Shown here: positions 1 to 64,000 of the stretch, in pieces | How the letters are laid out: every line of letters begins with the position of its first letter | Numbering within the stretch: the stretch's first letter is position 1 | Assembly: GCA_000004985.1 (NCBI GenBank) | Contig: GG738886.1 | DNA: 64,000 nucleotides | From: Naegleria gruberi | Taxonomy: Eukaryota | Strand: one strand, 5' to 3' | Program-made: the position numbers and the translations under genes | The notes under the pieces: generated by a model | Databases searched by the model: none | What the model saw: only the letters and a program-made list of their open reading frames with translations | What the model was told of the DNA's origin: nothing

Positions 1-829
1 TTTACAATGCTACATTATTTTGACTGAGGATGGTCAATTATTTGGAAAAGGGTTTAATACTGATTATTCCATGGGATTGCCAACTAATCATTTTAACTAT
101 ACCAAACTAACAGAAATAGATACCAGTTATTTAGACTCAAAAGTACAAACCCTCGTACAAGGATGCAATACAATGTCGGCTCTAATTTCAACAAAAGGAA
201 CCTTGTACGTTTCAGGACTTGTAAATCACTCCAAGTTTACCATGTTGTCTGAAGACGTTCAACTTGCAGGCCTCACGAGAGATATCATATGGTATTGGAG
301 ACAGGACAGAGTGCTAATGAACTACAAGATATCAAACATGAAAACATCATTAGTAACCACTCCATTTAAGGAAGATATAAGAAAGATAGCATGCGGAGAA
401 ACTCACACAATATTTTTGACTAGCTCTGGAAATATTTATGGCTATAGAATTAGTTCCGTTGGAGGGATTTCTAATACCCATGAAATTTGTAAGATTAATA
501 CTCATTTATTTTCGCCTCCTCTTTACAGCCCTATCAAGGATGTAGAATGTGGTTCCGAACATAGTCTACTTATTAGCAAAGACAATAGAGTTTATGCTTC
601 CGGAGATAATACAAAAGGAGAGCTTGGTTTGGGAGAAATGTCAGAAGATTTTATTCAAGTTTTTACAGAATTAGAATTTTCAAATCCACTGATCAATGCA
701 ATTTCAAGCAATGATGGATCATCAGCTTTGTTTAGATCAACTGTTATCAGTGATGAAATTTTACGCAATTCATTCAATTTCAAACGTGTGAATAGTTTTT
801 ATGATCTGGTTATTGTCTTGGAATATTAA
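1..829 (+). CDS. RCC1-repeat (beta-propeller) protein, 5' end cut by the window edge
   Basis: The frame is open back to nt 1 with no upstream stop; the ORF-track start at 20 is a TTG. Repeated blade motifs (GETHTIFLTSSGNIYGY; ECGSEHSLLISKDNRVYASGDNTKGELGLGE) are typical of RCC1 repeats. Confidence 0.55.
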   Translation, partial: LQCYIILTEDGQLFGKGFNTDYSMGLPTNHFNYTKLTEIDTSYLDSKVQTLVQGCNTMSALISTKGTLYVSGLVNHSKFTMLSEDVQLAGLTRDIIWYWRQDRVLMNYKISNMKTSLVTTPFKEDIRKIACGETHTIFLTSSGNIYGYRISSVGGISNTHEICKINTHLFSPPLYSPIKDVECGSEHSLLISKDNRVYASGDNTKGELGLGEMSEDFIQVFTELEFSNPLINAISSNDGSSALFRSTVISDEILRNSFNFKRVNSFYDLVIVLEY

Positions 830-1109
830 TAATGATAATTAGAAGAACCTGTCAAACATTCGAACCTGCAGGCAAAAATGAAAAAATCCAAATGCAATAG
901 CTCTTCTAACATTTCAGATAATTCAGATTAATACGTCCATTCTCATTCAATTTTCTGCAATCTACTTGCTAAACACACTTAAAATAGAATTGTATGTTTT
1001 CTAGCTTTAATTTTTATTATTATTTCCATTCTGTGTATGGATTAAATTGTTGGTATGATTTTAGGTTGTTACTTGTCTCGATTCATATTTTATGATTTTC
1101 TTTCAAGAA

Positions 1110-1180
1110 GCATTAGTAGTGTAACGGTATCATACCAGCCTTCCAAGCTGGTGACCCGGGTTCGACTCCCGGCTAATGCA
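1110..1180 (+). tRNA. tRNA-Gly(UCC)
   Basis: 71-nt cloverleaf: acceptor GCATTAG/CTAATGC, anticodon stem CCAGC/GCTGG, loop CTTCCAA giving anticodon TCC, T-arm CCGGG-TTCGACT-CCCGG. Very similar to canonical eukaryotic tRNA-Gly. Confidence 0.85.
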
Positions 1181-1386
1181 TTAGTTTTTGATTTTTTAAA
1201 ACTTTAACAAGAAATCCCTTCATCTATTGCGAAAGATATAACATACCCTCTAAAAGAGTATTAATTCAACAATAAATATTGCATTTAAAAGATTTACTTA
1301 TATTAAAAATGGAACTTTGAAATAGGATGATGAATTTTGCAAACTCAAAATAGAATTTTTAAATAAGCTCATCAATACACAAAAAA

Positions 1387-2790
1387 ATGAGTCAACAAGA
1401 AGAAGCCATCACTCGCCTCTCGAAAAGATTTGAAACTATTGGGAAATCAATTGGAGAATTGCAATCACAAGTGGATGCATGTTTTTTGGAGAGGAAAAAT
1501 AGAAAAAGAAAGAAAACGAAAGATTCCTCTGTATCGAATATAAATAAGGAGCCATTGGCAACGACTAATAATCCATTCGTTCAGAAAGGAACTGGGCTTC
1601 ATATTGATTCGTGGCCATATAATTTGTGGGAAAAATTAAAACCAGATTATTCCTATGAAGAATTTGATAGATTCAGACCATTCCAGTCATTGTTATGTTT
1701 GACTGATGGACATGAGGATGAAAATCTATTGGAAGGTGGATTGGAATTAGTGCCAGGTTTTGCTGCAATTGCAGAGGAATATTTCACGGCAACTGATAGA
1801 AAATTTAGAGATGGAAAGCAAATGAGAAGTAAAGCCCAATGGGTGAGTCCTTATCACCTTGGATTAGATAAAGAAGAGGATGTTCCAATTTGTGAAATGG
1901 TGAGAAAAATTAAGAGAATTCCAAAAGATTGGGAAATGCCAAAAGGATCTGTTCAATTACCACCACCTAAGGGATCAAGCGTTGAGGAATATTTGGATTT
2001 TGTCAGGGCAGTGGTGAAGGAACACGATTCTATACCATATGAACCTGTTAGAAAGGGAGATTTTGTCTTTTTCGATATTAGAGTACCTCACCAAAACAGT
2101 TCTGGAAATATGATGAATAGAGAAAGAAGTGTTTTCTATCATGCATTCCTAATGGATCACCCTGTAAATTTAAAAACCATAGAATCTCTGAAAGAAAGAA
2201 GAAGGAAATTTGAACATCCAGAAGATTTCAGTTCAAAATTCAAAGCAGAACAAAAAGCACTCAATTTGGAAAAGGATTTGATTCCACTCTCAACCCTTGG
2301 GAAATATCTCTACAATGAAGAGGACTATCCAGATAATGTTCAATCTGATGAATATTTGAGTAACATTATTGGAAAGCATGGTAAATTACTCACTGAAAAG
2401 CATGTGAAATATTTCCAAAGATATGGTTATGTAGTGGTGGAGAATTTAGTTGGTGATAATGATTGTGATCAATTACTCACTGAATTGAAGGAAAATTCAA
2501 AACTAGTTGGATGTCCTCTCGATGAAGAATTTACAAAATCTCAATTCAAATCAATTGGTGGTGGATTTGGAGCAATGGTCGAGTGGTACTATCTAAGAAT
2601 GCAACAACTTTTAAGAATGGATGAAAAGCTCTATGCAGTCACAGTCAATTTACTTTCCAACACGTGGTGCTCATCTACTCCAAATGAATATCAAACTCCA
2701 TACGAGTGTCCATTCAAAAATCAAATCAATCCAGCCAAGTTGTGGCTCTACATTGACAGAATGAATTTTAGAAGACCTGATAAAGTATAA
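1387..2790 (+). CDS. hypothetical protein, possibly PhyH-like 2OG/Fe(II) oxygenase related
   Basis: 467-codon ORF with an aaaaaaATG context. Weak PhyH-like motifs: the C-terminal region KHVKYFQRYGYVVVENLV resembles a PhyH N-terminus; the upstream GHEDE and FFDIRVPHQNS...RSVFYHAF resemble the HxD/His/Arg core. Domain order looks unusual and function is uncertain. Confidence 0.5.
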   Translation: MSQQEEAITRLSKRFETIGKSIGELQSQVDACFLERKNRKRKKTKDSSVSNINKEPLATTNNPFVQKGTGLHIDSWPYNLWEKLKPDYSYEEFDRFRPFQSLLCLTDGHEDENLLEGGLELVPGFAAIAEEYFTATDRKFRDGKQMRSKAQWVSPYHLGLDKEEDVPICEMVRKIKRIPKDWEMPKGSVQLPPPKGSSVEEYLDFVRAVVKEHDSIPYEPVRKGDFVFFDIRVPHQNSSGNMMNRERSVFYHAFLMDHPVNLKTIESLKERRRKFEHPEDFSSKFKAEQKALNLEKDLIPLSTLGKYLYNEEDYPDNVQSDEYLSNIIGKHGKLLTEKHVKYFQRYGYVVVENLVGDNDCDQLLTELKENSKLVGCPLDEEFTKSQFKSIGGGFGAMVEWYYLRMQQLLRMDEKLYAVTVNLLSNTWCSSTPNEYQTPYECPFKNQINPAKLWLYIDRMNFRRPDKV

Positions 2791-3094
2791 ATTCATCAAT
2801 TTTACTAAAAAAGTTTCACACAACTACTATCATACTTTAGTAAAGCTTTTAACTATTCGAAATTGTCATAGAAGAATTATTCCGCCTCTTGTAACCGTTA
2901 CGTTTTTCATTAAATTTAAAAAAAAAACAGAAAATAAAAACCTCTTATTCAGCCAGCAACATCTGTTGTCTTTTCTTTTTCACAAGGATTGGTTATATTT
3001 CTTCTATTACCTTTATAAAGCCATACGAGCAAAATACTTTCCCTTTGTGCTTGGGATCAAATTCACAACACAACAAAAAATCATCATAACCGAC

Positions 3095-6000
3095 ATGAAG
3101 GCCTCACCACTCTTGCAGGAATTCATCAACCACTCATCACCACCTCCATCATCATCAGATGATAACAACAGCAACAATGAGGTGGTTGAATCTCCATCGA
3201 AATTACTTAAAAGTGGCTTGAATTCCTTCAAGCTTCATCATCATCATCAACCAACAACATCTTTATTGAGTGATATTTCCAATCTATCATCCTACCGTTC
3301 CAGTGTTGGTATTGCCGTTAATAGTGAGGAAAATAATTTAATAGACAATTTGCAATTAATTAATTCTTCAACGTTGGAAGTTGATAATGTTAACCACAAC
3401 ATTTTGGATGAAATTACCAATTTACAAAACACTCTTCATGAACAACACTTGTTCTATCAACAAATTGGAGCAGATATTGGCTCTACATGTGATCGAATTA
3501 ATGGTTGGCGAATTAACCTACCTCTTATTATCAATCATTTTCGGTTGCAATTATACTCGATTGATAGAACCTACTCACTGATGGCCCTACAGGATTTGGG
3601 ACTACAATCTCCCATGTTTTCCTATCCAACAACATCTTCATCAGCCTTTGGATTTTCATCATTTCAACATTCATTGAATGGACACGATTTGATGGTTACT
3701 TTGTATAATATGATGCTAGAAGAACAGCAACAACAATCTGCATCAAACTCTTCAAATACCATTGCTAGTACCAATAGCAATAATACCATTGGTGCTCCTA
3801 CTCCTTCACTGTCGGCTTCTTCTCTTGTCAAGACAACAGGCAAATATTCAAAGTTATTTCAAAGTTTGTGGAGTAATAGCAATGAATCAACCTCTCCAGG
3901 GAATACCAACAATAATCCACTTCCATCATCATTACTACAAGGATTGGATGGTGGTGGAGGGAGTAACTTGTTCAAATTTTCTTCATCCATTCCAAAACCA
4001 TCCCGATTGTACAAATTTCAAGATAAGGATCATCCACTCTCTGTATTGAAACATCACTATGAGGAATTGATAGAGTATCTTCGATTGAATCCAAAGTTTT
4101 TCAGTAAGGTTATCAAGTATTGGATTTCTAAACAAACTCTTTCACAATTATATGTGGCAAAGGAGTATGATGCTCATGAGAGAATGGCCTTTATTATTAA
4201 TTATTCGTTTTATGGAAATTTATCAAATCCATTAGAATCCAAATGTTTGTTAAAATTCATCAAGGTAGGTTTTGAGTTGAGGAATTGTTTGAATTTAAGA
4301 TTTTGAAATATTCAGTATACTTTGGAGAATGTACTTGATGATTGTTCAAATGATAATCCATTTGAGATTTTTGAGAATGTATTTCTATTCAGACTTGTTT
4401 TTCTCTATGTGAGAAGAAAAGGAAAGGAATTTGTAAAGAATGTGCTTGGAGAAGCAATGATTGAATTATTTTCGAATGAGGATTTGGAATTACCAATTGT
4501 ATCATATGATGTGCCACCTTCAGAGCAAAAAGCTGAACAATCAAAAAGCAAGTCAGGCTTTTTATTCTTTCAAGCTGCATGTGCAACTAATAATGGTGAT
4601 ACGAGTCCAGTATCTCCAAATTATATTTCTACTAATGTTTTCACTTCATCTAAATCTATGGGTATGTTTTATTTAATTATCATCGTGCATTATTAATTTC
4701 CAATCCCAGTTGAAACCAACCTCTACAATCTATGCACTAGGATTTTATACTCACTCTATGATAACTTTTCTAACTTGTCACCAAACATTCTCCTACTCAT
4801 GAAATACTTATTGAAAGGGATTTCTAAAAAATATGGAAGCAAGCTCAATAATCTATCAAAAGGATTATTACTCAAACGATTCTTCTTTGGATGGTATTTA
4901 CTTCCTGCAGCTTCTAGACCTGAGTGTTTTGGACTGGCTAGTGTACCTGCACTAGGTACAACTCAGTCCAAAGTTCGAACCATCGTTCTCGTCTTGCAAG
5001 CAATTGCCTTAGAGAAGCCATTCGAAAAATTATCTTCACTAAGCTATCTTAATGATTTCATCTTTATTCACAGCGCAAAAATCAATGAAATGTTTGAAAA
5101 ATTAGTATGTGAATGGTTCTCAGAAAAGAATGATTTGATTGAGGGACTGAAGCACTATGCAAACACTGTAGCAAAGAAGGACTCTACTGTTTCATTCTCT
5201 ATCGAAGAAATGAAGAAAAATCAGGTACTTTCTCCAACTTGCTTGTCCACAAAAGACATTGAGTTGATATTAAATGTATGCATGGATTCTGAATTTTTAA
5301 GCAAGTCAGACTCGCCTATTGTGGAAACAGTCAATGATATTAAATCTTGGAATAGAACTAAATTCAAAGATGAAAAGTTCATAGTATTGAACTATAAGGA
5401 TTTGAAGAAGAAGGAAATTATGGAATCTTTAGAACTTTCTGAAACCACAACACCTAGAAGTTCATTTGAAGCCATTGTACGTCAATTCAAACAAGTATTT
5501 TTGATGGTTAATTCAGTGGAGAGAATTTGTTCGGAAATGAAATCTATCAACTCTGATTCAACCACAACATTATTGCAACTTCTCTCTTTCCTTGATGTGA
5601 GGGAACGAAATGAAAAAACTTGGGAGAATGGAGTGAGTAGTGTCTACATTCAAGAGCTTTCTCAAAGTTTGAAGAATACCTCCTTTTCCATCGAATCTAT
5701 AATCAATAGAATCTATGGAGACTTAAAGACCAGTGATACCAATCTCGACATTATGATAGGAAAGCAAAAACAATTGTTGAGAATTTTACAAAGTATTGAA
5801 CTGCAAGTGAATGATCTTGAAAGAGAAAGAGCGTACGTTGATGATATGTTCGATGATTTGTTGGTTGGAGAGCTTATTTCTAGCATTGATTTTAAACAAT
5901 TTTGTAAAGATTTTTCCAAATCAGCATTCATAGAAGATCAGTTAAATATAATCAAGAACCAATACATCACTAGAAAGGTTGAACTTTTAAACTCCCTCAA

Positions 6001-6829
6001 AGAGTTAAAGCTCTCAGAGCATCAAATTCAGAGAATTGACAAGATTTTACAAAAGACAATCATCTCCAAAATTGTGAGGTATACTGTTCCAAGAGGCTAT
6101 GAGCATAATACTAATATGAACAGAAACTCATTCTATAAGGAGGAAAGTTTGTTGAGAGTTAAAATGACTTCGTTATTTGATGTACATCCAGAAGATTTTG
6201 GTATCCCTAAGGTATATGTGAAAATTTGTAATAACAAGCTAGTGCAAGAGGAGCTAAAGAAACTAGATCCAATAGCCATAACGCCTCAAGAGAAAGTTCA
6301 AGTGATTTTGAATAGTTGTATGATTATTGTTGAATTGATGAAATCGACTGGTTCTAGTTATAATATCGATGACTTTTTAATTTTGCTTGTTTACAATATT
6401 ATCAAAGCTGGAATACCTAATTTATACAGTAATTTGATATTTATCAAGAGATTTTATGGAGTTTTTCTAGATCCACCCCAATCAAAACAACCTCTCTATG
6501 GAATTGGATCAGAGAATGAGTATTGGTTTAAACAATTTGAAACTGCTATTTTGTTTTTACTCGATTATTCCAATAATTCTAATGCACAACCATTACCAAC
6601 TCGAGAAGAAACTGAAAAGAAGCAAGAGCCGATTAAGGAAGAACCCCTATCACCAAAGAGAGTTACAAATAGTATTAGATCCACTGAAAGTGACCCAATA
6701 GTAACAATAGCGAAAAATGTTGGCAGATTTGAGAATATTGCATGTTCTGATTTGAAATTCTCAGACATTCCAGATCTGTTGAATGAGTACAAATTATTAT
6801 TGGGATATTTCAACAAACAAAAGAAGTAA
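3095..6829 (+). CDS. RasGAP-like + VPS9 domain protein (GAPVD1/RME-6-like), 3 exons
   Basis: Exons 3095..4264, 4316..4661 and 4710..6829 join three same-frame ORFs. Intron 1 is 4265..4315 (GTAGGT...CAG, 51 nt); intron 2 is 4662..4709 (GTATGT...CAG, 48 nt). Total 1211 codons plus stop. The C-terminus has a clear VPS9 motif (IDDFLILLVYNIIKAGIPNLYSNLIFIKRFYG...EYWFKQFETAILFL). A RasGAP-signature-like segment LLLKRFFFGWYLLPAASRPE carries the PAxxxPE core, with the FLR arginine replaced. The N-terminal exon is S/N-rich low complexity, so the start codon is uncertain. Confidence 0.5.
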
Positions 6830-6937
6830 CCATAAAGATTTATTTGGTTTATTTAGGATAGAAAAAGAAATTGTTTAATACAAGCTAACGTACACAGATG
6901 ATATTTACAAAAGGCCACGTAGAACATTTAACAAGAA

Positions 6938-7009
6938 TCCCGTGTGGTCCAATGGCTAAGATACCTGGCTCTCACCCAGGAGATCCGGGTTCAATTCCCG
7001 GCACGGGAG
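6938..7009 (+). tRNA. tRNA-Glu(CUC)
   Basis: 72-nt cloverleaf: TCCCGTG...CACGGGA acceptor, anticodon stem CCTGG/CCAGG, loop CTCTCAC giving anticodon CTC, T-loop GTTCAAT. Near-identical in layout to animal tRNA-Glu. Confidence 0.88.
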
Positions 7010-7099
7010 GATTCAATTTTTCTTTTTTGCTTCCTGGTATCTTACCCAAACTTTCTTCCAAATGAAAAATTATCATTAACCTTAAAAAAATATCTCTTC

Positions 7100-9232
7100 A
7101 TGAACATTGTTCCACCTACCACACAAACAGTTCTTTCCGATCATCATCGTTTGGACCAATTTCCAACAGAAATGATCTCTATCATTTTGGGATTTTGTGA
7201 TCCGAGAACAATGGTCAATATTATATGTACATGTAAACGGTTGAGAGTACTCTCCATACAAATTCTTTTAAATGGTAGATCGAGGCAGGAATATTGGGCA
7301 AAGGGAATTTCCATTCGACATTTATGTAGAGAGGAGTGGATGGTTGATGTTTTACAACTTCCGAATGAAATATTGAATTGTTATTTGGAATTTTTGATGA
7401 AGGAAGATGAATTGGAGGAAATGAAAAGATTGGATTTGTGTTGTTTTGCAAATTTGGGAGAGAAATATATGAAAAATGTTGTTAAATTTATGAACAAGTT
7501 CCATATTGAGGAGTTGATCATGAGTCACTCTAATGGTGTTATTGATTGGGTTAATAGAAACTATAAGGATTTGAAATTCTTGTCTAAATTGTCAATTGTG
7601 GTTTTACAAAAAGTTTGGTTTAGTGACGAATTGAAATTCAAACCAAGTATTCCATTGAAAGTTCTTCAAACCTTATTATCTGATAATTCTGAGGTTGAGA
7701 ATTTCTGTAATTCGCAGTATTGCTCAAATTTTGAGGAATTGACAATAGGCACATCAGAAGTAGATTTTGGCAATGCATTTGTGAATATTTTGGAAAAATG
7801 CACCAATTTGAGGGTATTTGATCTTAGAATTATAAGGTCATACAATGTGAATGCCTCATATCCATTAATTAAAATTAATGATGAAACTCTACAGATATTG
7901 AGAAATTGTAAAAAATTAGAAGTGTTAAGACTTGATGGATATTATGACAAATACCTGAATATTAACAAACTAGTAGATGATATGGATGGAATATTTCCAA
8001 ATTTGAAAACATTTGAATGTTTTTTTCCAGTTGCAACTGATTTATGTCTTGTTCCGAAACATGAATTGGAATCCATTGCTCTAAGAATTCCTCCAAATAA
8101 TGCTAGATTGCCGAAATGTGATACCTTCTATCTCAATCAAGCTAGCTTTATTCCTGAAATTGATTGTAAAAAATTATTTCTCCTTGACCCTTCAATGGTA
8201 AATCTTAATAAGAATTTGTGTGAACTCTTATCAATTATTCCAGAGTTGAAAGAATTGTACCTTTATCATTCAAATATTACTTACAGTCAAGGAGCATTTA
8301 TATCCTCCAATTCGTACAAACTCAATATTGAAAAATTGTGGATACGTAAGGGCTATTTTGAAGTGGATATTTTAATCCATCTGATTCGAAACTGCCCTAA
8401 TTTGAAAGAACTCTACCTTGAGAATGTTAAAATAACAAATTCTCTTGCAACCATTTTTGATTCTCAAGAATTGAACGAGTCTAAATTGAGAGTTTTTCAT
8501 TTCAAAAGTTGTTCTCTTAATTATCCATTGCTCATTGAACAATTAACAAAGGATTTCACATTTCCTTACTTGGATTCTATAGTCTTGGAAAATGCCTACT
8601 CGATTACTAAGGAAATTCTCAGTTCTCTACTTGAAAGGGTCAAAACACTTTCCACTTTGAACATATCTGGAGTAGAATTTGATAATGAGTTGATTGAAAA
8701 ATATTTGGTATTGAAAAAGAACAATATTGAAAGTGAATTATCATTTAATGGAAAGGGAATCACCCTTGAATATGTGAAAAATCTTGATGTTATTAAGGGG
8801 TTGACAGCTTTCTCATTACCTGATTGCATTCTTGATAATGACGAGATGATTCAAGTTTTAGATTTGATAGGAAGGGATAAGTTGCTGAAGATTCAAATTA
8901 ATCTTGGAAAATCTGGACCTACCATTGAGCTGTTCAAAAAATTACAAGAATTCACTTCATTACAAATGATTTATCTTGTAGGCAAACCTGAACAAAAAAT
9001 TGAAGGACTGGAAGAATTTATTCTGGATGATTTTCTAATTTCCATGCCAAGTATTCGACTATTGTACTTGGAAAGTGGTGAGTTTAAAAGAGAGGCGATT
9101 GAGATTACAAAAGGTGTTATTCGATCGCTTGGCAAATCAGCACCTAAACTTTTAGTGCCTATGGAGAGAGGTCCATATCCTTTCAAGGTGAAAGAAAAAC
9201 AAGAAACTGGAAGTTGGTGCCAATTGATGTAA
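7100..9232 (+). CDS. F-box / leucine-rich-repeat protein
   Basis: The ORF-track start at 6944 lies inside tRNA-Glu and is an artefact. The first ATG is at 7100 (MNIVPP...). An F-box follows (FPTEMISIILGFCDPRTMVNIICTCKRLRVL), then many LxxLxLxxC/N LRR-like units. Confidence 0.6.
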   Translation: MNIVPPTTQTVLSDHHRLDQFPTEMISIILGFCDPRTMVNIICTCKRLRVLSIQILLNGRSRQEYWAKGISIRHLCREEWMVDVLQLPNEILNCYLEFLMKEDELEEMKRLDLCCFANLGEKYMKNVVKFMNKFHIEELIMSHSNGVIDWVNRNYKDLKFLSKLSIVVLQKVWFSDELKFKPSIPLKVLQTLLSDNSEVENFCNSQYCSNFEELTIGTSEVDFGNAFVNILEKCTNLRVFDLRIIRSYNVNASYPLIKINDETLQILRNCKKLEVLRLDGYYDKYLNINKLVDDMDGIFPNLKTFECFFPVATDLCLVPKHELESIALRIPPNNARLPKCDTFYLNQASFIPEIDCKKLFLLDPSMVNLNKNLCELLSIIPELKELYLYHSNITYSQGAFISSNSYKLNIEKLWIRKGYFEVDILIHLIRNCPNLKELYLENVKITNSLATIFDSQELNESKLRVFHFKSCSLNYPLLIEQLTKDFTFPYLDSIVLENAYSITKEILSSLLERVKTLSTLNISGVEFDNELIEKYLVLKKNNIESELSFNGKGITLEYVKNLDVIKGLTAFSLPDCILDNDEMIQVLDLIGRDKLLKIQINLGKSGPTIELFKKLQEFTSLQMIYLVGKPEQKIEGLEEFILDDFLISMPSIRLLYLESGEFKREAIEITKGVIRSLGKSAPKLLVPMERGPYPFKVKEKQETGSWCQLM

Positions 9233-9291
9233 ATATCTTGAATTTTCCTGTTGTCAAAATACGCATGTCTTTGTTTTTTTAAATTTTCTGT

Positions 9292-11085
9292 TTATTCAAA
9301 ATCAAAGTTTGTTTCTTGAATATTTTGTACCATGTGTGGATTAGGTTTCATCTTCTTCAAATCATTTTCGAATTCGTTGTAGCTCCAATTGTTTACTTGC
9401 ACTGGTGGTTGAGACAAATTAAGTGGAACATGTTGATAAAATGACATGCCGTTACCAATCATCAAGTTTTGATTCATATCTTGAGCTGGTGTATTGATTG
9501 AATTCAACAATAAAGAAAGTAAATGGTGTTCAAAAGCTCTCTTTTGTTCTTCCATGTCGTGAGGAGTAATGATTTGTTCTTGCTCAAATGAATTCGAGAA
9601 ATAGCTATTGTTATTGATTGGATAGTGAGCAATTGTTGAAGGTGAGGTGTTACCAGAACTTGTTTGTGAGGAAGATCTTGGAGAGTTGAGAGTTGGACTA
9701 GTGGCAACAGCAGCTGGTTGTTGTGAAGTAACCAATCCCTTAGGTGAGTGAGTAGCTTTTACCAATGCTTGGAAACTTTCACGACTTCTCTTAGAACCCT
9801 TCTTATTGGACTTGGTTTGTTTAGAGGCAGAGGAATCTGATTGTGAGTTTTCAGTTGGTGATTGAACGGTTGGTTGTTCTGAATCAGATGTGTTGGCTTG
9901 TTGGAGAGCTTTCTTAGCACCAGGTCTAGCAATAGGCTTCTTTGACTTGATAATGAATGGAGGTGATTGCAAGGTTACAACATCAGTGAATGTTGGTTCA
10001 CTGTCATCTTGAGTTCCATTAGCTCTGGCAGATAAGATGACATTCAATCTGAACTTCTTGTAACCGTACTTGTAGGAACAAATGTTGAACTGGAATGGTC
10101 CCAACTTGAGATTCAATCCATCGAATGAATGCTCAGTATTAGACATGCAACATTGTTGACCATCACTTGGCAATACAGGAGAACCATCTTCAAAGCAAAT
10201 TTCAACTCTGCACTTGACACGATTCTTATTCAACTCTGAGAGTGCTTTCTTAGTCAATGGTTTACCATTAGTATCTTGGGAAACTGTAATGTAGTCCTTT
10301 CCAAAGCTCTTAACCTTCATTAACATGTGATACTTGTAAGGAATCTTGTACCAAATATTTTCAAATTGGGCAGTAAAGAATTCCTTTCTCTTTTTACATG
10401 CTTTGAATTGAGGGAATTCACCTAACTGCCATTCTCTTTCTCTATTCGAATCTGTCCAAGAAACTTTCCAGTTAGCATTATTGTCATCAGCAACAAAGTC
10501 AGAGAGTTCATCTTCTTGTTGGTTGACTGGAGAAGGTTCTGATTGTTGTTGTTGAGGTTTTTGATCAACAACTTGTGGAGTAGCATTCGATGAGTTAGTT
10601 TTAAGAGTTGTAGTATTATTATTATTGATCATGATCATTTCGTTATCATGTAAATGACTTAATAATTCTTCATCTTCAGGAGAGAGAACCAACGAATTGG
10701 TAAAATGTGAATTATTATCAAAGAATGATTGAGTATTGTTACAAGTGGAGGTGGTTAGAAGAGGAGCAGAGGAGGTAGAATTGAAGAATTTTGGAGTTGA
10801 CTGTAAGGATTGAGCATAATATTGTTGTTGTAAGTAATTTGGTCGTTGATTAATTACTTGGTGGCTAAGGATTGATTGCTGTTGTTGCATGTTAATTTGT
10901 TGTTTGTATAATTGTGGAAGAGTATTCATAGTTGACTGGTTGACTACATTCATAAATGGTTGTTGTCTCATGAATGCATTATTAGGGGATGATATCATTG
11001 TGTAGTTATCATTTGATTGTTGATTAGCCATCAATTGAAAAGCTTGATGTTGAGGTGTTGTTGAGGCAAAATATTGTTGATTCAT
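9292..11085 (-). CDS. Q/N-rich putative nuclear/DNA-binding protein (hypothetical)
   Basis: 597-codon ORF. Long poly-Q/N and S/T-rich tracts flank a ~200-aa globular beta-rich core (WKVSWTDSNREREWQLGEFP...FQFNICSYKYGYKKFRLNVILSA) that I cannot assign to a named family. Confidence 0.45.
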   Translation of the reverse strand: MNQQYFASTTPQHQAFQLMANQQSNDNYTMISSPNNAFMRQQPFMNVVNQSTMNTLPQLYKQQINMQQQQSILSHQVINQRPNYLQQQYYAQSLQSTPKFFNSTSSAPLLTTSTCNNTQSFFDNNSHFTNSLVLSPEDEELLSHLHDNEMIMINNNNTTTLKTNSSNATPQVVDQKPQQQQSEPSPVNQQEDELSDFVADDNNANWKVSWTDSNREREWQLGEFPQFKACKKRKEFFTAQFENIWYKIPYKYHMLMKVKSFGKDYITVSQDTNGKPLTKKALSELNKNRVKCRVEICFEDGSPVLPSDGQQCCMSNTEHSFDGLNLKLGPFQFNICSYKYGYKKFRLNVILSARANGTQDDSEPTFTDVVTLQSPPFIIKSKKPIARPGAKKALQQANTSDSEQPTVQSPTENSQSDSSASKQTKSNKKGSKRSRESFQALVKATHSPKGLVTSQQPAAVATSPTLNSPRSSSQTSSGNTSPSTIAHYPINNNSYFSNSFEQEQIITPHDMEEQKRAFEHHLLSLLLNSINTPAQDMNQNLMIGNGMSFYQHVPLNLSQPPVQVNNWSYNEFENDLKKMKPNPHMVQNIQETNFDFE

Positions 11086-12284
11086 TTCTAAGGTTTTATA
11101 TTGAGAGAGTTAGCTAGATATATTTACACACACAAAGTTTCTCGAGCGTAATACTGTGTAATCCAATTCGATTAATATTTGTTATAGTATACTATTTAGT
11201 GTAGTCTTTGATTTTTCTTCAAAGGCTTGTTGTTGTTGTCCTGCCGCAGCTGCTTGCTTGTGTAGAAGTTTACGCTTCTATTGATGTTGTTGTTGGAGTT
11301 TGTTAAAGACGAACGCTGTCTTTTTTTTCTGAATGGTTTTTTTCAATACTCAGGCTGCGCGCCAAAGCTATTTGTCTTGTAGTTTGTTAGCGTTGTGAAG
11401 AGTTTCAACATGCGTGATACAGATCAAATCATGGCAAGATTTGCGCGTGATAGGGCGGCTATCACGATCAAACTCTCGAGAGATGAGCCTTCTCACGATT
11501 GAATAAATGGAAATAAAGCTTGGTGCGAATGAAGGGGCCGTCAGTTGTCTACAATATGTCAGATTTGGAGTTGCTAACAAAGGAAGTGAATGAATTGTTT
11601 TGAGAAGTAAGTTGAAAATTTGAATGTACTTATTTATTGGTTAGGTGGTAATTATTTGGATTTCATTGAGGATTTAATAGTTGTTGAATGATTTTACTGT
11701 ACTATTTCACTGTACAATTAACAAAATAAAATTTGACAGGTGCTTGTCAAATGCCATCCAATAAGACAGGTTACTGTTTGAACATCTAAAAAAGAGTAAT
11801 GATTTCAAATAATGGTTTTTTTATTTTCCAAGAGGTTTTTGAAAGATCATTGATTTGAAATTGATGGACGAACTAACATGGCTAGTATTGTTGATTTAAC
11901 ATGGTTCTCTCATCGTGTAACTGTAAAAGTGACAACTAAAGCGGACGGAATACGTAAGCATTGTAACAAACTACAGTTATGCATGATTTAATGAACAAAT
12001 CACGACAAGAAACCAAGAAATTACATGGTCAACTGGGATTGAATTGATCACTGGCAGGTGGGGAGTAAACTTTGATACATTCAGAACATTGAAGAATATC
12101 TGTGGAAGAGATAAAGCATGAGATATGTCATGTCGTTACATGTTTTTTTTTAATGAAGAAGAATTGATCAACTGGAAAGTTTTTAACCAGCTAGAAGTGA
12201 AACTGTAATGGAAATTGTATTTTGAGCTGGAAAGAAGTAAATCAGATCGTGGTCATTAAGGGATTATTTTCAATCTGAATGTAT

Positions 12285-12356
12285 TCCCGTGTAGTCCAAT
12301 GGCTAGGATACCTGGCTTTCACCCAGGAGGTCCGGGTTCAATTCCCGGCATGGGAG
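12285..12356 (+). tRNA. tRNA-Glu(UUC)
   Basis: 72-nt cloverleaf paralogous to the 6938 gene. The anticodon loop CTTTCAC gives anticodon TTC; the acceptor has one G-U pair. Confidence 0.88.
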
Positions 12357-12608
12357 AATACTTTTTACTTTAAAATGCTAACAATATTATTGTAGACATT
12401 CAATCAATTTCCAACATTTTACAAAGTTGTACAAACTATTAGTGCTCTCGCAATTTTTCTTCGAAACCAAAAACTGTCGCGTTAAACTTTGTCCATTGCA
12501 AAATTGCGCCATTCAAAAATCTCCTTCAAAAAAAACAACAAAATACAAAAACACCCATTTCCTCTCAATAAAATTTTATAGAGTTTGATTTTAGAGTTTG
12601 ATCAAAAA

Positions 12609-14109
12609 ATGTTTCTCTTCCGAAGAAAGAATAGCACTGCCACACTGTCCTCCTCTTCCTCGACATCTTCGTTGAATGGAGGAGTACCAGCCAATAAGAG
12701 ACAATTTACATTTGCTGTGCAAGTGGAGAGCATTGGTGAGTAGAGTTTTGTGTTTTGATGATTTTAATCATGATGAAAATTATCGAAATACAATGATGAT
12801 GATGATTTTTTAATGTTTGAATATTCTCTTCCAATATTGGAAATGGATATTCTCTTGAATGATAGAAAATATACCACTCTATATGCAAATTCCACTCTCT
12901 GTTGAGGTTTATAAATTAAATAATGCATTGAATGCCAGTACAAGTCAAATGACAATCAAGGGAAAATTGTTTAGAAAGAAGAAATTAGTGGGATCAACTC
13001 CATTTAAATTGGTTGATTCATCGACACAAAAATCAAATTACATGTCGACTATGGAGTTTTTGTGTAACCTTCCCTATGATGAGATTTCTGGAAAATTAGT
13101 GAAAGGACCTGTCACATCAACAACTGTTTTTCCACCAATTAATGAGGCAATATCTAATGTTGAGGAAAATAATGATAGTAATAACTCTACATCTGCTGCT
13201 GTAGGAGATGGAAAGTTTTTGCAAATAGTTGTAAATAAGAAATTGCATACAAGTAACAAGATTGAATTCGTCAATGAAATGTTGGTCGATTTGTCACATT
13301 ACTGTTTATTGAATAGTGAATATCAATGCAGAATTTCAGTTCCTTTTGAACTTTCGAGTGGTGTAACTGTAAATATTACCATGATCATATTTTCTACAAT
13401 TGGAAATCAATTATTAGGAAGAAAATCAGGAAGTTTGGATTTGTCAAGACCAATGACTGCAACCAATACTTCACCATCACGAGAGGTGTCTGTAGATGTT
13501 TCCCCAAAGATTTCTCCTCAAATTAATCGTGTATTGAGTGCTGATCTCGATGATAGTCCTTTCATTAATAGTAATACTAGTGGTAATAATAATAATAATG
13601 GATCGTCAGCATTCTCTCCAACTAATTACTCAAATTCTACTTCATCACTCAATGGAAATAATGCTAGTAATGGTGTTCAGGACTTTTTCAAACGAAGAGC
13701 TGAATTGAATTCAGGAAGATCAAGATCGGGCTCCTCTCCAATTGCCATGCAACACACTCCATATAGTCCACAACCTTACGAACCATCAACTTTTAACAAC
13801 CCTACATCAGTCAACACCTTTACTGAAGGACAAAACAGTGGCACCCTTTCAGATCCTAGCCCTTCACTTATCGATACAGGAGTAGTACCAAACCGTGAGG
13901 AAAATATTGACGTACTCAGGCAAGAAAACCAACATTTGAAATCAGTTCTACAAAGAGCTAAAGTGAGGTTCCAAGAAGTTGTCTCTGAAAATTCCCAACT
14001 CAAAGAAAGAATCAAACAATTAGAAGAGCAAATGACCCTTCTCCAAACAGCATCATCACCCAATCCTTTCCCAGGCACTACTTCAAAGGATTTATTGGAT
14101 TTTTTCTAA
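12609..14109 (+). CDS. coiled-coil protein with putative N-terminal NT-C2-like domain, 2 exons
   Basis: Exon 1 is 12609..12735 (MFLFRRKNSTATLSSSSS...QFTFAVQVESI, aaaaaATG context). The donor GTGAGT is at 12736 and the intron 12736..12865 (130 nt) ends in TAG. Exon 2 is 12866..14109. The frames join with phase 1 and total 1371 nt. Exon 2 contains N/S-rich tracts and a C-terminal heptad-like segment (VLRQENQHLKSVLQRAKVRFQEVVSENSQLKERIKQLEEQ). Confidence 0.4.
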
Positions 14110-14465
14110 GGATTAGTATTATCTGTTTCCATTTCAATTATAATTGGACAATTTAAATGTAAATATTTGGCATTCTCACTATTTATGAAATCAATTTGCT
14201 GATTTTTAATATCCTCTATTTGTCCAATCGCACTTGGAAGCACAATAATTTTGTAAACTTTGTATCCTTGGAAAATTAAATGTATGCGATCATTCAACAA
14301 ATTGTTGTCGAATCCTATCTATTTGTTTGGTATTCGAATTGCTAGTTTCAATGGATACCTTCTCTCTAAATTGTTTCTTTCCTCCACCTTGATTATCTCC
14401 AGAGTGAGGATAAACATGATTGGTGCGATTGGATAGAATAATTGAATCTTTATTCTTTCAAAAAA

Positions 14466-16358
14466 ATGCATTCGAATAGTAATACTTCGGACCCATCGAA
14501 CAATGATCAACACCACCACGATAATGGCACAACTTTTGAAGAAATAAAGAAGTTAAGTTCTTCACCAACTCTAGCTCGAAAGGAAAAGGCACCTTCGCTT
14601 GGCACCTCTCCTTCAAACAATAATTCAATAATCCAATACTTTATTCGAAAGCGTTCAAAAAGTATTGACCTCAAGGAAAGTAAAAGCAACCATCGAGTCA
14701 TGATGCCACTCCACTGTATCCTCAAACACAATTATCATGAAAAGATTTTACGAGAATCAACTAATCCTTCTCTCCTCAATCGTTCACTTTCTCTGGCGAA
14801 TCTAACCTCAAGTCCAAATTCACCTCTCGTTCAAAGTCCATCCTCTGAAAATCATCAACCTCCTCTCCTGATTCATTCTCCACGTGGTGGTAGAAGAGAT
14901 TCAGTTTCCTCATCAGATAGTTCATCAACTGAAGATTCTTCATCCTCTTCATTTGTTACTTCATCATCTGACAGTCAATCCACACTGAAATCACCACTTT
15001 CAATGAAAGAAACAGATTTTGGAAATGTAAACTTTATCAGAGAAACATTTACTGATTATCTATCTCAAACCAAAGTACTCGGCATTAAACAAGCAAATGT
15101 TAAATTACTATTTTTGGATCATTTTTATGAAATTTCGAGACCATTCTCAAAGAAGGGATTTGAAAATGGAAAGGAGGTGATTCGATTGATGGAACAGTTT
15201 TGTAAATGTTTTGTGAATTTTAGTATTGATAGTTATATAATAGATATGGAGTTGATTGAGGAGAAAATTCATTCGGGAGTTGAATTTCCTTATTTAAGTC
15301 ACTTGTATTCGAATTCAAATTTTGGACCTGTGAGACATGAAGCTTTGGAAGCTGTCATGATTGAGGTTTGCAACAAGTTGTTAAAGAAACAAAATCAAAA
15401 TACAGAAATAGTCACAGGACATGTCGAAACTGAACTAATAACCAAAGAAGAAACTTTGCTTTTGAAAGATGTAACAGAAAAAATACAACTCGTATGTGAA
15501 ATGTTCTATACTGAGCTTCAGGATGTCTTTTCCTATTTTCAAGCTCACAAAAAGTATAGATCCATGATTAGTGTGTGGCTCAAGAAGGGCATTGATAATC
15601 AAACTATTCCACTTCATGTACTCGATCTTTACAAGAAGAAACTCGAAGGGGATGAAAAGGCTCTCAATACTTTCAAATTTTCTGATGAAGATTTCAAGGC
15701 AAAGAATATCATTGATAAGGATTGGAATTTTGCCAAGTATTTCTCTCAGGATATTTCCACTGATTGGTACGTTTCGTGTAGAGATGAGAAATATGTACAG
15801 TGGAGTACGAAAACTGAATATTCGTATAATGATAAGGATCTGAGAGCTTCAAAATTGATTGGAAATTTGAATTATCCTCTCGAAAAGATTGTAAAATCAT
15901 TCAATACTGAAAAACATTTAGCTCAATCATTTACTAACGTGAAATTTCATGAGTATAATCCAATTAATGAATCTAGCTCTTTGCAAAAGTATCCATCAGG
16001 AATTTTAACGTCTAAATTGAAATTTGGACCACTTTTGAAGAAGAGAAGTGTTAAGGTAATTTTCTCGACCAAAACGAAATTTATTGGAAATGAAATGTCA
16101 GAATTTATTCTATTCTTCAAAAGTTGTGATTATCAGGAATCAGGAAAGGACATTCCAGTCACAGTAATTGGATGCAGAGTTTTTACAAAACTTGACAAGA
16201 ATCGAACAAGATTCTTGCAAGTTCGAATGGGTAATCTGGGTGGATTATTGAATACATCTCTAATTATTCACAACAAGTTGTCATTTAAATTTGTTTCATC
16301 ACAACAATTTTTTTTTTCATTGAAGGAATATTTTAGGAAACACCTACCGCCACCTTAA
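14466..16358 (+). CDS. hypothetical Ser-rich protein
   Basis: The first in-frame ATG with an A-rich context is at 14466 (MHSNSNTSD...). It encodes a 630-aa protein with an S-rich N-terminal third. The C-terminal end may be spliced: a polypyrimidine tract plus AG lies at ~16300..16330, followed by a 56-codon ORF at 16362..16532. I did not resolve this. Confidence 0.45.
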   Translation: MHSNSNTSDPSNNDQHHHDNGTTFEEIKKLSSSPTLARKEKAPSLGTSPSNNNSIIQYFIRKRSKSIDLKESKSNHRVMMPLHCILKHNYHEKILRESTNPSLLNRSLSLANLTSSPNSPLVQSPSSENHQPPLLIHSPRGGRRDSVSSSDSSSTEDSSSSSFVTSSSDSQSTLKSPLSMKETDFGNVNFIRETFTDYLSQTKVLGIKQANVKLLFLDHFYEISRPFSKKGFENGKEVIRLMEQFCKCFVNFSIDSYIIDMELIEEKIHSGVEFPYLSHLYSNSNFGPVRHEALEAVMIEVCNKLLKKQNQNTEIVTGHVETELITKEETLLLKDVTEKIQLVCEMFYTELQDVFSYFQAHKKYRSMISVWLKKGIDNQTIPLHVLDLYKKKLEGDEKALNTFKFSDEDFKAKNIIDKDWNFAKYFSQDISTDWYVSCRDEKYVQWSTKTEYSYNDKDLRASKLIGNLNYPLEKIVKSFNTEKHLAQSFTNVKFHEYNPINESSSLQKYPSGILTSKLKFGPLLKKRSVKVIFSTKTKFIGNEMSEFILFFKSCDYQESGKDIPVTVIGCRVFTKLDKNRTRFLQVRMGNLGGLLNTSLIIHNKLSFKFVSSQQFFFSLKEYFRKHLPPP

Positions 16359-16587
16359 GAAAATGGCAGCAGAGGAATTTTCTAAATTGATGGATATGAT
16401 TAAGAGTGCTGAAAAGGAAGGATTTCCAATGCCTCCAATTGAGAATAATCATTTAATGAGAATTTGGATTGATTATTGTAAACATTATTGTCAAGTAGAT
16501 GTTTTGGAAAAGTACAATAATAATGAATGAGTTTCATCACGAAGTTTTTGGATTTCTTAAATATTTGAGCATCTGCTTTATCATTTA

Positions 16588-19514
16588 TTACTTTTTGATT
16601 AAATGCTTCTTGTAAATGTTCACTCTCTGCTCTGGTGTTAACTCGTCGAATATTTGTGGATCCCTCTGGAGGATATCGTCATAATTCCTGGCCAAGAGGA
16701 AGAAACAATAATCCTGCAAGACAGCATCTCCAAATTCATTTGCAATTTCCAAAATATGCAATGCTGTATATTCATCAAATTCAAATTGTTTGATAGTTGC
16801 TCTGGCCTTATCTTGTAGCAATGACAATTCCAACAAGTGACTCAGAACATAAATTTCCACAGCATTTCCAGAATTTAAATCCAAAGGATAACTCGGACAA
16901 TAAATGAAACTCATCACTACCACCAAGCTCTGTATACTGATAGAGTCCATGATAAGAATTCTCTTTTGAGCTTCGAAAAATTGAGAGTTAAATGTGGCAG
17001 CAAAGTATTTCGATGAAATACAAAGGATCATTTTGTGTACATTGATGGATCTGTAAATTGGTGGGTTGTAAGTGTGATCTGGAGCTAAAATTCTAACGAG
17101 ACCTTGTTTTACATCTGGAACAGAGTTTGGATCGTTAGATAGCATTGATCTAAATTCTTCAATATCTTCAACATCTTCATTTGGACTAATCTTGAGGAAT
17201 GATGGTAATTCCTTTTCCAAAGTCTTGAAGTTATGAGAGAGGAATGAACTCAATGAAGGCTCTCTCAGTAATGATTGGACGAGTAGAGTAATTTTGAAAT
17301 GAACAGCCATTTGAAAAATATCCTTAAAATGTTCAGATTTCAAATCGGTAGCATCAAACATTCCAGAATAAATATATTGCAAGACTCTTATGAAAGCTCT
17401 CTTGAGATGTTTCACTTCTGGCACATAATTAATTCTGATATAAGTTAAATCTCCATGATTCAACTCATAGGAATCCAAATTTGAAGAATTAACATCTAAA
17501 CCTAGCTTTCTCAGTTCTGCAACCATGATCATCTTTTTTAATTCTGGAAAACGTTGAAGGATGAGTTTGTGTGCACAACATGGAAGTTTTTCTCTTTCTG
17601 TTAGGACCTCTGATTCTTCCTCTTCTGGAGTGAAAATGAAAACCAAGTCTGCATCATCTGGCTGGGTAGTTTCCAACCATTTAAAGTATGTCTCTGATTG
17701 TGCAACAACTGCTGATTTTTGACTCTTCAGAATCTTATCACTTCTAAAACATCTTACCGAGTGTTCAGATGTAATCGATTTCTTTTGGAAGAGTATTCTA
17801 TTCAAGAATGCTCCATATGAATTGAATGTTAAGGAACGAGTTGAACAACCACCCAATAGAACATAGGAGTCAGTAAGTGTCTGAATAGTACCTGCGGTAG
17901 CAGCACTATCAAAATCATTATCAGGGACAGAAGGGACAATAAGCCACCTATTTTCCTTAATGTTATATTCAAAAAAGTTAGTATTCCAATTGGAGCCATC
18001 AAATCCTCCGTACAGTACCAGTGTATTAGAATCTCTCATAAGTAGTGTGGCCATTGTAAGCTGGGGCACAAAATTAGTCTGAGTTGTTTTGTTTGTCCAT
18101 AATTTGGTTTCAATATCGTAGTAGTGCATGTCATTGAATATTTGTCCATCATTATGACCTCCAAATATGAAAATTCTTCAATAGTTACAAAATGAATATT
18201 TGTTTGATTAATTTACCAACTTACCTTCCTTGAGATTGAGTAATAGCAGCACCAGCCCTTGGTGAAATATCAGAAGCAATAGATTCCACTTTTTCAAAAC
18301 TTGTAAATCCACCATGCCATTCATAACAGTTAAAATCATTTGTATATCCAGATTTTCCATAACCTCCAAGTGTGTACAATCTATTGTCATAAACACAGGA
18401 GGAATGTCCACAAATTGGACTAGCAAGTTTACCTGCTGTTTGCCATTCAATTCCTGCACCTGTGATTCGTCCAGTATAAATTTCAGCTGAATAAGTCTTT
18501 GGATCTGTTAAACCTCCAATAATCACAAATCCACCCTTCATTCCATTGAAAGAATGGAATAACCTTGGACTACAGGTTGAACTTTGCTTGACTTTCTTTA
18601 CATTAATGTTCTTTCCTTCCTCCAAAGCAACTTCGAACATGTCATTAGAAAGAGCCCCATTATCTAATATCCATTCCATCAATCAATTCTAGAATCAAGT
18701 CAATTAAATACTTACAAATACCTCCCCAAGTATAAACCTTTGAATCCATGTTACAACTTGTCATCATCATTCTTTGCATTCCCTTCTTCTTCTCAACACA
18801 TTCCTTTGTAAATGAAAGTGATGAATAAAAACTATCCACAAATGCATAATAACCCTTCTTGGTATCTTTCTTATAGTGCAAAATAGTACGTTCCAACTTT
18901 TCAAGATCATCAGTTGGATTTGATTGCTTAACCTTTGGTTTCTGAATGTCATTTCCCTTATTCACCAATTCTGAATCAAAATCCTTGATTGCTGAACTCT
19001 TTTCCACCAGAAAATCCTCAACATCTTGAATGAGAATAAACATGACAACTTGTCCAATCGAATCCCTTGCCTTATTATTCAAAATCTCAAGTAAATCTTC
19101 AATTTCCTTCTCTTGAATTTCTTGTGCCACTCTTCTCATCTCTTTAAACTCTTCATGTTCTTCATACATTTCAGGAGGACAATAAATAAAAACCTTTTCC
19201 ATGGCTGATTGGATTTTAATTTGGGGCACATCACTAGTTGGATATCCCGAAGGAAATTCAACACTCAAAATTAAACCAGTTTGAAACAAGTGATACAAGT
19301 GATCAGTCTTCTTCGAGGTGATTATTTGTCTCTCTATTAATGATGGAATTTTCAATCGGAATGACAATAAATTATCTTCAATGTTATTGCCATGATCAAG
19401 ATTATTATTATCATCATTAGAACAAGACGGCGAGAGTTGCTGAATATCATCAGCATAAATCGACTGTAAAACTTGAAACTCTTCGAACTGGGCTGCTTGA
19501 TTGTTTTCTTCCAT
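16588..19514 (-). CDS. RWD + kelch-repeat + tandem BTB/POZ protein (LZTR1-like), 3 exons
   Basis: Exons 19514..18716, 18663..18226 and 18176..16588. Intron 18715..18664 is 52 nt with a GTAAGT donor, joining ...VYTWGG to IYNGALSND and preserving the kelch GG. Intron 18225..18177 is 49 nt with a GTAAGT donor, joining ...ITQSQG-R-IFIFGGHNDG. Total 2826 nt, 941 aa. The N-terminus has an RWD-like fold (QFEEFQVLQSIYADD...YPTSDVPQIKIQS). Kelch blades carry GG motifs. There are two BTB boxes (HKLILQRFPELKK..., HKMILCISSKYFAATF...). Confidence 0.55.
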
Positions 19515-19698
19515 ATTTTTAAATTGATTTGTTTTTTTCTTAGAAATGAACTTGAGAATTGTGAAAACGTGAGTTGTAAAACGAAATTGAAGAAGAAAAT
19601 GGTTCAAATTCAAAGATGAAAGTGAATGTGCATTTTCATGAATGCATTTGAAGTGTTTGGAATGATGAAAAAAGAAAGGTCTCTTGAAATTATTATTA

Positions 19699-21900
19699 TT
19701 ATTGAGCAGCATTCTTCATGGAAAGTAAAACATTGACAATGGTTATTCCTCCATTATCTTCAAAAGTGTAGCCAACTGAGTTTTGAATCATTCTGGATTT
19801 GGAGAGGAGAGGAAGTAAGGTCCAAACACATGGAAAGTTCTCCTGAGCAAAGCTTTCAATTTCTTTGGCAAGATGAGTGGCAATATGATTTCTCAATGAT
19901 TCAGTGGAATAATCTTTGGAATCTGAATTGCTACTGACCACTTTCTGAATGGCTTCTCTCAGAATGAGAGTCCAATCTTGGAAAACCTTTCCAATAGGTG
20001 GGAATTTATAGTAGGGAATGTCAATACCTTGATGGTGCTGTTCTGTTTTGGATTTAATTTCCTCCTCGAATCGAGTATCTATTGTCTTGATGAGCTCTTC
20101 TTGTTTTGTGGAGGTGAATTTCTTAGAGTTGAAGTGGGTGAGAAGTTGTAAGTGAGACGAATCTTTCTTATTAGTACTCATCAAATATTTCATTCTTCCA
20201 TTCAATACAGTGAGCATTTTAGTGCAGATGGATTTCATTCTCGATAAGGCCAATTCCTTCACAAAATCTGGATAGGTCGATACGATGGTTTTGGCAGCGT
20301 GCATTTCCTCAAAGCTTGATTCAATATCTGTTCCAAGCATTTTCATAATCTCGTAAATCTTGGCATGTTTTCCATTGCAAGACACAAATAAAATATCTTT
20401 GGCATGTGTTTCAATATTCTTAATCCAAAAATCGATCATTTTCTGCAAAATTTCCTCTCTAGAATCAGAGCTGTGATCGTAAAAGTTTCTCTCAATTTCT
20501 AAAAAGTGCTCTCTAGTGGGTCTCTTTTTGAAATTCTCAAATACAATATGTAGATATCTTTTCTTTTCCTTCTTTTCAAAGGTACTTCTGCAAGTACCCA
20601 TCCTAGATCCAAGATTTCCCTCCTTCTCAATGAGGATCATCTTATCGACCAATTCGTGTCTCTGGAGTGAGGTAATTCTTTCATCATTTCTCAATTCTGA
20701 GAATAGATTGAATACCTTATTCCAAAACTTTGGCCAAAACTCGATAAAAGAATCACTCACTCTATCTGAATAGTCCTTGTGAATTTTGTGACAGACTGAG
20801 ATAGTCTTTTTCAGATAGAGAATGATAATTTCCCATGTTTTCCTAGTCTTTGGTTCTATTACTTGGAGGGAACGAATCATTTCATGACAGGCATTAAAGA
20901 GGGTATCAAGAGCCTCTCCTTCAGATATGAACTCTACAACATTGTCATGCAAAGTTTCACCCGTTATGCAAGCCAAAAGTCTACTGCTTGCGTCATGAAT
21001 CGAATCCATCAATGGAAAATGTGTCAATTTCTTCTCTGCTTTCAACTGTTCAGAAAACTTTCCACTCTCAACCTCCTTAATAAAACTCAAAATCTCTTCC
21101 ACAATTTGATGTTCTGAAATTTTGTGGAAAATATGCAAAACTTTCAAATCCTTAGAAATTAGATAAGTAACAGATTGTGGTTTTTTCAACTTGGCGTCCA
21201 AACATCTAAATTCCCTACAAATCTTCAAATCCTTATCCAATATAATATCCTGTTCATACTCATTACTCTTGTCCAATGTTTTTGAATTGGAAATTCCAAT
21301 CACTGCAATCTCCTTCTCCTTAAATTTACTTAAATCCTCCGAAAAGACTTGTGAAAGATCAGTCCTTTTCAACTTTTCCTTATTATCCCTGAAAAAGTAC
21401 AACAAAATGTACTTGTGTTTCTTAGAGAGTTTTAACAAGTTAATTTTCCTAGCGTGATTGGATGAAACAGTCTTGAAATCTGGAACCGAATCGCCTTCAT
21501 CCAGCAATAAACATTCAATCGGAACGAATGATGTCTGCTGTTCAGCCATCAATATATCCTGCTTATCCAAAGTAAATCCATGATTTAAAACAATATCATA
21601 GTCTTCCTCATCCTCTTGAAAGGTATCCTCTTGAAGTTTTTCAACGAGTGGAGAAGGCTCCACCGGCTCCAAAGTCTTTTTTCTCTTAATTCTTTCCACA
21701 ATTAATTCTTGAGTTTCAAGCGAATGATTGGCTTCGGAATTGTTTTCTTTTTGCTCGTTTGTTGTTGATGATATTTCATCATGGTGAAGAGTGTTCTCGG
21801 AAGCTGATGATGATGCATGTTCATTATCTTCCTTGTACTTCCTCTTGCGAGAGGGAGTTTTTTGCTGGGAAGAATCACTCGCTTTGTTTGTTGTTTTCAT
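19699..21900 (-). CDS. hypothetical protein with Cys-less thioredoxin-fold (AhpC/TSA-like) region
   Basis: 733-codon ORF with an aaaaaaaATG context. Residues ~120-290 resemble the peroxiredoxin/thioredoxin-like fold (VPDFK...ILLYFF...IAVIGIS...LISKDLKVLHI) but lack the catalytic Cys. Its 3' end overlaps only untranslated sequence of the LZTR1-like gene. Confidence 0.45.
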   Translation of the reverse strand: MKTTNKASDSSQQKTPSRKRKYKEDNEHASSSASENTLHHDEISSTTNEQKENNSEANHSLETQELIVERIKRKKTLEPVEPSPLVEKLQEDTFQEDEEDYDIVLNHGFTLDKQDILMAEQQTSFVPIECLLLDEGDSVPDFKTVSSNHARKINLLKLSKKHKYILLYFFRDNKEKLKRTDLSQVFSEDLSKFKEKEIAVIGISNSKTLDKSNEYEQDIILDKDLKICREFRCLDAKLKKPQSVTYLISKDLKVLHIFHKISEHQIVEEILSFIKEVESGKFSEQLKAEKKLTHFPLMDSIHDASSRLLACITGETLHDNVVEFISEGEALDTLFNACHEMIRSLQVIEPKTRKTWEIIILYLKKTISVCHKIHKDYSDRVSDSFIEFWPKFWNKVFNLFSELRNDERITSLQRHELVDKMILIEKEGNLGSRMGTCRSTFEKKEKKRYLHIVFENFKKRPTREHFLEIERNFYDHSSDSREEILQKMIDFWIKNIETHAKDILFVSCNGKHAKIYEIMKMLGTDIESSFEEMHAAKTIVSTYPDFVKELALSRMKSICTKMLTVLNGRMKYLMSTNKKDSSHLQLLTHFNSKKFTSTKQEELIKTIDTRFEEEIKSKTEQHHQGIDIPYYKFPPIGKVFQDWTLILREAIQKVVSSNSDSKDYSTESLRNHIATHLAKEIESFAQENFPCVWTLLPLLSKSRMIQNSVGYTFEDNGGITIVNVLLSMKNAAQ

Positions 21901-22005
21901 TTTTTTTCTTGGATTTCTCTTTATTTGGAAGTTTTAAAAAGGTCATGAATAGTATTTAAATGGAATGAGTTTTACAAAATTGTGTTATTTTTATTTACAG
22001 TATTT

Positions 22006-25000
22006 TTAAACTCTCAGAGCTTGTGGGAAGGTAACACCTGGCAAGTTGAATACCAACTTGTTGAGAGAGTTGGCAAATTCTGTACCATCCTCAGAGAAGA
22101 ACCACACTGTGGAAGTGTCGCTTTCTGATACTTCTTGTTCTGGATTCATGGATTGCATACAGAAAGATCTATCGAATGACTTGAGTAACTTGATGTCACT
22201 GACTGATTCTTCATTTTCAAAGTACTTCATACCATCTAACCAGTGACAGAAATCATTCAATTCTTTTCTTGAGTTAAAAGTAATATAATCATTTTCCCAA
22301 TAGGAGCTTTCAGGATATTGTTCCTTGAGTGACTTGATAGCATCAGAGAAGTAGAACTTTCTTTCACTTCTTCCCTTTCTCAGATCTTCGAGATATCTTT
22401 CAAATGGTGAAAGAGGAGAAGTTTGTGGTTTATCACTCCACAAATTCAATCTTCCCAATACATCTGTAACAAAGTGTTGACAGTTGCACTTGAATGGATC
22501 GTAGGTCTTGGTGGCATTCCATTCAACACAAGCACTAGCAACGGTATCGAGAGCATTCTTAATATTATCAACCTTGCTAAAGCTTCCAACATCAATTACA
22601 GCCAAAGCATATTCATTTCTATAAACTCTGTAGTCTCCTCTCACTCTCACAATGGAGTGATCGTAGAAATCAAATCTCCAAGGTCCAATCAATAAACCAG
22701 TATGGAATGCTCCAAACAAATTGTCCTTATATGTTGGACGGAAGAGATCGAATAATGAATTTCTGAAATCATTGGTGCAATCTGAAACAATAATCTTGAC
22801 AGTCATGAGTGGTGGCTTTCTTTCATCTTTGTGCTTCTTGGAGAGATGTTCCATTGTCTTGCCATAGTGTTTGGCAACGAATCTATCTTTACAAATGGCA
22901 TTTTGAGCTTCAATGGTCTTATTCTCATCCAAATATAAATCCTTCCATGCTTGAGACTTTTCTTGTGATTTTCCTTGACCATGCTTGCTGGAAATCTTTT
23001 CGTCTAACTTCTTCAACTTATCCAAGTACAATTTCATACCTTGTCTTTCTTCTAGGGAAAGCAATCTTTCATCATAGGAAGTGACATTCATGTCGAGTGG
23101 TTGAGCAGATTCCTTCTCTTCAGTCAAGTCTTCATCAAAGTAAATTTGGTTTTGAGATGGAGAAGTGAAAATATTTCTAAATATACCAGAGAACCAGCTT
23201 GACTTTCTAACTGGAGAAGTTCCTGTAGAATTTGGTGGAGAAGAACCTGTAGAATCCTTCTTTGTTTGTTTGATAGGAATACTTGGACTACTTGTAGTAT
23301 AGATACCATGTCTTGGAATAGTCTTTGACTTTTCAAGATAGCTCAATTCTAAAATATTGTTTGGATTGTGAGCCAATCTACACCATTCAAGAACCGAGAC
23401 ACCCAAGTTATCCTTGTTTTCAAAGGACATACCAAATCTATTCATGAGAATTCTGCAGTGTTTCTTCATTCCTCTGAAAGCATAGTGAGTCAGGAGAGTA
23501 AAACCATAAATATCTCTACTTTCATGTCCCAGTGAGTTGACAGCATTAATAAATTCTTCTTCGTCCATTTCGGATTCATCAGTAACCACTCTGTAGTGGA
23601 GTTCTGTGAATTGTACATAAAGATTGGCGTATTGCTTTGGATGAATTCCTTCCATATCATCAAAAGTAACATTATGAATTTGGTTGGAAATCTTGTCAGC
23701 AATTAACCTTCTCACCTCATCATTGAATTGTGAACCATAAGATTGATAAAATTCGAGTAACTTGGAGGTTGCTTGATTGGAAAGTTCTTCCTTATCGATT
23801 GGTTCATAGGTGAATTTTCCTTGCTGTTTGGTTTGTGGGTTAACCAAAATAGCTTTCATATTGTAAAGAATTCTGAAGAAAATAGTCTGTGGTGTTGTTG
23901 TTTCCCTAGTTGGTCTTGGCATTCTAACAACAAGATCAACATGATCAACCTGTTGAACGACACGAACAATTTTGAAGAATCCTCTTTCAATAAAATCATA
24001 AGACATTTCAGCTTCAACAAGGAACATTTCTGACTCAATGGAAGGATCAGCTACAAACTTGCGTTTCATGCTGTTTCCTTCGAATGAGAGATCTAACTTG
24101 CAAACCACATCAACTCCACCCTTACCAACAGTAGGATTGTTAGCAATGAATTGAAGTTGATTGGCATCAGCAGTTTCCCAATCACATGTACGCTTTTGTT
24201 TAGCGCTACCTCTTGTTACTTCAGGAACAGGTTCTGGGTTGACTGGAGATCTTTGGAGTGGTCTCATTGGGCTCATATTATTAATATCCTTCTCAATGAA
24301 CAAGCTACTAATCCAAATATCATCAGTTGACATGGCAGCATTGTGATTTTCCTTTCTCAAGTTGAACAATGAATAGAATGAGTAGGCACATTCATTGTGA
24401 ACAAATCTATACTTGATAAGTAAGAGTTTCTTCTTTCTAATACCCTTGACTGGCTCAGCATATCTTGGGAATCTCATCAATAAAATTTGATCATCCTGCT
24501 TAGCTTGAACTGTACCACCTTGTTCAGTTGAAAGACGTTCAAAGCCCATGATTTGCTTTTGAGGAGGGAAGGTTCCAACAGTACTGAGAGTGTAGGAATC
24601 TTCTGGGAATCCTAAATTTTTCAATTCATCAATAAAATCAATACCCTTCGAGGTGTCTGTAATTAAAAATCCCCATACATCATCTTGTGGTTGGGATCCA
24701 ACTCTCTCTACCTTAATCAAATTGTCCTTTCCACCCTCTGTGAGAGAAATTCTAATATACTTATTTCTAAAGTCCAAGAGCAAGTCTTGAGATTCAGTAT
24801 TTGGAGGAGAGGTTGTGATTGTTGCAGGCTTACCACTCTTGGATTTCTTCTTGTCTGCTCCAGCCTTACCTGAAGAGCTATCATTGGCAATAATAACAGT
24901 AAAGAGTTCCTTCTCAGAATCTCCCTCACGTTTGTACCATGATACAACCTTTGGCCAGTAAACTTGACCTTCAGTCTTGACTCTACATGGATAGCTTACA

Positions 25001-26679
25001 GTTCCACCAATCATTGATGCTTCCATCATGTCCATTTCAGGTGAGAGTCCACCCAAATTATTGCTTGTAGTTGCATAGTGTTGCATGTTGTGATCGGCAG
25101 AATTACCAGGAGGGGAAGTGCTACTTGAAGATGAGGATGAATGTTCATAACTGGTTTGTGAAGTGGTTGGCATTTGTCTGACAAATCCTAAACCATTTAC
25201 ATTAGGTTGCACAATGTAATGACCCATCGAATCATCATGTAAGCTACTTTGAGTACTGCCCATACTGCCAGCAAAAAGACTTTTTCCACTCGATACACTC
25301 GTTGGAAGGCTACCATCTTGGTTTCTCAACAAGCTACCAATAGAGCTAGAAGATGTTCCCATTCTATTACCTGAGTGATCCATAACAACATCCATTACAC
25401 TACCAGTCGATCCGAATATATCTTGGAAAGAGTTTGTGCTAGACGATAAAAAGCCACTACCCAAACTGTTGCTGTTAACAGCAGAATTAAGGCTGGTACC
25501 TGCTATAAATTCATTCTCATGAGAATAAGAGTTTGGCTCAGTTGTAAACATGTCAGTATGGTTGACTGAATCAAACAAGTTATTGTTAAATGATGAAGAG
25601 TAAGCAAGTTGTGGCATGTTCATAACTCCATTCACATTGTTAATATTGTTAGCATTATTGGTCATTACATAATTTGGTTGATTTAGTTGTTGTTGTTGTT
25701 GAATTTGAGCAAAAAGGTTATTGACAATATTATTTTGTTGTTGCTGTTGAGAATTAAGTTGTTTTGAATTCATATTTGGAGAATTCAAACCATTCATTTG
25801 ATTGTTTGTACTATTTGAACTGTTTTGACTGACAGGAGTTACTACTTGTTGTTGTTGAATAGGAGAAGTGGTAGAATTGGAATGTTGTGAAGGAGAGGTA
25901 GAGGCAGTAGATATTAAATGTGGATGTTGCATCAAAATGTTACCAACATTTTGGGCACCCAGAACATTTGTCAACATTATAAGTTGGCTGAGTTTTTCCT
26001 GTTGATCGGCATCACTCTGTGAACCATTACTTCCCTGATCACAATTCATGTTTGGAGATTGTTGTGGTGAAGGTGTTGATTGTGGTTGTTGCTGTTGTTT
26101 GTTCACAGTATTATTCTTCTCTAACATGAATCTCTTCCACAAAAATCTTGCAAATGTTGTAGGAATACCATACTGAATAAGTTCTTCCTCTGATAGTTGA
26201 GCAAGAACATTACTGGATTTGATGTAATTCTGAGCGAATATATTGGCAATAGGATAAAAGTCATTATCACTCAAATACATGGTATTCTTGGTTTCTGATA
26301 ACATGGAAGCAAATCTAGGTGAAAAGGACAAGCTGGTTTGTTGTCCATAGTTTCTTTGATTCAATTGGGCAGTATTAATGGGCATCACTCTAGACATGCC
26401 CATATTAGACGTATTGTTGCTGTTAGTTTGTTGTTGTTGAGTAGAATTGTTTGTAGGAGAATGATACACAACTCCTCCCATAGGTGAATTATGCTGATTC
26501 GTATTGTTTGCCAGCAAGTATTGCTTTTGGAGAGCTTGTTGGTATTGGACAAGTTGTTCTGGGGAGAGGACTAGACCGTTATTGTTATTATAGATTTGAT
26601 TATTGTTGTTCATGAGTCTCATTCCATTGTTGTTGTTATTCATCATCATGGATGGTGAAAGGTTGTTGTTGTTGTCCAT
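22006..26679 (-). CDS. large Q/N-rich protein with C-terminal PPPDE (DeSI-type, permuted papain fold) peptidase domain
   Basis: 1557-codon ORF. The N-terminal ~550 aa is poly-N/Q/S low complexity. The middle has an ankyrin-like pair (GFTLLTHYAFRGMKKHCRILMNRFG). The C-terminus carries a His motif (GAFHTGLLIG), VIDVGSFS, and a Cys motif (KCNCQHFVTDVLGRLNL), matching the PPPDE/DUF862 H...C arrangement. Confidence 0.5.
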   Translation of the reverse strand: MDNNNNLSPSMMMNNNNNGMRLMNNNNQIYNNNNGLVLSPEQLVQYQQALQKQYLLANNTNQHNSPMGGVVYHSPTNNSTQQQQTNSNNTSNMGMSRVMPINTAQLNQRNYGQQTSLSFSPRFASMLSETKNTMYLSDNDFYPIANIFAQNYIKSSNVLAQLSEEELIQYGIPTTFARFLWKRFMLEKNNTVNKQQQQPQSTPSPQQSPNMNCDQGSNGSQSDADQQEKLSQLIMLTNVLGAQNVGNILMQHPHLISTASTSPSQHSNSTTSPIQQQQVVTPVSQNSSNSTNNQMNGLNSPNMNSKQLNSQQQQQNNIVNNLFAQIQQQQQLNQPNYVMTNNANNINNVNGVMNMPQLAYSSSFNNNLFDSVNHTDMFTTEPNSYSHENEFIAGTSLNSAVNSNSLGSGFLSSSTNSFQDIFGSTGSVMDVVMDHSGNRMGTSSSSIGSLLRNQDGSLPTSVSSGKSLFAGSMGSTQSSLHDDSMGHYIVQPNVNGLGFVRQMPTTSQTSYEHSSSSSSSTSPPGNSADHNMQHYATTSNNLGGLSPEMDMMEASMIGGTVSYPCRVKTEGQVYWPKVVSWYKREGDSEKELFTVIIANDSSSGKAGADKKKSKSGKPATITTSPPNTESQDLLLDFRNKYIRISLTEGGKDNLIKVERVGSQPQDDVWGFLITDTSKGIDFIDELKNLGFPEDSYTLSTVGTFPPQKQIMGFERLSTEQGGTVQAKQDDQILLMRFPRYAEPVKGIRKKKLLLIKYRFVHNECAYSFYSLFNLRKENHNAAMSTDDIWISSLFIEKDINNMSPMRPLQRSPVNPEPVPEVTRGSAKQKRTCDWETADANQLQFIANNPTVGKGGVDVVCKLDLSFEGNSMKRKFVADPSIESEMFLVEAEMSYDFIERGFFKIVRVVQQVDHVDLVVRMPRPTRETTTPQTIFFRILYNMKAILVNPQTKQQGKFTYEPIDKEELSNQATSKLLEFYQSYGSQFNDEVRRLIADKISNQIHNVTFDDMEGIHPKQYANLYVQFTELHYRVVTDESEMDEEEFINAVNSLGHESRDIYGFTLLTHYAFRGMKKHCRILMNRFGMSFENKDNLGVSVLEWCRLAHNPNNILELSYLEKSKTIPRHGIYTTSSPSIPIKQTKKDSTGSSPPNSTGTSPVRKSSWFSGIFRNIFTSPSQNQIYFDEDLTEEKESAQPLDMNVTSYDERLLSLEERQGMKLYLDKLKKLDEKISSKHGQGKSQEKSQAWKDLYLDENKTIEAQNAICKDRFVAKHYGKTMEHLSKKHKDERKPPLMTVKIIVSDCTNDFRNSLFDLFRPTYKDNLFGAFHTGLLIGPWRFDFYDHSIVRVRGDYRVYRNEYALAVIDVGSFSKVDNIKNALDTVASACVEWNATKTYDPFKCNCQHFVTDVLGRLNLWSDKPQTSPLSPFERYLEDLRKGRSERKFYFSDAIKSLKEQYPESSYWENDYITFNSRKELNDFCHWLDGMKYFENEESVSDIKLLKSFDRSFCMQSMNPEQEVSESDTSTVWFFSEDGTEFANSLNKLVFNLPGVTFPQALRV

Positions 26680-27742
26680 TGTTATTCATAAAGTTGGACT
26701 GTGGATAACCATTTTGTGGAATTGGAGAGTTTTTCAATGGTTGTTGTTTCTGTACATTTGGAGAGGTTGTATTTGTATGATTCATCATTCCGTTTTGTTG
26801 TTGTGTTGATTGACCAGTTGATGATGATGTAACTACTCGATTGTTTACTGTCGCTGTTGGGCCTTGATTCATCATCTAATTAGATTAGAATGTGTATATA
26901 TTCTTTGTTATATTGTGATTAATAACTTTCAACTCCTTTCTAATAATTGAAAATAATCAAAACGTTATGAAAGGATAATTGCGCTAGTTGAGAGTGGGTT
27001 TCTAATTGAACGGACGTGTCCAATTTTTTTTGTGGATACTTTGACAATCAGCTTCTCTCAAGCGCATGATAAATCACGCCTCTTCTCGGATCATGATGGT
27101 CGACAGAGGTTTGAAACTGAATTTTTCATCTCTAACAAGAAGGAAGTTGTGAACATATGTCAAGGGCTAATTAAGAGGTTTTAAAACACCAATCATTAAC
27201 TAGAAGGAAATTAAAAGGTAAGGTGGTGATGGAAGCAGTATTTGTGCTGGTTCTCCTATCGAAAACGATCCGCTCTTAAACTTCTTCGCAGTCAAATTCA
27301 TCACCTTGTCATCTAATATTCAATTATTTGTATCATGATAAACAATGAATGACTGGCCATTAGTGAATAAATAGAAATGGGGAGTTACATTCCTCTAATG
27401 GTTCCGATGTTCTTAGCACTTTGGATTTGCCTATGTAATTTATTGTTGGCATCATGATTTTGTTTGCATCTACGACTTCTAACTCAATCGTGTTAAATAA
27501 ACACGAGTGAGGTAGTTTTCTTGTTATTGAGGATTCAATAACCCGCCATTTTATTATTAAAATTTACTGTTATTAAAATAAAAAATTGAAACACAACGCT
27601 TTGTTATCATCTGCTTAATATGAAGTAGGAATATAGTTGTTATCAGAGAATTTGTAAATCCATCAAATATTTCAAGTGGAAGAGAAGGATGGATGAATAA
27701 TTTGTCAGGTTTCACTTTCACAAGGAGCATCAAAAAATTATC

Positions 27743-29539
27743 ATGAAATGTTCACGCTCTTACATCAGCAGGTCTTTGAAATTAATAATTGATTTAAATC
27801 ATCATCATATTCAACAAGAGCGATTGTGTAGGAATGTGTTGCTGTCTTCAACAAGTTCTTTTCATCAAAGCTTGTTTTTGCATAATCACGCTACTTCCAA
27901 TAGGAAAGAAAAATGTCCTCATCATCAACAAGTTGATGAACAAAGTAAGAGAAATACCTCTTCGCCAGAAACATGCTCATTTAATGATTCGGATGGTATA
28001 ACAAAACCAGTTACTTTCAAAACTTTTGAAGATATTCCTGGACCTAAAGGATTGCCAATATTGGGTAATGTTATTGACCTTGTAAAGGTTTCAGCCAATC
28101 CTTTCGATTATTTTGCTGATTTGATAAGAGAATATGGGGAAATTGTGAAAATTACAGCCTTCAACAAAAAGATGATTCTCCTGGCCAATCCAGAAATGAT
28201 GATGGAACTAATGAAGAAAGATGAAGGGAGAATAACATTGGAGGCTTTCAGGAAATTCAAATTGGAGAGAAATATGGCTCTAGCTCCAGTGGAAATGTAC
28301 TATGAGGAGAATTGGCAACAAGTGAGACAATTGTTCAATGTTGCAATGAAACCTGAATTTTTGGAAACTATAGTTATTCCACAAGTGACTGAACTAGGCA
28401 GTGAATTACTTCACTCTATAGTAAAGAATTTGAAACCTTTGGGAAATGATACTTATGAATTGTCAAATTCAATTAACGTTATCAATAGATATGCATTCAA
28501 TACAGTTATCAAAACTTTCCTTGGTGTGAAAATGAATGATGAGCTTGCTAAGCAATTACCATTTGATATTAATGGATTTGTAAATAATGTAGTGGTAGGA
28601 TTGGATCTAGTTTTGCGAATTCAAAATGGTCCCCCTCTCTTTAAATTATTCAAAACAAAGGATTATAGAATTATGGAGGAAAATATGATACAAAGCTTTG
28701 AACGAGCCCAGTACTGTATTGATTTATTTGGAAAGGAGCAACCAGTTGGGAGTAAACCGAGAATGAAAGAATTACTGGATGAAAGGTCAAAAACCATGGA
28801 TAGAGGCCAAGATAATGTGACAATGGTAATGGCTTCCTTCTTAATGGCAGGTTCTGATGTTACAAGCCGCGTTATGTCTGTCCTTTTGCATAGAATAGCT
28901 CATGAACCAGAGTATCAGGATAAACTCTATGAAGAATTGGAGGAGGTTTTTGGAGAACCAACACTCAGTGAGTACACCTCAGAGAATGGACTCGAGTTAA
29001 CCAATGAAAAATTGAAGAAATGCAAATTAGTGAGGAATTTTGTTGAGGAGAATATGAGACTCAATCACCTTGCAAAAATTTCAACAGCCAGAAGATTAAG
29101 TAAGGATATTACTGTTGGAGAGTACTTGTTCGAGAAGGATACTCAAGTAATGATGTTTGAAGATCCTCAATTCACTGAGGAATACATACCCAATAGCACA
29201 CAATTCATTCCTGAGAGACACGAGAAGGGTAATCCTAATGCAATTCTCAAAACATTTCCAGGTCCTTTTGGAAGAGGTGGTACGTTGTTAAATTCTTTTC
29301 ATATAGTTTGACGAAATATATTTTCAGCAAGAAAATGTCCAGGTGAAAGGGTGGCCTTTGTTGAAATGTGGCAATTTGTAATTAATATTGTAAGAAATTT
29401 CACAGTATCTCACAAGGAATTTCCAAAATTTGAAATTGGTACTTCACTCTACTATGTGGATATGGAAAAGTATAAGGTTGAATTCACCCCACGTAAACAT
29501 CTTGCCCAACTTGTCAGAAATAGTGAAAAATTATTGTAA
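27743..29539 (+). CDS. cytochrome P450, 2 exons
   Basis: Exons 27743..29279 and 29328..29539; the 48-nt intron 29280..29327 runs GTACGT...TTTTCAG. Splicing restores the heme-binding loop FGRG-ARKCPGERVAF (FxxGxRxCxG). The P450 core motifs are upstream and the N-terminal extension is basic/hydroxylated (possible targeting peptide). Total 582 aa. Confidence 0.75.
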
Positions 29540-29615
29540 ATATATTGAATTTATTTAACTTTTTTGATTAGTATTTACATGCATAGGGTGGTTCTGAATG
29601 AAATCACATGAATGT

Positions 29616-29852
29616 TTACAAAGAACCTCCTTTCAATTGGAGAATGAGTTGAATTATATCACCACTCTTCAATCCTACATCATTCATTGATGAATCATCA
29701 GGAAGAATTTTTCCATTCATAACCAATCTTTGTTGTGGTATGGTAACTCCAATCTTTTCCTGAATAAGCTTCTTCAAATAGATGAGCTTATCTGAAACTT
29801 CAACATCAAACTTGGAAGCACCACCTGAGAGAGTTCTTACTTGTATTTGCAT
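29616..29852 (-). CDS. ubiquitin-like (beta-grasp) protein ending in GG-SL
   Basis: The 78-aa sequence MQIQVRTLSGGASKFDVEVSDKLIYLKKLIQEKIGVTIPQQRLVMNGKILPDDSSMNDVGLKSGDIIQLILQLKGGSL aligns along its full length with ubiquitin (MQIFVKTLTG...QQRLIF.GK.L.D...L....I.....L.L.LRGG). Confidence 0.6.
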   Translation of the reverse strand: MQIQVRTLSGGASKFDVEVSDKLIYLKKLIQEKIGVTIPQQRLVMNGKILPDDSSMNDVGLKSGDIIQLILQLKGGSL

Positions 29853-30562
29853 TCTTTTTATTCTTGTTATTGTTTAATTTTCTCCTCACCAGCATGCTCA
29901 ACCTTTTATTCATCAGCTTGTATGTTTCTACCTATAGGTTAATATTTTAAAACTGTAGTTCTTCAAGTTCATCCCTAGTGTTGAATGAACACTTTACAAA
30001 AAAAAAATTAGTGTTTCTTTTGAAACTTTGATAATCCAATATTTGGCCAATACTGATTGTCATCATAAGAAATTGTTTGTTCTTCTGTTTGGTGTTGAAA
30101 GTAAATAGGTACTCCTGTTGCTTCTTCAGTCTGAATTTTCAAGTTTTCCAGGATGAGCAATAGTTCATTGACTAAGATTGCTGGCTCGCCTCCATTCCTC
30201 GTTTCCTGCACAATCGAGACCAAATCAAAAGGCATTGAAAGTCTTGGAGTGATACCTTTCATCAGTATGCCAGCCAAATGCCACGTTTCTTTAATTTCTT
30301 GCTAAATCAGCTGAATAATCAAAGGTGGAATATTTGAGGGTGAGAAAGGCATCTAGGAAGGTTGATACATTGACAATGTGTTCTCCCATCAATATTGAGC
30401 AATATTTGATATCAAAAAACAATTTCTTGCCAGCTGTATGCAGCACATTGTAAACAAAGTATTGAAAATTATTACAAAAAAAATGAGTCAAGAGCAAAAC
30501 AACCAAATTGCTGCTCCCGAATCCGGATCAAAATTTCTGATCATCAAAATGAAGATGAAATT

Positions 30563-32109
30563 ATGATTTATGCTCGAAAACAATTTCTCAAGGAAACGAA
30601 ACGAAATTCTCTCATTCACCAATCAAGAGCAAGATTTTGTAAAATTCAACACCGAATGGATGTTCACCTCCCTGGTGAAGCAATCGTCATTTTAAATTAT
30701 TATCTCGATTTGGAAAGGAATAGTTTCGGCACTGTATTGGAATCTGTTACTAAAATTCGAAAGTTCTTATCCAGTGAAAGGGATATTATAGGGAGAATAT
30801 CAACAGTTGTTGAATCGAGAGTTTTGGAAAGGATTGTGAATTTGCTTGATGAGGAATATATTGCCAAGTTTTTTACTGTTAAAAGTGAAACGAATCAAAA
30901 CGAAACTTCACATTGTGCTAAAAGAATAATTTCTCAATCAGATTTGATTTCTATTCTGTATGAAACAAGTTGGTTGATTATTAATGTTGTGTCTGGAAAT
31001 TATGACCATACCAATTACATAGTTTCGTGTGGAGTCATTTCTAAACTTGTCAAATTGTTAAAGAAAACTAATTCTAGTTCCATAATTGATCAATGTATTT
31101 GGGCTTTGGGAAATATTGCTGGAGAATCTGTAGAATTTAGAAATTTAGTGTTAGATCACAATATTATGGAAATAATGGTGGAATTGATGCAAAATTATTT
31201 GCTACTGGATTTGAAAGTTTTAAATAGAGGTTGGTTGTAATATTTATTTACCTAACGAATACTAAGAAGAATCTGTATTGTAATGGGTCAGTTGTGTGGT
31301 GCATTTCGAATCTATTGAGTCGTACGCCTTCTCCTTCTCCTGAATATATCCAAGTTGCTGTTGCAGCACTTTTAAAGATATTTCTATCCATGGATGATAA
31401 ACCTTATAACATACGTTATCAAACTTGTTGGTCTCTTTCATATATATCTGAAACAGGACTTGACTCAATAATGGAAAATGAGGAAGCTGTTAGAAAGCTT
31501 ATTGAAATGTGCGCTGTTGAAGTTCCTGATATTAGAAAGTGAGTTTTTCAAAACTAACTGATCATTCTAATAATTTATTATAGACCTGTTGTTACAATTC
31601 TAGGAAATATTGTAGCTTATAGCGAAGAATATAGTAACAAACTACTGAGCAATGGCTTATTGGAAGCACTTATTAAAGGAGGATTGACACTTGAAGCTGT
31701 ATGGATATTGACAAATATTGATAATTGTGAAAAAATGATCAGCACAGGCATAGTTCCTCTTCTTATGGATATCATTAATGTAGATCAGTATTCAACTATT
31801 CAGACAGAGGTATTTTGGGTAATTACAAGGTTGCTACATTACCAAAAAGCAATGGAATTTATTCCCTACATGCTCGACCACAATCTTCTAAAGTGTTTTA
31901 AAAAAGGACTTAATTATTCAAATCGCAACTGGTATCCTTGCTTATCTTGCATAACATTACTAATAGGAACTCATTTGGGTGAAGGTATCTTGGAAGAATT
32001 GAAAAAACTGGAATTGACTGAAAGAATAAGGGCAATTAATGAATCTCCACAGGCAGGAGCAGATGTATATCCATTTTCGGACTTGCTTTTGAAATTATTG
32101 AAAAAATAA
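30563..32109 (+). CDS. divergent importin-alpha-like armadillo-repeat protein, 3 exons
   Basis: Exons 30563..31229, 31292..31538 and 31584..32109. Intron 31230..31291 is 62 nt; intron 31539..31583 is 45 nt with a GTGAGT donor. Total 479 aa. Importin-alpha ARM signatures are present: WALGNIAGESVEFRNLVL, SVVWCISNL (the exon-2 junction), and PVVTILGNIVAYSEEY...AVWILTNI. The N-terminal IBB-like segment is degenerate (ARKQFLKETKRN). The true start may lie upstream; an aaaaaaaATG at 30483 is in another frame. Confidence 0.55.
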
Positions 32110-32316
32110 GAATTTATTGACTTTAGAATACAGGAATTTAATTTTTAAAATGTGTTAATGGATCTTGTTAATAAGGTTGCACATCCTTATGTTTAGTCCC
32201 CATAATATAAAGTTGTCCATGTTTGATTCAATCAGTTAACTTTCCAACCGGGGATCTAATATTTACAAGTATATATTTACATTCCAATAATCATCATGTT
32301 ATAAATCCAAAACCTA

Positions 32317-33571
32317 TCAATCTCTAATATTCATAATACAATCTACGAAAGGGTTATTGCTATTGATTTGATTCAACAATCTTTCTTTGAAAATCATTCC
32401 TTTTTCGCCAGATTTTTTAATCATAATGAACCCAACTTCTTCACCTGCACAGACTGAAACATCAAAGTTGGAAGGGTTGGTCTGAAATTTGTACCTATCT
32501 GATACAGAAAGCAAGGGTAAAAAGTCTAATTGTAACATATTTCTTTCGTAAGAGGAATCAGAGTCTATATAGACATTACCATCATCAGCTACAGCCATCA
32601 TTTTGTTTCTCAATGTGAATGCTTTGAAGGTGACATCTGGTACAGTATTGTTGCTGTAGGAGGGGAACAGGGCCAGTTTACCATTTCTATTAATGCAATA
32701 TCTTCTATTGATTTGAGCACAATCTTTGTTGCATTCTTTTAAAGCTACATCATAGGTTGAATTGGCTGTGTGAAGGTAGATCTGATACACAGAATTACCA
32801 ACCAAAGACATACCACAAAAAGCAAAACCCTTTGGTAAGACAGTTCTATATAAGACTCCTGGTTTAGGGTTATTTGATAATTTATCAAAACTTCCAGAAT
32901 GACTCAAATAATAAGTATTAGAAATAATATCATATGTCAAGACAGCAGCATTTGAACCTCCACATCTGACATCTATAACTGTTTCATTTGGAGGTGGAAA
33001 CTTTTGCTGTCCATTACCATCTGAATAATATACTCTTCCAATTTTTCTAAAAGTGTCAGAAGAGCCAATACCTTGAGAACAACAACTTTCATTATTCCAT
33101 CCTCAAAAAAGTAAGTATTTTGATTTAAAACCTACCAGCAGAATACATTTCAAATCCGTCCGTTCCTTTAACAAGACAATAAGTAAAATTTGCTCCACAA
33201 TAAATATCCTCGATATGATCAATGTCGGCTTTCACCAATTGATCTCGTTGATTTGATTTTGGAGCAATCTTTTTCGTTAATAATTGTGTATATTCATTCC
33301 ATCCATTTCCAAAAGCTCGACCATCATTCAACAGAATAAAGGTGTGATTATCTCCACATACTACCTTTTTAATTCCCACTCTATTAATTTCATTCATTAT
33401 TTCTTCAGATTGAAAAAGAAAATGTCTTAGTGTAGGAAATTGTCCTGATCCAACATCGTTCGGATCGTGGTGTACGGAACCTTTGTAGCCAGAATAGGCC
33501 CATGATGAATAATTTCCATGAATAAATAAATATTGGGAGTGATGAGTTCCTTCAAGGTGAAGTCCTTTCAT
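32317..33571 (-). CDS. hypothetical protein, 2 exons (function not assigned)
   Basis: Exon 1 is 33571..33136 (aaaaaaaaATG start, MKGLHLEG...). A GTAGGT donor opens a 34-nt intron at 33135..33102. Exon 2 is 33101..32317; total 1221 nt, in frame. An alternative 46-nt intron breaks the frame. No confident family; a faint metallophosphatase-like segment (YLFIHGNYSSWAYSG...VVCGDNHTF) is not convincing. Confidence 0.4.
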
Positions 33572-33719
33572 TTTTTTTTGATTTTACAATAATATTTCCC
33601 ACCACAATGAATATTCCATGAACTAGTAAACCCAGAAAGAAATGTATTGAAATTACACAACCTAAGATATTTGGTTTTCAGTTGGAAAATTTTATTTAAG
33701 CTTTTTCTTAATGATGTAA

Positions 33720-33793
33720 GCCTTCCTAGCTCAGTTGGCAGTAGCGCTGTCCTAGTAAGACAGAGGTCTTGGGTTCGATTCCCAAGGGAGGCA
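33720..33793 (+). tRNA. tRNA-Thr(AGU), copy 1
   Basis: 74-nt cloverleaf: acceptor GCCTTCC/GGGAGGC, anticodon stem CTGTC/GACAG, loop CTAGTAA giving anticodon AGT, T-arm TTGGG-TTCGATT-CCCAA. Confidence 0.88.
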
Positions 33794-34269
33794 TTCTTTT
33801 AAGATACACTTGAAATTATATTATCAATGTAATATACAACCTTTTGAACGTTTAAACTTTAAGGATTTTGCTATCAATGTACCATATACCAAACACAATG
33901 TTGGGTGGGATATACGGTCCAATAAAGATGTGTATTTAAAAAACCGAGGTGGTACACATTTCAACTGTTTCTTAAAAGATAACTATACAACGGTGTGATT
34001 TACAATTTTTTATAACGTTATCTAATAAATGAAACTGTTCTTTCAAATCTTCAAATATAGTACCACACTTTTATGTAAATTGGTCGAATTCAGTACCTTA
34101 CTGTAAACATAACATGCCCAAAGATGCTAGCTTCCAAGAGACAAAGAACTAATAACGCAAATTTCGAATATTCAAAAGTCCGCAGAATATTCGAAAAGCA
34201 AGTTAACAACTGTTCAGCTTAAAAAAAAATGTTGCTATTGAATATTCAACAAGATATTCTCAAAAAAAA

Positions 34270-35874
34270 ATGAAGAAGAGCAGCAGCCACAATTTGATAA
34301 CCCTCTCACAACTCGAACAACACGACGGAGTGAAAAATTCACAACTCTGGATACTTCTCTATGGGAAAGTGTACGATATTACTGAATTTGCTGATAAACA
34401 TCCTGGTGGTCGTGAAATGATAGAAACAGCTTGTGCAAGAGATTCTACTGCACTGTTTGAATCGTATCATTTGTCATCCCATTCGATTAGTAGAATATTC
34501 TTGAGAGATGATGGGAATAATAATAATCAGTCGATGATTAAGTATATTGGTGAATTTGATGAAGAAACAAAGCAAGAAGATGTAAATGATTCCAAGATCA
34601 AGTTTAATTTCACAGATTACAAGATTGCAAAGAAACAAGAAAATAGAACGATGAATATTTATGAAATTTTGAAAGAGCAAATAAGAAATGACTTGTTTAT
34701 TCCTGCCCTTACAAGACAAGATTTTAATCTTAACATTAGAAGGGTTTCTCTCTTGAGATTGTTGAATGCAATCTTCATTTTCTCAGGGTTGTTAGCTTGT
34801 CAGCTTTTATCTCAATACTTGACAGGATTACACCTGTCACTTGCCATTATTCTAGCATTCTTGGGAGGTGTATTTCACCACTTGTCCCTTGTCCACGTTG
34901 CTCATGATGCTGGACATGGAAGTTTCACAGATTTCCCAACCTTGTGGAGAATGATTGGACATGGTTGTTCCTATTTGTTGGGACAATCATTCTATCTTTG
35001 GACCATTAGACATAACATTGCTCACCATGTGTAAGTAGCACTTAACTTTAGCAATTAGATTAACATTTATAGATATACGAATATGAGTGAAATCGATCCA
35101 GATATCAGTATTTATGAAAGAGGTAACGTAAATTCACAAGAAAGATCACTACCTGATAAAAAGTATCCTAAATCAGGAGAGAAAACCTCCACCCCAATCA
35201 AGATTATGTCTGTAACTGGTTCAATTGTATTTTTACCAATCATGTATAGTTTAGTTATTGTTTATATGCAACTTAAGGATTTGGCACATTATTGGAGGAG
35301 ACGTGTTAGTGATGGTGTTGGATTTGCATCCCCAACTTGGAGCTTTACAACATTCCATTTCTATGCAAGTAAGATTGTCTTTGTAATGTACCGATTAATC
35401 TTGCCAATGGTCCTCTTTTACTCTACAGATGGTCATTTCGGTAGAAATGCATTAGAATCTGTACTGATATTTAGTGTTACTGAAGTTGTAGCAGGTCTGT
35501 TATTTGGTTTCTTTTCTCAAATCAATCACATCTCTGAGAAGTGTAAATTCAGTCACTTGAAGGAAGGAGCCCTCAACAATAGAGACGAATTGGATTGGGC
35601 AACTATCCAAATCACAACAAGTGTCGACTATTGTCATGACAGTTATTTGTGGACCTATCTATCTGGGTTTTTGAACCACCAAGTTATTCATCACTTATTT
35701 CCAAGTATTAACCCATGGCTATATCCAAAGATTGTTCCAATCGTTAAGAAAGTCTGTAAGGAGAATAACATTGAATATACCATTTACAACAACTTTTGGG
35801 ATGCTATGACTGCTCATGTGAGACAAGTGACCAGTTTTGTGGATACCAAGAAGCTTCTTGCTGAAATAAATTAA
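34270..35874 (+). CDS. cytochrome b5-fused front-end fatty-acid (or sphingolipid) desaturase, 2 exons
   Basis: Exons 34270..35030 and 35073..35874. The 42-nt intron 35031..35072 runs GTAAGT...TATAG, and splicing gives ...HNIAHH-VYTN-MSEIDPD... The N-terminal cytochrome b5 heme motif is HPGG. Three His boxes are present: HDAGH, HNIAHH and QVIHHLFP (the Q-for-H third box is typical of front-end desaturases). Total 520 aa. Confidence 0.75.
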
Positions 35875-35912
35875 TTGGAAAATTTTATTTAAGCATTTTC
35901 TTAATAATGTGA

Positions 35913-35986
35913 GCCTTCCTAGCTCAGTTGGCAGTAGCGCTGTCCTAGTAAGACAGAGGTCTTGGGTTCGATTCCCAAGGGAGGCA
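35913..35986 (+). tRNA. tRNA-Thr(AGU), copy 2, identical to copy 1
   Basis: The 74-nt sequence matches 33720..33793 exactly. About 40 nt of 5' flank and ~12 nt of 3' flank are also conserved. Confidence 0.88.
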
Positions 35987-37133
35987 TTCTTTTAAGGTAT
36001 AAGCAAACAGAATTGATATTGGATTGTGGACATCAGTTTGTTAGTTAGTAGCCCTGGTATAATACAAACCCTTTTGCACTGAAAAAGATTTTGTAAGTTG
36101 TGACGAACAACCACTCATATTTTGCTTGTGTGTATTGTATTTGTTTCGTATTTGGATGAATTAACTCATTCAAAATAAACAGTGGTCAAAGAATGAATTT
36201 AGGTTTTCAATATGCATTCAACTTATCATGGAAAATAGTCCTCGTATTAAGAAATAAGGAAAAAGGAACCAATGTTGCCAAGCTACTAGGAGAGAGAACC
36301 AAGTGCAGACGAAACAATTGCAACTTCAAACAGCTGGTGACAGAAACTCTTGGAGAGTAAGAGGAAAATAGCAAGTGATTGCATTGCTGGAAGAGTAATA
36401 CCAAGTCGAAATTGAAATACACACTATGGAAACAAGACGACAAACAACATGAAAGAACACAAATCAGTGGGATGGACAATGTAAATACACCACCAGATGA
36501 AGTTCCGTTAGACCTTTGAAATGTACAAGTTACAACTTGAATAGGAGAGCTCACCTCCTCGTTGAGTACCTTGTGATGACCGTATAAGATAGCAAGAAGT
36601 CCAAATTTCAACTTTGTTAGAATTTTTTCAATGTTGTCAGCACTGGTCATTCCACTAAACAATAACCGTAGATTCTCAATAAATATCTAGATGCAAAATT
36701 GATTAGTGCATCAGGGTACGAAAATGATAGAATTTCAAACAACTGTAGATTCAAAAATAGATCATGTTCATGATGCAAACGAAAAGTCACTAATCACGAT
36801 TCACTACATTTCGGAAGAATATTCATGTTTTTGTGATCCAATGTACTCATTGAGATTGACCTTCTTTATTTACAGCTAAATTCTCTCTACGCTATTTTTA
36901 TCAGTATACTGCCGTATAAAGGTGAACTTGGAAATTAAATAAATTGTAAAGTATTAAATTGGATCAAAAAGGATAAATAGTTTCCAATAAACGCTTGATG
37001 TTTACGAATGTGAAGAGCTGTTCAGAGGCGGTTTATTTTTAAATTCATGGTCTTATCAATTTTGCTATTTCTTTACTCTTTCGGCAAGCATTATTAGAAA
37101 CAACAAGAAAAAAATTAACTAAACATCAACAAT

Positions 37134-37892
37134 ATGATAACTGCCGAACAATTTGGTTTATTAGAATCAGGCCCAACTTTCAACTATTGGATCTACGTGC
37201 CAATAGGATTAACTCTCGCTTCAATGCTCATCTCTGTCATGGCTCAATATTTTTCCTATTTTTGGCCAACCATAGAAATCAAACCACAATTCAAGAATAA
37301 GACAACACATTACGTTTTCCTTTCGTATTGTGTGAATCACTCACTTGCTGCAATTTTGACAACTTGTGTTGCTGCCTATACTTACTATTATGGTAGCTGT
37401 TATGAATCGAATATCTTTTCGATGGAACCATTCGAAATGATGTGTTATTTGATGAATGTCATGTGGTGCACCTTGCAACAGGTATTAATTTATGACTTTT
37501 TGATTTATGCTTTCCATAGATCTTGTCATACCAACAAGTGGATGTATATTCACATCCATAAATGGCATCACGAAAATAATACTCCAAATGGGGTATGTGA
37601 TGCTATTTATGGTGATGCATTTGAAGGAACTTTGGTAGCATACTTTGGAGTTGGTCAAATGATGTTCTTCTCCTTGCCAGCTAGCTCTATTTGTTTATTC
37701 TTATTCTTGATTAGTTTCTTTGTGCAATTAAATCATTGTGGACGAAAGGTCAGAATTCCATATGTTTATACTTACAAATTCCATGCTGTTCACCATAGAC
37801 ATTTCAAGTGGAATTTTGCTGAACATTTGCCTGTTTGGGATTTCTTATTTGGTACAATGAAATTGAATGAAATTAGTGATGAACAGTTTTAA
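37134..37892 (+). CDS. fatty acid hydroxylase superfamily enzyme (sterol desaturase / C4-methylsterol oxidase family)
   Basis: Single-exon 252-aa ORF with several hydrophobic segments and the three-box di-iron motif HRSCH ... HKWHH ... HAVHHRH. Confidence 0.7.
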   Translation: MITAEQFGLLESGPTFNYWIYVPIGLTLASMLISVMAQYFSYFWPTIEIKPQFKNKTTHYVFLSYCVNHSLAAILTTCVAAYTYYYGSCYESNIFSMEPFEMMCYLMNVMWCTLQQVLIYDFLIYAFHRSCHTNKWMYIHIHKWHHENNTPNGVCDAIYGDAFEGTLVAYFGVGQMMFFSLPASSICLFLFLISFFVQLNHCGRKVRIPYVYTYKFHAVHHRHFKWNFAEHLPVWDFLFGTMKLNEISDEQF

Positions 37893-38096
37893 ATTCTATT
37901 CGAAAGGAAGAACACCAAAAATATAGAAACATGTACATAATAATAATACTAACGAGAAAGTTTCAGTGCGATAACACGGAAACAACCAAAAAACAAATAA
38001 AAACTAATTTAAATTATTAACAAAAAATTATTTTACAAATTTGGAAATATTTCTAATATAGAAATTTTTGAAAAATTACCTTCTCTGAATTGGTTC

Positions 38097-39329
38097 TTAA
38101 TAATTTCTATAATGTTCTTCTCTCTGACTTGTCAAATCTCCATTTCTCATATCATTAACATATGTTTGTCTAATATTCTCCATCATACTTTCCTCAGTTG
38201 CCTTTACAATTTGTTCCTTTTCCAATATTTTCCTCTTTCTCAGATAAGATAATGAATCAGTTGTAGATTTTCTCAGATTTGAATTATCAGATATTGAGAG
38301 AATATTCTGAGTTTGGTCACCAACTTGAGTAGTTTGTAAAATTGAAAGTGAGTAAGAGTAAGCTTGAATGGACTGAAACACTGAGGGGACAATGTCCATT
38401 CTGACAGGTTCTAGATAGGTTGGAGGTTTTGATGGAAGGAATTTCTTGACTTGAATGACATTTCCATTTTGGGAAAGTGATTGTTTGTTGAGAGAATTGT
38501 TGGATTGCAAATTATTTTTGATAAATTGCAAGATTTTCAAACTATTTACATGATTTTTGAATTCCATTGGGAAAATGATCCAATCTTGAGCTGATTTCCA
38601 AATATGGAACATTATCAACATGAATCTGATAATTAATTTTTCATTTACAGATGCATCTCTCATTTCTAATACAGCACCTGATATAAATTCAGTGAATGAA
38701 CAATAGGATTCTGTAAATATTCTGTGAATTCTTTTTCTAACTTGACCACTAATATAATTGGAATATTCATTACTTTCCATATTTGTATAATTGCTATTAT
38801 TCTCGCAAATTACTTTACAACAAGTTATAATAATTTTAGAAAATAAATACAGCATGGTTGATTGCATATTGGATCCTTCATCAACTAGAAATATTATAGG
38901 AAACGGTGCTTGACCGCCATTTTTGGAATTATCAAAATATGTTAATAAGCTCTTCATCGTATTTTTAATCAAAATGGAATTATTCTTATCCGAATCATCC
39001 AAGCATATTATTCCACCTTGATATTCCTCCATATTTAACTGCTCTTTTGATTGAAAAATCACTTTCCGAACATCTTTCGTCTGAATATTCGAAACAGCTC
39101 CATTATTTCTTGAAGAATCCAACATACTTCTCCCCGAAACACCTTTCAATTGCTGTATAGTTGCTACCTGCAAACTAAACGGTATTTCACACTCATTATT
39201 TAACCAACCAGACAACTCCGAAACGTCCAACCTCGAAATTACAAATAATTTTGTTGAATTTCTCGAAGATTTCAAGTTTCCTTGCTGATCAGAAATGTTT
39301 CCTTGATTTGCTGTTGTGTTTGAAAGCAT
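38097..39329 (-). CDS. hypothetical protein
   Basis: 410-codon ORF with an A-rich start context (ataaaaaaaATG). Composition and codon usage look like neighbouring genes. No family recognised. Confidence 0.45.
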   Translation of the reverse strand: MLSNTTANQGNISDQQGNLKSSRNSTKLFVISRLDVSELSGWLNNECEIPFSLQVATIQQLKGVSGRSMLDSSRNNGAVSNIQTKDVRKVIFQSKEQLNMEEYQGGIICLDDSDKNNSILIKNTMKSLLTYFDNSKNGGQAPFPIIFLVDEGSNMQSTMLYLFSKIIITCCKVICENNSNYTNMESNEYSNYISGQVRKRIHRIFTESYCSFTEFISGAVLEMRDASVNEKLIIRFMLIMFHIWKSAQDWIIFPMEFKNHVNSLKILQFIKNNLQSNNSLNKQSLSQNGNVIQVKKFLPSKPPTYLEPVRMDIVPSVFQSIQAYSYSLSILQTTQVGDQTQNILSISDNSNLRKSTTDSLSYLRKRKILEKEQIVKATEESMMENIRQTYVNDMRNGDLTSQREEHYRNY

Positions 39330-40073
39330 TTTTTTTATAAAATTTGTAATTTTTCAATTGTTAATGCTGAACTCCTAAAGTTTACAAAAATAGATAGTTT
39401 ACAAAAAATAAATTCCGAAACGGCTCCTTGTGTTTCCAATTGTATTGAAGATAAATCGTTCTGTGATCTGGTAATTGATTATCTCGCGAGATTAAAGGAT
39501 GTTCTTACTAATTAGTTTAGAATACCATAAAAAACAATTTATTCGAAACTAAATCTTTGTTGGTTGACTTTCAGATTTAATATCAGGAATGATGAATGGC
39601 ATCACTGCATGAATGAGAGCACACATGTTTCGAATATGACAAATTGTAATTTAATTATTTGAGTGCGTTTTGAGTTCTGGAAAGAAAACTGAATGTTTGT
39701 AGTACAATTCTATATTGTTTTTAATTTTGATTTTTTTTCCACTTCTGTATTTCTAAATATTCAACCAAGTGAATGATTGGAAAATTCCTCATTCTCTTCT
39801 ACCAGAGTTTCTATTCAATGTGATGTCATTAATAGTTTTGTGGATTCTGGTAATTTGAGCCTTCATCCTTAATATTGGTGACATGTCAGCATTTGAGCTT
39901 TATAAAACTTATTCAGTTGGATGTTGAAGCAAGACTAAATTAGTGATTTGCCAAAAATTGGTAATGTTCAAAATAAATTTAATAAGGAAATGTAAAGCAT
40001 GGAAACATTGGTTGTGTGGTTGTTATAAAACTTCTTCAAATATTAATGCTCAACTTGAAAATTAAAATCACAG

Positions 40074-40144
40074 GGGGCGAGGGGGAATCGAACCCCCGGC
40101 CACAGCTTTGGAGGCTGCGATGTTACCATTACACCACCGCCCCT
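40074..40144 (-). tRNA. tRNA-Trp(CCA)
   Basis: The reverse complement GGGGCGGTGGTGTAATGGTAACATCGCAGCCTCCAAAGCTGTGGCCGGGGGTTCGATTCCCCCTCGCCCCC folds as a cloverleaf. The anticodon loop CTCCAAA gives anticodon CCA. Confidence 0.85.
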
Positions 40145-40205
40145 GTACATTTGAATTCTCAAACACAATGATTTTGACCTATCCTTAACTCGTAAAAATT
40201 GTAGT

Positions 40206-41210
40206 TTATTGGATGTTCAAACCAGTTGCCAAAATTGTTTGTTGTCTCAAACTCACAACAACTCGAAGCAATTTAGTTGCCAATTTCGAAGGTTGCTTTC
40301 CACTTGCTTTCTTAGTTTCCTTTACAAGAATTAACAAATCGACTGGAAGAGCAGCAAAAGGAATCACTCCCTTAATCACCAAACTAGCCAACGACAAGGA
40401 AGCACAATAATCATTGGTCATGAGTCCTGAATTCTTGAAATCCTTCTTTTGATTACCTGTTAAAGATTGAACAAAATTGAAAACATTTACAACACAATTA
40501 TTTCCAATGCTAATCATGCAAGAATCCATTTCTGGATATTTGGATCTTATCACATAGATGTGGGAAATTATTTCATTGACCATTTGTGTGTCCTTTGCTA
40601 ACAATTCTTGAACTTGTTTGGCAGTATTCTTGGCATGTTTCCATTCTTTGAAACTGGCCACTACTGCTTCTGTTGTTCCTGATCCAATAACTAGTAATCC
40701 AGTTCCTGTAGCCACTAGAGAACCTCCAAATGTGAGTGGACTTCCCAATAATCCTCCAACTTGGAATTATTTTCATCAAATTCGATTGAGTATGTTGTAA
40801 AACTTACGAATAAGTGCTGCCCCAACAAGATTGGTAGCCGTTCCGTTTGCTTTCTTCTTTGCAGCTTCTTGTTGTTGATAATCTAATGCATGAATCATTT
40901 GTTCTAGTACTGAGATTAATCCCAATCTTTCTTGAATCCATTCTTGAGTTTTTCTTTCAACATTTGAAAGTTGTTCACTCAATAGACTATTGGTTTGATC
41001 TGGTAAGTCATATTTCACAAAAGATTGGTTGTTTGGAGTGAAAGATGGCAATGGCTCCTTTTCATATGGATTAATAACTTGCTCCCTCAACGAGTTAAAT
41101 GATGGATAGCAAACATTACCAGATAAGAGATGTGAACTCTCATTGATTAATGACGAAAGTTCTGGTGCAGGGGTTGAATCTGCATTAGTTTCAGAGTATG
41201 GATAATACAT
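40206..41210 (-). CDS. ApoL (apolipoprotein-L)-like membrane-insertion domain protein, paralog 1, 2 exons
   Basis: Exons 41210..40808 and 40759..40206, with a 48-nt intron 40807..40760 (GTAAGT...CCAAG). Splicing yields ...KKKANGTATNLVGAALI-L-GGLLGSPLTFGGSLVATGTGLLVIGSGTT.... Its paralog at 43765..45090 encodes this stretch in a single exon, which validates the splice. The Gly-rich hairpin plus flanking helices resemble the ApoL membrane-addressing/pore region (GTTIANVVSGSL...LAPFTEGGSL...). Confidence 0.55.
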
Positions 41211-41860
41211 GTTGTTGAAATTGATTGGCTGGTTTTTTTCTTTTTGCTATCAGTAATTGTTTGGCTGATTTGTTTTTATAGTAAGCAAGGCAACAACATA
41301 TTTTAGAATCTTAATGGAAAAGGAATATGGAATGGAGTGTAAAAATTAAAGTGCTACGAAGTGTGAAATCACCCAAAAAGGAACAAGTGCTCGCTTTTCC
41401 TGTTAATTGCAATCAACCTTTGCCGACTCGCAACAGAAAGAGATTGTAAGTGGTCCATTTTGTTTAAGGAATTCAATGATTTTCAAAGTTTCCAATTTCT
41501 GTCTTTCCAAATAGAGCTTTTCAACCATTCTCAAAATTGACAATCCATTACAATTCAATAATGAATGGAAACTTGAAAATTACAATTTTTATAAATTTTA
41601 ACTTAATTTTTGACTTATTTCAATATTCACATAAAGAAAATTCGCTTTATAATATCTCCAAATACAATCCCTTACTATGGATATTTAGGTTCATGTACTT
41701 GTTTGGCGCCAAATCACTACAAATTTTTTGTCTTTATTTAAAAAAAAATTGTGCTGGCTGTTGAGGAACATTCACGTGAAAAGCTTCCCTGAAAACGTTT
41801 TATTCTTTGTACCCACCAAGTTATTTGTATATAAATAATCGGAAAATTCTTAGAGAGGAG

Positions 41861-42043
41861 ATGGCAGATTTTACAACTGAGGAATATGTTGCTGTTGCAC
41901 TGTGTTCAGCCTTTGTGATTTCTTTGATATTGATCGTAATTTCTATTGTGGTTGGAGTAAAACTTCATGCCAGAAGAAAACTGCATCAAATTCGAGCACT
42001 TGTTGATGAACAGCAGGAATCGGAAGAAACAAAACAAAATTAA
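41861..42043 (+). CDS. small single-pass membrane protein (60 aa), hypothetical
   Basis: ATG at 41861 in the context gagaggagATGg. MADFTTEEYVAVALCSAFVISLILIVISIVVGVKLHARRK... has one clear TM helix and a basic stop-transfer. Short ORF, low confidence. Confidence 0.3.
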   Translation: MADFTTEEYVAVALCSAFVISLILIVISIVVGVKLHARRKLHQIRALVDEQQESEETKQN

Positions 42044-42420
42044 CAAGCTAACAAATCGGAATTTTTGAATACTAGCTATAACAACGTTCTGAATTTCTTG
42101 CACTCAACATAATGAGATAGAGTTTACTATACAAAATATATTGTAGTCAAGCAAGAAAGAAAATACTAAGGAATTGAATCAATTGATCATCTCTTCGCAC
42201 ATTGAACCAAAAGAATTAACCTAAATTCGCCGAACAAATAACAATTATGGCTACCAGTTCTTGTAAGGATTGCAGAAAAAAACTTTAAAAAAATAACACA
42301 ACTTGTTCTTCTGATCTTTAGACAGGCTAATCATCAAAACGTCGTTGTCATCTAGGAAATAACACACTTTGTTATACATCATCATCCTCATCTACTTAAT
42401 ATTATCAACAAAATACAATA

Positions 42421-42924
42421 ATGGCTGAAGACGGAAGAATTCAAACAGTTTGGGTTATGATTTTATTGTTCACTTCTTGTTGTTTCTTTACATTTGTTGC
42501 TATCCTTTTCGGCATTATTGCTTCTGCAATTACCGACCCTAACGAAATGTCTAATGCCATGTCTTGTACAGTGCTGAAACCACAAGTGAATTGTAAAACA
42601 TGTGAAGGAACCCATACTTGTTGCGAAGCTATTGTAAAAGTTGCCCCTGGAACACTCTTTGCTAATGTAACCAATTTCCAACCAATAAGAACAACTGAAG
42701 AATTTAGTAGTGAATCAACCTATTATTCATATGCCGCCAATTCTACAGTAACTTGTTATGTAGGAATTGACCCAGAAAGTGAAGAGGCTCACTATGCCAA
42801 GTATGATGGACCAAAAGTTGAATTGAAGACTGTTGCTATCGTCACTGGTTGCATTGCCATTTGTTATACTGCTGGTTTGATTTTGGCCCCATTCTTCTCC
42901 AAATCTCTTCAACAAACTCACTGA
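42421..42924 (+). CDS. hypothetical two-TM membrane protein with Cys-rich extracytoplasmic loop
   Basis: 167-aa ORF with an aatacaataATG context. The N-terminal TM is VWVMILLFTSCCFFTFVAILFGIIASAI, the C-terminal TM is VAIVTGCIAICYTAGLILAPFF, and the loop holds 8 Cys. Confidence 0.45.
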   Translation: MAEDGRIQTVWVMILLFTSCCFFTFVAILFGIIASAITDPNEMSNAMSCTVLKPQVNCKTCEGTHTCCEAIVKVAPGTLFANVTNFQPIRTTEEFSSESTYYSYAANSTVTCYVGIDPESEEAHYAKYDGPKVELKTVAIVTGCIAICYTAGLILAPFFSKSLQQTH

Positions 42925-43258
42925 GAAAACTAATTGTACATTTTGCTAATAATACTTCGTACAAACCTATTATCCAAAAATTCTATTGAATGTTATTTGG
43001 AATTTTAAATTGCAATCATGTGAAATATTTCCGAAATCAAAAATAAAAAAATAAAAAATTAATTTTAATTCAATTTGGCAATACTGCTATTTGTATGTGG
43101 TATGGGGCAGAGAACAGTGAATAATAATGGCAACTCAACTCTTACCATCAAAGTTGAACTCTAGCATCAGTAAAGTTACTGGGCTATTTCTAGCTCTTTT
43201 TATGGTAAGTTCAATAAACTTGTTCTAATACTATTTTCTAGTGAAAATTACCAAGAAA

Positions 43259-43329
43259 TCGGGTGTGGTATAGTGGTAGCATTCCAGACTGTCACTCTGG
43301 CGACCCGGGTTCAATTCCCGGCACTCGAG
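43259..43329 (+). tRNA. tRNA-Asp(GUC)
   Basis: 71-nt cloverleaf: TCGGGTG...CACTCGA acceptor with discriminator G, anticodon stem CCAGA/TCTGG, loop CTGTCAC giving anticodon GTC. Layout matches animal tRNA-Asp, including the 5' T. Confidence 0.85.
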
Positions 43330-43764
43330 ATTAATTTTTGACTCTATCTCCACTACTTAAGTTTTAATTTTTTCCTCATATGAATACTGGCATGTAATCA
43401 CCTATTTTACAATTTTCAAATCTTCATCTCCTAATTCCATAGAAAAAATAGTCAAAGGTTAAACTCTTTAATTTTTCTTTCAAAAAATAATGGATGAATT
43501 TTTTGGCGTATATCATTGGTACTGATTATTCTTGAAAAGGAAAAAGACTACAGCACCACAGGTTCCCAAGTTGTCTCCAACCTCAGTACTGATGTGGCTC
43601 GACGATGCTTAACTTCTCAAACGGGATGAGGTGCATTATGTAGCCAATCATTATTTTAAAATCTTAATATTGAATAAGAAATGATTTGGATATTGTTTTA
43701 AATTTCTTTGAATCTGGTACTTGTAATTAAAATCTGGTATGATTGTGGATAAAACTACAATTTA

Positions 43765-45090
43765 TTAAGGTAAGAAAGTACCAGTTGCTTTTGTTGTTTG
43801 TGCCTTGATTGATTCCAAGATTGGTGTTAATTTGGCAGCCAATTTAGAAGGTTCCTTTCCATTTGCCTTTTTAGATTCTTCAACCAAAATAACCATATCG
43901 ACAGGAATGGAGATGATTGGTACCATACCTTTAATCATTAAACTGGTCAAACTCATAATACCTGTAGCACCATTTGTCAATCCACCACGACTATCCAATC
44001 CTTGGTGTCTATGACCAATAAGGGCATCAACAAATTGTACAACTCCAATAGTGTTTGAGCCAACAGAAATGGTACGAGTATCAATGTATGGATCAGTAAC
44101 TCTGTACTCGTAAATCTTTTTAATCATATCATTGACATATTGAGTATCCTTTGCCAAGAGTTCTTGAATTGCCTTTGCAGATTTCTTGGCATGTTTCCAT
44201 TCGACAACTGAGGCAACAACACTTGTGGTTGTACCAGCTCCAACACATCCAAGACCAGCTCCTGTAGCCAAAAGCGAACCTCCAAGTGTAAAAGGAGCTG
44301 CTACGATACCTCCCACAATCAATGAAGCACCAACAATGTTTGTGGCAGTACCACCAACTTTGGCCTTTGCTGTTTTCTTTTGTTTCTTATCCAATGCACA
44401 GATCATATCTTCAAGCATTTTAATGATTTCCATACGTTTCTTGAGCCATTCTCTGGCAGATTCTTCAACAGCAACCAATCTCATTGCTTGTATCATGTTG
44501 TTATTAATTGGTGGAGGAACAACAGTGGTTGTTTGTTGCACTACAGAAACAGGTGTCATTGGTGAGACAGTCTTTTCAACAGTTGTGGTTGTTTGTTGTA
44601 CAAATTGACCAGTTGGAGTCATTGGTTGGCCGAATTGAGATTGCATCATTTGAGGTTGTTGTTCCATGTATTGAGGATTCATACTTGGTTGTTGTGGATA
44701 GCCATGTTGCATCATTTGAGGTTGACCATATTGTGGAGGTTGTTGGTACATTCCTTGCTGTTGTGGATAACCTTGTTGGTATTGTTGATATTGTGGTTGT
44801 TGCATACCTGGTTGTTGAGGTTGTTGAGGTTGTTGTTGGTATTGTTGTGGTTGCATACCTTGTTGTTGTGGATAGCCTTGTTGTGATTGCATCATTTGAG
44901 GTTGACCATACTGGGATTGTTGCATACCTTGTTGTTGTGGATACATTCCTTGTTGAGGTTGTTGTGGATAACCTTGTTGAGGAGGGTATTGTTGATATTG
45001 TGGTTGTTGGACTCCAGGTTGACCATATTGTGGAGGTTGTTGCATACCTGGTTGAGGAGTTTGTGGAGAGTATTGTTGTGGTTGGTGCAT
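43765..45090 (-). CDS. ApoL-like membrane-insertion domain protein, paralog 2, with N-terminal prion-like Q/P/G/M/Y-rich repeat domain
   Basis: The first ATG is at 45090 ([10 protein letters not shown]...); the ORF-track start at 45252 is probably UTR. About 180 aa of imperfect PQQGYPQQ(G)MQQ repeats come first. The C-terminal 230 aa are colinear with the 40206..41210 protein ([68 protein letters not shown]...[21 protein letters not shown]...[39 protein letters not shown]). Confidence 0.55.
44560..45090 (-). repeat. imperfect tandem codon repeats encoding PQQGYPQQ(P/G)MQQ prion-like tract
   Basis: Repeated ccttgttg/ggttgttg nucleotide units on the plus strand. They generate several long spurious plus-strand ORFs (44186..45143) composed of V/L/W-rich reverse-frame translations. 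Confidence 0.6.
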
Positions 45091-45564
45091 TTTGTTTTGT
45101 GTTGAAAAATTATATGACTCAAGTCTGTTATTTAGCCTGTTGATTCGTATGAATTCTTTGGTCCGTTGTAACATTCGGAATGTCATTGTCCAATAAAAAT
45201 ACAATGAGAAAGTGACAGAAACAAGTTGCAAAATACAATTGTGGCAATTCAAATATGATTTGTGTGTTAATTGCCAAAAAGTCGAATTATTGTCTTACGA
45301 AAGGAAACATATGCATGTTACTTGGTTGATTTGATCAAGAAAATTGGCAATTCACATCCAAATGTGATTTGATAACTTGTTTGTGCATTCTAAAAGTATT
45401 CTGTTGTATCAACCAAGTTGCTGTTGTAAAGTCTAACTACAGTCAGAGTTGGTTTTAATTGAAGTTTTCCCATAATCCACGTACAGATTTCTTTTTAATT
45501 GCATATGGCACTTCCAAAGCTCCTCTCAATACTTTCAGAATATCAATTCCCATACTAACAAGTT

Positions 45565-46658
45565 TTAGTTTAAATCAAATATACTAGTAACTACGTACAA
45601 TATCCCAATAATACCTGCAATTTGTCCTAGTAGTCCTTCTATTGATGATGTAACCACCTCTTGAATCTTATTCTCATTCAATGAAGAATAGGCAACTGAA
45701 ATTACCACAACATGAGGATCAATCTCAGTCAATTCGACAATGGACAATAACGAATCCCATCTTACAAAAACTGTATCTGGATTTTCTACTGAGGGTTTCA
45801 GTGTTTCTGTCAAAACTTTGGTCAAGATGAAATAATTGTCAACCCCAGAAATGGCAAAATTAGTTTCTGAGAAAACTTTTGGAATGGTTCCAGGCTCATG
45901 GAAGCTTACTTGTAGACCGAATCGTGTATCTCTTTCTATTGGAACAGGAGGAACACTAAAATAGAATGAAATAGTACCAGCATATCCCGTCGCGTTGGCT
46001 TTTTGAAAGCTTAATATCAAAGATTAATAAACTACACATACCTGCAAGAAGAGATGATCCATTGTTGAATACATAGCATGAGAATAATTGACCATTCTGA
46101 AAGATGGTTACAAAATCATACGGAATTTCAAAAGTTTCAACAATTCCCAGCTCACCATTCACTTTGGAAATTAAACTTTAAGGTTAAATTACAATAGCTA
46201 CAATCAACCATAGCATTCCAGTTGCATATCGAAATGGCTGGAAAGTACAATGGCACCGACTCTACAAAGGATGTTGATGTTGTTGGATTGTTTTGAGAAG
46301 TGATGAATTGCTGAGAGGCATCTACACTATACCAAATGCATAGGGCAATTGAGATGAACCAGCCAATAATTGTTATCACTTCTCCAATAGTAAAAGGACA
46401 ACTAGCTAGCAGCCTAATGGTGGATGTCTTATTTTTCAAATCCTTCTCTTCAAAATTCGAGAAAGCTATAGGCATTGTCTTGTAATCTTTTCCTTCATCT
46501 TGATTGGTTTGATAATGCACCTGTCTGTTTCCTTCATTAACATTCATCGATGGTTGTTCCTCCTCTTGTATGTTGTTTTGTTCTACGATATTGTCATTCC
46601 GAATGATAGTATTATCAACAACATCGTCATCATGGTGAGGTTGAATTTGTTGGGACAT
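45565..46658 (-). CDS. ENaC/degenerin (amiloride-sensitive Na+ channel, ASC) family-like protein, 3 exons
   Basis: Exons 46658..46193, 46161..46042 and 45998..45565. Intron 46192..46162 is 31 nt with a GTAATT donor; intron 46041..45999 is 43 nt with a GTATGT donor. Total 339 aa. TM1 is FTIGEVITIIGWFISIALCIWYSV. The post-TM1 hallmark YFPAISICNWN matches FPAVTICN. Pre-TM2/TM2 is IEGLLGQIAGIIGILYVVTSIFDL, resembling the GxS selectivity region. The 31-nt intron is the shortest inferred, so that junction is less certain. Confidence 0.5.
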
Positions 46659-46733
46659 TTTATTGTAGTTGGATGGCGCGGAGCAATTGCATTATTTGGT
46701 ATCATGTGAAGTTTGCAAGTTTTCCACTTGTTG

Positions 46734-47763
46734 TTAGTTGTACAAGAGCACACCCAAATCATCAACAACCAACAGCTCACCACTATGAACATTCAAACAA
46801 CAACCAGACAATCCATAAGGTCTACAGGTATGTCTGAGCGAGAAGGAATAATCAAATCTGTGCCTCACGACAAGAGTGTTACTAGCCTTGCAAGAGATGA
46901 TGATAAAGTCTCTATCAATGGTAATGTTCAGCCATATTTTAGAGTTTACCTCCTCCTCAACTGTGAATATCTTGACTAATTCATCATCCCGAATGCACAA
47001 TACTGTGTTGCAGGTTGTGATGAAACATTCACCAACATCATTGAAAGCTAGGGACAGAGGATCTATCAATTTAACAATACCTATTGATGAGAATGTAGAA
47101 ACAAGTGTGCCATCGATTGGATTTAGTTTGACAACTCTATTGTTGCCCGTATCACAAACAAATAATGTAGATTTGTTGTTATTATCATAGTAGTCATCAT
47201 CATCAAATGGAATGCCAAACCCTTCATTGCCAGCAAACTCACATGATGAATTTCCTCGAGGGGATTTACCATGATGGTACATGGCAATACCATTCAGAAA
47301 TTTACCATTAAACCTGCTGGTCCACACGGGTGAGTGATTGGAGGTTGATAATTGTTCCTTGATATTGTACTTTAATACCTTATCATTTCTGGTGGTTACA
47401 TATAAATCATCATCGCCATCAATACACATACGCACAGGGCTGGCAAATACCTTGAGTGTGTCGGTACTCTTTCGAATGAAGGTCAAAGAATTGAATTCTC
47501 TTATTGCCACAATCACAGACGAGAATCAAGTTGTGCCACTGTGAGACTTTTACATCTGATGCAAAGTAAAATCTCTGATTGTCTCCTCCGCTATATTCTG
47601 TGCCAAGCTGACCAATTTGATTGAATTGGTAGGAGTAAGTTGGTTTTTGTTGTGGGCCGAGTTGTTGTTTCAACTTGGAAAGCAGCAGCGAAATTGATGG
47701 AGTTGATTGGACAGCATCATCCGGATGAAATATAAAAAATGTATCTACAAAACTGTTGGACAT
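46734..47763 (-). CDS. NHL-repeat beta-propeller protein with apparent frameshift near 47455..47480
   Basis: ATG at 47763 (aataaaATGtcc; MSNSFVDTFFIFHPDD...). NHL signatures are ILVCDCGNKRIQFFDL (upstream frame) and LFVCDTGNNRVVKLNP, FASPVRMCIDGDDDLYVTTRNDKVLKYN (downstream frame, 47516..46734). The two frames overlap over 47419..47516 with no intron-compatible GT-AG pair, implying a 1-nt indel. Confidence 0.45.
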
Positions 47764-48423
47764 TTTATTAGAATGTTGAAGTAAATGTATGTAATGGAAC
47801 GTACCTAAAGCATCGTGATATTGAATGTTTTTTTTCAAAATTACTTTTTAATTTTTCTTTTATTTTTCAAATTTTAAAGTTTAACGGTAAATATGGGAGG
47901 TGCTGAGATTATTTTTGTTGGTAAAACCAAACAACGTTGCAATTCTCTAAAACCGATTCAATCATCATCTTGCTATACAATCACAAAGAACTCAATTCAA
48001 GGTTTAATTCATCATTAATTAAATTGAAATACCAAATGCAAGTTTTGATAGGACTTCCATTCAATGATTTACTGTTTCGACTTGCTATAGTAATCCTATA
48101 TCCCATTAAGGAATTTGGACCCCTCGTTTATCTCTCTTAATCCCATTCGGAAAGCAATCACCAAAACAACCTGAGAAACTAAGCTTTTGATCCTTAAGGA
48201 AAGCCTCAATTTCAAAAAAATTGGTGTAAGAAGAGACAGGGAGAGAATGCGATTCTTTTTGAAAAATCCAAATACTGGATATTATGATAAGGGGGCATCT
48301 ATATGTTTGTCCTTATCGGCCTTATTAGCAAGGTTGTTATCCTTATCATCATTATCTTTATTTTCAACATCAGGATTAATATCCTTAAAAAGTTGTGGTG
48401 ATGAGGAATTTTCTTCTATTAAG

Positions 48424-51400
48424 ATGCTATCATCATCACCGTCATCATTAACAAGTTTAAATAATTCTAATGGGATAAGAACAAGATCAAAGTATCATTC
48501 TTCATCATCCCTTGTACTTTTATTCATCATTATTTCAATGATACTAGTTTCATGTTTCATGTGTGAACCAATTCAGGCCATCTCTTGTAGTGGAATAGAT
48601 TCCAACGACCTCACTGCTTGCTCTGGGATGGGGACTTGTATTCAGGATGAAACATGCCAATGCCTTAACGGATATTCAGGCGCTAATTGTGAGTATGTGG
48701 AGTGTTTTGGAGTTACAAATGAACCTGGTAATGAGGTTTGCTCTCGTCACGGGCAGTGTTCATCACCAGACAATTGTCAATGCGATTCTGGGTATTATGG
48801 CTCTACATGTTCCATCACAACTTGTTTTGAGAAGTGGAGTAACTTGTCGAATAGCAACAACATTTGCTCTGGGCATGGTACTTGTTCATCATTGGACGTT
48901 TGTGAATGTAATGCTGGATACTTTGGTAGCGAATGTGAAAAGGATCTTTTCGCTGGGTACAAACTAATTAGTATTAGCCCAGTAGTGATAGCAAAAAATT
49001 CACCTGACAATGTTGAATTGAAAGCAAGTATTGCCCTTCCTTCAATGGTTCTATCCTCTGCCTACTCACACGATGGTTCACAACCTTTACCATTTGTTGT
49101 TTCCAACTCTACAACTTCTATTGTTATTACAGATACGGTAAATGATGCTTTTGGTCAATTGTTAGTTCAGGAAGCAGATAGAAAAGCAGGTGAACTTTAC
49201 AATCTTCCATGTGATTTTAACATTTCCAATCCCGACCAAGAACTCAATAGTTTGACCATCATTAGAAATGGTGGAGTCTATTGTTTTCCAAATGGTGTAA
49301 CTATAAGAGGACACACATTTATTATTGTCGGTACAGAAACAGTCCTTTTCAAATCTCCTTTTGTATATTATTATGGAGCTTCCTTTTACTATCTGGAATG
49401 TGCCTCCTATAGGAACGTTTTCTGGTTAACCTATGACCAAGGAGATAATGGAAACTTCTTTTCTGGAGATATTCATGGAACTGTTATTGGAATTTCTCCT
49501 TATCATGGAATTCAACTTTACGATAACTTGGTGGGGGCTGTATGGTACACTGGTGGAACAGATATGATTCTATTCGATGTGAATATTTTACCACCAATAA
49601 CCTTCAATTCAAATGAAAGTTTTAGTCGAGATGATTGCATGGAAACAAGTTGTTATGGAATTTCATTCCGATTGAATAATACTTGCTTTGGAAGAGGTCA
49701 TTGTGTGAAGAATGATACTTGTTTGTGCAATACGGATTCATACGGAAGTAATTGTTTAATTTCAATTTGTAATGGTGTCTACGGAAATGAAACCAATGTA
49801 TGTAGTGGTCATGGTGAATGCCAAAGTAAGGACAGTTGTGAGTGCGAAAGTGGTTATTATGGAAATTGGTGTGAATTGACCACATGTTTTGGAGTCCAGA
49901 ATGACCAGCCGAATACTTGTAATGGGCATGGATTGTGTTCCAAATTGGATACTTGTGAATGTGCTTCTGGTTTTGGATATGGTGGTTCAAGTTGTGAAAT
50001 TCCAATCTGTAATGGAACTATGGCTAATGAAAGTAGTGTTTGTCTATCAAGAGGTCATTGTGTCCAACCAAATATGTGTAGTTGCCAATCAAGTTATTCA
50101 GGGTCAAACTGTGAAATTGCTAATTGTTTTGGAATTATTTCAAATGACAGCTCAGTTTGTTCTGGTCATGGGTCTTGTAATTCTGTAGATACTTGCACTT
50201 GTTCCATTGAATACTACGGAGCCGATTGCTCACAATTTGATTGTTATGGCATTCAATCAGTGAATAGTTCTGTTTGTTATGGAAGAGGACAATGTATTAA
50301 TGTTAATACTTGTTCATGTTCACAAGGATACTATGGCAATGAATGTGAAATCTCCATGTGTGATGGTATTTTGGGCAATTCCTCCCAAGTTTGTTCTAGT
50401 TATGGACAATGCAAGGATACGGATGTGTGTGATTGCCAATTGGGCTATTTTGGTGTGTTTTGTAATGAAACAACATGTAATAGTATAGCAATGAATGACT
50501 CAACAGTATGTAATGGACAGGGAACTTGTTGGCCATTGGACACATGTGTTTGCTCCAATGGATATGATGGCTCTAATTGTCAAAATCCTATTTGCTTTGG
50601 AATTGTTTCCACTAATACCTCTGTTTGTGGAGGTCATGGAGTTTGTTCGCAACCAAATATTTGTCAATGCAACCAGGGATATTACGGATCCCAATGTGAA
50701 ATAGTCACCTGTTCTGGTATCATGTCAAATGGATCAACAGTGTGTTCAGGACAAGGGCAGTGTTCTGATATGGACATATGCCAATGCAACAACCATTACT
50801 ATGGATCTAATTGTGAAAAGTTTGATTGCTTTGGTGTATCCTCTCTCTTAAACACCTCATGCTCTGGTCATGGTACATGTCTTGATTACAATACTTGCCA
50901 ATGTTACTCTGATTATTATGGAAATAATTGTGATGTTACCAAATGTTATGGTATTTTCAGTAATTCATCCAATGTTTGTTCATCTAAGGGAAGTTGCCAT
51001 GTACGAGATACTTGTATCTGTTCGAATAATTACCACGGTTCTTATTGTAACATAACAAGTTGTAATGGAGTTTATTCTAATGATGCTTCAGTTTGTTCCG
51101 GTCATGGTTCATGTATTGGGTACGACACTTGTCAATGTTTGAGCGATTATTCTGGAAGTAATTGTCAAGGAGAAATAGTTGACCCATTTGCTGGATTTAG
51201 AATTATTTCAGATTCTTCAGTTTCAATTTCTATTGATTATTTCCTGACAGATTGGCAACCAGTTTTGCAATCCTATACTCGTTACTATGCCTCAAGTTTA
51301 CTTCTTAAAAGTATTTCCTATTTGGATTCAAATATTCAATATCTTCCACATTCGAGTGCAGTTATTCTAAACAGCACAAGTGCACAGGGCATCAATATTG

Positions 51401-54400
51401 TCAACAAGATGAAAACCATCAAGTCCCAGTTATTGGCTTCATTAACCTGCACTAAAACTTACACAAACACTAACTCTCCAAATACTTTTATAATCAAACA
51501 TGGAGGTGTAATTTGTTTCACAGGAGGAATGACATTCGGGCCAGAAAGAACTATTATCATTGTGGGAACAGAGCCTGTCATATTCAAACTCCCATCCTTG
51601 CAGTATAGTGCTCTTAATATTGTTTTTTTGGAATGTGCCTCATATAGAAACTTTTTCTGGATTTTGGATTCAAATAGTTTTATTAAGGGAGCAGATAAAA
51701 CAAAGAATTATCAACCACCAATTCATGGAACATTTATTCAACTCTCTGGAACTATTTCTTTGAGAGGTTACCTTGCAGGTAGTGTATGTGCTTCGAACAT
51801 CAATACTCTTCTCCACGAAGTCACATTTTATGATCCAACCACTTTTGACCCTTTCCAAAGTGTCACTTCACAATGTAATTACACCCTCTGTTACAACATT
51901 CTATCAAATAATCAATCAGTGTGTTCAGGTAAAGGTAATTGTTCTGATTACAACACTTGTGTTTGTAATACGGATAGTTATGGATCTGATTGTTCTTTAT
52001 TTAAGTGTAACGGAATTTTGAGTTCAAACTCAACTTTTGTTTGTAATGGAAGAGGTAAATGTGTAGGGCCAGATGTCTGTTCCTGTAATCCAGGTTATTA
52101 TGGAGATTTTTGTGAGCTGACCACATGTAATGGAATTGAAAATACCTCGCCTCTTGTTTGTAATGGAAGAGGTGCCTGTAATCATTTCAATAGCTGTTCC
52201 TGTAGCTCTACATTTGGGTATGGTGGATCAGATTGCGATATTCCAATTTGCTATCAAAAACTTGCAACCAATCGTTTAGTTTGTAGCTCAAGAGGTGATT
52301 GCTTGGGACCAAATGTTTGTAATTGTACCGAAACTTATCTTGGTGATAATTGTCAACTGACCACTTGTGCTGATATACTTTCAAACTCTTCTCTTGTTTG
52401 TTCAGGCTTTGGATCATGTGTTGGCTATAACAATTGCACCTGTCATACAGGTTTCTATGGAGAAACTTGTGCAGAATATGATTGTTTCGGAGTTAATAAG
52501 AATAATCCAAATGTTTGCTCTTCAAAAGGCGAATGTATTACTGTTAATAACTGCACATGTCAAGATGGCTTTTTGGGTAATAATTGTTCCTACACTACTT
52601 GCTTTGGAGTAAGAAGTGATTCGCCTACAGTTTGTAATTCGAAAGGTTCCTGTAGAGCCAAAGATGTTTGTGAATGTTGGAATGGATATTTCGGAAGTAA
52701 TTGTACTCTGACAAGTTGTGGAGGGATCTATTCAAATGATAGCTCTGTGTGTAATGGACATGGTTCTTGTTGGCCAGCGGAAACCTGCACTTGTTTATCT
52801 CAATATGGATATACAGGTCAATTGTGTGAAATTCCAATTTGTTATACCATAGCAGCTAGTGATCCTTTAACCTGTTCTTCTCATGGCTCCTGTGTTGGTG
52901 TCAATACATGTGAGTGCCAAGCAAATTATACTGGATCCAAGTGTCAAGTTACATCATGTCAAGGAATTCTATCAAACGGCTCACTTGTTTGTTCTGGGCA
53001 TGGTTCATGTATTGAACATGATAATTGTACATGCCTAGCTGGTTACTTTGATACCGCCTGTAATCAATTCACATGTAATGGAACCAACTCCCAAGACAGC
53101 TCAGTTTGCTCTGGAAAAGGAAGTTGCGATTCATATAATAATTGTTCTTGTCAAGCGGGCTATTATGGACCTAATTGTGAAAAGACAATGTGTAATAACA
53201 TTTTGAGTGATAATCCATCTGTGTGTACATCTCGTGGTAATTGTATTGCCCCAGAAGTTTGCAGTTGTAATGAGACTTATTTTGGTACTAATTGTGAGTT
53301 GACTACTTGCAATGGAACTGTTTCAAATAGCAGCTCGGTATGTTCAGGATCAGGAGTTTGTTGGCCATTCGATACCTGCACTTGTTACTCTGACTTGGTC
53401 AGAGAATTCGAAGGTCAATGGTGTGAAAAACGTTTGTGGGATCCTTTCGCTGGATATCGAATGGTATCTCACAATGGTTTAGTTTACCATTTTGATGATA
53501 ACAACAATTTCTACACTCCTGATATTCATACCAATACTAGATATTATCGTTCAAGTATGATTTTAGATATACTTACAAAGATAACACCTACACTCAATTA
53601 CACATCTGATAATGGAGCTCACATTGATAGTGTTAATACTCCCAAAGCATCAGCCTTGGCTGCACTTATGAAAAAGAAAGGTAATTCCATGTGGACACTT
53701 CCATGTACTAAAACAGTTAACAATTCAAGTGATTTGCCATGGATTAGTAAGAGTGAAATTATGATTCGTCACGGAGGTGTTTTCTGTTTCAATATTGAAG
53801 CTTCTTTTCACAACAATATAACCATTATCATAGTTGGAGCTGAACCTGTTGTTATGAAAGTTCCTTCAATTCAATACTCTGCAGTCAACTTTGTATTTGC
53901 AGAATGTGCTTCTTATAGAAATTTGTTTTGGTTTATCACAAGTTATAATCCAAGTTTCATTCAAGGAGGAAATAGAGGGACTGGATATGAGCCTCCAATT
54001 TATGGAACTTTCTTCCCAACCTCAGGTGGTTCCTTCCAACTTGCTGGTCCTTTTGCAGGAAGTGTTTGGGTAACCGGTAATGCATGGACTGTTTTTATTG
54101 ATGTTACTGTTTATCCACCATTGTCAACTGATCCATATGAACCAACAGTTGGTCAATTTTGTAATTATACTCAATGTTTCAATGTTAAATCTAATTTGAA
54201 TACTACATGTTCCGGTAGAGGTCAGTGCATTGATTATAATACATGTGTTTGCAATGCCGATGCTTATGGAGTTGATTGTTCAATCTCCAAGTGTAATGGC
54301 ACATTTAGTAATGTATCAACTGTTTGTAATGGACATGGTTCATGTATCGCTAAAGATACTTGCCAATGTAATACAGGATACTATGGAGAATGGTGTCAAT

Positions 54401-57400
54401 ATACAACATGTGGAGGAATTGAAAGCACTTCACCATTGACTTGTAGAGAAAGAGGTACTTGTATTGCCTATAATCAATGTTCTTGTAATGTCACCAAAGG
54501 ATACAATGGTAATGACTGTGAAATTCCTTATTGTAACAACATTTTGGGAAACACTTCAACTGTTTGCAGTGCTCATGGTTCTTGTGAATTGCCAAACACG
54601 TGCAATTGTTCAGCAAACTATTTTGGAACATTTTGCCAATATACCACTTGTGCAGGCATTGAAACATATAATTCATCAGTTTGTATTGGTAGAGGTCAAT
54701 GTACACTTTACAATAATTGTACTTGTAACTCACCTTATTATGGATCCAATTGTGAACAATTCAAGTGTTTTGGAGTGAATAACAACTCTAGTACTGTTTG
54801 TTCTGGAAGAGGTATCTGTACAGATTATAACACCTGTGTTTGTAATGCTGGATATTTAGGATCGAATTGTGAAATTTCATCCTGTTTTGGAATTTTAAGT
54901 AATGTGTCCCTTGTTTGTAAAGCTCATGGAGTTTGTGTAGCTACGAATACTTGTGTCTGTGCTGCTAATTACATGTCCAGTGATTGTTCTGTGACTTCCT
55001 GTTCAGGAATCAATTCAACTTGGTCTTCAGTATGTCATGGAAGAGGTTCATGTTGGCCTTACAATACATGTAATTGTAATGCCAAATTGGGTTACACTGG
55101 AAATGATTGTAATGAGCCAATGTGTGACGGTCTTACAAACTCTGATCCTTATGTTTGTAGCGGAAGAGGAGGTACTTGTGTTTCTCCTAATCTATGTGTC
55201 TGTAACGATCCATCAAAATATTTTGGTAAATTGTGTGAATACACCTATTGTCGAGGTGTTCCAACCAATCTTACTGACACAGCACTCTTCTGTTCTGGAA
55301 ATGGTATTTGTACAGACTATAATTACTGTTATTGTTTTAGTGGATATACAGGAACTGAGTGTGAGTTGGATATGTTTGCAGGTTACAGATTCGTCACCAA
55401 TAAGAATGTTTATGTTTTGAAGAATCAGATTTATTACTTGCCTGCCAATATCGCCATAGGCCCAATGTTGAGTGCTGCTGGGCAGAAGACATACCTTCCT
55501 TACCAACAAGCAGTGAAAACCAATTTGAGAGTTGATGCTACATTGTTGAATGAGCTCCAAATGAGAGCTATGGGTTTAAGGTATAATTTCTTCCCTTGTG
55601 AACATTATATCAAGGACGCTTCAGTATTTGGAAAGAACATAGAATTGAGGGGAGGTGTGTACTGCATTCAGAATCCATGGACAATTGATGGACATAACTT
55701 TACCGTAATTGGTAAAAAACGAACCATTTTTACACTTCCACAGCTGATATATAAATCAGCAAAGTTCACCTACTATGAATGTGCATCTTATAGAGATGTA
55801 ATATTTTATGCCGGTGAAACTACTGGCTACAGCAATTTCACAGGACCTATCGATGCAACCATTTTTGTAAATTCACCAGGTGCAGCAGATTACTACGTGA
55901 ACGGTGATATTAATGGAGCAATCTATATATTTGGAAAACTTGGATCTAACGATGCTCCACCTACTGGTACTGTCTACACTACAGATATGAAATTTATTGC
56001 ACCATACACATTTGATCCAGCTGTTAGATACATTGAATCCAAGTGTAATTATTTCACATGTTTTGGAATTGGCTCTAATATCAATACTACTTGTTCTGGA
56101 AAAGGAAAATGCATAGGCATTGATACTTGCTCATGTATTTCTGGGGCGTATGGGCCTGATTGTTCTCTCAGAATGTGTAATGGAACTTTAGGAAACTTTT
56201 CCAATGTTTGCAGTGGTCATGGTTCATGTATTTCCACTGATATTTGTCAATGTAATGCAGGATTTTATGGGCAATGGTGCCAATACACAAAGTGTTATGG
56301 ATTAGAAAATACTTCTCCAACTGTTTGTTCAGGAAGAGGTTCTTGCTTGTCTGAAAATAATTGTATTTGTAATTCTACTTATGGATACGAAGGTTCACAA
56401 TGTGAAACTCCAATTTGTGGTGGACAATTGGGTATTTGTGCTAGTTCAAGCAGAGGAAATTGTACAGCTCCTGACACTTGCTCATGTTTGGATCATTATA
56501 GTGGTCAATTTTGCCAATGGACTACTTGTAATAGCGTACCTTCTAATTCATCAAGTGTTTGTTCTGGAAGAGGAATATGTGCTGCATATAATACTTGTCA
56601 ATGTAAAGCAGGATATATTGGATCGATCTGTGAAAAGGATGTCTTTGCTGGATACAAATTAATTAGTAACAAGGCAGTTCTTTTAGCAAAGAATTCAAGA
56701 GCTAGCTCTGTGCTGGCAGCAAGTATTGCCCTTCCTTCAATGACAATTAGACCACCAACATTTTTAAATCCAGATAAGGTCTATCCATATGTTGCAAGTG
56801 GTAAGTCTGTAATTACAAAGCCAACCGATTCCTACTATCAAACTTTAATGACCGAATTATCAAAGAAATTCGATGAGCTCATGTCCGCTCCTTGTGACTA
56901 TGTAATTTCAAAACCAGATACTGAAATGGGTCAGAAAATTCTCATTGAGCATGGTGGCGTCTATTGTTTCCAGAATGGTTGGAACATTAATGGTCAAAAG
57001 TTTACAATTGTTGGAACTGAGCCAGTTATTTTCAAAGCTCCATATATCAAGTATTCTGGAGCTAACTTTGTATATTTGAAGTGTGCTTCATATAGAAACG
57101 TGTTTTGGGTCACTCAATACTACAACTTGACTGGCAGAGTAAATTGGGTTAACAGTAATTCATTTTCTGGAACAGTTCATGGCACAATAGTTGCTAGATA
57201 TGGGTATGATTATTTAGTTTCCGATGATATACAAGGAGCTATTTGGTTTTATACTCAAGAAGATGGATATATCACTTTGAAAGATGCTAAACTTACAACA
57301 CCTCCAACATTTGATCCTTACATGCCATATGTTACTGGATCTTGTGATACTTATACTTGTTTTGGTATTGATCCAACTTCGAATATGAGTTGCTCAGGTA

Positions 57401-60400
57401 GAGGTGTCTGTAAAGATTACAATACATGTACATGTCAAGATGATTCCTATGGTATTGATTGTTCCATTTCTAAATGTTATGGAATTTTTGGAAATGTGTC
57501 AATTGTTTGTTCCTCTCATGGTAATTGTACATCAAAGGATACATGTACATGTAGTGAAGGATACTTTGGAGACTTGTGTCAATACACTTCATGTGCTGGC
57601 ATTCCAAATAACTCTACAAATGTCTGTAACCAGAGAGGTGTTTGTAATATTTACAATTCTTGCACTTGTAACACAACTTTGGGTTATGATGGATCGAATT
57701 GTCATGTTCCAATATGTAATCATCTAGTAGGAACATGTACAGATCTATTCAGAGGTAACTGTACTGCTCCTAATGCATGTTCATGTGAAAATCATTATTA
57801 TGGGCCTTGGTGTGAAAAGACAACTTGTGGTGGATTTGAGTCAACTAATACACAATCTGTTTGTAATGGAAGGGGTAATTGTACAGCTTATGAAAAGTGT
57901 ACCTGTTTACATGGATATGCAGGAGCATTTTGTGAAGAGTATAGTTGTTTTGGAGTTGTGAGAACTCTTCCGTCAACTTGCTCTGGAAGAGGAGCTTGTT
58001 CTTCAATTGACCAATGTGATTGTAGCGCAAATTATTATGGATCTAATTGTGAAATTAGCAAGTGTAATGGTAAATTTGGAAATGAGTCTACAGTGTGTAG
58101 TTCTAATGGTCAGTGTATTGAGACAAATATTTGTAATTGTTCAGAGCATTATTATGGAAATTGGTGCGAAAAGACGACTTGTTTTGGAGTTGCTTCCAAT
58201 GAGTCAAATGTTTGTTCACATAGAGGACAATGTAAAGCATTCAATACTTGCCAATGCAATCAAAATTACTTTGGAGATAATTGCGAGTTGACTACTTGTA
58301 ATAATCTTGCTTCAAACTCTGGTTTGGCTTGCAATTTGGTTGGCAATTGTACAGATTACAATACATGTGTTTGTCCTTATGGATATACTGGTTCATGGTG
58401 TGAACAGACTACTTGCTTTGGTGTAGCCACAAGTTCTCCAAGTGTTTGTAATGGACATGGTAATTGTACAACTATGGATATGTGTAGTTGTGATCCTAAA
58501 TATGGTTATGGTGGAAGTAATTGTAACATTACAACATGTGATGGAGAATTGTCTACCTCTTCTCAGGTCTGTAACTCACATGGTACATGTATTGGACCAA
58601 ATCAATGTCAATGTGCTCCACATTATATTGGTGACAATTGTCAAGTGACAACTTGTTTTGGAATTCTGTACAATGACTCTAGTGTTTGCTCAGGAAAGGG
58701 TTCTTGTGATGGATTCGATAACTGTACATGTGAACTTGGTTATTCTGGAGCAGAATGCGACCAGTACACATGCAGTGGAGTTTTCAATTCAAATCCCTTA
58801 GTTTGTTTCGGTAGAGGAAACTGTACTGAATATGATATCTGTGTTTGTGAAGCAAATGCCTTTGATTTTGATTGTTCTGGTGTTTCTTGTAATGGATTTA
58901 TCAATGCAGATCCAATGGCTTGTTCTTCACATGGTTCATGTACCCAAAATCAATAGTGTAATTGCTCTGAAAATTATCATGGTGAATGGTGTGAGCTCAC
59001 AACTTGTAATGGAATTGATTCGAATAGTACTGAAGCATGTTCTGGAAGAGGAAGATGTGTAGATTATAATAGTTGTGTCTGTTCGAATGGATACTATGGG
59101 GATGACTGTCAGGATTACAATTGTTATGGTATTTCACATTTTTCAAATTTGACATGTTCCGGATATGGTAATTGTTCCGATATCGACACATGTGAATGTT
59201 TTGAAGATTCTATTGGTTTAGATTGTTCCGTCAACGTTTGCAATGGTCTTCCTATGAATTCCTCATTAGTTTGTTCAGGACTAGGCAGTTGCACTCGACC
59301 AAATTATTGCAATTGTTCAGATAACTATTTTGGAAGTAATTGTGAATGGACCACATGTTATTCCATCGCATCATTCTCTCCATCCACATGTTCTGGAAGA
59401 GGAAATTGCTCTGATTTTGATAAGTGTATATGTAATTCTGATACATTTGGTTCCGATTGCTCTCTCTTCAAATGCAACCACACCCTTGGCAATGAAACTC
59501 AAGTTTGTAGTGGACGAGGTTCATGTATTGGCACTGATGAGTGCAATTGCACTGAGAATTATCACGGAGAGTTTTGTGAATTTACTGAATGTTTCTCTCA
59601 ACTTTCTAATGAAAGTTCAGTTTGCTCTGGAAAAGGAAAATGCATTGAGTTCAATAATTGTTCATGCCAAGATGGATATTTCGATCAAGATTGTTCTCAA
59701 TTCCAATGTAATGATACCTTCAGCAATGAAACCACAGTTTGCTCCTCAAGAGGTTTTTGCATTGATTCGAACAAGTGCAATTGCTCAGAAAATTACTTTG
59801 GACTGAATTGTGAATTGAGCATTTGCTTTACAATTCTTTCTAATGACAGCAGAGTTTGTTCTAGAAGAGGAATTTGTGTTGATTATCAAAACTGCTCATG
59901 TTATGATGGATTTTATGGTGAAAGTTGTGAGTTTGCTGTAAGTGCAGTGAACAATCAATCAAATTCCACTCAATTGAATAATCAAACTATTGATTCCAGT
60001 AATGTAACCATGAATAATAATTCATCGGTGGTTTTTAACAATACTGATAACAGTACAAATACTGATAATAGTAGTGTTGTGGTCACTAATCACACAATTT
60101 CAGAAGACAATACAACACGTTCTAATTCAAATGGAACTGTTTATAATAACAATAGTACAGACCTTTCTAATGAAACAATTTCAAATAATGGAACAGTTTC
60201 TGCTAACGCAAATGTTACTATCCCTGACAATTCTACTTCTTCCACTAATCAAACTGTTTCTCCAAGTACTGATTCATCAAATGGAACTGTTTCCAATAAT
60301 ACTGTAAATGCAACAGCTTCTGATAATACTACCACTGATAATTCCAACATTACAATTTCGGATAATACCACTTCACCTGGATCCAATAATCAAACTATTT

Positions 60401-63400
60401 CTCCAAGTGTTGATTCATCAAATGGAACGATTTCAAATAACACTAATCCTTCGGTAGTTTCGAACAGCTCAACTGTTTCAAACTCTTCTTTTACTAACGG
60501 AACAGTTTCCAACAGCACAGTCACTTCAAATAGTAGCACAATTACTTATAATACCACAATTTCATCAAACGAAACAATTTCGGTTAATGTAACAAGCAAC
60601 ACATCAAAAATTACAAATTCAACCTCAATCTTGAACGAAACTGTTCCTGTAATGCCTGAGCCTGATGTTGTGGTTGCTTTGCCGGTTGCAATTATAAAAC
60701 GAATGAGCTCGAACGTGTTCAGCTCATGCGATGATATTAGAGTGGATGGCTCGCAAAGTTTCTCACAAGATTCGACCTATCTTGACTATTATTGGAATTT
60801 ATTGGAAGCAAGCTCTTTGACTAGTTTACAAAGTTTGCCTAATAGTCCAATCATTGTCATTGACTCTACATTGAAGCCAGGACAATATGTTGTTTCACTA
60901 AAAGTTGGAAATGGAAGAAATAGTTCAGTGAACTATTCGAAACCTTTCACCAAGTCAGCAAATCCACTTCCAAAGATTTATATTGCTAATTCTTTGATTG
61001 AAAAGTATGGAAATCAATTCCCAGTAACCATCAAGAAAGTTATCACAGAATCAACTTGCCAAAAGGAAAAATCAGTAATTAGTTGGAGTCAATTAAGTGG
61101 ACCAACAGTTAAATACTCAATTGACAGTTTCAGTAATCTTGCTATTGCCTCATTGACTACCTATGGTTTCCATACTTACATCTTCCAAGTTTCAGCTCAT
61201 TACCCTTCAAATCCATTAGAAAGAGTTTCTGCCAATGTAACACTTGTTACAAAATCTCCTGAATTGCAACTTGAATTATTGACAACTGATGCAAATTCTA
61301 ATTACACAACTATTGTAATTGGATACACAGATCCAGAGAGTGCTTATAATACTCTTTCTGAGGAATGGAAATGGACTTGTTTGAATAATACGAATCCAAG
61401 TTTAATTTCCTTCTTGGAATTGATTTCTAAAAACAAGCAAACTGAAGTTAGATTTGATGGTTCATCACTATTTCGTCAAAACATACCTCGCTCTATTGAA
61501 CTATCTTTAAGAATTTCCAAGTCTGATAGAACAATCTCCAAGTCAATTATAGTTTACTTTGGATTGGTTCCACCTATTGTAAATATTATTTCAGTAGAAC
61601 CAAGCACTTTGTACGTTCTTCCTGGAGAACCTCTCAGTATTCAGACATTAGTCACCAAAGGAAATGTTAATGTTACATTGAATGGACAAGTTGTTGAAGT
61701 ATCCGATCAACAGCCAACCTTGGATGTTGACACTAAACTATTAGAACAAGGTTCTGAAAATACAATTACAATCACATCGACTGATCCAGTGACTGGAATG
61801 TCTAGCTCTTCAAGCTATACTTTCAAAGTTGCTACCTATCCGAAACCATGTGCTTGTTTCATTTCTCCTTTAAGTGGAATTGCATTAGAAAGCGATTTTG
61901 AATTCTATTGTACGAATTGTAAAAATTCAGAAAATAATATTGACTATCGATATGGATTTATAGATGACAGATCCGAAACAAGAATTCTATTATTCGATTC
62001 TGGTGAAATTTATGCTTCCAAGTTGCCATCTCCATTTTCTGGAAATACTGTCAAATGTTTCTTTGATATTGTCGATACAGAGACAGGTGCTTTTACAACA
62101 GTTTACAAAAATGTCACTATAGAAAAACCTCTCGTTACAAAAGTCGAACAAGTTCAAGGACTAGTCGAATCATGGACTATTGTGGGATCCAACTATTTCA
62201 GTAATGGAGATTTCAGTAAGAGTATTTATCAATGTGCTTCAACTTCAAGAACTGATTCAGTTTTATTGAGACAGATATTAGGAAATGAATATTTAGAAAG
62301 ATCAGAAAGTATTGAATGTGAGAATGGTGTTGATATTTCAGGAGTGTGTAAATGTCATGATGGATATATTGGTAAACATTGTGATAAGGCGATTAGTGAC
62401 TTTTCTAATATTCAAGGTACTAAATTGCAAGTACTCAGAGAAATGGTGACCATTGCCAATAGCACTGGTGAAATGAATAATCAATATTTGTCATTGCTGT
62501 CATTTGCCATTGATTCGATACTTGTCAATTATCAATATTTAGATACAAATACTATATCTGAATCAATGTATACTTTGAATATGTTTTTGGAATATTCCTT
62601 ATCTGATGAAAGTTTGAGATTACCAACCGGGGTTGATAAGTTATTAGAATCTAGTCAATATTCAACATTTAATTACATTACTGATAAGCAATACCTTACT
62701 GATCAAACGTCAAATGCCTTAAAATTATTGAAATCTCTCAAATTGTCATCTCAGTTACAAGCAAGATCTGTTTCCATGTCAAATGCCAAGAGAAACATTA
62801 AGGGATCATTCTTTAGTATAGTTTTGGGTAAGAGCTTGTTAGCTGATCATCAAAATAATATTCAAGATCCCCATTCATCTTCGTCCATAAGTATGGAGAA
62901 TGGTTTCTTTGCTTATACTGCAAGATCTAAAGTTTCATCTATCAAAAAGCCATATATTTACATCCTGTCTGTGACTGATGACATTTACTCATTGGGAACT
63001 AAACTCAAAGTTGTGGAAAAGAATAACAATGTTCAAAAGGTTTCAAATTTGGTTTCTCCAATAGTTTCTGTAGATTTTGTGGATGTTGCCACTACCATGA
63101 ATCCAACAAAAATAATTTATTCGATTCCAATTAATTTGAATGGATCAACATTTGAATTGAGAAGAGGAACTTTTGATTTATCAGTCAAGACACTGGACCA
63201 GTATTGTAAAAACTTTGATGAAGGTTCTATTAAAGTTCTTTCAGACTGTACCTTAATTTCATTGACTGCAACACATGCCAAATGTCAATGCTCCAAATTT
63301 ACAAATGTATTTGTTATTGAAACAACGACCATTTCAACTTATTCCTACACCTACTTGGCAGCTATTGGTTTCTCTCTTGTAGCTGTCTGTTCCATTGGAA

Positions 63401-63924
63401 CCTTGGTAATTCTCTCAGTTTGCGTATGGTGGAAATTCAAGAAACCTAAACTTTCCAAAAAGAGAAGTCTTGTCTTTACGGATGCCTCTGAAAATGAGAT
63501 TCAACTCAGAATTCAAGAAATTATTCTCGGAGACCATACATACAGTAATTCAGAAACTAACTCTGATGATTCATTGATTATTGATGTGATAGATGATTGT
63601 CCATCAGGAGGAAGCAGTGGAACAGGTTCAAATAATGGAAGAATGAGAAGTTATTCAATGCAAGAAAGACCAACCACAATGATGAGTTCATCCTCTCCAA
63701 GAGGTGGAGTTGGTGCCAATATACTTTCATCTTCACCAAGAGGAACAAGAAATCGTTCATCTTCAGTTGCTCCATTGATTATTCAGGAAAGCCATGAATT
63801 GGATTCGAATGCATCAAGTTCTGATGAATTATTAAAGAATCATTCAGAGGGAGGTGTTAAACGATCTGGAAGTGGTATTTGGGATTTGAGAGAAGATGGC
63901 TTTCTAGAACATGAAAAATTTTAA
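48424..63924 (+). CDS. giant type I membrane protein: signal peptide, ~150 tenascin-type EGF repeats, five ice-binding-like (DUF3494-like) modules, N-glycan-rich stalk, GPS-like motif, single TM; one in-frame TAG at 58954..58956
   Basis: ORFs 48187..58956 and 59149..63924 are in the same frame (59149-48187 is divisible by 3). The 64 codons between them are open and continue the EGF pattern (CNCSENYHGEWCELTTCNG...). The first ATG, at 48424, precedes a hydrophobic signal-like segment (LVLLFIIISMILVSCFMC). The EGF units follow C.G.G.C.....C.C..GY.G..C. The TM helix YLAAIGFSLVAVCSIGTLVILSVCVWW lies at ~63352..63435 and is followed by a basic/S-rich tail. Confidence 0.6.
48940..49640 (+). repeat. 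ice-binding-like (DUF3494-like) module 1 of 5 within the giant gene
   Basis: KDLFAGYKLISISPVVIAKNS...GGVYCFPNGVTIRGHTFIIVGTETVLFKSP...YLECASYRNVFWLTYDQGDNGNFFSGDIHGTVIGIS... This is colinear with fungal/bacterial IBP beta-helix motifs (FAVLAgs; GvYk.....tGtltLdgqgdpnavFIFq; aqAkNVFWqvG; F.GtIla.T.it). Confidence 0.45.
51169..51880 (+). repeat. ice-binding-like module 2
   Basis: DPFAGFRIIS...HGGVICFTGGMTFGPERTIIIVGTEPVIFKLPSLQYSALNIVFLECASYRNFFWIL...IHGTFIQLSGTISLRGYLAGSV. Confidence 0.45.
53425..54160 (+). repeat. ice-binding-like module 3
   Basis: DPFAGYRMVS...HGGVFCFNIEASFHNNITIIIVGAEPVVMKVPSIQYSAVNFVFAECASYRNLFWFIT...IYGTFFPTSGGSFQLAGPFAGSVWVTG. Confidence 0.45.
55362..56040 (+). repeat. 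ice-binding-like module 4 (most diverged)
   Basis: DMFAGYRFVT...RGGVYCIQNPWTIDGHNFTVIGKKRTIFTLPQLIYKSAKFTYYECASYRDVIFYAG...IDATIFVNSPGAADYYVNGDINGAIYIFG. Confidence 0.4.
56633..57345 (+). repeat. ice-binding-like module 5 (closest to module 1)
   Basis: DVFAGYKLISNKAVLLAKNS...HGGVYCFQNGWNINGQKFTIVGTEPVIFKAPYIKYSGANFVYLKCASYRNVFWVTQ...VHGTIVARYGYDYLVSDDIQGAIWFYT. Confidence 0.45.
59935..60650 (+). repeat. S/T/N-rich stalk with ~45 N-x-S/T sequons and internal ~35-aa repeats (mucin-like, heavily N-glycosylated)
   Basis: NQSNSTQLNNQTIDSSNVTMNNNSS...STNQTVSPSTDSSNGTVSNNTVNATASDNTTTDNSNITISDNTTSPGSNNQTISPSVDSSNGTISNNTNP... This sits between the last EGF array and the membrane-proximal domain. Confidence 0.5.
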
Positions 63925-64000
63925 ACTTTTTATTACAAGCTCAACTGGAATAAATTCCTTCAATAACTTTCTTTAAACGTTTTTCATTGGCCTTCGTTTC

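What the first reader, a model, noticed from the sequence alone, without database searches (positions are those of the whole stretch)
40206..45090. Two paralogous ApoL-like (Bcl-2-like / pore-forming membrane-insertion) genes flanking a tRNA/small-membrane-protein interval; one is fused to a prion-like domain
Genes at 40206..41210 and 43765..45090 (both minus strand) share a ~230-aa C-terminal region. An amphipathic helix (EW(I/L)..R(L/M)..I..LE.MI.ALD...) precedes the Gly-zipper hairpin GTATN(L/I)VGA(A/S)LI.GG......P(L/F)T(F/L)GGSL(V/L)ATG.GL...G.GTT, which is followed by (E/K)[17 protein letters not shown]. This matches the layout of the human APOL membrane-addressing/pore region (KGTTIANVVSGSL...GLAPFTEGGSLVLL...KKWWTQAQAHDL). 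ApoL-type domains are best known from vertebrate innate immunity and programmed cell death. A duplicated pair in an AT-rich protist genome is notable, especially as paralog 2 carries a Q/P/G/Y prion-like N-terminus and paralog 1 needs a splice, which the paralog confirms. The pair could be a protist pore-forming or defence module. The interval between them holds tRNA-Trp, two small TM-protein ORFs and tRNA-Asp.
Basis: partly seen in the sequence, partly recalled or inferred. Interest (0 to 1): 0.65.

Follow-up and report, generated by a model that had tools for sequence, protein, structure and literature searches.

The report
Naegleria ApoL-family pore-protein gene pair
The two genes are real relatives of the animal apolipoprotein-L pore-forming immunity proteins in the amoeboflagellate Naegleria gruberi, but one already carries that name in the reference genome, so this is mostly a confirmation.

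Summary
Two minus-strand paralogs (40206..41210 with a 48-nt GT..AG intron at 40760..40807; 43765..45090 as one ORF) share a ~237-aa domain (about 50% identity; exon-2 part E=6e-59).

The ApoL reading holds too:
- Paralog 2 passes the Pfam ApoL threshold (39 bits against a 25.9 cut-off).
- A Naegleria-only profile aligns end to end with animal ApoL proteins (hhalign 99.7%, E=9e-27).
- 61 of 62 relatives found with that profile are Pfam ApoL.
- The most conserved features are the uncharged hydrophobic hairpin and an Asp that appears to correspond to human APOL1 D348. These are the two elements shown experimentally to drive APOL1 membrane insertion and cation-channel gating.

Corrections:
- The window is Naegleria gruberi NEG-M (Heterolobosea), not an amoebozoan.
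- Paralog 2 is already in RefSeq as "apo L domain-containing protein" (XP_002674159.1), in a probably mis-fused 701-aa model.
- tRNA-Trp lies outside the interval between the genes.
- The Q/P-rich tail is shared by most Naegleria ApoL copies from other species, so it is not a special fusion.
- The "module" idea has no support. The copies look like lineage-specific duplicates, and a third, truncated copy lies at about 30.0-30.5 kb.

Paralog 1 seems unannotated. Function is inferred, not shown. Links to ClyA-type toxins are inconclusive.

The parts
43765..45090 (-). Paralog 2, a 441-aa ApoL-family protein in a single ORF. Residues 16-441 are identical to the C-terminal part of RefSeq XP_002674159.1 'apo L domain-containing protein [Naegleria gruberi]'.
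44479..45090 (-). Low-complexity N-terminal tail of paralog 2 (aa 1-204). Over aa 1-205 the composition is Q 37%, P 17%, M 9%, Y 8%, G 8%. There are two PPxY motifs (aa 19 and 118), and a 9-nt in-frame length polymorphism separates the two strains.
43768..44478 (-). ApoL-homology domain of paralog 2 (aa 205-441).
44203..44355 (-). Paralog 2 hydrophobic helix-turn-helix hairpin (aa 246-296), with no charged residue. It is the counterpart of the APOL1 membrane-insertion domain.
   Evidence: PMC8358165
43867..43953 (-). Paralog 2 second hydrophobic helix with the embedded invariant Asp398 (codon 43897..43899) and the motif D-x-V-x-L-V-x-E-S-K. It is the counterpart of the APOL1 pore-lining region.
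   Evidence: PMC8358165
40808..41210 (-). Paralog 1 exon 1 (aa 1-134 plus the first base of codon 135). It carries an S/P/N-rich N-terminus, the amphipathic helix and the first hairpin helix.
40760..40807 (-). Paralog 1 intron, 48 nt, GTAAGT...AG, phase 1. It sits inside the hairpin-coding region and is identical in a second strain.
40206..40759 (-). Paralog 1 exon 2, including the stop codon. It encodes the second hairpin helix, the EWKHAK helix and the pore-lining-like helix with Asp275 (first codon of the stretch 40323..40340).
43259..43329 (+). tRNA-Asp(GTC), the only tRNA between the two paralogs.
40073..40143 (-). tRNA-Trp(CCA), 63 nt downstream of the paralog 1 stop codon and outside the interval.
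42421..42924 (+). Bystander gene in the interval: a 167-aa predicted two-TM protein, identical to XP_002674087.1 (NAEGRDRAFT_80745). It has no Pfam family.
41861..42043 (+). Bystander ORF in the interval: a 60-aa single-pass TM peptide. It is not on record as a protein, and its gene status is unverified.
30011..30527 (-). Third, truncated ApoL-related piece. Segment 30011..30301 matches Naegleria profile positions 176-235 (E=4e-11), and 30294..30527 matches positions 131-168 weakly (E=0.6). No hairpin part was found. It is probably a relic.

Best explanation
The two genes are duplicated members of the apolipoprotein-L (ApoL, Pfam PF05461) family in Naegleria gruberi. Each encodes a protein with no N-terminal hydrophobic signal-type segment, so it is probably cytosolic. 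Its conserved ~237-aa helical domain contains, in order: an amphipathic helix; an uncharged Gly/Ala/Thr-rich helix-turn-helix hairpin (turn P-x-T-x-G-x-S-L); a long amphipathic helix (EWKHAK...); and a second hydrophobic helix carrying an invariant Asp, followed by E-S-K-K and a short C-terminal helix. By homology with human APOL1-4 (inferred, not shown here), the hairpin would insert into a target membrane. Because it lacks the acidic residues that make APOL1 and APOL2 insertion acid-dependent, insertion should occur at neutral pH, as for APOL3-5. The Asp-bearing helix would line a cation-selective, pH-gated channel, or at higher dose destabilise the membrane. In a bacterivorous amoeba the most likely use is as a membrane-permeabilising effector, aimed at ingested or intracellular microbes or at the cell's own organelles in a death or stress programme. 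The low-complexity N-terminal tail would serve as a regulatory or partner-binding region. The tandem arrangement reflects local gene duplication, not a two-part machine.
For: Family membership (shown): Pfam ApoL scores 39.0 bits against a 25.9 cut-off for paralog 2, and 41.2 bits for the domain alone. hhalign of the Naegleria profile against animal ApoL-like proteins gives 99.7%, E=9e-27, over 218 columns spanning query 2-230. BLASTP against a mammalian ApoL-like protein gives E=5e-10 and aligns [14 protein letters not shown] with IGVDVVNLVRDSKE. An exhaustive HMM search with the Naegleria profile finds 992 proteins at E<=1e-3, and 61 of 62 sampled full-length hits are Pfam ApoL. RefSeq already names paralog 2 an apo L domain protein. 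Mechanistic elements (shown as conserved, function inferred): across 62 distant relatives the only invariant or >=90% conserved positions that mean anything are glycines, Thr and Ser of the hairpin and the Asp of the last hydrophobic helix. Hydropathy finds exactly these two hydrophobic regions, and paralog 2's hairpin has no charge. PMC8358165 reports that the first two APOL1 TM helices form the membrane-insertion domain, that E201/E209 make insertion acid-dependent while APOL3-5 with A/G at those sites insert at neutral pH, and that D348 in the pore-lining region is conserved in all APOLs and controls pH gating and cation selectivity. Native gene under constraint: there is a spliceosomal intron and a native scaffold, with orthologues in N. 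fowleri, N. lovaniensis and Acrasis. Between two strains, paralog 2 has 5 synonymous and 1 non-synonymous codon changes (none non-synonymous within the ApoL domain), and paralog 1 has 7 and 6. Effector-type role (circumstantial): relatives are fused to caspase, RING, ricin-B lectin and kinase domains, and the family shows lineage-specific expansion.
Against: No experiment or expression data exist for any Naegleria ApoL, and no paper was found. Paralog 1 alone is below the Pfam cut-off (15.4 bits) and is the most divergent copy, with weaker constraint. The Naegleria proteins match Pfam ApoL only from model position ~66 onward, so the N-terminal part of the animal domain is absent and behaviour may differ. 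The AF2 model is only moderate (mean pLDDT 68.6, and about 50-60 across the hairpin). The neighbouring genes are ordinary and give no functional hint. Human APOLs have also been linked to non-immune roles, so the immune or death reading is the weakest step.
Confidence: 0.75

Rival explanations
1. Housekeeping intracellular channel or membrane-dynamics factor. Under this reading the Naegleria ApoLs are constitutive organelle membrane proteins (for example Golgi, ER, mitochondria or contractile vacuole) that conduct cations or shape membranes, with no defence or death role.
For: There is no N-terminal hydrophobic signal-type segment, which resembles the intracellular human APOL2-6. The paralog 2 domain is under strong purifying selection between strains (0 non-synonymous against 5 synonymous changes). 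The neighbouring genes are ordinary metabolic and membrane genes.
Against: The family distribution across eukaryotes is patchy, and expansion is lineage-specific. Relatives are fused to caspase, RING, lectin and kinase domains. This pattern is more typical of conflict or effector genes than of core housekeeping channels.
Confidence: 0.3
2. Two-component pore. Under this reading paralogs 1 and 2 are co-evolved partners that assemble into a heteromeric pore, like the binary and tripartite ClyA-family toxins (YaxAB, Nhe, Hbl, Mak, Ahl), which are encoded side by side.
For: The two genes lie on the same strand within 5 kb. There are weak sequence hits to MakE and an Nhe-L1-like protein (E=0.0025-0.004 with the Naegleria profile, 1e-4 to 3e-4 with the wider profile). 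ClyA, AhlB, AhlC and NheA recur among non-significant fold hits.
Against: The genes are separated by two other ORFs and a tRNA. An NJ tree groups the three N. gruberi copies together, so the duplication is recent and species-specific. In N. fowleri and N. lovaniensis the ApoL genes lie on contigs of different lengths, so they look dispersed. The ClyA-family hits rank alongside paramyxovirus F fusion-peptide/heptad-repeat matches and designed helical bundles, so they may be compositional.
Confidence: 0.07
3. Paralog 1 is a decaying duplicate on its way to becoming a pseudogene, and only paralog 2 is functional.
For: Paralog 1 is on the longest branch. It is below the Pfam cut-off on its own. 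It has 6 non-synonymous against 7 synonymous differences between strains. It has lost the Q/P-rich tail. No annotated protein was found for it. A truncated third copy in the window shows that decay does happen at this locus.
Against: The reading frame is intact after splicing. The intron is perfectly conserved. All 57 positions invariant in the alignment of Naegleria ApoL sequences that includes both window paralogs are present in paralog 1. A non-synonymous to synonymous ratio of 6:7 is still well below the roughly 3:1 expected without selection (my estimate).
Confidence: 0.15
4. The similarity to ApoL is a chance or compositional match of a generic glycine-zipper membrane hairpin, or the genes are animal contamination or a recent transfer.
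For: The hairpin is Gly/Ala-rich and low in complexity. The wider profile also hits viral fusion peptides.
Against: The profile-profile alignment covers 218 of 237 columns, including the non-hydrophobic helices and the D-x-V-x-L-V-x-E-S-K motif. The genes sit on a 358,576-bp N. gruberi scaffold, have local base composition and a 48-nt intron, and have orthologues in three other heteroloboseans.
Confidence: 0.02

Closest known systems
Human APOL3/APOL4/APOL5-type apolipoproteins L (intracellular, neutral-pH inserting members of Pfam PF05461)
   Same: The order of elements is the same: amphipathic helix, uncharged hydrophobic hairpin (membrane-insertion domain), long helix, then a hydrophobic helix with the conserved Asp followed by S-K and a C-terminal helix. 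The Naegleria proteins lack any N-terminal hydrophobic signal-type segment, as expected for intracellular members, and there are no acidic residues in the paralog 2 hairpin.
   Different: The Naegleria proteins match only Pfam model positions ~66 onward, so the N-terminal part of the animal domain is replaced by a low-complexity tail. Identity to animal members is only about 20-28%. No activity data exist.
Human APOL1 (trypanolytic, kidney-disease-associated cation channel)
   Same: The Asp of the last hydrophobic helix appears to correspond to D348, the residue reported to control pH gating and cation selectivity (PMC8358165). From my own recollection of the APOL1 C-terminus (SFFLVLDVVYLVYESKHLHEGAKSE...), whose numbering is self-consistent for S342, D348, Y351, E355, I384 and N388/Y389, E355-S356-K357 are matched too.
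   Different: APOL1 is secreted with a signal peptide, has acidic residues in the hairpin that make insertion acid-dependent, has an extra predicted TM helix (257-273), and has a long C-terminal leucine zipper. None of these is seen here. Paralog 1 has a single Glu near the end of the hairpin.
Other heterolobosean ApoL proteins (N. fowleri FDP41_001341 and FDP41_005037; N. lovaniensis C9374_008068, C9374_005332 and C9374_002482; Acrasis kona AKO1_006503 and others)
   Same: They share the same domain at 48-54% identity (Naegleria) or about 30% (Acrasis). Most have Q/P-rich or P/S/T-rich N-terminal tails.
   Different: The N. gruberi copies form their own clade. Some Acrasis members carry an N-terminal RING finger.
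ClyA-family alpha-pore-forming toxins (ClyA, NheA, MakE, AhlB/C) and type III translocators (SseC, IpaB)

Membership tests
ApoL (Pfam PF05461) | Score above the curated Pfam gathering threshold (25.9 bits): paralog 2 | tested here: met
   39.0 bits, E=8.2e-10 for the full protein. 41.2 bits for the domain alone.
ApoL (Pfam PF05461) | Score above the curated Pfam gathering threshold: paralog 1 on its own | tested here: not met
   15.4 bits, E=0.013. ApoL is still the top hit. Membership rests on homology to paralog 2 (E=6e-59 and 6e-13) and on paralog 1 retaining all 57 positions invariant across the aligned Naegleria ApoL sequences.
ApoL (Pfam PF05461) | Homology to bona fide animal ApoL proteins over the whole domain, not only the hydrophobic hairpin | tested here: met
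   hhalign 99.7%, E=9e-27, 218 columns. BLASTP against a mole ApoL-like protein gives E=5e-10 over 201 aa. 61 of 62 relatives found with the Naegleria profile are Pfam ApoL, and many match model positions 65-296 of 298.
ApoL (Pfam PF05461) | Membrane-insertion domain: two adjacent hydrophobic helices joined by a tight turn | tested here: met
   Hydropathy peaks fall at aa 246-296 (paralog 2) and 122-171 (paralog 1). AF2 models two long helices with a turn at PFTLGGS. The hairpin Gly, Thr and Ser positions are the most conserved in 62 relatives.
ApoL (Pfam PF05461) | Pore-lining helix with the conserved Asp (APOL1 D348) | tested here: met
   The Asp is invariant in all Naegleria copies and >=90% conserved in 62 relatives. 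It aligns with the conserved Asp of animal ApoLs. PMC8358165 states that D348 is conserved in APOL1-6. The exact equivalence to D348 rests on my recalled APOL1 sequence.
ApoL (Pfam PF05461) | N-terminal part of the ApoL domain (Pfam model positions 1-65; helical bundle in APOL1) | tested here: not met
   Matches start at model position ~66. Upstream sequence is a low-complexity tail. The same holds for many non-vertebrate relatives, which start at positions 57-73.
ApoL (Pfam PF05461) | C-terminal leucine-zipper or coiled-coil helix | tested here: inconclusive
   A C-terminal helix is predicted (domain residues 212-235, pLDDT 82-91) and aligns with the animal C-terminal helix. It is short, and no heptad or coiled-coil test was run.
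ApoL (Pfam PF05461) | Cation-channel or membrane-permeabilising activity | not testable with these tools
   Needs planar-bilayer or liposome assays.
ClyA-family alpha-pore-forming toxins | Significant sequence or fold match to ClyA, Nhe, Hbl, Mak or Ahl components | tested here: inconclusive
Bcl-2 family / colicin pore-forming domain | Profile or fold match to the Bcl-2 or colicin helical bundle | tested here: not met
Type III secretion translocators (Pfam SseC, PF04888) | Score above the Pfam gathering threshold (30.2 bits) | tested here: not met
   15.0 bits, E=0.019 for paralog 2. 6 of 62 relatives reach E<=1e-3, best 1.6e-6.
Prion-like (Q/N-rich) domain | Composition and predictor score typical of yeast-type prion domains | tested here: inconclusive
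   Q is 37% over aa 1-205 and 43% over aa 1-160, with Y and G at 8% each. However, P is 17% and N is not among the eight commonest residues. No PLAAC-type predictor was available. Similar tails occur in most other Naegleria ApoL copies.

The most novel reading that the evidence does not exclude
ApoL may be an ancient, widely but patchily distributed eukaryotic membrane-permeabilising effector family. It is found in Heterolobosea, dinoflagellates and animals, and is reported in an algal virus. Its core (uncharged hairpin plus Asp-lined helix) would pre-date animals. The Naegleria proteins would be minimal versions acting as cell-autonomous antimicrobial or cell-death executioners in a free-living phagocyte. 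The family might also share ancestry with bacterial ClyA/Mak-type toxins or type III translocators. If true, N. gruberi would give a simple, non-animal system for dissecting the APOL channel mechanism that underlies trypanosome killing and APOL1 kidney disease.
Probability: 0.2. Interest if true: 0.65.

Novelty: new member of a known kind. Interest (0 to 1): 0.35.

Why it matters
ApoL proteins are studied almost entirely in primates, for trypanosome killing, APOL1 kidney disease and APOL3 killing of bacteria. Their channel mechanism is still debated. Here, compact homologues in a culturable amoeboflagellate keep what appear to be the two experimentally defined functional elements: the insertion hairpin and the D348-type Asp. 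They lack the animal-specific N-terminal part, the signal peptide and the long zipper. That defines a minimal conserved core and gives a cheap comparative test of which features are essential. It also shows that the family is not a vertebrate invention.

The practical gain is modest. Paralog 2 already carries the ApoL name in RefSeq and Pfam. The new items are:
- an apparently unannotated, intron-containing paralog;
- a truncated third copy;
- a probable gene-model fusion error in RefSeq.

Tried and rejected
- **Exact look-ups.** Paralog 2 and two other window ORFs gave nothing in the contig index. The species was identified only through cluster look-ups.
- **Spliced paralog 1.** The exon-2 fragment was used instead.
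- **First AF2 model.** With 8 sequences it was too poor to use (pLDDT 54.7). The second, with 62 sequences, was moderate (68.6).
- **ClyA/Mak kinship.** I considered it and left it open. The same sequence search ranks paramyxovirus fusion proteins higher.
- **Virus vector idea.** This was prompted by the ApoL gene of the Tetraselmis virus TsV-N1. Three scans of viral contigs found no relative, and one of them could not be run.
- **Literature.** Searches for Naegleria or protist ApoL, locus tags and family evolution found nothing relevant.
- **Bcl-2 and colicin readings.** No supporting hit.
- **Contamination or recent transfer from animals.** Rejected because of the intron, the scaffold context and the heterolobosean orthologues.

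Full report
**What is in the sequence**

The window has 33-38% G+C. Paralog 2 is an uninterrupted minus-strand ORF, 43765..45090, 441 aa. Paralog 1 occupies 40206..41210 on the same strand and is broken into two ORFs. Reading the DNA shows why:
- a GTAAGT donor follows ...GCACTTATTC;
- an AG acceptor lies 48 nt downstream;
- removing 40760..40807 gives a 318-aa protein.

At the junction this protein reads AALI-L-GGLLGSPLTFGGSL. That is collinear, without any gap, with [19 protein letters not shown] of paralog 2. A contig from a second, 97.5%-identical strain in a metagenome carries the same intron with no substitutions. BLASTP between the paralogs gives 51% identity, E=6e-59, over the exon-2 part and 37%, E=6e-13, over the preceding helix.

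One detail is wrong. tRNA-Trp(CCA) is at 40073..40143, downstream of paralog 1 and outside the pair. Only tRNA-Asp(GTC), at 43259..43329, lies between the genes.

**Whose genome it is, and what is already annotated**

- The closest proteins are all from Naegleria.
- Cluster look-ups show that residues 16-441 of paralog 2 are identical to the C-terminal part of XP_002674159.1 / EFC41415.1 / D2VPE2. This is a 701-aa N. gruberi NEG-M protein on a 358,576-bp scaffold, already named "apo L domain-containing protein".
- The 167-aa ORF at 42421..42924 is identical to XP_002674087.1 on the same scaffold.

The window is therefore N. gruberi (Heterolobosea), not an amoebozoan.

The 701-aa model joins an upstream ORF (45565..46020) to Met16 of paralog 2. 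[quoted passage not shown] It continues for 15 more, mostly hydrophobic, residues to its own stop codon, so I judge the fusion to be an annotation artefact. This is inference, since no transcript data are available here.

Paralog 1 seems unannotated. The spliced sequence is not in the 15-billion-protein collection. A homology search with it returns only a metagenomic exon-2 ORF.

**Is it ApoL?**

- Pfam ApoL (PF05461) is the best hit for both proteins. Paralog 2 scores 39.0 bits, E=8e-10, against the cut-off of 25.9. Paralog 1 scores 15.4 bits, below the cut-off.
- A profile of Naegleria sequences only was run against 1.84 billion representative proteins. It found 992 proteins at E<=1e-3 and 108 at E<=1e-10, and many cover the profile from about position 3 to 226.
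- Of 62 sequences aligned (paralog 2 plus 61 full-length relatives from that search), 61 match Pfam ApoL, with a best E of 5e-40.
- Several relatives cover Pfam model positions 65-296 of 298.
- Named relatives come from Acrasis kona, an octocoral, a snail, starfish, lampreys ("apolipoprotein L3-like"), a frog ("apolipoprotein L3-like"), axolotl, many teleosts, a mole and the dinoflagellate Crypthecodinium.
- Profile-profile comparison of the Naegleria alignment with eleven animal or animal-type ApoL-like proteins gives 99.7% probability, E=9e-27, with 218 aligned columns spanning Naegleria positions 2-230.
- Direct BLASTP against a mole protein gives E=5e-10.

The homology is thus domain-wide and not confined to the Gly-rich hairpin.

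**Anatomy and likely mechanism**

Hydropathy finds two hydrophobic regions in each protein:
- the hairpin, at paralog 2 aa 246-296 and paralog 1 aa 122-171;
- a later helix, at paralog 2 aa 380-408 and paralog 1 aa 257-285, which contains an Asp.

Across 62 distant relatives, the only invariant or >=90% conserved positions that mean anything are hairpin residues (four Gly, Thr in P-x-T, Ser) and this Asp.

Pant et al. (PMC8358165) summarise the experimental model for human APOLs:
- The first two transmembrane helices are the membrane-insertion domain.
- Glu201 and Glu209 make APOL1 and APOL2 insertion acid-dependent.
- APOL3-5 have Ala or Gly at those positions and insert at neutral pH under cis-positive voltage.
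- Asp348 in the pore-lining region (aa 335-355) is conserved in all APOLs and sets pH gating and cation selectivity.

The Naegleria Asp aligns with the conserved Asp of the animal proteins, within a shared motif:

| Source | Motif |
|---|---|
| Naegleria | [11 protein letters not shown] |
| Mole | D-V-V-N-L-V-R-D-S-K-E |

My recollection of the human APOL1 C-terminus places this Asp at 348, and the numbering is self-consistent for six known positions. That link rests on memory, not on a tool result.

Paralog 2's hairpin has no charged residue. Paralog 1 has one Glu near its end. Neither protein has an N-terminal hydrophobic signal-type segment.

I therefore infer a cytosolic protein that inserts its hairpin at neutral pH and forms an Asp-lined cation channel, or disrupts membranes at higher dose. 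The AF2 model from 62 sequences has mean pLDDT 68.6. It shows two ~60-residue antiparallel helices with the hairpin at their tip, plus the Asp helix and a C-terminal helix. It is compatible with this picture but not precise.

**Biological role**

This is the weakest step. Three points favour an effector role (antimicrobial or cell death):
- the family is patchily distributed (see the relatives listed above);
- copies expand within lineages, and the NJ tree groups the three N. gruberi copies apart from three fowleri/lovaniensis groups;
- relatives are fused to caspase (P0071), RING (Acrasis P0016), ricin-B lectin (P0125) and protein kinase (teleosts) domains.

Two points favour a housekeeping role:
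- the neighbouring genes are ordinary (cytochrome b5/desaturase, fatty-acid hydroxylase, a weak channel-like match and giant EGF-repeat proteins);
- paralog 2 is under strong constraint, with 5 synonymous and 1 non-synonymous differences between strains, none non-synonymous in the ApoL domain.

Paralog 1 shows 7 synonymous and 6 non-synonymous differences. That indicates weaker but still apparent constraint.

**The "prion-like fusion" and the "module"**

The first ~205 residues of paralog 2 are 37% Gln and 17% Pro, with Met, Tyr and Gly at 8-9% each. They contain two PPxY motifs and a 9-nt length polymorphism between strains. Comparable Q/P-rich tails precede the domain in most ApoL copies of N. 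fowleri and N. lovaniensis, and a P/S/T-rich tail does so in Acrasis. The tail therefore looks like an old, compositionally conserved feature of the heterolobosean proteins rather than a fusion peculiar to this gene. Its high proline content argues against a classical amyloid prion domain, and no predictor was available.

Nothing supports a functional pair:
- the genes are separated by two ORFs and a tRNA;
- the duplication looks species-specific;
- in the other Naegleria species the ApoL genes lie on contigs of different lengths, so they look dispersed.

**More distant relationships**

Sequence searches of the PDB hit Vibrio MakE and an Nhe-L1-like protein across the hairpin, where [10 protein letters not shown] is almost identical. 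The E-values are:

| Query | E-value |
|---|---|
| Single sequence | 0.02 |
| Naegleria profile | 0.0025-0.004 |
| Wider profile | 1e-4 to 3e-4 |

**Verdict**

What is new is small:
- an unannotated, intron-containing paralog;
- a truncated third copy at 30011..30527;
- a probable mis-fused RefSeq model;
- the recognition that the hairpin and the D348-type Asp are the conserved core from Naegleria to mammals.

No publication on non-animal ApoLs was found, so the biology is unexplored. I rate it a new member of a known kind, of moderate-to-low interest.

Noticed in passing
window 30011..30527 (-): A third ApoL-related piece. ORF 30008..30277 (...AGILMKGITPRLSMPFDLVSIVQETRNGGEPAILVNELLLILENLKIQTEEATG...) matches the Naegleria profile at positions 176-235 (E=4e-11). 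A collinear weak piece covers positions 131-168. No hairpin part was found, and the upstream region overlaps a plus-strand ORF. It is probably a truncated relic of a further duplication.
   Followed up: partly
window 45045..46020 (-): RefSeq XP_002674159.1 (701 aa) splices an upstream ORF, which weakly matches the sodium-channel (ASC) family, onto Met16 of paralog 2. The upstream ORF continues through a hydrophobic tail to its own stop codon, so the model is probably a false fusion of two genes.
   Followed up: partly
window 45565..47516 (-): [quoted passage not shown] It may be the last exon of a multi-exon channel gene immediately upstream of paralog 2. The neighbouring minus-strand ORFs (46152..46658 and 46734..47516) have no Pfam match.
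   Followed up: no
window 44479..45090 (-): Paralog 2's Q/P-rich tail contains two PPxY motifs (aa 19 and 118), which are potential WW-domain ligands. It also differs by a 9-nt in-frame indel (QQP) between two strains. The N. fowleri and N. lovaniensis copies share an LPPLP motif in their tails.
   Followed up: no
window 48187..58956 (+) and 59149..63924 (+): Two very large ORFs (3589 and 1591 aa) packed with teneurin-type EGF repeats. The second also has a REJ domain, as in polycystin and sperm receptor proteins.
   Followed up: no
window 33720..33793 and 35913..35986 (+): Two tRNA-Thr(AGT) genes bracket a split cytochrome-b5/fatty-acid desaturase gene (ORFs 34270..35034 and 35083..35874). 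Seven tRNA genes are scattered through the window.
   Followed up: no
window 29616..29852 (-): A 78-aa ubiquitin-like ORF (MQIQVRTLSGG...LKGGSL) lies directly downstream of the truncated ApoL relic.
   Followed up: no
relatives P0071, P0125, P0016/P0017, P0167-P0190 (not in window): ApoL domains elsewhere are fused to a caspase domain (metagenomic P0071), a ricin-B lectin (P0125), RING fingers (Acrasis kona) and protein kinases (many teleosts). A dinoflagellate (Crypthecodinium cohnii) also has a family member, and the algal virus TsV-N1 is reported to carry a PF05461 gene.
   Followed up: partly
ApoL hairpin and following helix (paralog 2 aa ~275-350): A wide ApoL profile hits the fusion peptide plus first heptad repeat of paramyxovirus F proteins (E=1.7e-5) ahead of MakE. 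Both have a Gly/Ala-rich hydrophobic stretch running into a long amphipathic helix. This is probably convergence, but it shows how easily this architecture produces weak cross-family hits.
   Followed up: no

Follow-up and report, generated by a model that had tools for sequence, protein, structure and literature searches.

The minus strand of the window (the whole 64,000-nucleotide stretch of Naegleria gruberi contig GG738886.1 that was analysed) very probably carries an unannotated paralog of the ENaC/degenerin/ASIC channel family with a short ectodomain, interrupted by two short introns and by one extra nucleotide within 46172..46169. Reading through the frameshift yields, as judged from the family alignment, a 371-aa protein. 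This would consist of a cytoplasmic N-terminus of ~90 aa, a first transmembrane helix (TM1), an all-β ectodomain of ~200 aa, a second transmembrane helix (TM2) and a short basic C-terminus. The features of the locus are collected in Table 1.

Table 1. Features assigned to the ENaC/degenerin/ASIC-like locus, with window positions.
Feature	Position	Strand	Description
Whole gene	46658..45455	minus	ATG at 46658, stop TAA at 45457..45455
Coding segment 1	46173..46658	minus	ATG at 46658 to Phe162 (TTT, 46175-46173); from homolog tblastn HSPs and the family alignment
TM1	46391..46323	minus	TIGEVITIIGWFISIALCIWYSV
Post-TM1 motif YFPAISICNWN	46247..46215	minus	coordinates checked in the sequence
Interval described earlier as a 31-nt intron	46162..46192	minus	GTAATT..AAG ends; apparently coding sequence plus frameshift
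Frameshift site	46169..46172	minus	AATT within TTTAATTTCC; 4 nt where one codon belongs
Coding segment 2, frame -1	46042..46168	minus	SKVNGELGIVETFEIPYDFVTIFQNGQLFSCYVFNNGSSLLA
Intron, 43 nt	45999..46041	minus	GTATGT...AAAAG; insertion relative to intronless P0004
Coding exon	45599..45998	minus	β-rich ectodomain core (RFGLQVSFHE.., VDNYFILTK..) and first half of TM2
First half of TM2, LLGQIAGIIGI	45633..45601	minus	
Intron unseen in the preliminary description, 44 nt	45555..45598	minus	GTACGT...GTTAG
Terminal exon	45455..45554	minus	second half of TM2, conserved tail LKVLRGALEVPYAIKKKSVRGLWENFN, stop TAA at 45457..45455
G-I-D	45550..45542	minus	aligns at the ASIC 'GAS' position

The three separate minus-strand ORFs at the locus (168, 68 and 151 aa) had been noticed in a preliminary description made from the sequence of this protist, which is indeed N. 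gruberi NEG-M. There they were joined into a 339-aa product by introns of 31 and 43 nt. Splicing at those coordinates reproduces the product exactly, but it lacks a conserved β-strand with an invariant cysteine and has a false C-terminus. The gene appears to be absent from the reference proteome, since the homolog search gave no match from the locus, and identity to the best match stops at 65-68%. The window is AT-rich (~35% GC), and tblastn with the homologs finds only this one such locus in it. Two window ORFs unrelated to the channel gene, at 1387-2787 (plus strand) and 9295-11085 (minus strand), correspond exactly to N. gruberi XP_002674078 and XP_002674154.

Family membership and predicted fold

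The 339-aa model matches the Pfam ASC family (PF00858) at E 1.9e-10, its score of 40.8 bits lying above the gathering cut-off of 23.6, and weakly matches ASIC2 in the PDB (E 0.009). Three profiles of the relatives were also used: A3, which is Naegleria-only; A4, with 49 sequences from Naegleria and metagenome relatives; and A5, a 39-sequence N-terminal profile (TM1-β1). A3 matches ASIC2 at 5e-6, and A4 matches ASIC1 at 5.5e-17, FaNaC at 2.8e-16 and ENaC-α at 5.9e-14. PF00858 is itself matched by 48 of the 49 clade relatives. These profile matches, together with the ASIC/ENaC fold predicted for the close homolog P0004, indicate that the locus is an ENaC/degenerin/ASIC-family (Pfam ASC) gene, as had been proposed.

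The post-TM1 motif YFPAISICNWN, on which that proposal leaned, is present and aligns to FPAVTLCNLN of ASIC2; in the 49-sequence alignment its Cys is invariant and the Pro of FP is at least 90% conserved. Before TM2, LLG-Q aligns to LLG-D of ASIC, and the Gly, which we take to be the degenerin (Deg) site by cASIC1 numbering, is found in 41 of 47 family members. The TM2 pattern GxxG(I/L)FxG is kept. Residues 1-92 of the window protein, upstream of TM1, contain no HG motif, and in the 39 sequences of A5 no His or Gly is conserved upstream of TM1. At the selectivity filter G-I-D takes the place of the ASIC G-A-S, so that the GxS signature is not seen here. Across the clade this position reads G-x-D-x-x-K, with G in 43/43, D in 33/43 and K in 35/43 sequences, and S at the D position in 2/43. 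As both HG and G-x-S are absent, channel properties are not transferable from ASIC/ENaC.

An AlphaFold2 (AF2) model of P0004, a homolog with 58% identity to the window protein, was obtained from the A4 alignment with a pLDDT of 83.6; an earlier structure model from 6 sequences (pLDDT 46) was unusable. By DSSP the P0004 model contains a helix at residues 78-110 (TM1), 12 strands, one 4-residue helix and a helix at 314-349 (TM2). The hydrophobic segments of the window protein at 46391..46323 and 45633..45509 align with the two TM helices of the model, in agreement with the two-TM topology first suggested. As modelled, P0004 has the ENaC/ASIC core fold of palm and β-ball. The predicted ectodomain, which is short as had been stated (~200 aa), has 12 strands and the single 4-residue helix, with no finger, thumb or knuckle helices. 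Finger, thumb and knuckle vary within DEG/ENaC/ASIC channels, so their absence marks a variant and is no ground for exclusion. A Foldseek search with the model ranks PAC/ASOR and ASIC equal (E ~1e-13); PAC is covered almost completely, with a TM-score of 0.67 normalised by target length.

From homology and the predicted fold we infer a two-TM channel, trimeric and non-voltage-gated, of which the product would form one subunit; its assembly as a trimer, its gating and its ion selectivity are all putative. TM2 would line the pore and carry the family-conserved G-x-D-x-x-K in place of the G-x-S filter of ASIC/ENaC. A G-x-D-x-x-K at this position predicts a cation pore with a carboxylate ring rather than an ENaC-like Na+-selective filter.

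The two short introns and the C-terminus

The 43-nt interval (46041..45999, GTATGT..AAG) had been described as an intron, and comparison with P0004 upholds this. In tblastn residue 195 of P0004 is placed on both sides of the interval, once at 46043 and once at 45999, and the interval is thus an insertion relative to the continuous P0004 ORF. Splicing here leaves the family alignment free of gaps.

A second intron, of 44 nt (45598..45555), is flanked by the alignments of P0004 residues 328 and 329, at 45598 and 45553. It interrupts a Phe codon (TT/T) within TM2 and joins the frame to a small ORF (45553..45455), giving ..GIIGIFMGIDILKVLRGALEVPYAIKKKSVRGLWENFN*. Once it is removed, the model gains 67 bits against the family profile, reaches 47.6 instead of 40.8 bits with Pfam ASC, and matches ASIC2 at an E-value of 1e-5 instead of 0.009. 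The splice also carries the ASIC alignment through TM2 (GIFMGIDILKVL vs GLFIGASILTIL). All full-length homologs end in GIDxLKxLRGxLExP[YQ]....K[ST].R.I[WY]..FN. The C-terminus of the 339-aa model (..GIIGILYVVTSIFDLN) ends half-way through TM2; the true C-terminus would be ...GIFMGIDILKVLRGALEVPYAIKKKSVRGLWENFN, with a stop codon outside the coordinates considered before. Of the pre-TM2 segment reported with that model, IEGLLGQIAGIIGI appears to be coding, but 'LYVVTSIFDLN*' is read-through into the 44-nt intron. On the strength of these alignments, we regard both the 43-nt and the 44-nt intervals as genuine spliceosomal introns.

The supported introns are those of 43 and 44 nt here and one of 40 nt in the metagenome relative P0007 (L003, 5677..5716), with the donors GTATGT, GTACGT and GTAAGT. 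Other intron candidates in the window, from a crude ORF-bridging scan, measure 43-52 nt. The mean intron of N. gruberi is 203 bp, and annotators of N. fowleri accepted introns of at least 30 bp (PMC8296547). As sizes of 40-52 nt are seen, introns of ~40-50 nt seem normal here, and nothing supports one of 31 nt; this size argument is supporting, not decisive.

The frame break at 46172..46169

Coding segment 1 covers the variable cytoplasmic N-terminus, TM1, the post-TM1 motif and the conserved CSYCNLTLKF, and thereby runs into the interval that had been read as a 31-nt intron. In the exon-1 frame this interval reads CNLTLKFNFQ. Its first seven residues, CNLTLKF, are identical (7/7) to the closest paralog P0001 (..CDYCNLTLKFATKVNSTLGIVE..), and the interval includes positions at which Cys, Thr and Leu never vary among the full-length homologs. 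The pattern C-x-[YFT]-C-[ND]-[LI]-T-L-x-x-x-T-x occupies this position in 8/8 aligned homologs, among them P0003 (N. lovaniensis, locus L002) and P0004 (a Logan contig, L001). These two are single continuous ORFs, so their sequence is independent of any splice model. In the family alignment the 339-aa model shows an 11-residue gap there. The interval corresponds in the AF2 model of P0004 to a β-strand, residues 147-154, in a region modelled with confidence (10-residue blocks from 81 on average a pLDDT of at least 82).

The tblastn HSPs of the homologs locate the break. They extend in frame -3 to 46173-46179, deep inside the supposed intron, and continue in frame -1 from 46171-46159. For P0001, residues 244-315 align at 46388..46173 (frame -3) and residues 317-357 at 46168..46046 (frame -1). 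This leaves 46172..46169, four nucleotides for one residue, so that one extra base accounts for everything. The read-through product, ..CSYCNLTLKF(N/I)SKVNGELGIVE.., has the length of the paralog here.

Gene models were compared using a family profile of six homologs from which the window sequence was left out. The 339-aa model scores 373.8 bits; a 361-aa model in which the 44-nt intron is also removed scores 441.0 bits; and the 371-aa model with the frameshift read through scores 472-474 bits. Cutting out the 31-nt interval costs ~32 bits. Pfam ASC is blind to the frameshift (47.6 bits spliced vs 46.2 bits read through), and only the clade-specific profile separates the two models. Because residues are conserved across the interval in intronless homologs and its removal lowers the profile score, we conclude from the alignments that it is not a spliceosomal intron and is conserved coding sequence broken by a 1-nt frameshift. 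The preliminary description had itself allowed that this junction might be mis-modelled, and this fallback proves right, the junction covering up a 1-nt frameshift in conserved coding sequence. Alignment with protist homologs, which it had suggested, favours its family call but contradicts both the 31-nt intron and the C-terminus.

That a genuine 31-nt spliceosomal intron nevertheless lies at 46192..46162, giving a protein without CNLTLKFNFQS (11 residues), is very unlikely. The interval has GT..AG ends, an open frame is regained after it, and it would be a conceivable rescue if the frameshift were real; as a 30 bp minimum was applied in N. fowleri from predicted genes (PMC8296547), size alone does not exclude it. 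However, such an intron would be shorter than every other candidate seen here (40 to 52 nt), and its donor, GTAATT, lacks the +5 G of the three supported introns. It would also have to remove the seven residues identical to P0001, a segment that stands in frame in two intronless homolog ORFs, and a confidently modelled β-strand, at the price in profile score given above. The 31-nt 'intron' is a modelling device by which the frame is regained through the loss of 11 conserved codons. Nothing seen here speaks for a spliceosomal intron of ~30 nt in Naegleria, and that claim should be dropped. More generally, a short GT..AG interval can mask a frameshift, which comparison with intronless homologs reveals.

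Even less credence can be given to a different intron joining the two frames, 46201..46162 (40 nt, GTAGCT..AAG), with a 358-aa product. It is the sole other frame-restoring GT..AG combination and its size falls within the local range, but 14 conserved residues would be lost, including both Cys of C-x-Y-C, and the donor GTAGCT is poor. The product scores 424.9 bits, the lowest family-profile score among the models with the correct C-terminal exon, and its Pfam ASC score is also lower (45.7 bits). The remotest of these readings is that the frameshift is real and that ribosomes pass it by programmed +1 frameshifting at TTT-AAT-TTC. The run at the site is T/A-rich and looks slippery, and the remainder of the gene is intact; against this, no paralog or ortholog needs a shift at the site and the prior is very low. 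We know of no programmed +1 frameshifting in Naegleria.

The reading as coding sequence with a single extra base leaves two origins for that base, an error of the consensus in the T/A run, with the gene itself intact, or a null mutation or allele of very recent date, and the odds between them are roughly even. Apart from the extra base the gene is intact, with its start and stop codons, the splice sites of both introns and the conserved positions. The window protein differs at 7 of 102 positions invariant in five homologs, and an annotated paralog at 11 of 86; several of these departures are common to the two. The lack of other decay fits either origin. Neither an exact 30-mer search nor a protein-seeded scan of metagenome contigs found a second copy of the locus, and the homolog searches found no ORF from it in the protein collection. 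The locus needs re-annotation as an ASC-family gene of 371 aa that has two introns and a problem at a single base.

Relatives and comparison with known channels

The homolog search returned only Naegleria-type proteins, all of which carry a precomputed PF00858 assignment, from N. gruberi, N. lovaniensis, N. fowleri and metagenome/Logan contigs. The family members in N. gruberi include XP_002680309, XP_002680183, XP_002672040, XP_002680073, P0001 and P0006, and those in other species N. lovaniensis C9374_003816 and C9374_012982 and N. fowleri FDP41_006660. There are at least eight copies in N. gruberi, several of them in tandem. The Naegleria paralogs and orthologs are 43-68% identical to the window protein, measure 313-398 aa if only sound models are counted, and have in common with it the G-I-D-x-L-K of TM2 and the ...KSxRxIWxxFN tail. 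Unlike the paralogs, the window locus has no protein model in the collection searched and has a 1-nt frameshift. Intron content varies among the members, P0003 and P0004 being intronless and P0007 having its 40-nt intron at another position. Given the precomputed PF00858 on the relatives, the kind of gene is already known and the locus is a new, unannotated member. The finding as originally posed is thus an ordinary one: a Naegleria gene family already known gains a new member, which may be defective.

An exhaustive profile search gives 225 clusters (50% identity) with E <= 1e-3, of which 51 reach E <= 1e-30. Most clusters consist of 280-400-aa metagenome proteins. In a weak tail, of 450-700 aa, the matches are limited to TM1 and TM2; canonical animal DEG/ENaC channels would be expected to have such a length and to match in this way. 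Among 20 clusters looked up, the named members are N. gruberi paralogs, N. lovaniensis, N. fowleri, the malawimonad Gefionella okellyi and TARA Oceans samples. The family would appear to be abundant in uncultured protists. Studer and colleagues are said to have reported ENaC/degenerin homologs in N. gruberi in 2011. Our literature search found no paper describing Naegleria ENaC-like genes. DEG/ENaC channels have been stated to be absent from the protozoa examined (PMC3681921), and non-metazoan DEG/ENaC to occur only in Tunicaraptor and heterokonts (Elkhatib et al., 2023; PMC10507113).

The clade also shows similarity to PAC/ASOR/TMEM206 (PF15122), an animal anion channel of ~350 aa which similarly has two TM helices and a 12-stranded β-domain. 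In hmmsearch of PDB chains PAC/TMEM206 is matched at E 3.6e-11 by A4, 2.3e-5 by A5 and 3e-3 by A3. Alignment of A5 with a PAC exon-fragment alignment (hhalign) gives a probability of 92.7% (E 4e-7) over 58 columns, covering TM1 and β1 only. A motif common to both lies beyond the TM helix (sPstSVSYeekD in the family, HPVMSVSYKEVD in PAC). PF15122 itself is matched by 0/49 clade members at E<=0.01, and by sequence TM2 and the remaining ectodomain of the clade match ASIC/ENaC rather than PAC. There may thus be a sequence link between the clade and PAC, confined to TM1 and β1 and perhaps due in part to hydrophobic bias; it is a lead, not a result.

A bolder proposal, which we hold only tentatively and think somewhat more apt to fail than to hold, is that these 'mini-ASC' proteins form a widespread protist clade (225 clusters; Heterolobosea, Gefionella and marine plankton) with the 12-strand core only, linking DEG/ENaC/ASIC to PAC/TMEM206 by sequence and fold, and that G-x-D-x-x-K represents a selectivity type uncharacterised in either family. 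If this were true, the two animal channel families would be homologs that have diverged, and not a case of 'structural convergence', the term used for TMEM206. Statistically significant matches in sequence with ASIC/ENaC as well as with PAC/TMEM206 bear on the kinship of trimeric two-TM cation and anion channels. The mini-ASC family merits a functional look, as what would be the smallest ENaC/ASIC fold, without the HG and GxS that underlie current selectivity models.

The Naegleria proteins share with chicken and human ASIC1, ENaC α, β and γ and FaNaC the arrangement of two TM helices around an extracellular β-domain. Common to them and ASIC/ENaC are the FP(A/S)(V/I)(T/S)xCN motif after TM1 and the Deg-site Gly before TM2, and the G-x-x-G-(L/I)-F-x-G of TM2 aligns residue for residue with ASIC. 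They differ from ASIC/ENaC in an ectodomain of ~200 aa compared with ~370 or more, in having no HG motif, and in having G-I-D and a conserved Lys where the animal channels have G-A-S or G-S-S. The Naegleria family is, moreover, non-metazoan.

Fused gene models, tandem copies and introns

The closest N. gruberi paralogue of the window ASC gene, P0001, is a 492-aa 'predicted protein' on a 665-kb scaffold. As annotated, it seems to fuse two ASC-like genes that lie in tandem, a partial first copy, beginning at CNWN, being followed by the second copy. The C-terminal end of the model (..GQIAGIIGIL) is the point at which the window ASC gene has its 44-nt intron. As P0001 stops where this intron lies, the two genes are suggested to have the intron in common, and P0001 to be truncated just like the 339-aa splice model of the preliminary description, which missed the intron and ended inside TM2. 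The model of P0019 (1563 aa) likewise gives the impression of a fusion.

Two tandem ASC-like genes are found on a heterolobosean-like metagenome contig (L003 3501..5974, JGI metagenome 3300002220; also L004). One member of the pair, P0011 (370 aa), is intronless. Its partner is interrupted by an intron of 40 nt (GTAAGT..GTTAG, L003 5677..5716), the position of which differs from those of the introns of the window ASC gene. Because one gene of the pair is intronless and the intron of its neighbour is placed differently, intron gain or loss seems to be frequent within the ASC-like family. Short ASC-like proteins (P0097 cluster and P0098) are also encoded on many 1-4 kb contigs of the small size fraction (0.22-3 um) sampled by TARA Oceans, and they occur too in the malawimonad Gefionella okellyi.

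Genes surrounding the window ASC gene

Only 75 nt separate the stop of the upstream neighbour from the ATG of the ASC gene, and the intergenic/promoter region is therefore very short. The Apolipoprotein L match of the downstream neighbour (PF05461) scores 38.6 bits against a cut-off of 25.9; as ApoL is known as an animal family, this match is unexpected in a heterolobosean. Elsewhere in the window lie two very large single-exon ORFs, the second of which carries REJ, a module found in polycystin-1 and the sea-urchin egg-jelly receptor.

Features of the window outside the ASC gene
Feature	Position	Strand	Description
Downstream neighbour, 495 aa	43768..45252	-	Long, Q/P-rich N-terminal half; C-terminal match to the Apolipoprotein L domain
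Upstream neighbour ORF	46734..47516	-	
Candidate 43-nt intron	47389..47431	-	GTATGT..CAG; would join ORF 46734..47516 to upstream ORF
Single-exon ORF, 3589 aa	48187..58953	+	Almost entirely teneurin-type EGF repeats
Single-exon ORF, 1591 aa	59149..63921	+	EGF repeats and REJ domain (PF02010)

Comparison with ASIC/ENaC and PAC/TMEM206

TM2 of the window ASC gene contains G-I-D (45542..45550), which takes the form G-x-D-x-x-K across the short-ectodomain ASC clade (49-sequence alignment A4), whereas ASIC/ENaC have a G/S-x-S selectivity filter at this position. To our knowledge, an Asp ring with Lys one turn below is a filter type uncharacterised in the ASIC/ENaC superfamily.

Profiles of the clade (alignments A4, A5 and A6) give significant sequence matches to ASIC/ENaC and also to PAC/TMEM206, the proton-activated chloride channel. 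The latter match is located at TM1 and beta1, and the motif P-x-x-S-V-S-Y-x-E-x-D is common to the clade and PAC/TMEM206. The literature sees no sequence kinship between ASIC/ENaC and PAC/TMEM206. The predicted fold of the intronless homologue P0004 (model m88cd2813755a) likewise matches both ASIC/ENaC and PAC/TMEM206.

What the first reader, a model, noticed from the sequence alone, without database searches (positions are those of the whole stretch)
48940..57345. Five tandem ice-binding-like (DUF3494-type beta-helix) modules embedded between EGF arrays of a eukaryotic membrane protein
Each ~240-aa module starts at D(P/L/V)FAG(Y/F)(K/R). It contains GGV(Y/F)CF...(F)TI(V/I)GTEPV(I/V)(F/M)K, then (L/A)ECASYRN(V/L/F)FW, then a G-T-(I/V/F) strand segment. 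These align with the order of conserved motifs in microbial and fungal ice-binding/antifreeze proteins (FAVLAGS...GVYK..TGTLTLDGQGDPNAVFIFQ...AQAKNVFWQVG...FKGNILA). The modules are old paralogs (30-45% identity to each other), alternating with blocks of 8-20 EGF units. A DUF3494-like beta-helix as a recurring spacer in a giant EGF adhesin would be an unusual architecture. It hints at a carbohydrate-, surface- or ice-binding function rather than antifreeze as such.
Basis: partly seen in the sequence, partly recalled or inferred. Interest (0 to 1): 0.7.

Follow-up and report, generated by a model that had tools for sequence, protein, structure and literature searches.

The report
Ice-binding-fold modules in Naegleria EGF receptor
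A giant cell-surface protein of the soil amoeba Naegleria gruberi carries five very divergent copies of the beta-helix domain known from microbial ice-binding (antifreeze) proteins, set between long EGF arrays; standard domain annotation misses them, and the architecture is unusual for this domain because the organism is not ice-associated.

Summary
Five paralogous modules of about 226-241 aa (26-45% pairwise identity) lie at nt 48943, 51181, 53440, 55369 and 56638. They sit in one gene of about 5,167 codons (48421-63924, +), which is Naegleria gruberi NAEGRDRAFT_51207, annotated "predicted protein".

Pfam does not detect Ice_binding (PF11999) in any of the five modules. Three other lines of evidence do support it.
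- A profile of the modules, searched against 1.8 billion proteins, finds only Naegleria paralogues plus two genuine PF11999 proteins.
- hhalign of 12 family modules against five crystallised ice-binding proteins gives 94% probability (E 1e-7). Against N. gruberi's own PF11999 domain it gives 99% (E 7e-19).

The protein is a type I membrane protein with about 66 EGF units, a mucin-like stalk, a REJ domain and one transmembrane helix.

Inferred, not shown: the modules are disulfide-stabilised rigid beta-solenoid nodes used for surface or ligand adhesion rather than antifreeze. They probably derive from one DUF3494 acquisition in the N. gruberi lineage.

This is a new variant of a known kind, of moderate interest.

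The parts
48421..63924 (+). Whole gene of about 5,167 codons. It is Naegleria gruberi NAEGRDRAFT_51207 (XP_002674088.1 / D2VPE3_NAEGR). The public model is 4,968 aa: it starts at an internal Met (nt 48628) and removes nt 58567-58956 as an 'intron'.
   Evidence: Searches show a continuous frame. Searches show an exact match of 3,313 aa of prefix and 1,655 aa of suffix to P0001. The start at 48421 is inferred from the hydrophobic signal and from the similar N-terminus of the metagenome homologue P0002.
48499..48564 (+). N-terminal hydrophobic segment (SSSSLVLLFIIISMILVSCFMC), a signal peptide or signal anchor.
   Evidence: It is missing from the public gene model.
48565..48942 (+). N-terminal EGF block, about 3 units.
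   Evidence: EGF_2 / EGF_TEN; cysteine count.
48943..49638 (+). Module 1, IBP-1-fold (divergent DUF3494) domain, 232 aa.
49639..51180 (+). EGF block, about 13 units.
51181..51876 (+). Module 2, IBP-1-fold domain, 232 aa.
51877..53439 (+). EGF block, about 13 units.
53440..54162 (+). Module 3, IBP-1-fold domain, 241 aa.
54163..55368 (+). EGF block, about 10 units.
55369..56046 (+). Module 4, IBP-1-fold domain, 226 aa. It is the most divergent of the five.
56047..56637 (+). EGF block, about 5 units.
56638..57345 (+). Module 5, IBP-1-fold domain, 236 aa.
57346..59934 (+). EGF block, about 22 units. It contains the in-frame TAG.
58954..58956 (+). In-frame TAG occupying an ordinary residue position inside an EGF unit (SCTQNQ*CNCSENYHGEWC).
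   Evidence: The public model's 'intron' 58567-58956 (GT..AG, 390 nt, open frame encoding EGF units) ends on this TAG. Splicing it out would leave an EGF unit with 4 cysteines.
59935..60624 (+). Ser/Thr/Asn-rich stalk, mucin-like and dense in N-glycosylation sequons (230 aa, 65% S+T+N).
60508..62220 (+). REJ domain (PF02010).
   Evidence: (E 9.2e-14, 51.3 bits against a cut-off of 25).
63352..63432 (+). Single transmembrane helix (YLAAIGFSLVAVCSIGTLVILSVCVWW). It is followed by a basic stop-transfer sequence and a 163-aa cytoplasmic tail.

Best explanation
**Shown.**
- The five modules are highly divergent members of the DUF3494 / IBP-1 fold. This fold is a beta-solenoid packed against one long alpha helix, known from microbial ice-binding proteins.
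- They are embedded in the ectodomain of a giant Naegleria gruberi type I membrane protein. Its order is: signal, about 66 teneurin/tenascin-type EGF units interrupted by the five modules, a mucin-like stalk, a REJ domain, one transmembrane helix, and a cytoplasmic tail.
- The modules arose by intragenic duplication of a 'module + EGFs' cassette.
- They belong to a family confined, in the collections searched, to N. gruberi and one Naegleria-like metagenome contig. Three further EGF-REJ paralogues carry 1-3 modules each. A true PF11999 domain is fused to a PhoPQ-related protein in N. gruberi.

**Inferred.**
- Each module is held by two internal disulfides: LPC with VYCF, and ECAS with the last Cys before the next EGF.
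- Each module acts as a rigid, flat-faced binding or spacing node along the flexible EGF rod.
- The whole protein is an adhesion or recognition receptor for substratum, prey-cell surface or extracellular polymers. It is not a soluble antifreeze.
- The domain entered the N. gruberi lineage once, probably from a prokaryote, and was then shuffled into EGF-REJ genes.
For: **Homology.**
- the only non-family hits among 1.84 billion proteins are genuine PF11999 proteins.
- hhalign 94.2%, E 1.1e-7, against crystallised ice-binding proteins.
- the top 6 PDB sequence hits are all ice-binding proteins.
- a paralogue's module scores 28.7 bits, equal to the PF11999 cut-off.
- 99.1%, E 6.8e-19, against the N. 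gruberi PF11999 domain.

**Topology and architecture.**

**Cassette duplication.**

**Single clade.**: neighbour-joining bootstrap 98% for the 12 EGF-protein modules, and 100% when the NAEGRDRAFT_49989 domain is included.

**Lineage restriction.**
- One search returned only N. gruberi and one metagenome contig.
- One search shows that N. fowleri and N. lovaniensis proteins are in the same collection, and that their PhoPQ-related orthologues lack the ice-binding domain.
- Searches found no relative carrying the motif in 185,579 prokaryotic species genomes or in the JGI metagenomes.

**Constraint.** Module 1 against the metagenome homologue gives pN 0.36 and pS 0.71.

**Disulfide inference.** Read from alignment A2.
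- The first Cys pair is lost together in NAEGRDRAFT_76139 module a, and is displaced together in all three NAEGRDRAFT_75960 modules.
- The ECAS Cys and the terminal Cys are both kept in 75960 module c, which has no EGF after it.

**Background.** DUF3494 proteins occur in many bacteria from ice-free habitats, where binding to other surfaces has been proposed (Raymond 2024, PMC11645318).
Against: - There is no functional evidence at all: no expression, localisation or binding data.
- None of the five modules is recognised by Pfam PF11999, so family membership rests on profile and structure evidence.
- The structures are predictions from shallow alignments of 5 and 12 sequences. I could not inspect coordinates. 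Handedness, the flat face, cysteine distances and surface composition are therefore unverified.
- The gene contains an in-frame TAG (58954-58956), so this allele might be a pseudogene or might produce a truncated, unanchored product.
- Lineage restriction depends on which eukaryotic proteomes are in the libraries, and on gene models for giant repetitive genes.
- The tree has only 9 outgroup sequences.
Confidence: 0.6

Rival explanations
1. The modules really bind ice. The protein would be an ice adhesin or a freeze-tolerance surface protein of a soil and freshwater amoeba, analogous to bacterial ice adhesins that present a DUF3494 domain on a long stalk.
For: - The same fold and homology as proven ice-binding proteins.
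- Multi-domain surface presentation resembles Shewanella SfIBP_1 (6bg8), which is among the best sequence and structure hits.
- According to Raymond 2024, eukaryotic DUF3494 proteins described so far all come from icy habitats.
Against: - From my own knowledge, not tested here: N. gruberi is a mesophilic bacterivore and is not known as ice-associated.
- The modules are so divergent that Pfam misses them.
- The positions conserved across the family are core hydrophobic, aromatic and Cys residues rather than a recognisable Thr/Ser/Ala ladder. The surface could not be inspected.
- No paper in the held library links Naegleria to ice-binding proteins.
Confidence: 0.1
2. The modules are purely architectural. 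They would be rigid beta-solenoid spacers or kinks that set the length and geometry of the EGF rod, with no ligand of their own.
For: - They are regularly interspersed with EGF blocks and were duplicated together with them as cassettes.
- The conserved residues are mainly core and disulfide positions.
- Sequence divergence between modules is high (26-45% identity), as expected if only the fold is constrained.
Against: - EGF arrays already serve as rods, so there is no obvious need for a 230-aa solenoid spacer.
- The same domain also occurs at the C-terminus of an unrelated PhoPQ-related protein in the same species. That position looks more like a binding or anchoring module.
- Homologues elsewhere are binding domains.
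Confidence: 0.2
3. The resemblance is convergent or an artefact. The modules would be a different beta-helix family (for example pectate-lyase-like enzymes or generic adhesin solenoids), or AlphaFold imposed the fold.
For: - There is no Pfam hit on any window module.
- The five-module profile alone found nothing in PDB sequences.
- Sequence identity to ice-binding proteins in structural alignments is only 10-16%.
Against: - Independent sequence-only evidence reaches significance.
- The models were built without templates and from Naegleria sequences only.
Confidence: 0.04

Closest known systems
DUF3494 / Pfam PF11999 'Ice_binding' (IBP-1 fold) single-domain secreted ice-binding proteins of fungi, algae and bacteria (e.g. 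7bwx AnpIBP, 3wp9 ColAFP, 6eio EfcIBP, 3uyu LeIBP, 3vn3 TisAFP)
   Same: - Same order of motifs: N-terminal strand, helix, G-V-Y, and the NVFW strand.
- Extracellular.
   Different: - Below the Pfam threshold, with 10-16% identity.
- Two family-specific cysteine pairs.
- Five copies inside a protein of about 5,167 aa anchored in the membrane.
- The host is a mesophilic heterolobosean amoeba, not an ice-associated organism.
- Ice binding is untested.
Shewanella frigidimarina SfIBP_1 (6bg8), and the prokaryotic multi-DUF3494 + Ig-like surface protein P0007 (GCA_025450795.1)
   Same: - DUF3494 used as a module of a long, repetitive cell-surface protein.
- P0007 has four DUF3494 copies alternating with Ig-like domains. 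It shares the Cys...VYC pair seen in the Naegleria modules.
- 6bg8 is the best PDB sequence hit.
   Different: - Prokaryotic, with Ig-like rather than EGF spacers.
- The domains are canonical and easily recognised by Pfam.
- No REJ domain and no eukaryotic-type transmembrane anchor.
NAEGRDRAFT_49989 (P0008/P0009): PhoPQ-related (PF10142) + C-terminal PF11999 domain of N. gruberi
   Same: - Closest relative of the modules outside the EGF-REJ family: hhalign 99.1%, E 6.8e-19, and 100% bootstrap as one clade.
- Shares the first cysteine pair.
   Different: - Passes the Pfam threshold (44 bits).
- Single copy, fused to a hydrolase-like domain.
- Lacks the ECAS cysteine.
- The N. fowleri and N. lovaniensis orthologues lack the domain.
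Polycystin-1 / sea-urchin REJ / PKDREJ-type receptors, and teneurin/tenascin EGF arrays
   Same: - A REJ domain next to the membrane (PF02010, E 9e-14).
- Long arrays of teneurin-type EGF units (PF25024, PF23106, PF07974).
- A large glycosylated ectodomain.
   Different: - No GPS motif, PLAT domain or multi-pass channel-like C-terminus was found; there is a single transmembrane helix.
- No described member carries IBP-1-fold domains. No paper in the held library contains both 'DUF3494' and 'EGF'.
Non-canonical DUF3494 proteins (Raymond 2024, PMC11645318)
   Same: These are DUF3494-derived beta-solenoids so divergent that Pfam does not recognise them. They were found through predicted structures.
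   Different: - Those are bacterial only, mostly from icy habitats.
- They differ by extra coils, and one was shown to bind ice.
- The Naegleria modules have roughly canonical length and are eukaryotic.

Membership tests
DUF3494 / Pfam PF11999 Ice_binding | Match to the PF11999 HMM at or above its gathering score (28.7 bits) | tested here: not met
   None of the five window modules gives any PF11999 hit, even at E<=10. Among the paralogues' modules, one (NAEGRDRAFT_71188) scores exactly 28.7 bits (E 1.2e-6). Three others score 13.9-23.1 bits.
DUF3494 / Pfam PF11999 Ice_binding | Statistically supported sequence homology to bona fide members (profile level) | tested here: met
   - Profile of the 5 modules against 1.84 billion proteins: hits to P0007 (4 x PF11999) at E 4.8e-6 and to P0008 (PF11999) at E 1.4e-5, within their PF11999 regions.
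- 12-module profile against PDB sequences: six ice-binding proteins at the top, best E 3.8e-5.
- hhalign: 94.2%, E 1.1e-7, against 5 crystallised ice-binding proteins; 99.1%, E 6.8e-19, against the N. gruberi PF11999 domain.
IBP-1 fold | Beta-solenoid of short strands with one long alpha helix packed alongside, superposable on solved ice-binding proteins | tested here: met
   - This rests on prediction only.
Ice-binding proteins (functional class) | Ice-binding activity, and a flat ice-binding face with regularly spaced small or hydroxyl residues | not testable with these tools
The conserved columns are mostly hydrophobic, aromatic, Gly and Cys.
Ice-binding proteins (functional class) | Extracellular or secreted location | tested here: inconclusive
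   The sequence predicts an N-terminal hydrophobic signal, a single C-terminal transmembrane helix, 151 N-glycosylation sequons and disulfide-rich EGF units around the modules. This is consistent with an ectodomain, but it is a prediction only.
Teneurin/tenascin-type EGF arrays | Pfam EGF_2 / EGF_TEN / EGF_Teneurin above threshold, with repeated six-cysteine units | tested here: met
   EGF_2 E 3e-150, EGF_TEN E 3.5e-147, EGF_Teneurin E 6.9e-107. About 66 six-cysteine units were counted.
Polycystin-1 / REJ receptor family | REJ domain (PF02010) | tested here: met
   E 9.2e-14, 51.3 bits against a cut-off of 25, covering profile positions 28-445 of 452.
Polycystin-1 / REJ receptor family | GPS/GAIN cleavage motif, PLAT domain and a multi-pass (11-TM) C-terminal part | tested here: not met
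   A Pfam scan of the C-terminal 1,207 aa at E<=1 gives a significant hit only to REJ, plus weak (E 0.012-0.07) single-stretch matches to EGF-type families and ATP19. Only one hydrophobic transmembrane stretch lies before a 163-aa tail.
Pectate-lyase-like / polysaccharide-lyase and tailspike beta-helices | Closest structural similarity to these right-handed parallel beta-helix enzymes | tested here: not met
   [not shown]

The most novel reading that the evidence does not exclude
A DUF3494 domain was acquired once by the Naegleria gruberi lineage and then made into a eukaryotic-style domain, with added disulfides and sequence drift beyond Pfam recognition. It was multiplied to at least 11 copies by exon-free cassette duplication inside giant EGF-REJ receptors. 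In those receptors it serves as a non-ice adhesion or recognition module, for bacterial prey, extracellular polymers or mineral substratum. This would be the first eukaryotic, mesophilic, membrane-anchored and multi-copy use of the ice-binding fold. It would support the view that ice binding is one specialisation of a general surface-binding solenoid.
Probability: 0.35. Interest if true: 0.65.

Novelty: new variant of a known kind. Interest (0 to 1): 0.5.

Why it matters
DUF3494 is the most widespread ice-binding protein fold. Its role in the many organisms that never meet ice is an open question. According to Raymond 2024 (PMC11645318), the eukaryotic examples described so far are small secreted proteins from ice-associated algae and fungi, thought to come from bacteria by horizontal transfer.

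This case differs in three ways. The fold occurs in a mesophilic amoeboflagellate. It is embedded five times in a membrane receptor with animal-like EGF and REJ domains. It is also so divergent that domain databases annotate the protein only as EGF repeats.

That has three consequences.
- It gives a tractable eukaryotic system (N. gruberi is culturable) for asking what the fold binds when it does not bind ice.
- It shows domain shuffling between a probably prokaryote-derived module and EGF-REJ adhesion architecture.
- It flags a blind spot in Pfam-based surveys of ice-binding proteins.

It does not in itself overturn anything. The fold and the idea of non-ice functions are already known.

Tried and rejected
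- **The search for homologous proteins.** With the five-module alignment and with the NAEGRDRAFT_49989 C-terminal domain it returned nothing, not even the query's own database entries. I treated the word-index search as uninformative for these queries. Only the third search, with whole P0008, worked.
- **Five-module profile against PDB sequences.** No hits at E<=10. Significance appeared only after adding the paralogues' modules.
- **P0006.** This hit of the exhaustive search (24 stretches) is a translated tandem repeat whose unit contains 'YECASWRNELW'. I rejected it as spurious.
- **Thioester-domain (TED) hit on module 5.** E 0.24, 12 bits. Rejected as noise.
- **Motif-based scans.** Scans for [ENK]CAS[YP][RNY][NDS][VIL][FY]W in prokaryotic genomes and JGI metagenomes found no confirmed relative. 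These scans only see relatives that keep this motif.
- **afdb50 fold search.** Not available, so I could not list other eukaryotes with similar predicted domains.
- **dN/dS against the metagenome homologue.** Synonymous sites are saturated (pS 0.71-0.79). Only the qualitative result pN << pS is usable.
- **Organism.** I first guessed a dictyostelid from the GC content and the EGF architecture. The exact database match to Naegleria gruberi rejected that.
- **Literature searches.** Naegleria + ice-binding, DUF3494 + EGF, DUF3494 + amoeba, and N. gruberi + EGF/REJ found nothing describing this family.

Full report
**1. What is in the sequence**

The region lies in one very long reading frame on the + strand. 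An ORF runs from 48187 to 58956 (3,589 codons). After a single TAG, the same frame continues to 63924.

The pattern D.FAG[YF][KR] occurs exactly five times in the 48187-58956 reading frame, at nt 48943, 51181, 53440, 55369 and 56638. Each occurrence is followed about 150 residues later by [EK]CASYR. The five segments are 226-241 aa long and end at 49638, 51876, 54162, 56046 and 57345.

They align over their whole length, with 22 invariant columns. Pairwise identity is 26-45%. The least similar pair still gives BLASTP E = 2e-13. So the observation and its coordinates are confirmed.

Two corrections apply.
Modules 2, 4 and 5 depart from them.
- The EGF blocks hold about 3, 13, 13, 10, 5 and 22 six-cysteine units, not '8-20'.

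The four EGF units after each module are positionally conserved (46-57% identity). The duplicated unit was therefore a module-plus-EGF cassette.

**2. Whose gene it is**

The translation matches P0001 exactly. P0001 is Naegleria gruberi NAEGRDRAFT_51207 (XP_002674088.1, D2VPE3_NAEGR), annotated 'predicted protein'.

The public model is 4,968 aa. It differs from the window in two ways.
- It starts at an internal Met (nt 48628). This drops the N-terminal hydrophobic signal at 48499-48564.
- It removes nt 58567-58956 as a GT..AG 'intron'.

That 'intron' is 390 nt long, keeps the frame open and encodes regular EGF units. It ends on the in-frame TAG. Splicing it out would leave a four-cysteine EGF unit. 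It therefore looks like a gene-caller's way around a stop codon.

The full protein, read from the Met at 48421, has the following order:
- signal;
- 3 EGF, M1, 13 EGF, M2, 13 EGF, M3, 10 EGF, M4, 5 EGF, M5, 22 EGF;
- a 230-aa stalk that is 65% Ser/Thr/Asn;
- a REJ domain (PF02010, E 9e-14);
- one transmembrane helix (63352-63432);
- a 163-aa cytoplasmic tail.

So 'eukaryotic membrane protein with EGF arrays' is correct.

**3. Is the module an ice-binding-like (DUF3494) domain?**

*Pfam.* The direct test is negative. hmmscan of each module finds no PF11999 hit, even at E<=10. The whole protein shows only EGF families.

*Profile search of the large library.* An exhaustive HMMER search with the five-module profile against 1.84 billion representative proteins gave only eight hits.
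- The gene itself.
- A 50%-identical homologue on a metagenome contig (P0002).
- Three N. gruberi EGF-REJ paralogues: NAEGRDRAFT_76139, 71188 and 75960, with 2, 1 and 3 modules.
- One spurious tandem-repeat translation (P0006).
- Two proteins that Pfam recognises as genuine Ice_binding.

The two genuine Ice_binding proteins are these. P0007 has 4 x PF11999 (E 2.6e-118) plus bacterial Ig-like domains. P0008, which is NAEGRDRAFT_49989, has a PhoPQ-related domain plus PF11999 (E 2.4e-11). In both, the matched stretches fall inside the PF11999 regions.

*Family profile of 12 modules (A2).*
- Its six best PDB sequence hits are all ice-binding proteins: 6bg8 at 3.8e-5, 6a8k at 4.2e-5, 7bwx at 7.6e-4, and so on. 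Unrelated proteins begin at E 0.3.
- hhalign against an alignment of five crystallised ice-binding protein domains gives 94.2% probability, E 1.1e-7, over 146 columns.
- hhalign against the NAEGRDRAFT_49989 domain gives 99.1%, E 6.8e-19, over 174 columns. This span includes the N-terminal strand, the helix and the first cysteine pair.

*Paralogue modules scanned singly.* The NAEGRDRAFT_71188 module reaches exactly the PF11999 gathering score (28.7 bits, profile positions 6-204 of 208). Three others score 14-23 bits. Homology is thus supported by sequence alone, through intermediates.

*Structure.* The models were template-free and used only Naegleria sequences.
- Module 1 (5-sequence alignment): pLDDT 71, pTM 0.73.
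- Module 5 (12-sequence alignment): pLDDT 82, pTM 0.82.
- Both show many short strands and one 18-19-residue helix.
- The next hit is ComZ at about 9, and generic beta-helix lyases, adhesins and tailspikes score no more than about 8.
- Foldseek against PDB returns 31 ice-binding protein chains at E 9e-8 to 1e-4. The next hit is at E 0.29.

The rival 'different beta-helix family, or convergence' is largely excluded.

**4. What distinguishes the modules**

They are a divergent, cysteine-bearing subfamily. Alignment A2 shows two covarying cysteine pairs.
- The 'LPC' and 'VYCF' cysteines are both absent in NAEGRDRAFT_76139 module a. Both are displaced in all three 75960 modules.
- The 'ECAS' cysteine and the last cysteine of the module are both kept in 75960 module c, which is not followed by an EGF unit.

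I infer two intramodule disulfides. This could not be checked in 3D. The first pair is also present in the NAEGRDRAFT_49989 domain and in P0007.

**5. Evolution**

*Tree.* I built a neighbour-joining tree of the 12 modules, the 49989 domain, the four P0007 domains and five PDB ice-binding proteins.
- The EGF-protein modules form one clade (98% of 200 bootstraps).
- Together with the 49989 domain they form one clade (100%).
- Within the gene, M1 (with its metagenome orthologue), M5 and M4 group together, and M2 groups with M3.
- The outgroup sampling is small, so this shows common origin inside Naegleria, not a donor.

*Lineage restriction.*
- N. fowleri and N. lovaniensis proteins are in the same collection. 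Their orthologues of 49989 are 461 and 496 aa, with the PhoPQ-related domain only.
- Neither species gave a hit to the module profile.
- Motif scans of 185,579 prokaryotic species genomes and of the JGI metagenomes found no confirmed relative.

The simplest reading is a single gain in the N. gruberi lineage followed by domain shuffling and cassette duplication. This is an inference.

*Constraint.* Module 1 against the metagenome homologue gives pN 0.36 against pS 0.71. Synonymous sites are saturated, so this is qualitative evidence of constraint only.

**6. How it probably works**

Shown:
- the fold and the homology;
- a predicted position in the ectodomain;
- the modular cassette structure.

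Inferred:
- The modules are rigid, disulfide-braced solenoids. They present flat faces along an EGF rod that is anchored through a mucin-like stalk and a REJ domain.
- The protein is an adhesion or recognition receptor.
- A non-ice ligand is more likely than ice. From my own knowledge, the organism is a mesophilic bacterivore. The domain has drifted far from the ice-binding consensus. DUF3494 proteins are common in bacteria from ice-free habitats, where binding to other surfaces has been proposed (Raymond 2024, PMC11645318).

True ice binding (about 0.1) and a purely architectural role (about 0.2) remain open.

**7. Comparison with what is known**

The closest functional analogues are bacterial surface proteins that display DUF3494 on repetitive stalks. 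These are SfIBP_1 (6bg8), the two-domain IBPv (5uyt) and P0007.

The closest relative is N. gruberi's own PF11999 domain in NAEGRDRAFT_49989.

The C-terminal half resembles REJ-family receptors. However, Pfam finds no GPS motif, PLAT domain or multi-pass region.

Raymond 2024 states that eukaryotic DUF3494 proteins found so far all come from icy habitats, and that his non-canonical, Pfam-invisible DUF3494 proteins are bacterial only. No paper in the held library links Naegleria, amoebae or EGF proteins to DUF3494.

**8. Verdict**

This is a real feature with a correct interpretation. It is a new variant of a known kind: a Pfam-invisible, disulfide-bearing DUF3494 subfamily in a novel eukaryotic membrane-receptor architecture.

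Interest is moderate (0.5). The fold assignment is solid and somewhat surprising for the host and the architecture. Function is unknown, and the finding does not by itself settle an open question.

Noticed in passing
window 58954-58956 (and 58567-58956): There is an in-frame TAG at an ordinary residue position of an EGF unit. The frame and the EGF periodicity continue unbroken for another 1,655 codons. The public gene model hides the TAG inside a 390-nt, frame-preserving, EGF-coding GT..AG 'intron'. It could be a sequencing error, a nonsense allele (pseudogene) or readthrough.
   Followed up: partly
window 48421-48627: The public model NAEGRDRAFT_51207 starts at an internal Met (48628) and so lacks the N-terminal hydrophobic signal (48499-48564). 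The metagenome homologue P0002 has the same arrangement of a polar leader followed by a hydrophobic segment, which supports the longer N-terminus.
   Followed up: partly
window 43768-45252 (-): The 495-aa ORF immediately upstream, on the opposite strand, hits Pfam ApoL (apolipoprotein L, PF05461). E is 1.1e-9 and the score is 38.6 bits against a cut-off of 25.9. To my knowledge this is mainly an animal family, so it is unexpected in a heterolobosean.
   Followed up: no
P0008/P0009 (NAEGRDRAFT_49989), not in the window: N. gruberi has a PhoPQ-related (PF10142) protein with a C-terminal genuine PF11999 ice-binding-like domain. The N. fowleri and N. lovaniensis orthologues, and all 118 other listed homologues, lack that domain. 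The fusion therefore looks specific to N. gruberi.
   Followed up: partly
P0003 (NAEGRDRAFT_76139) residues ~364-556: Its second module stops about two-thirds of the way through and joins directly to the middle of an EGF unit (…GTISRGSCIGPNICNC…). This is probably another gene-model splice artefact in this repetitive family.
   Followed up: no
L002 (GCA_025450795.1 contig JANRHI010029201.1) 2461-7653 and 10684-11001: The prokaryote-type protein P0007 alternates four PF11999 domains with bacterial Ig-like domains. A second small PF11999 gene lies 3 kb downstream, among ferritin-like genes. P0007 shares the Cys...VYC pair with the Naegleria modules. Its organism was not identified.
   Followed up: no
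P0006 (1,403 aa, library hit): This is a translated tandem repeat of about 53 aa whose unit contains 'YECASWRNELW'. It mimics the module's ECASYRNVFW motif and accumulates a misleading E-value of 6.5e-9 over 24 weak stretches.
   Followed up: yes
window 4775-6826 (+) and 19702-21900 (-): These are ordinary neighbouring genes: a VPS9-domain protein (E 5e-20) and a protein containing an AhpC/TSA domain (E 1.3e-7). Several other long ORFs (for example 22009-26679, 1,557 aa) have no Pfam match.
   Followed up: no
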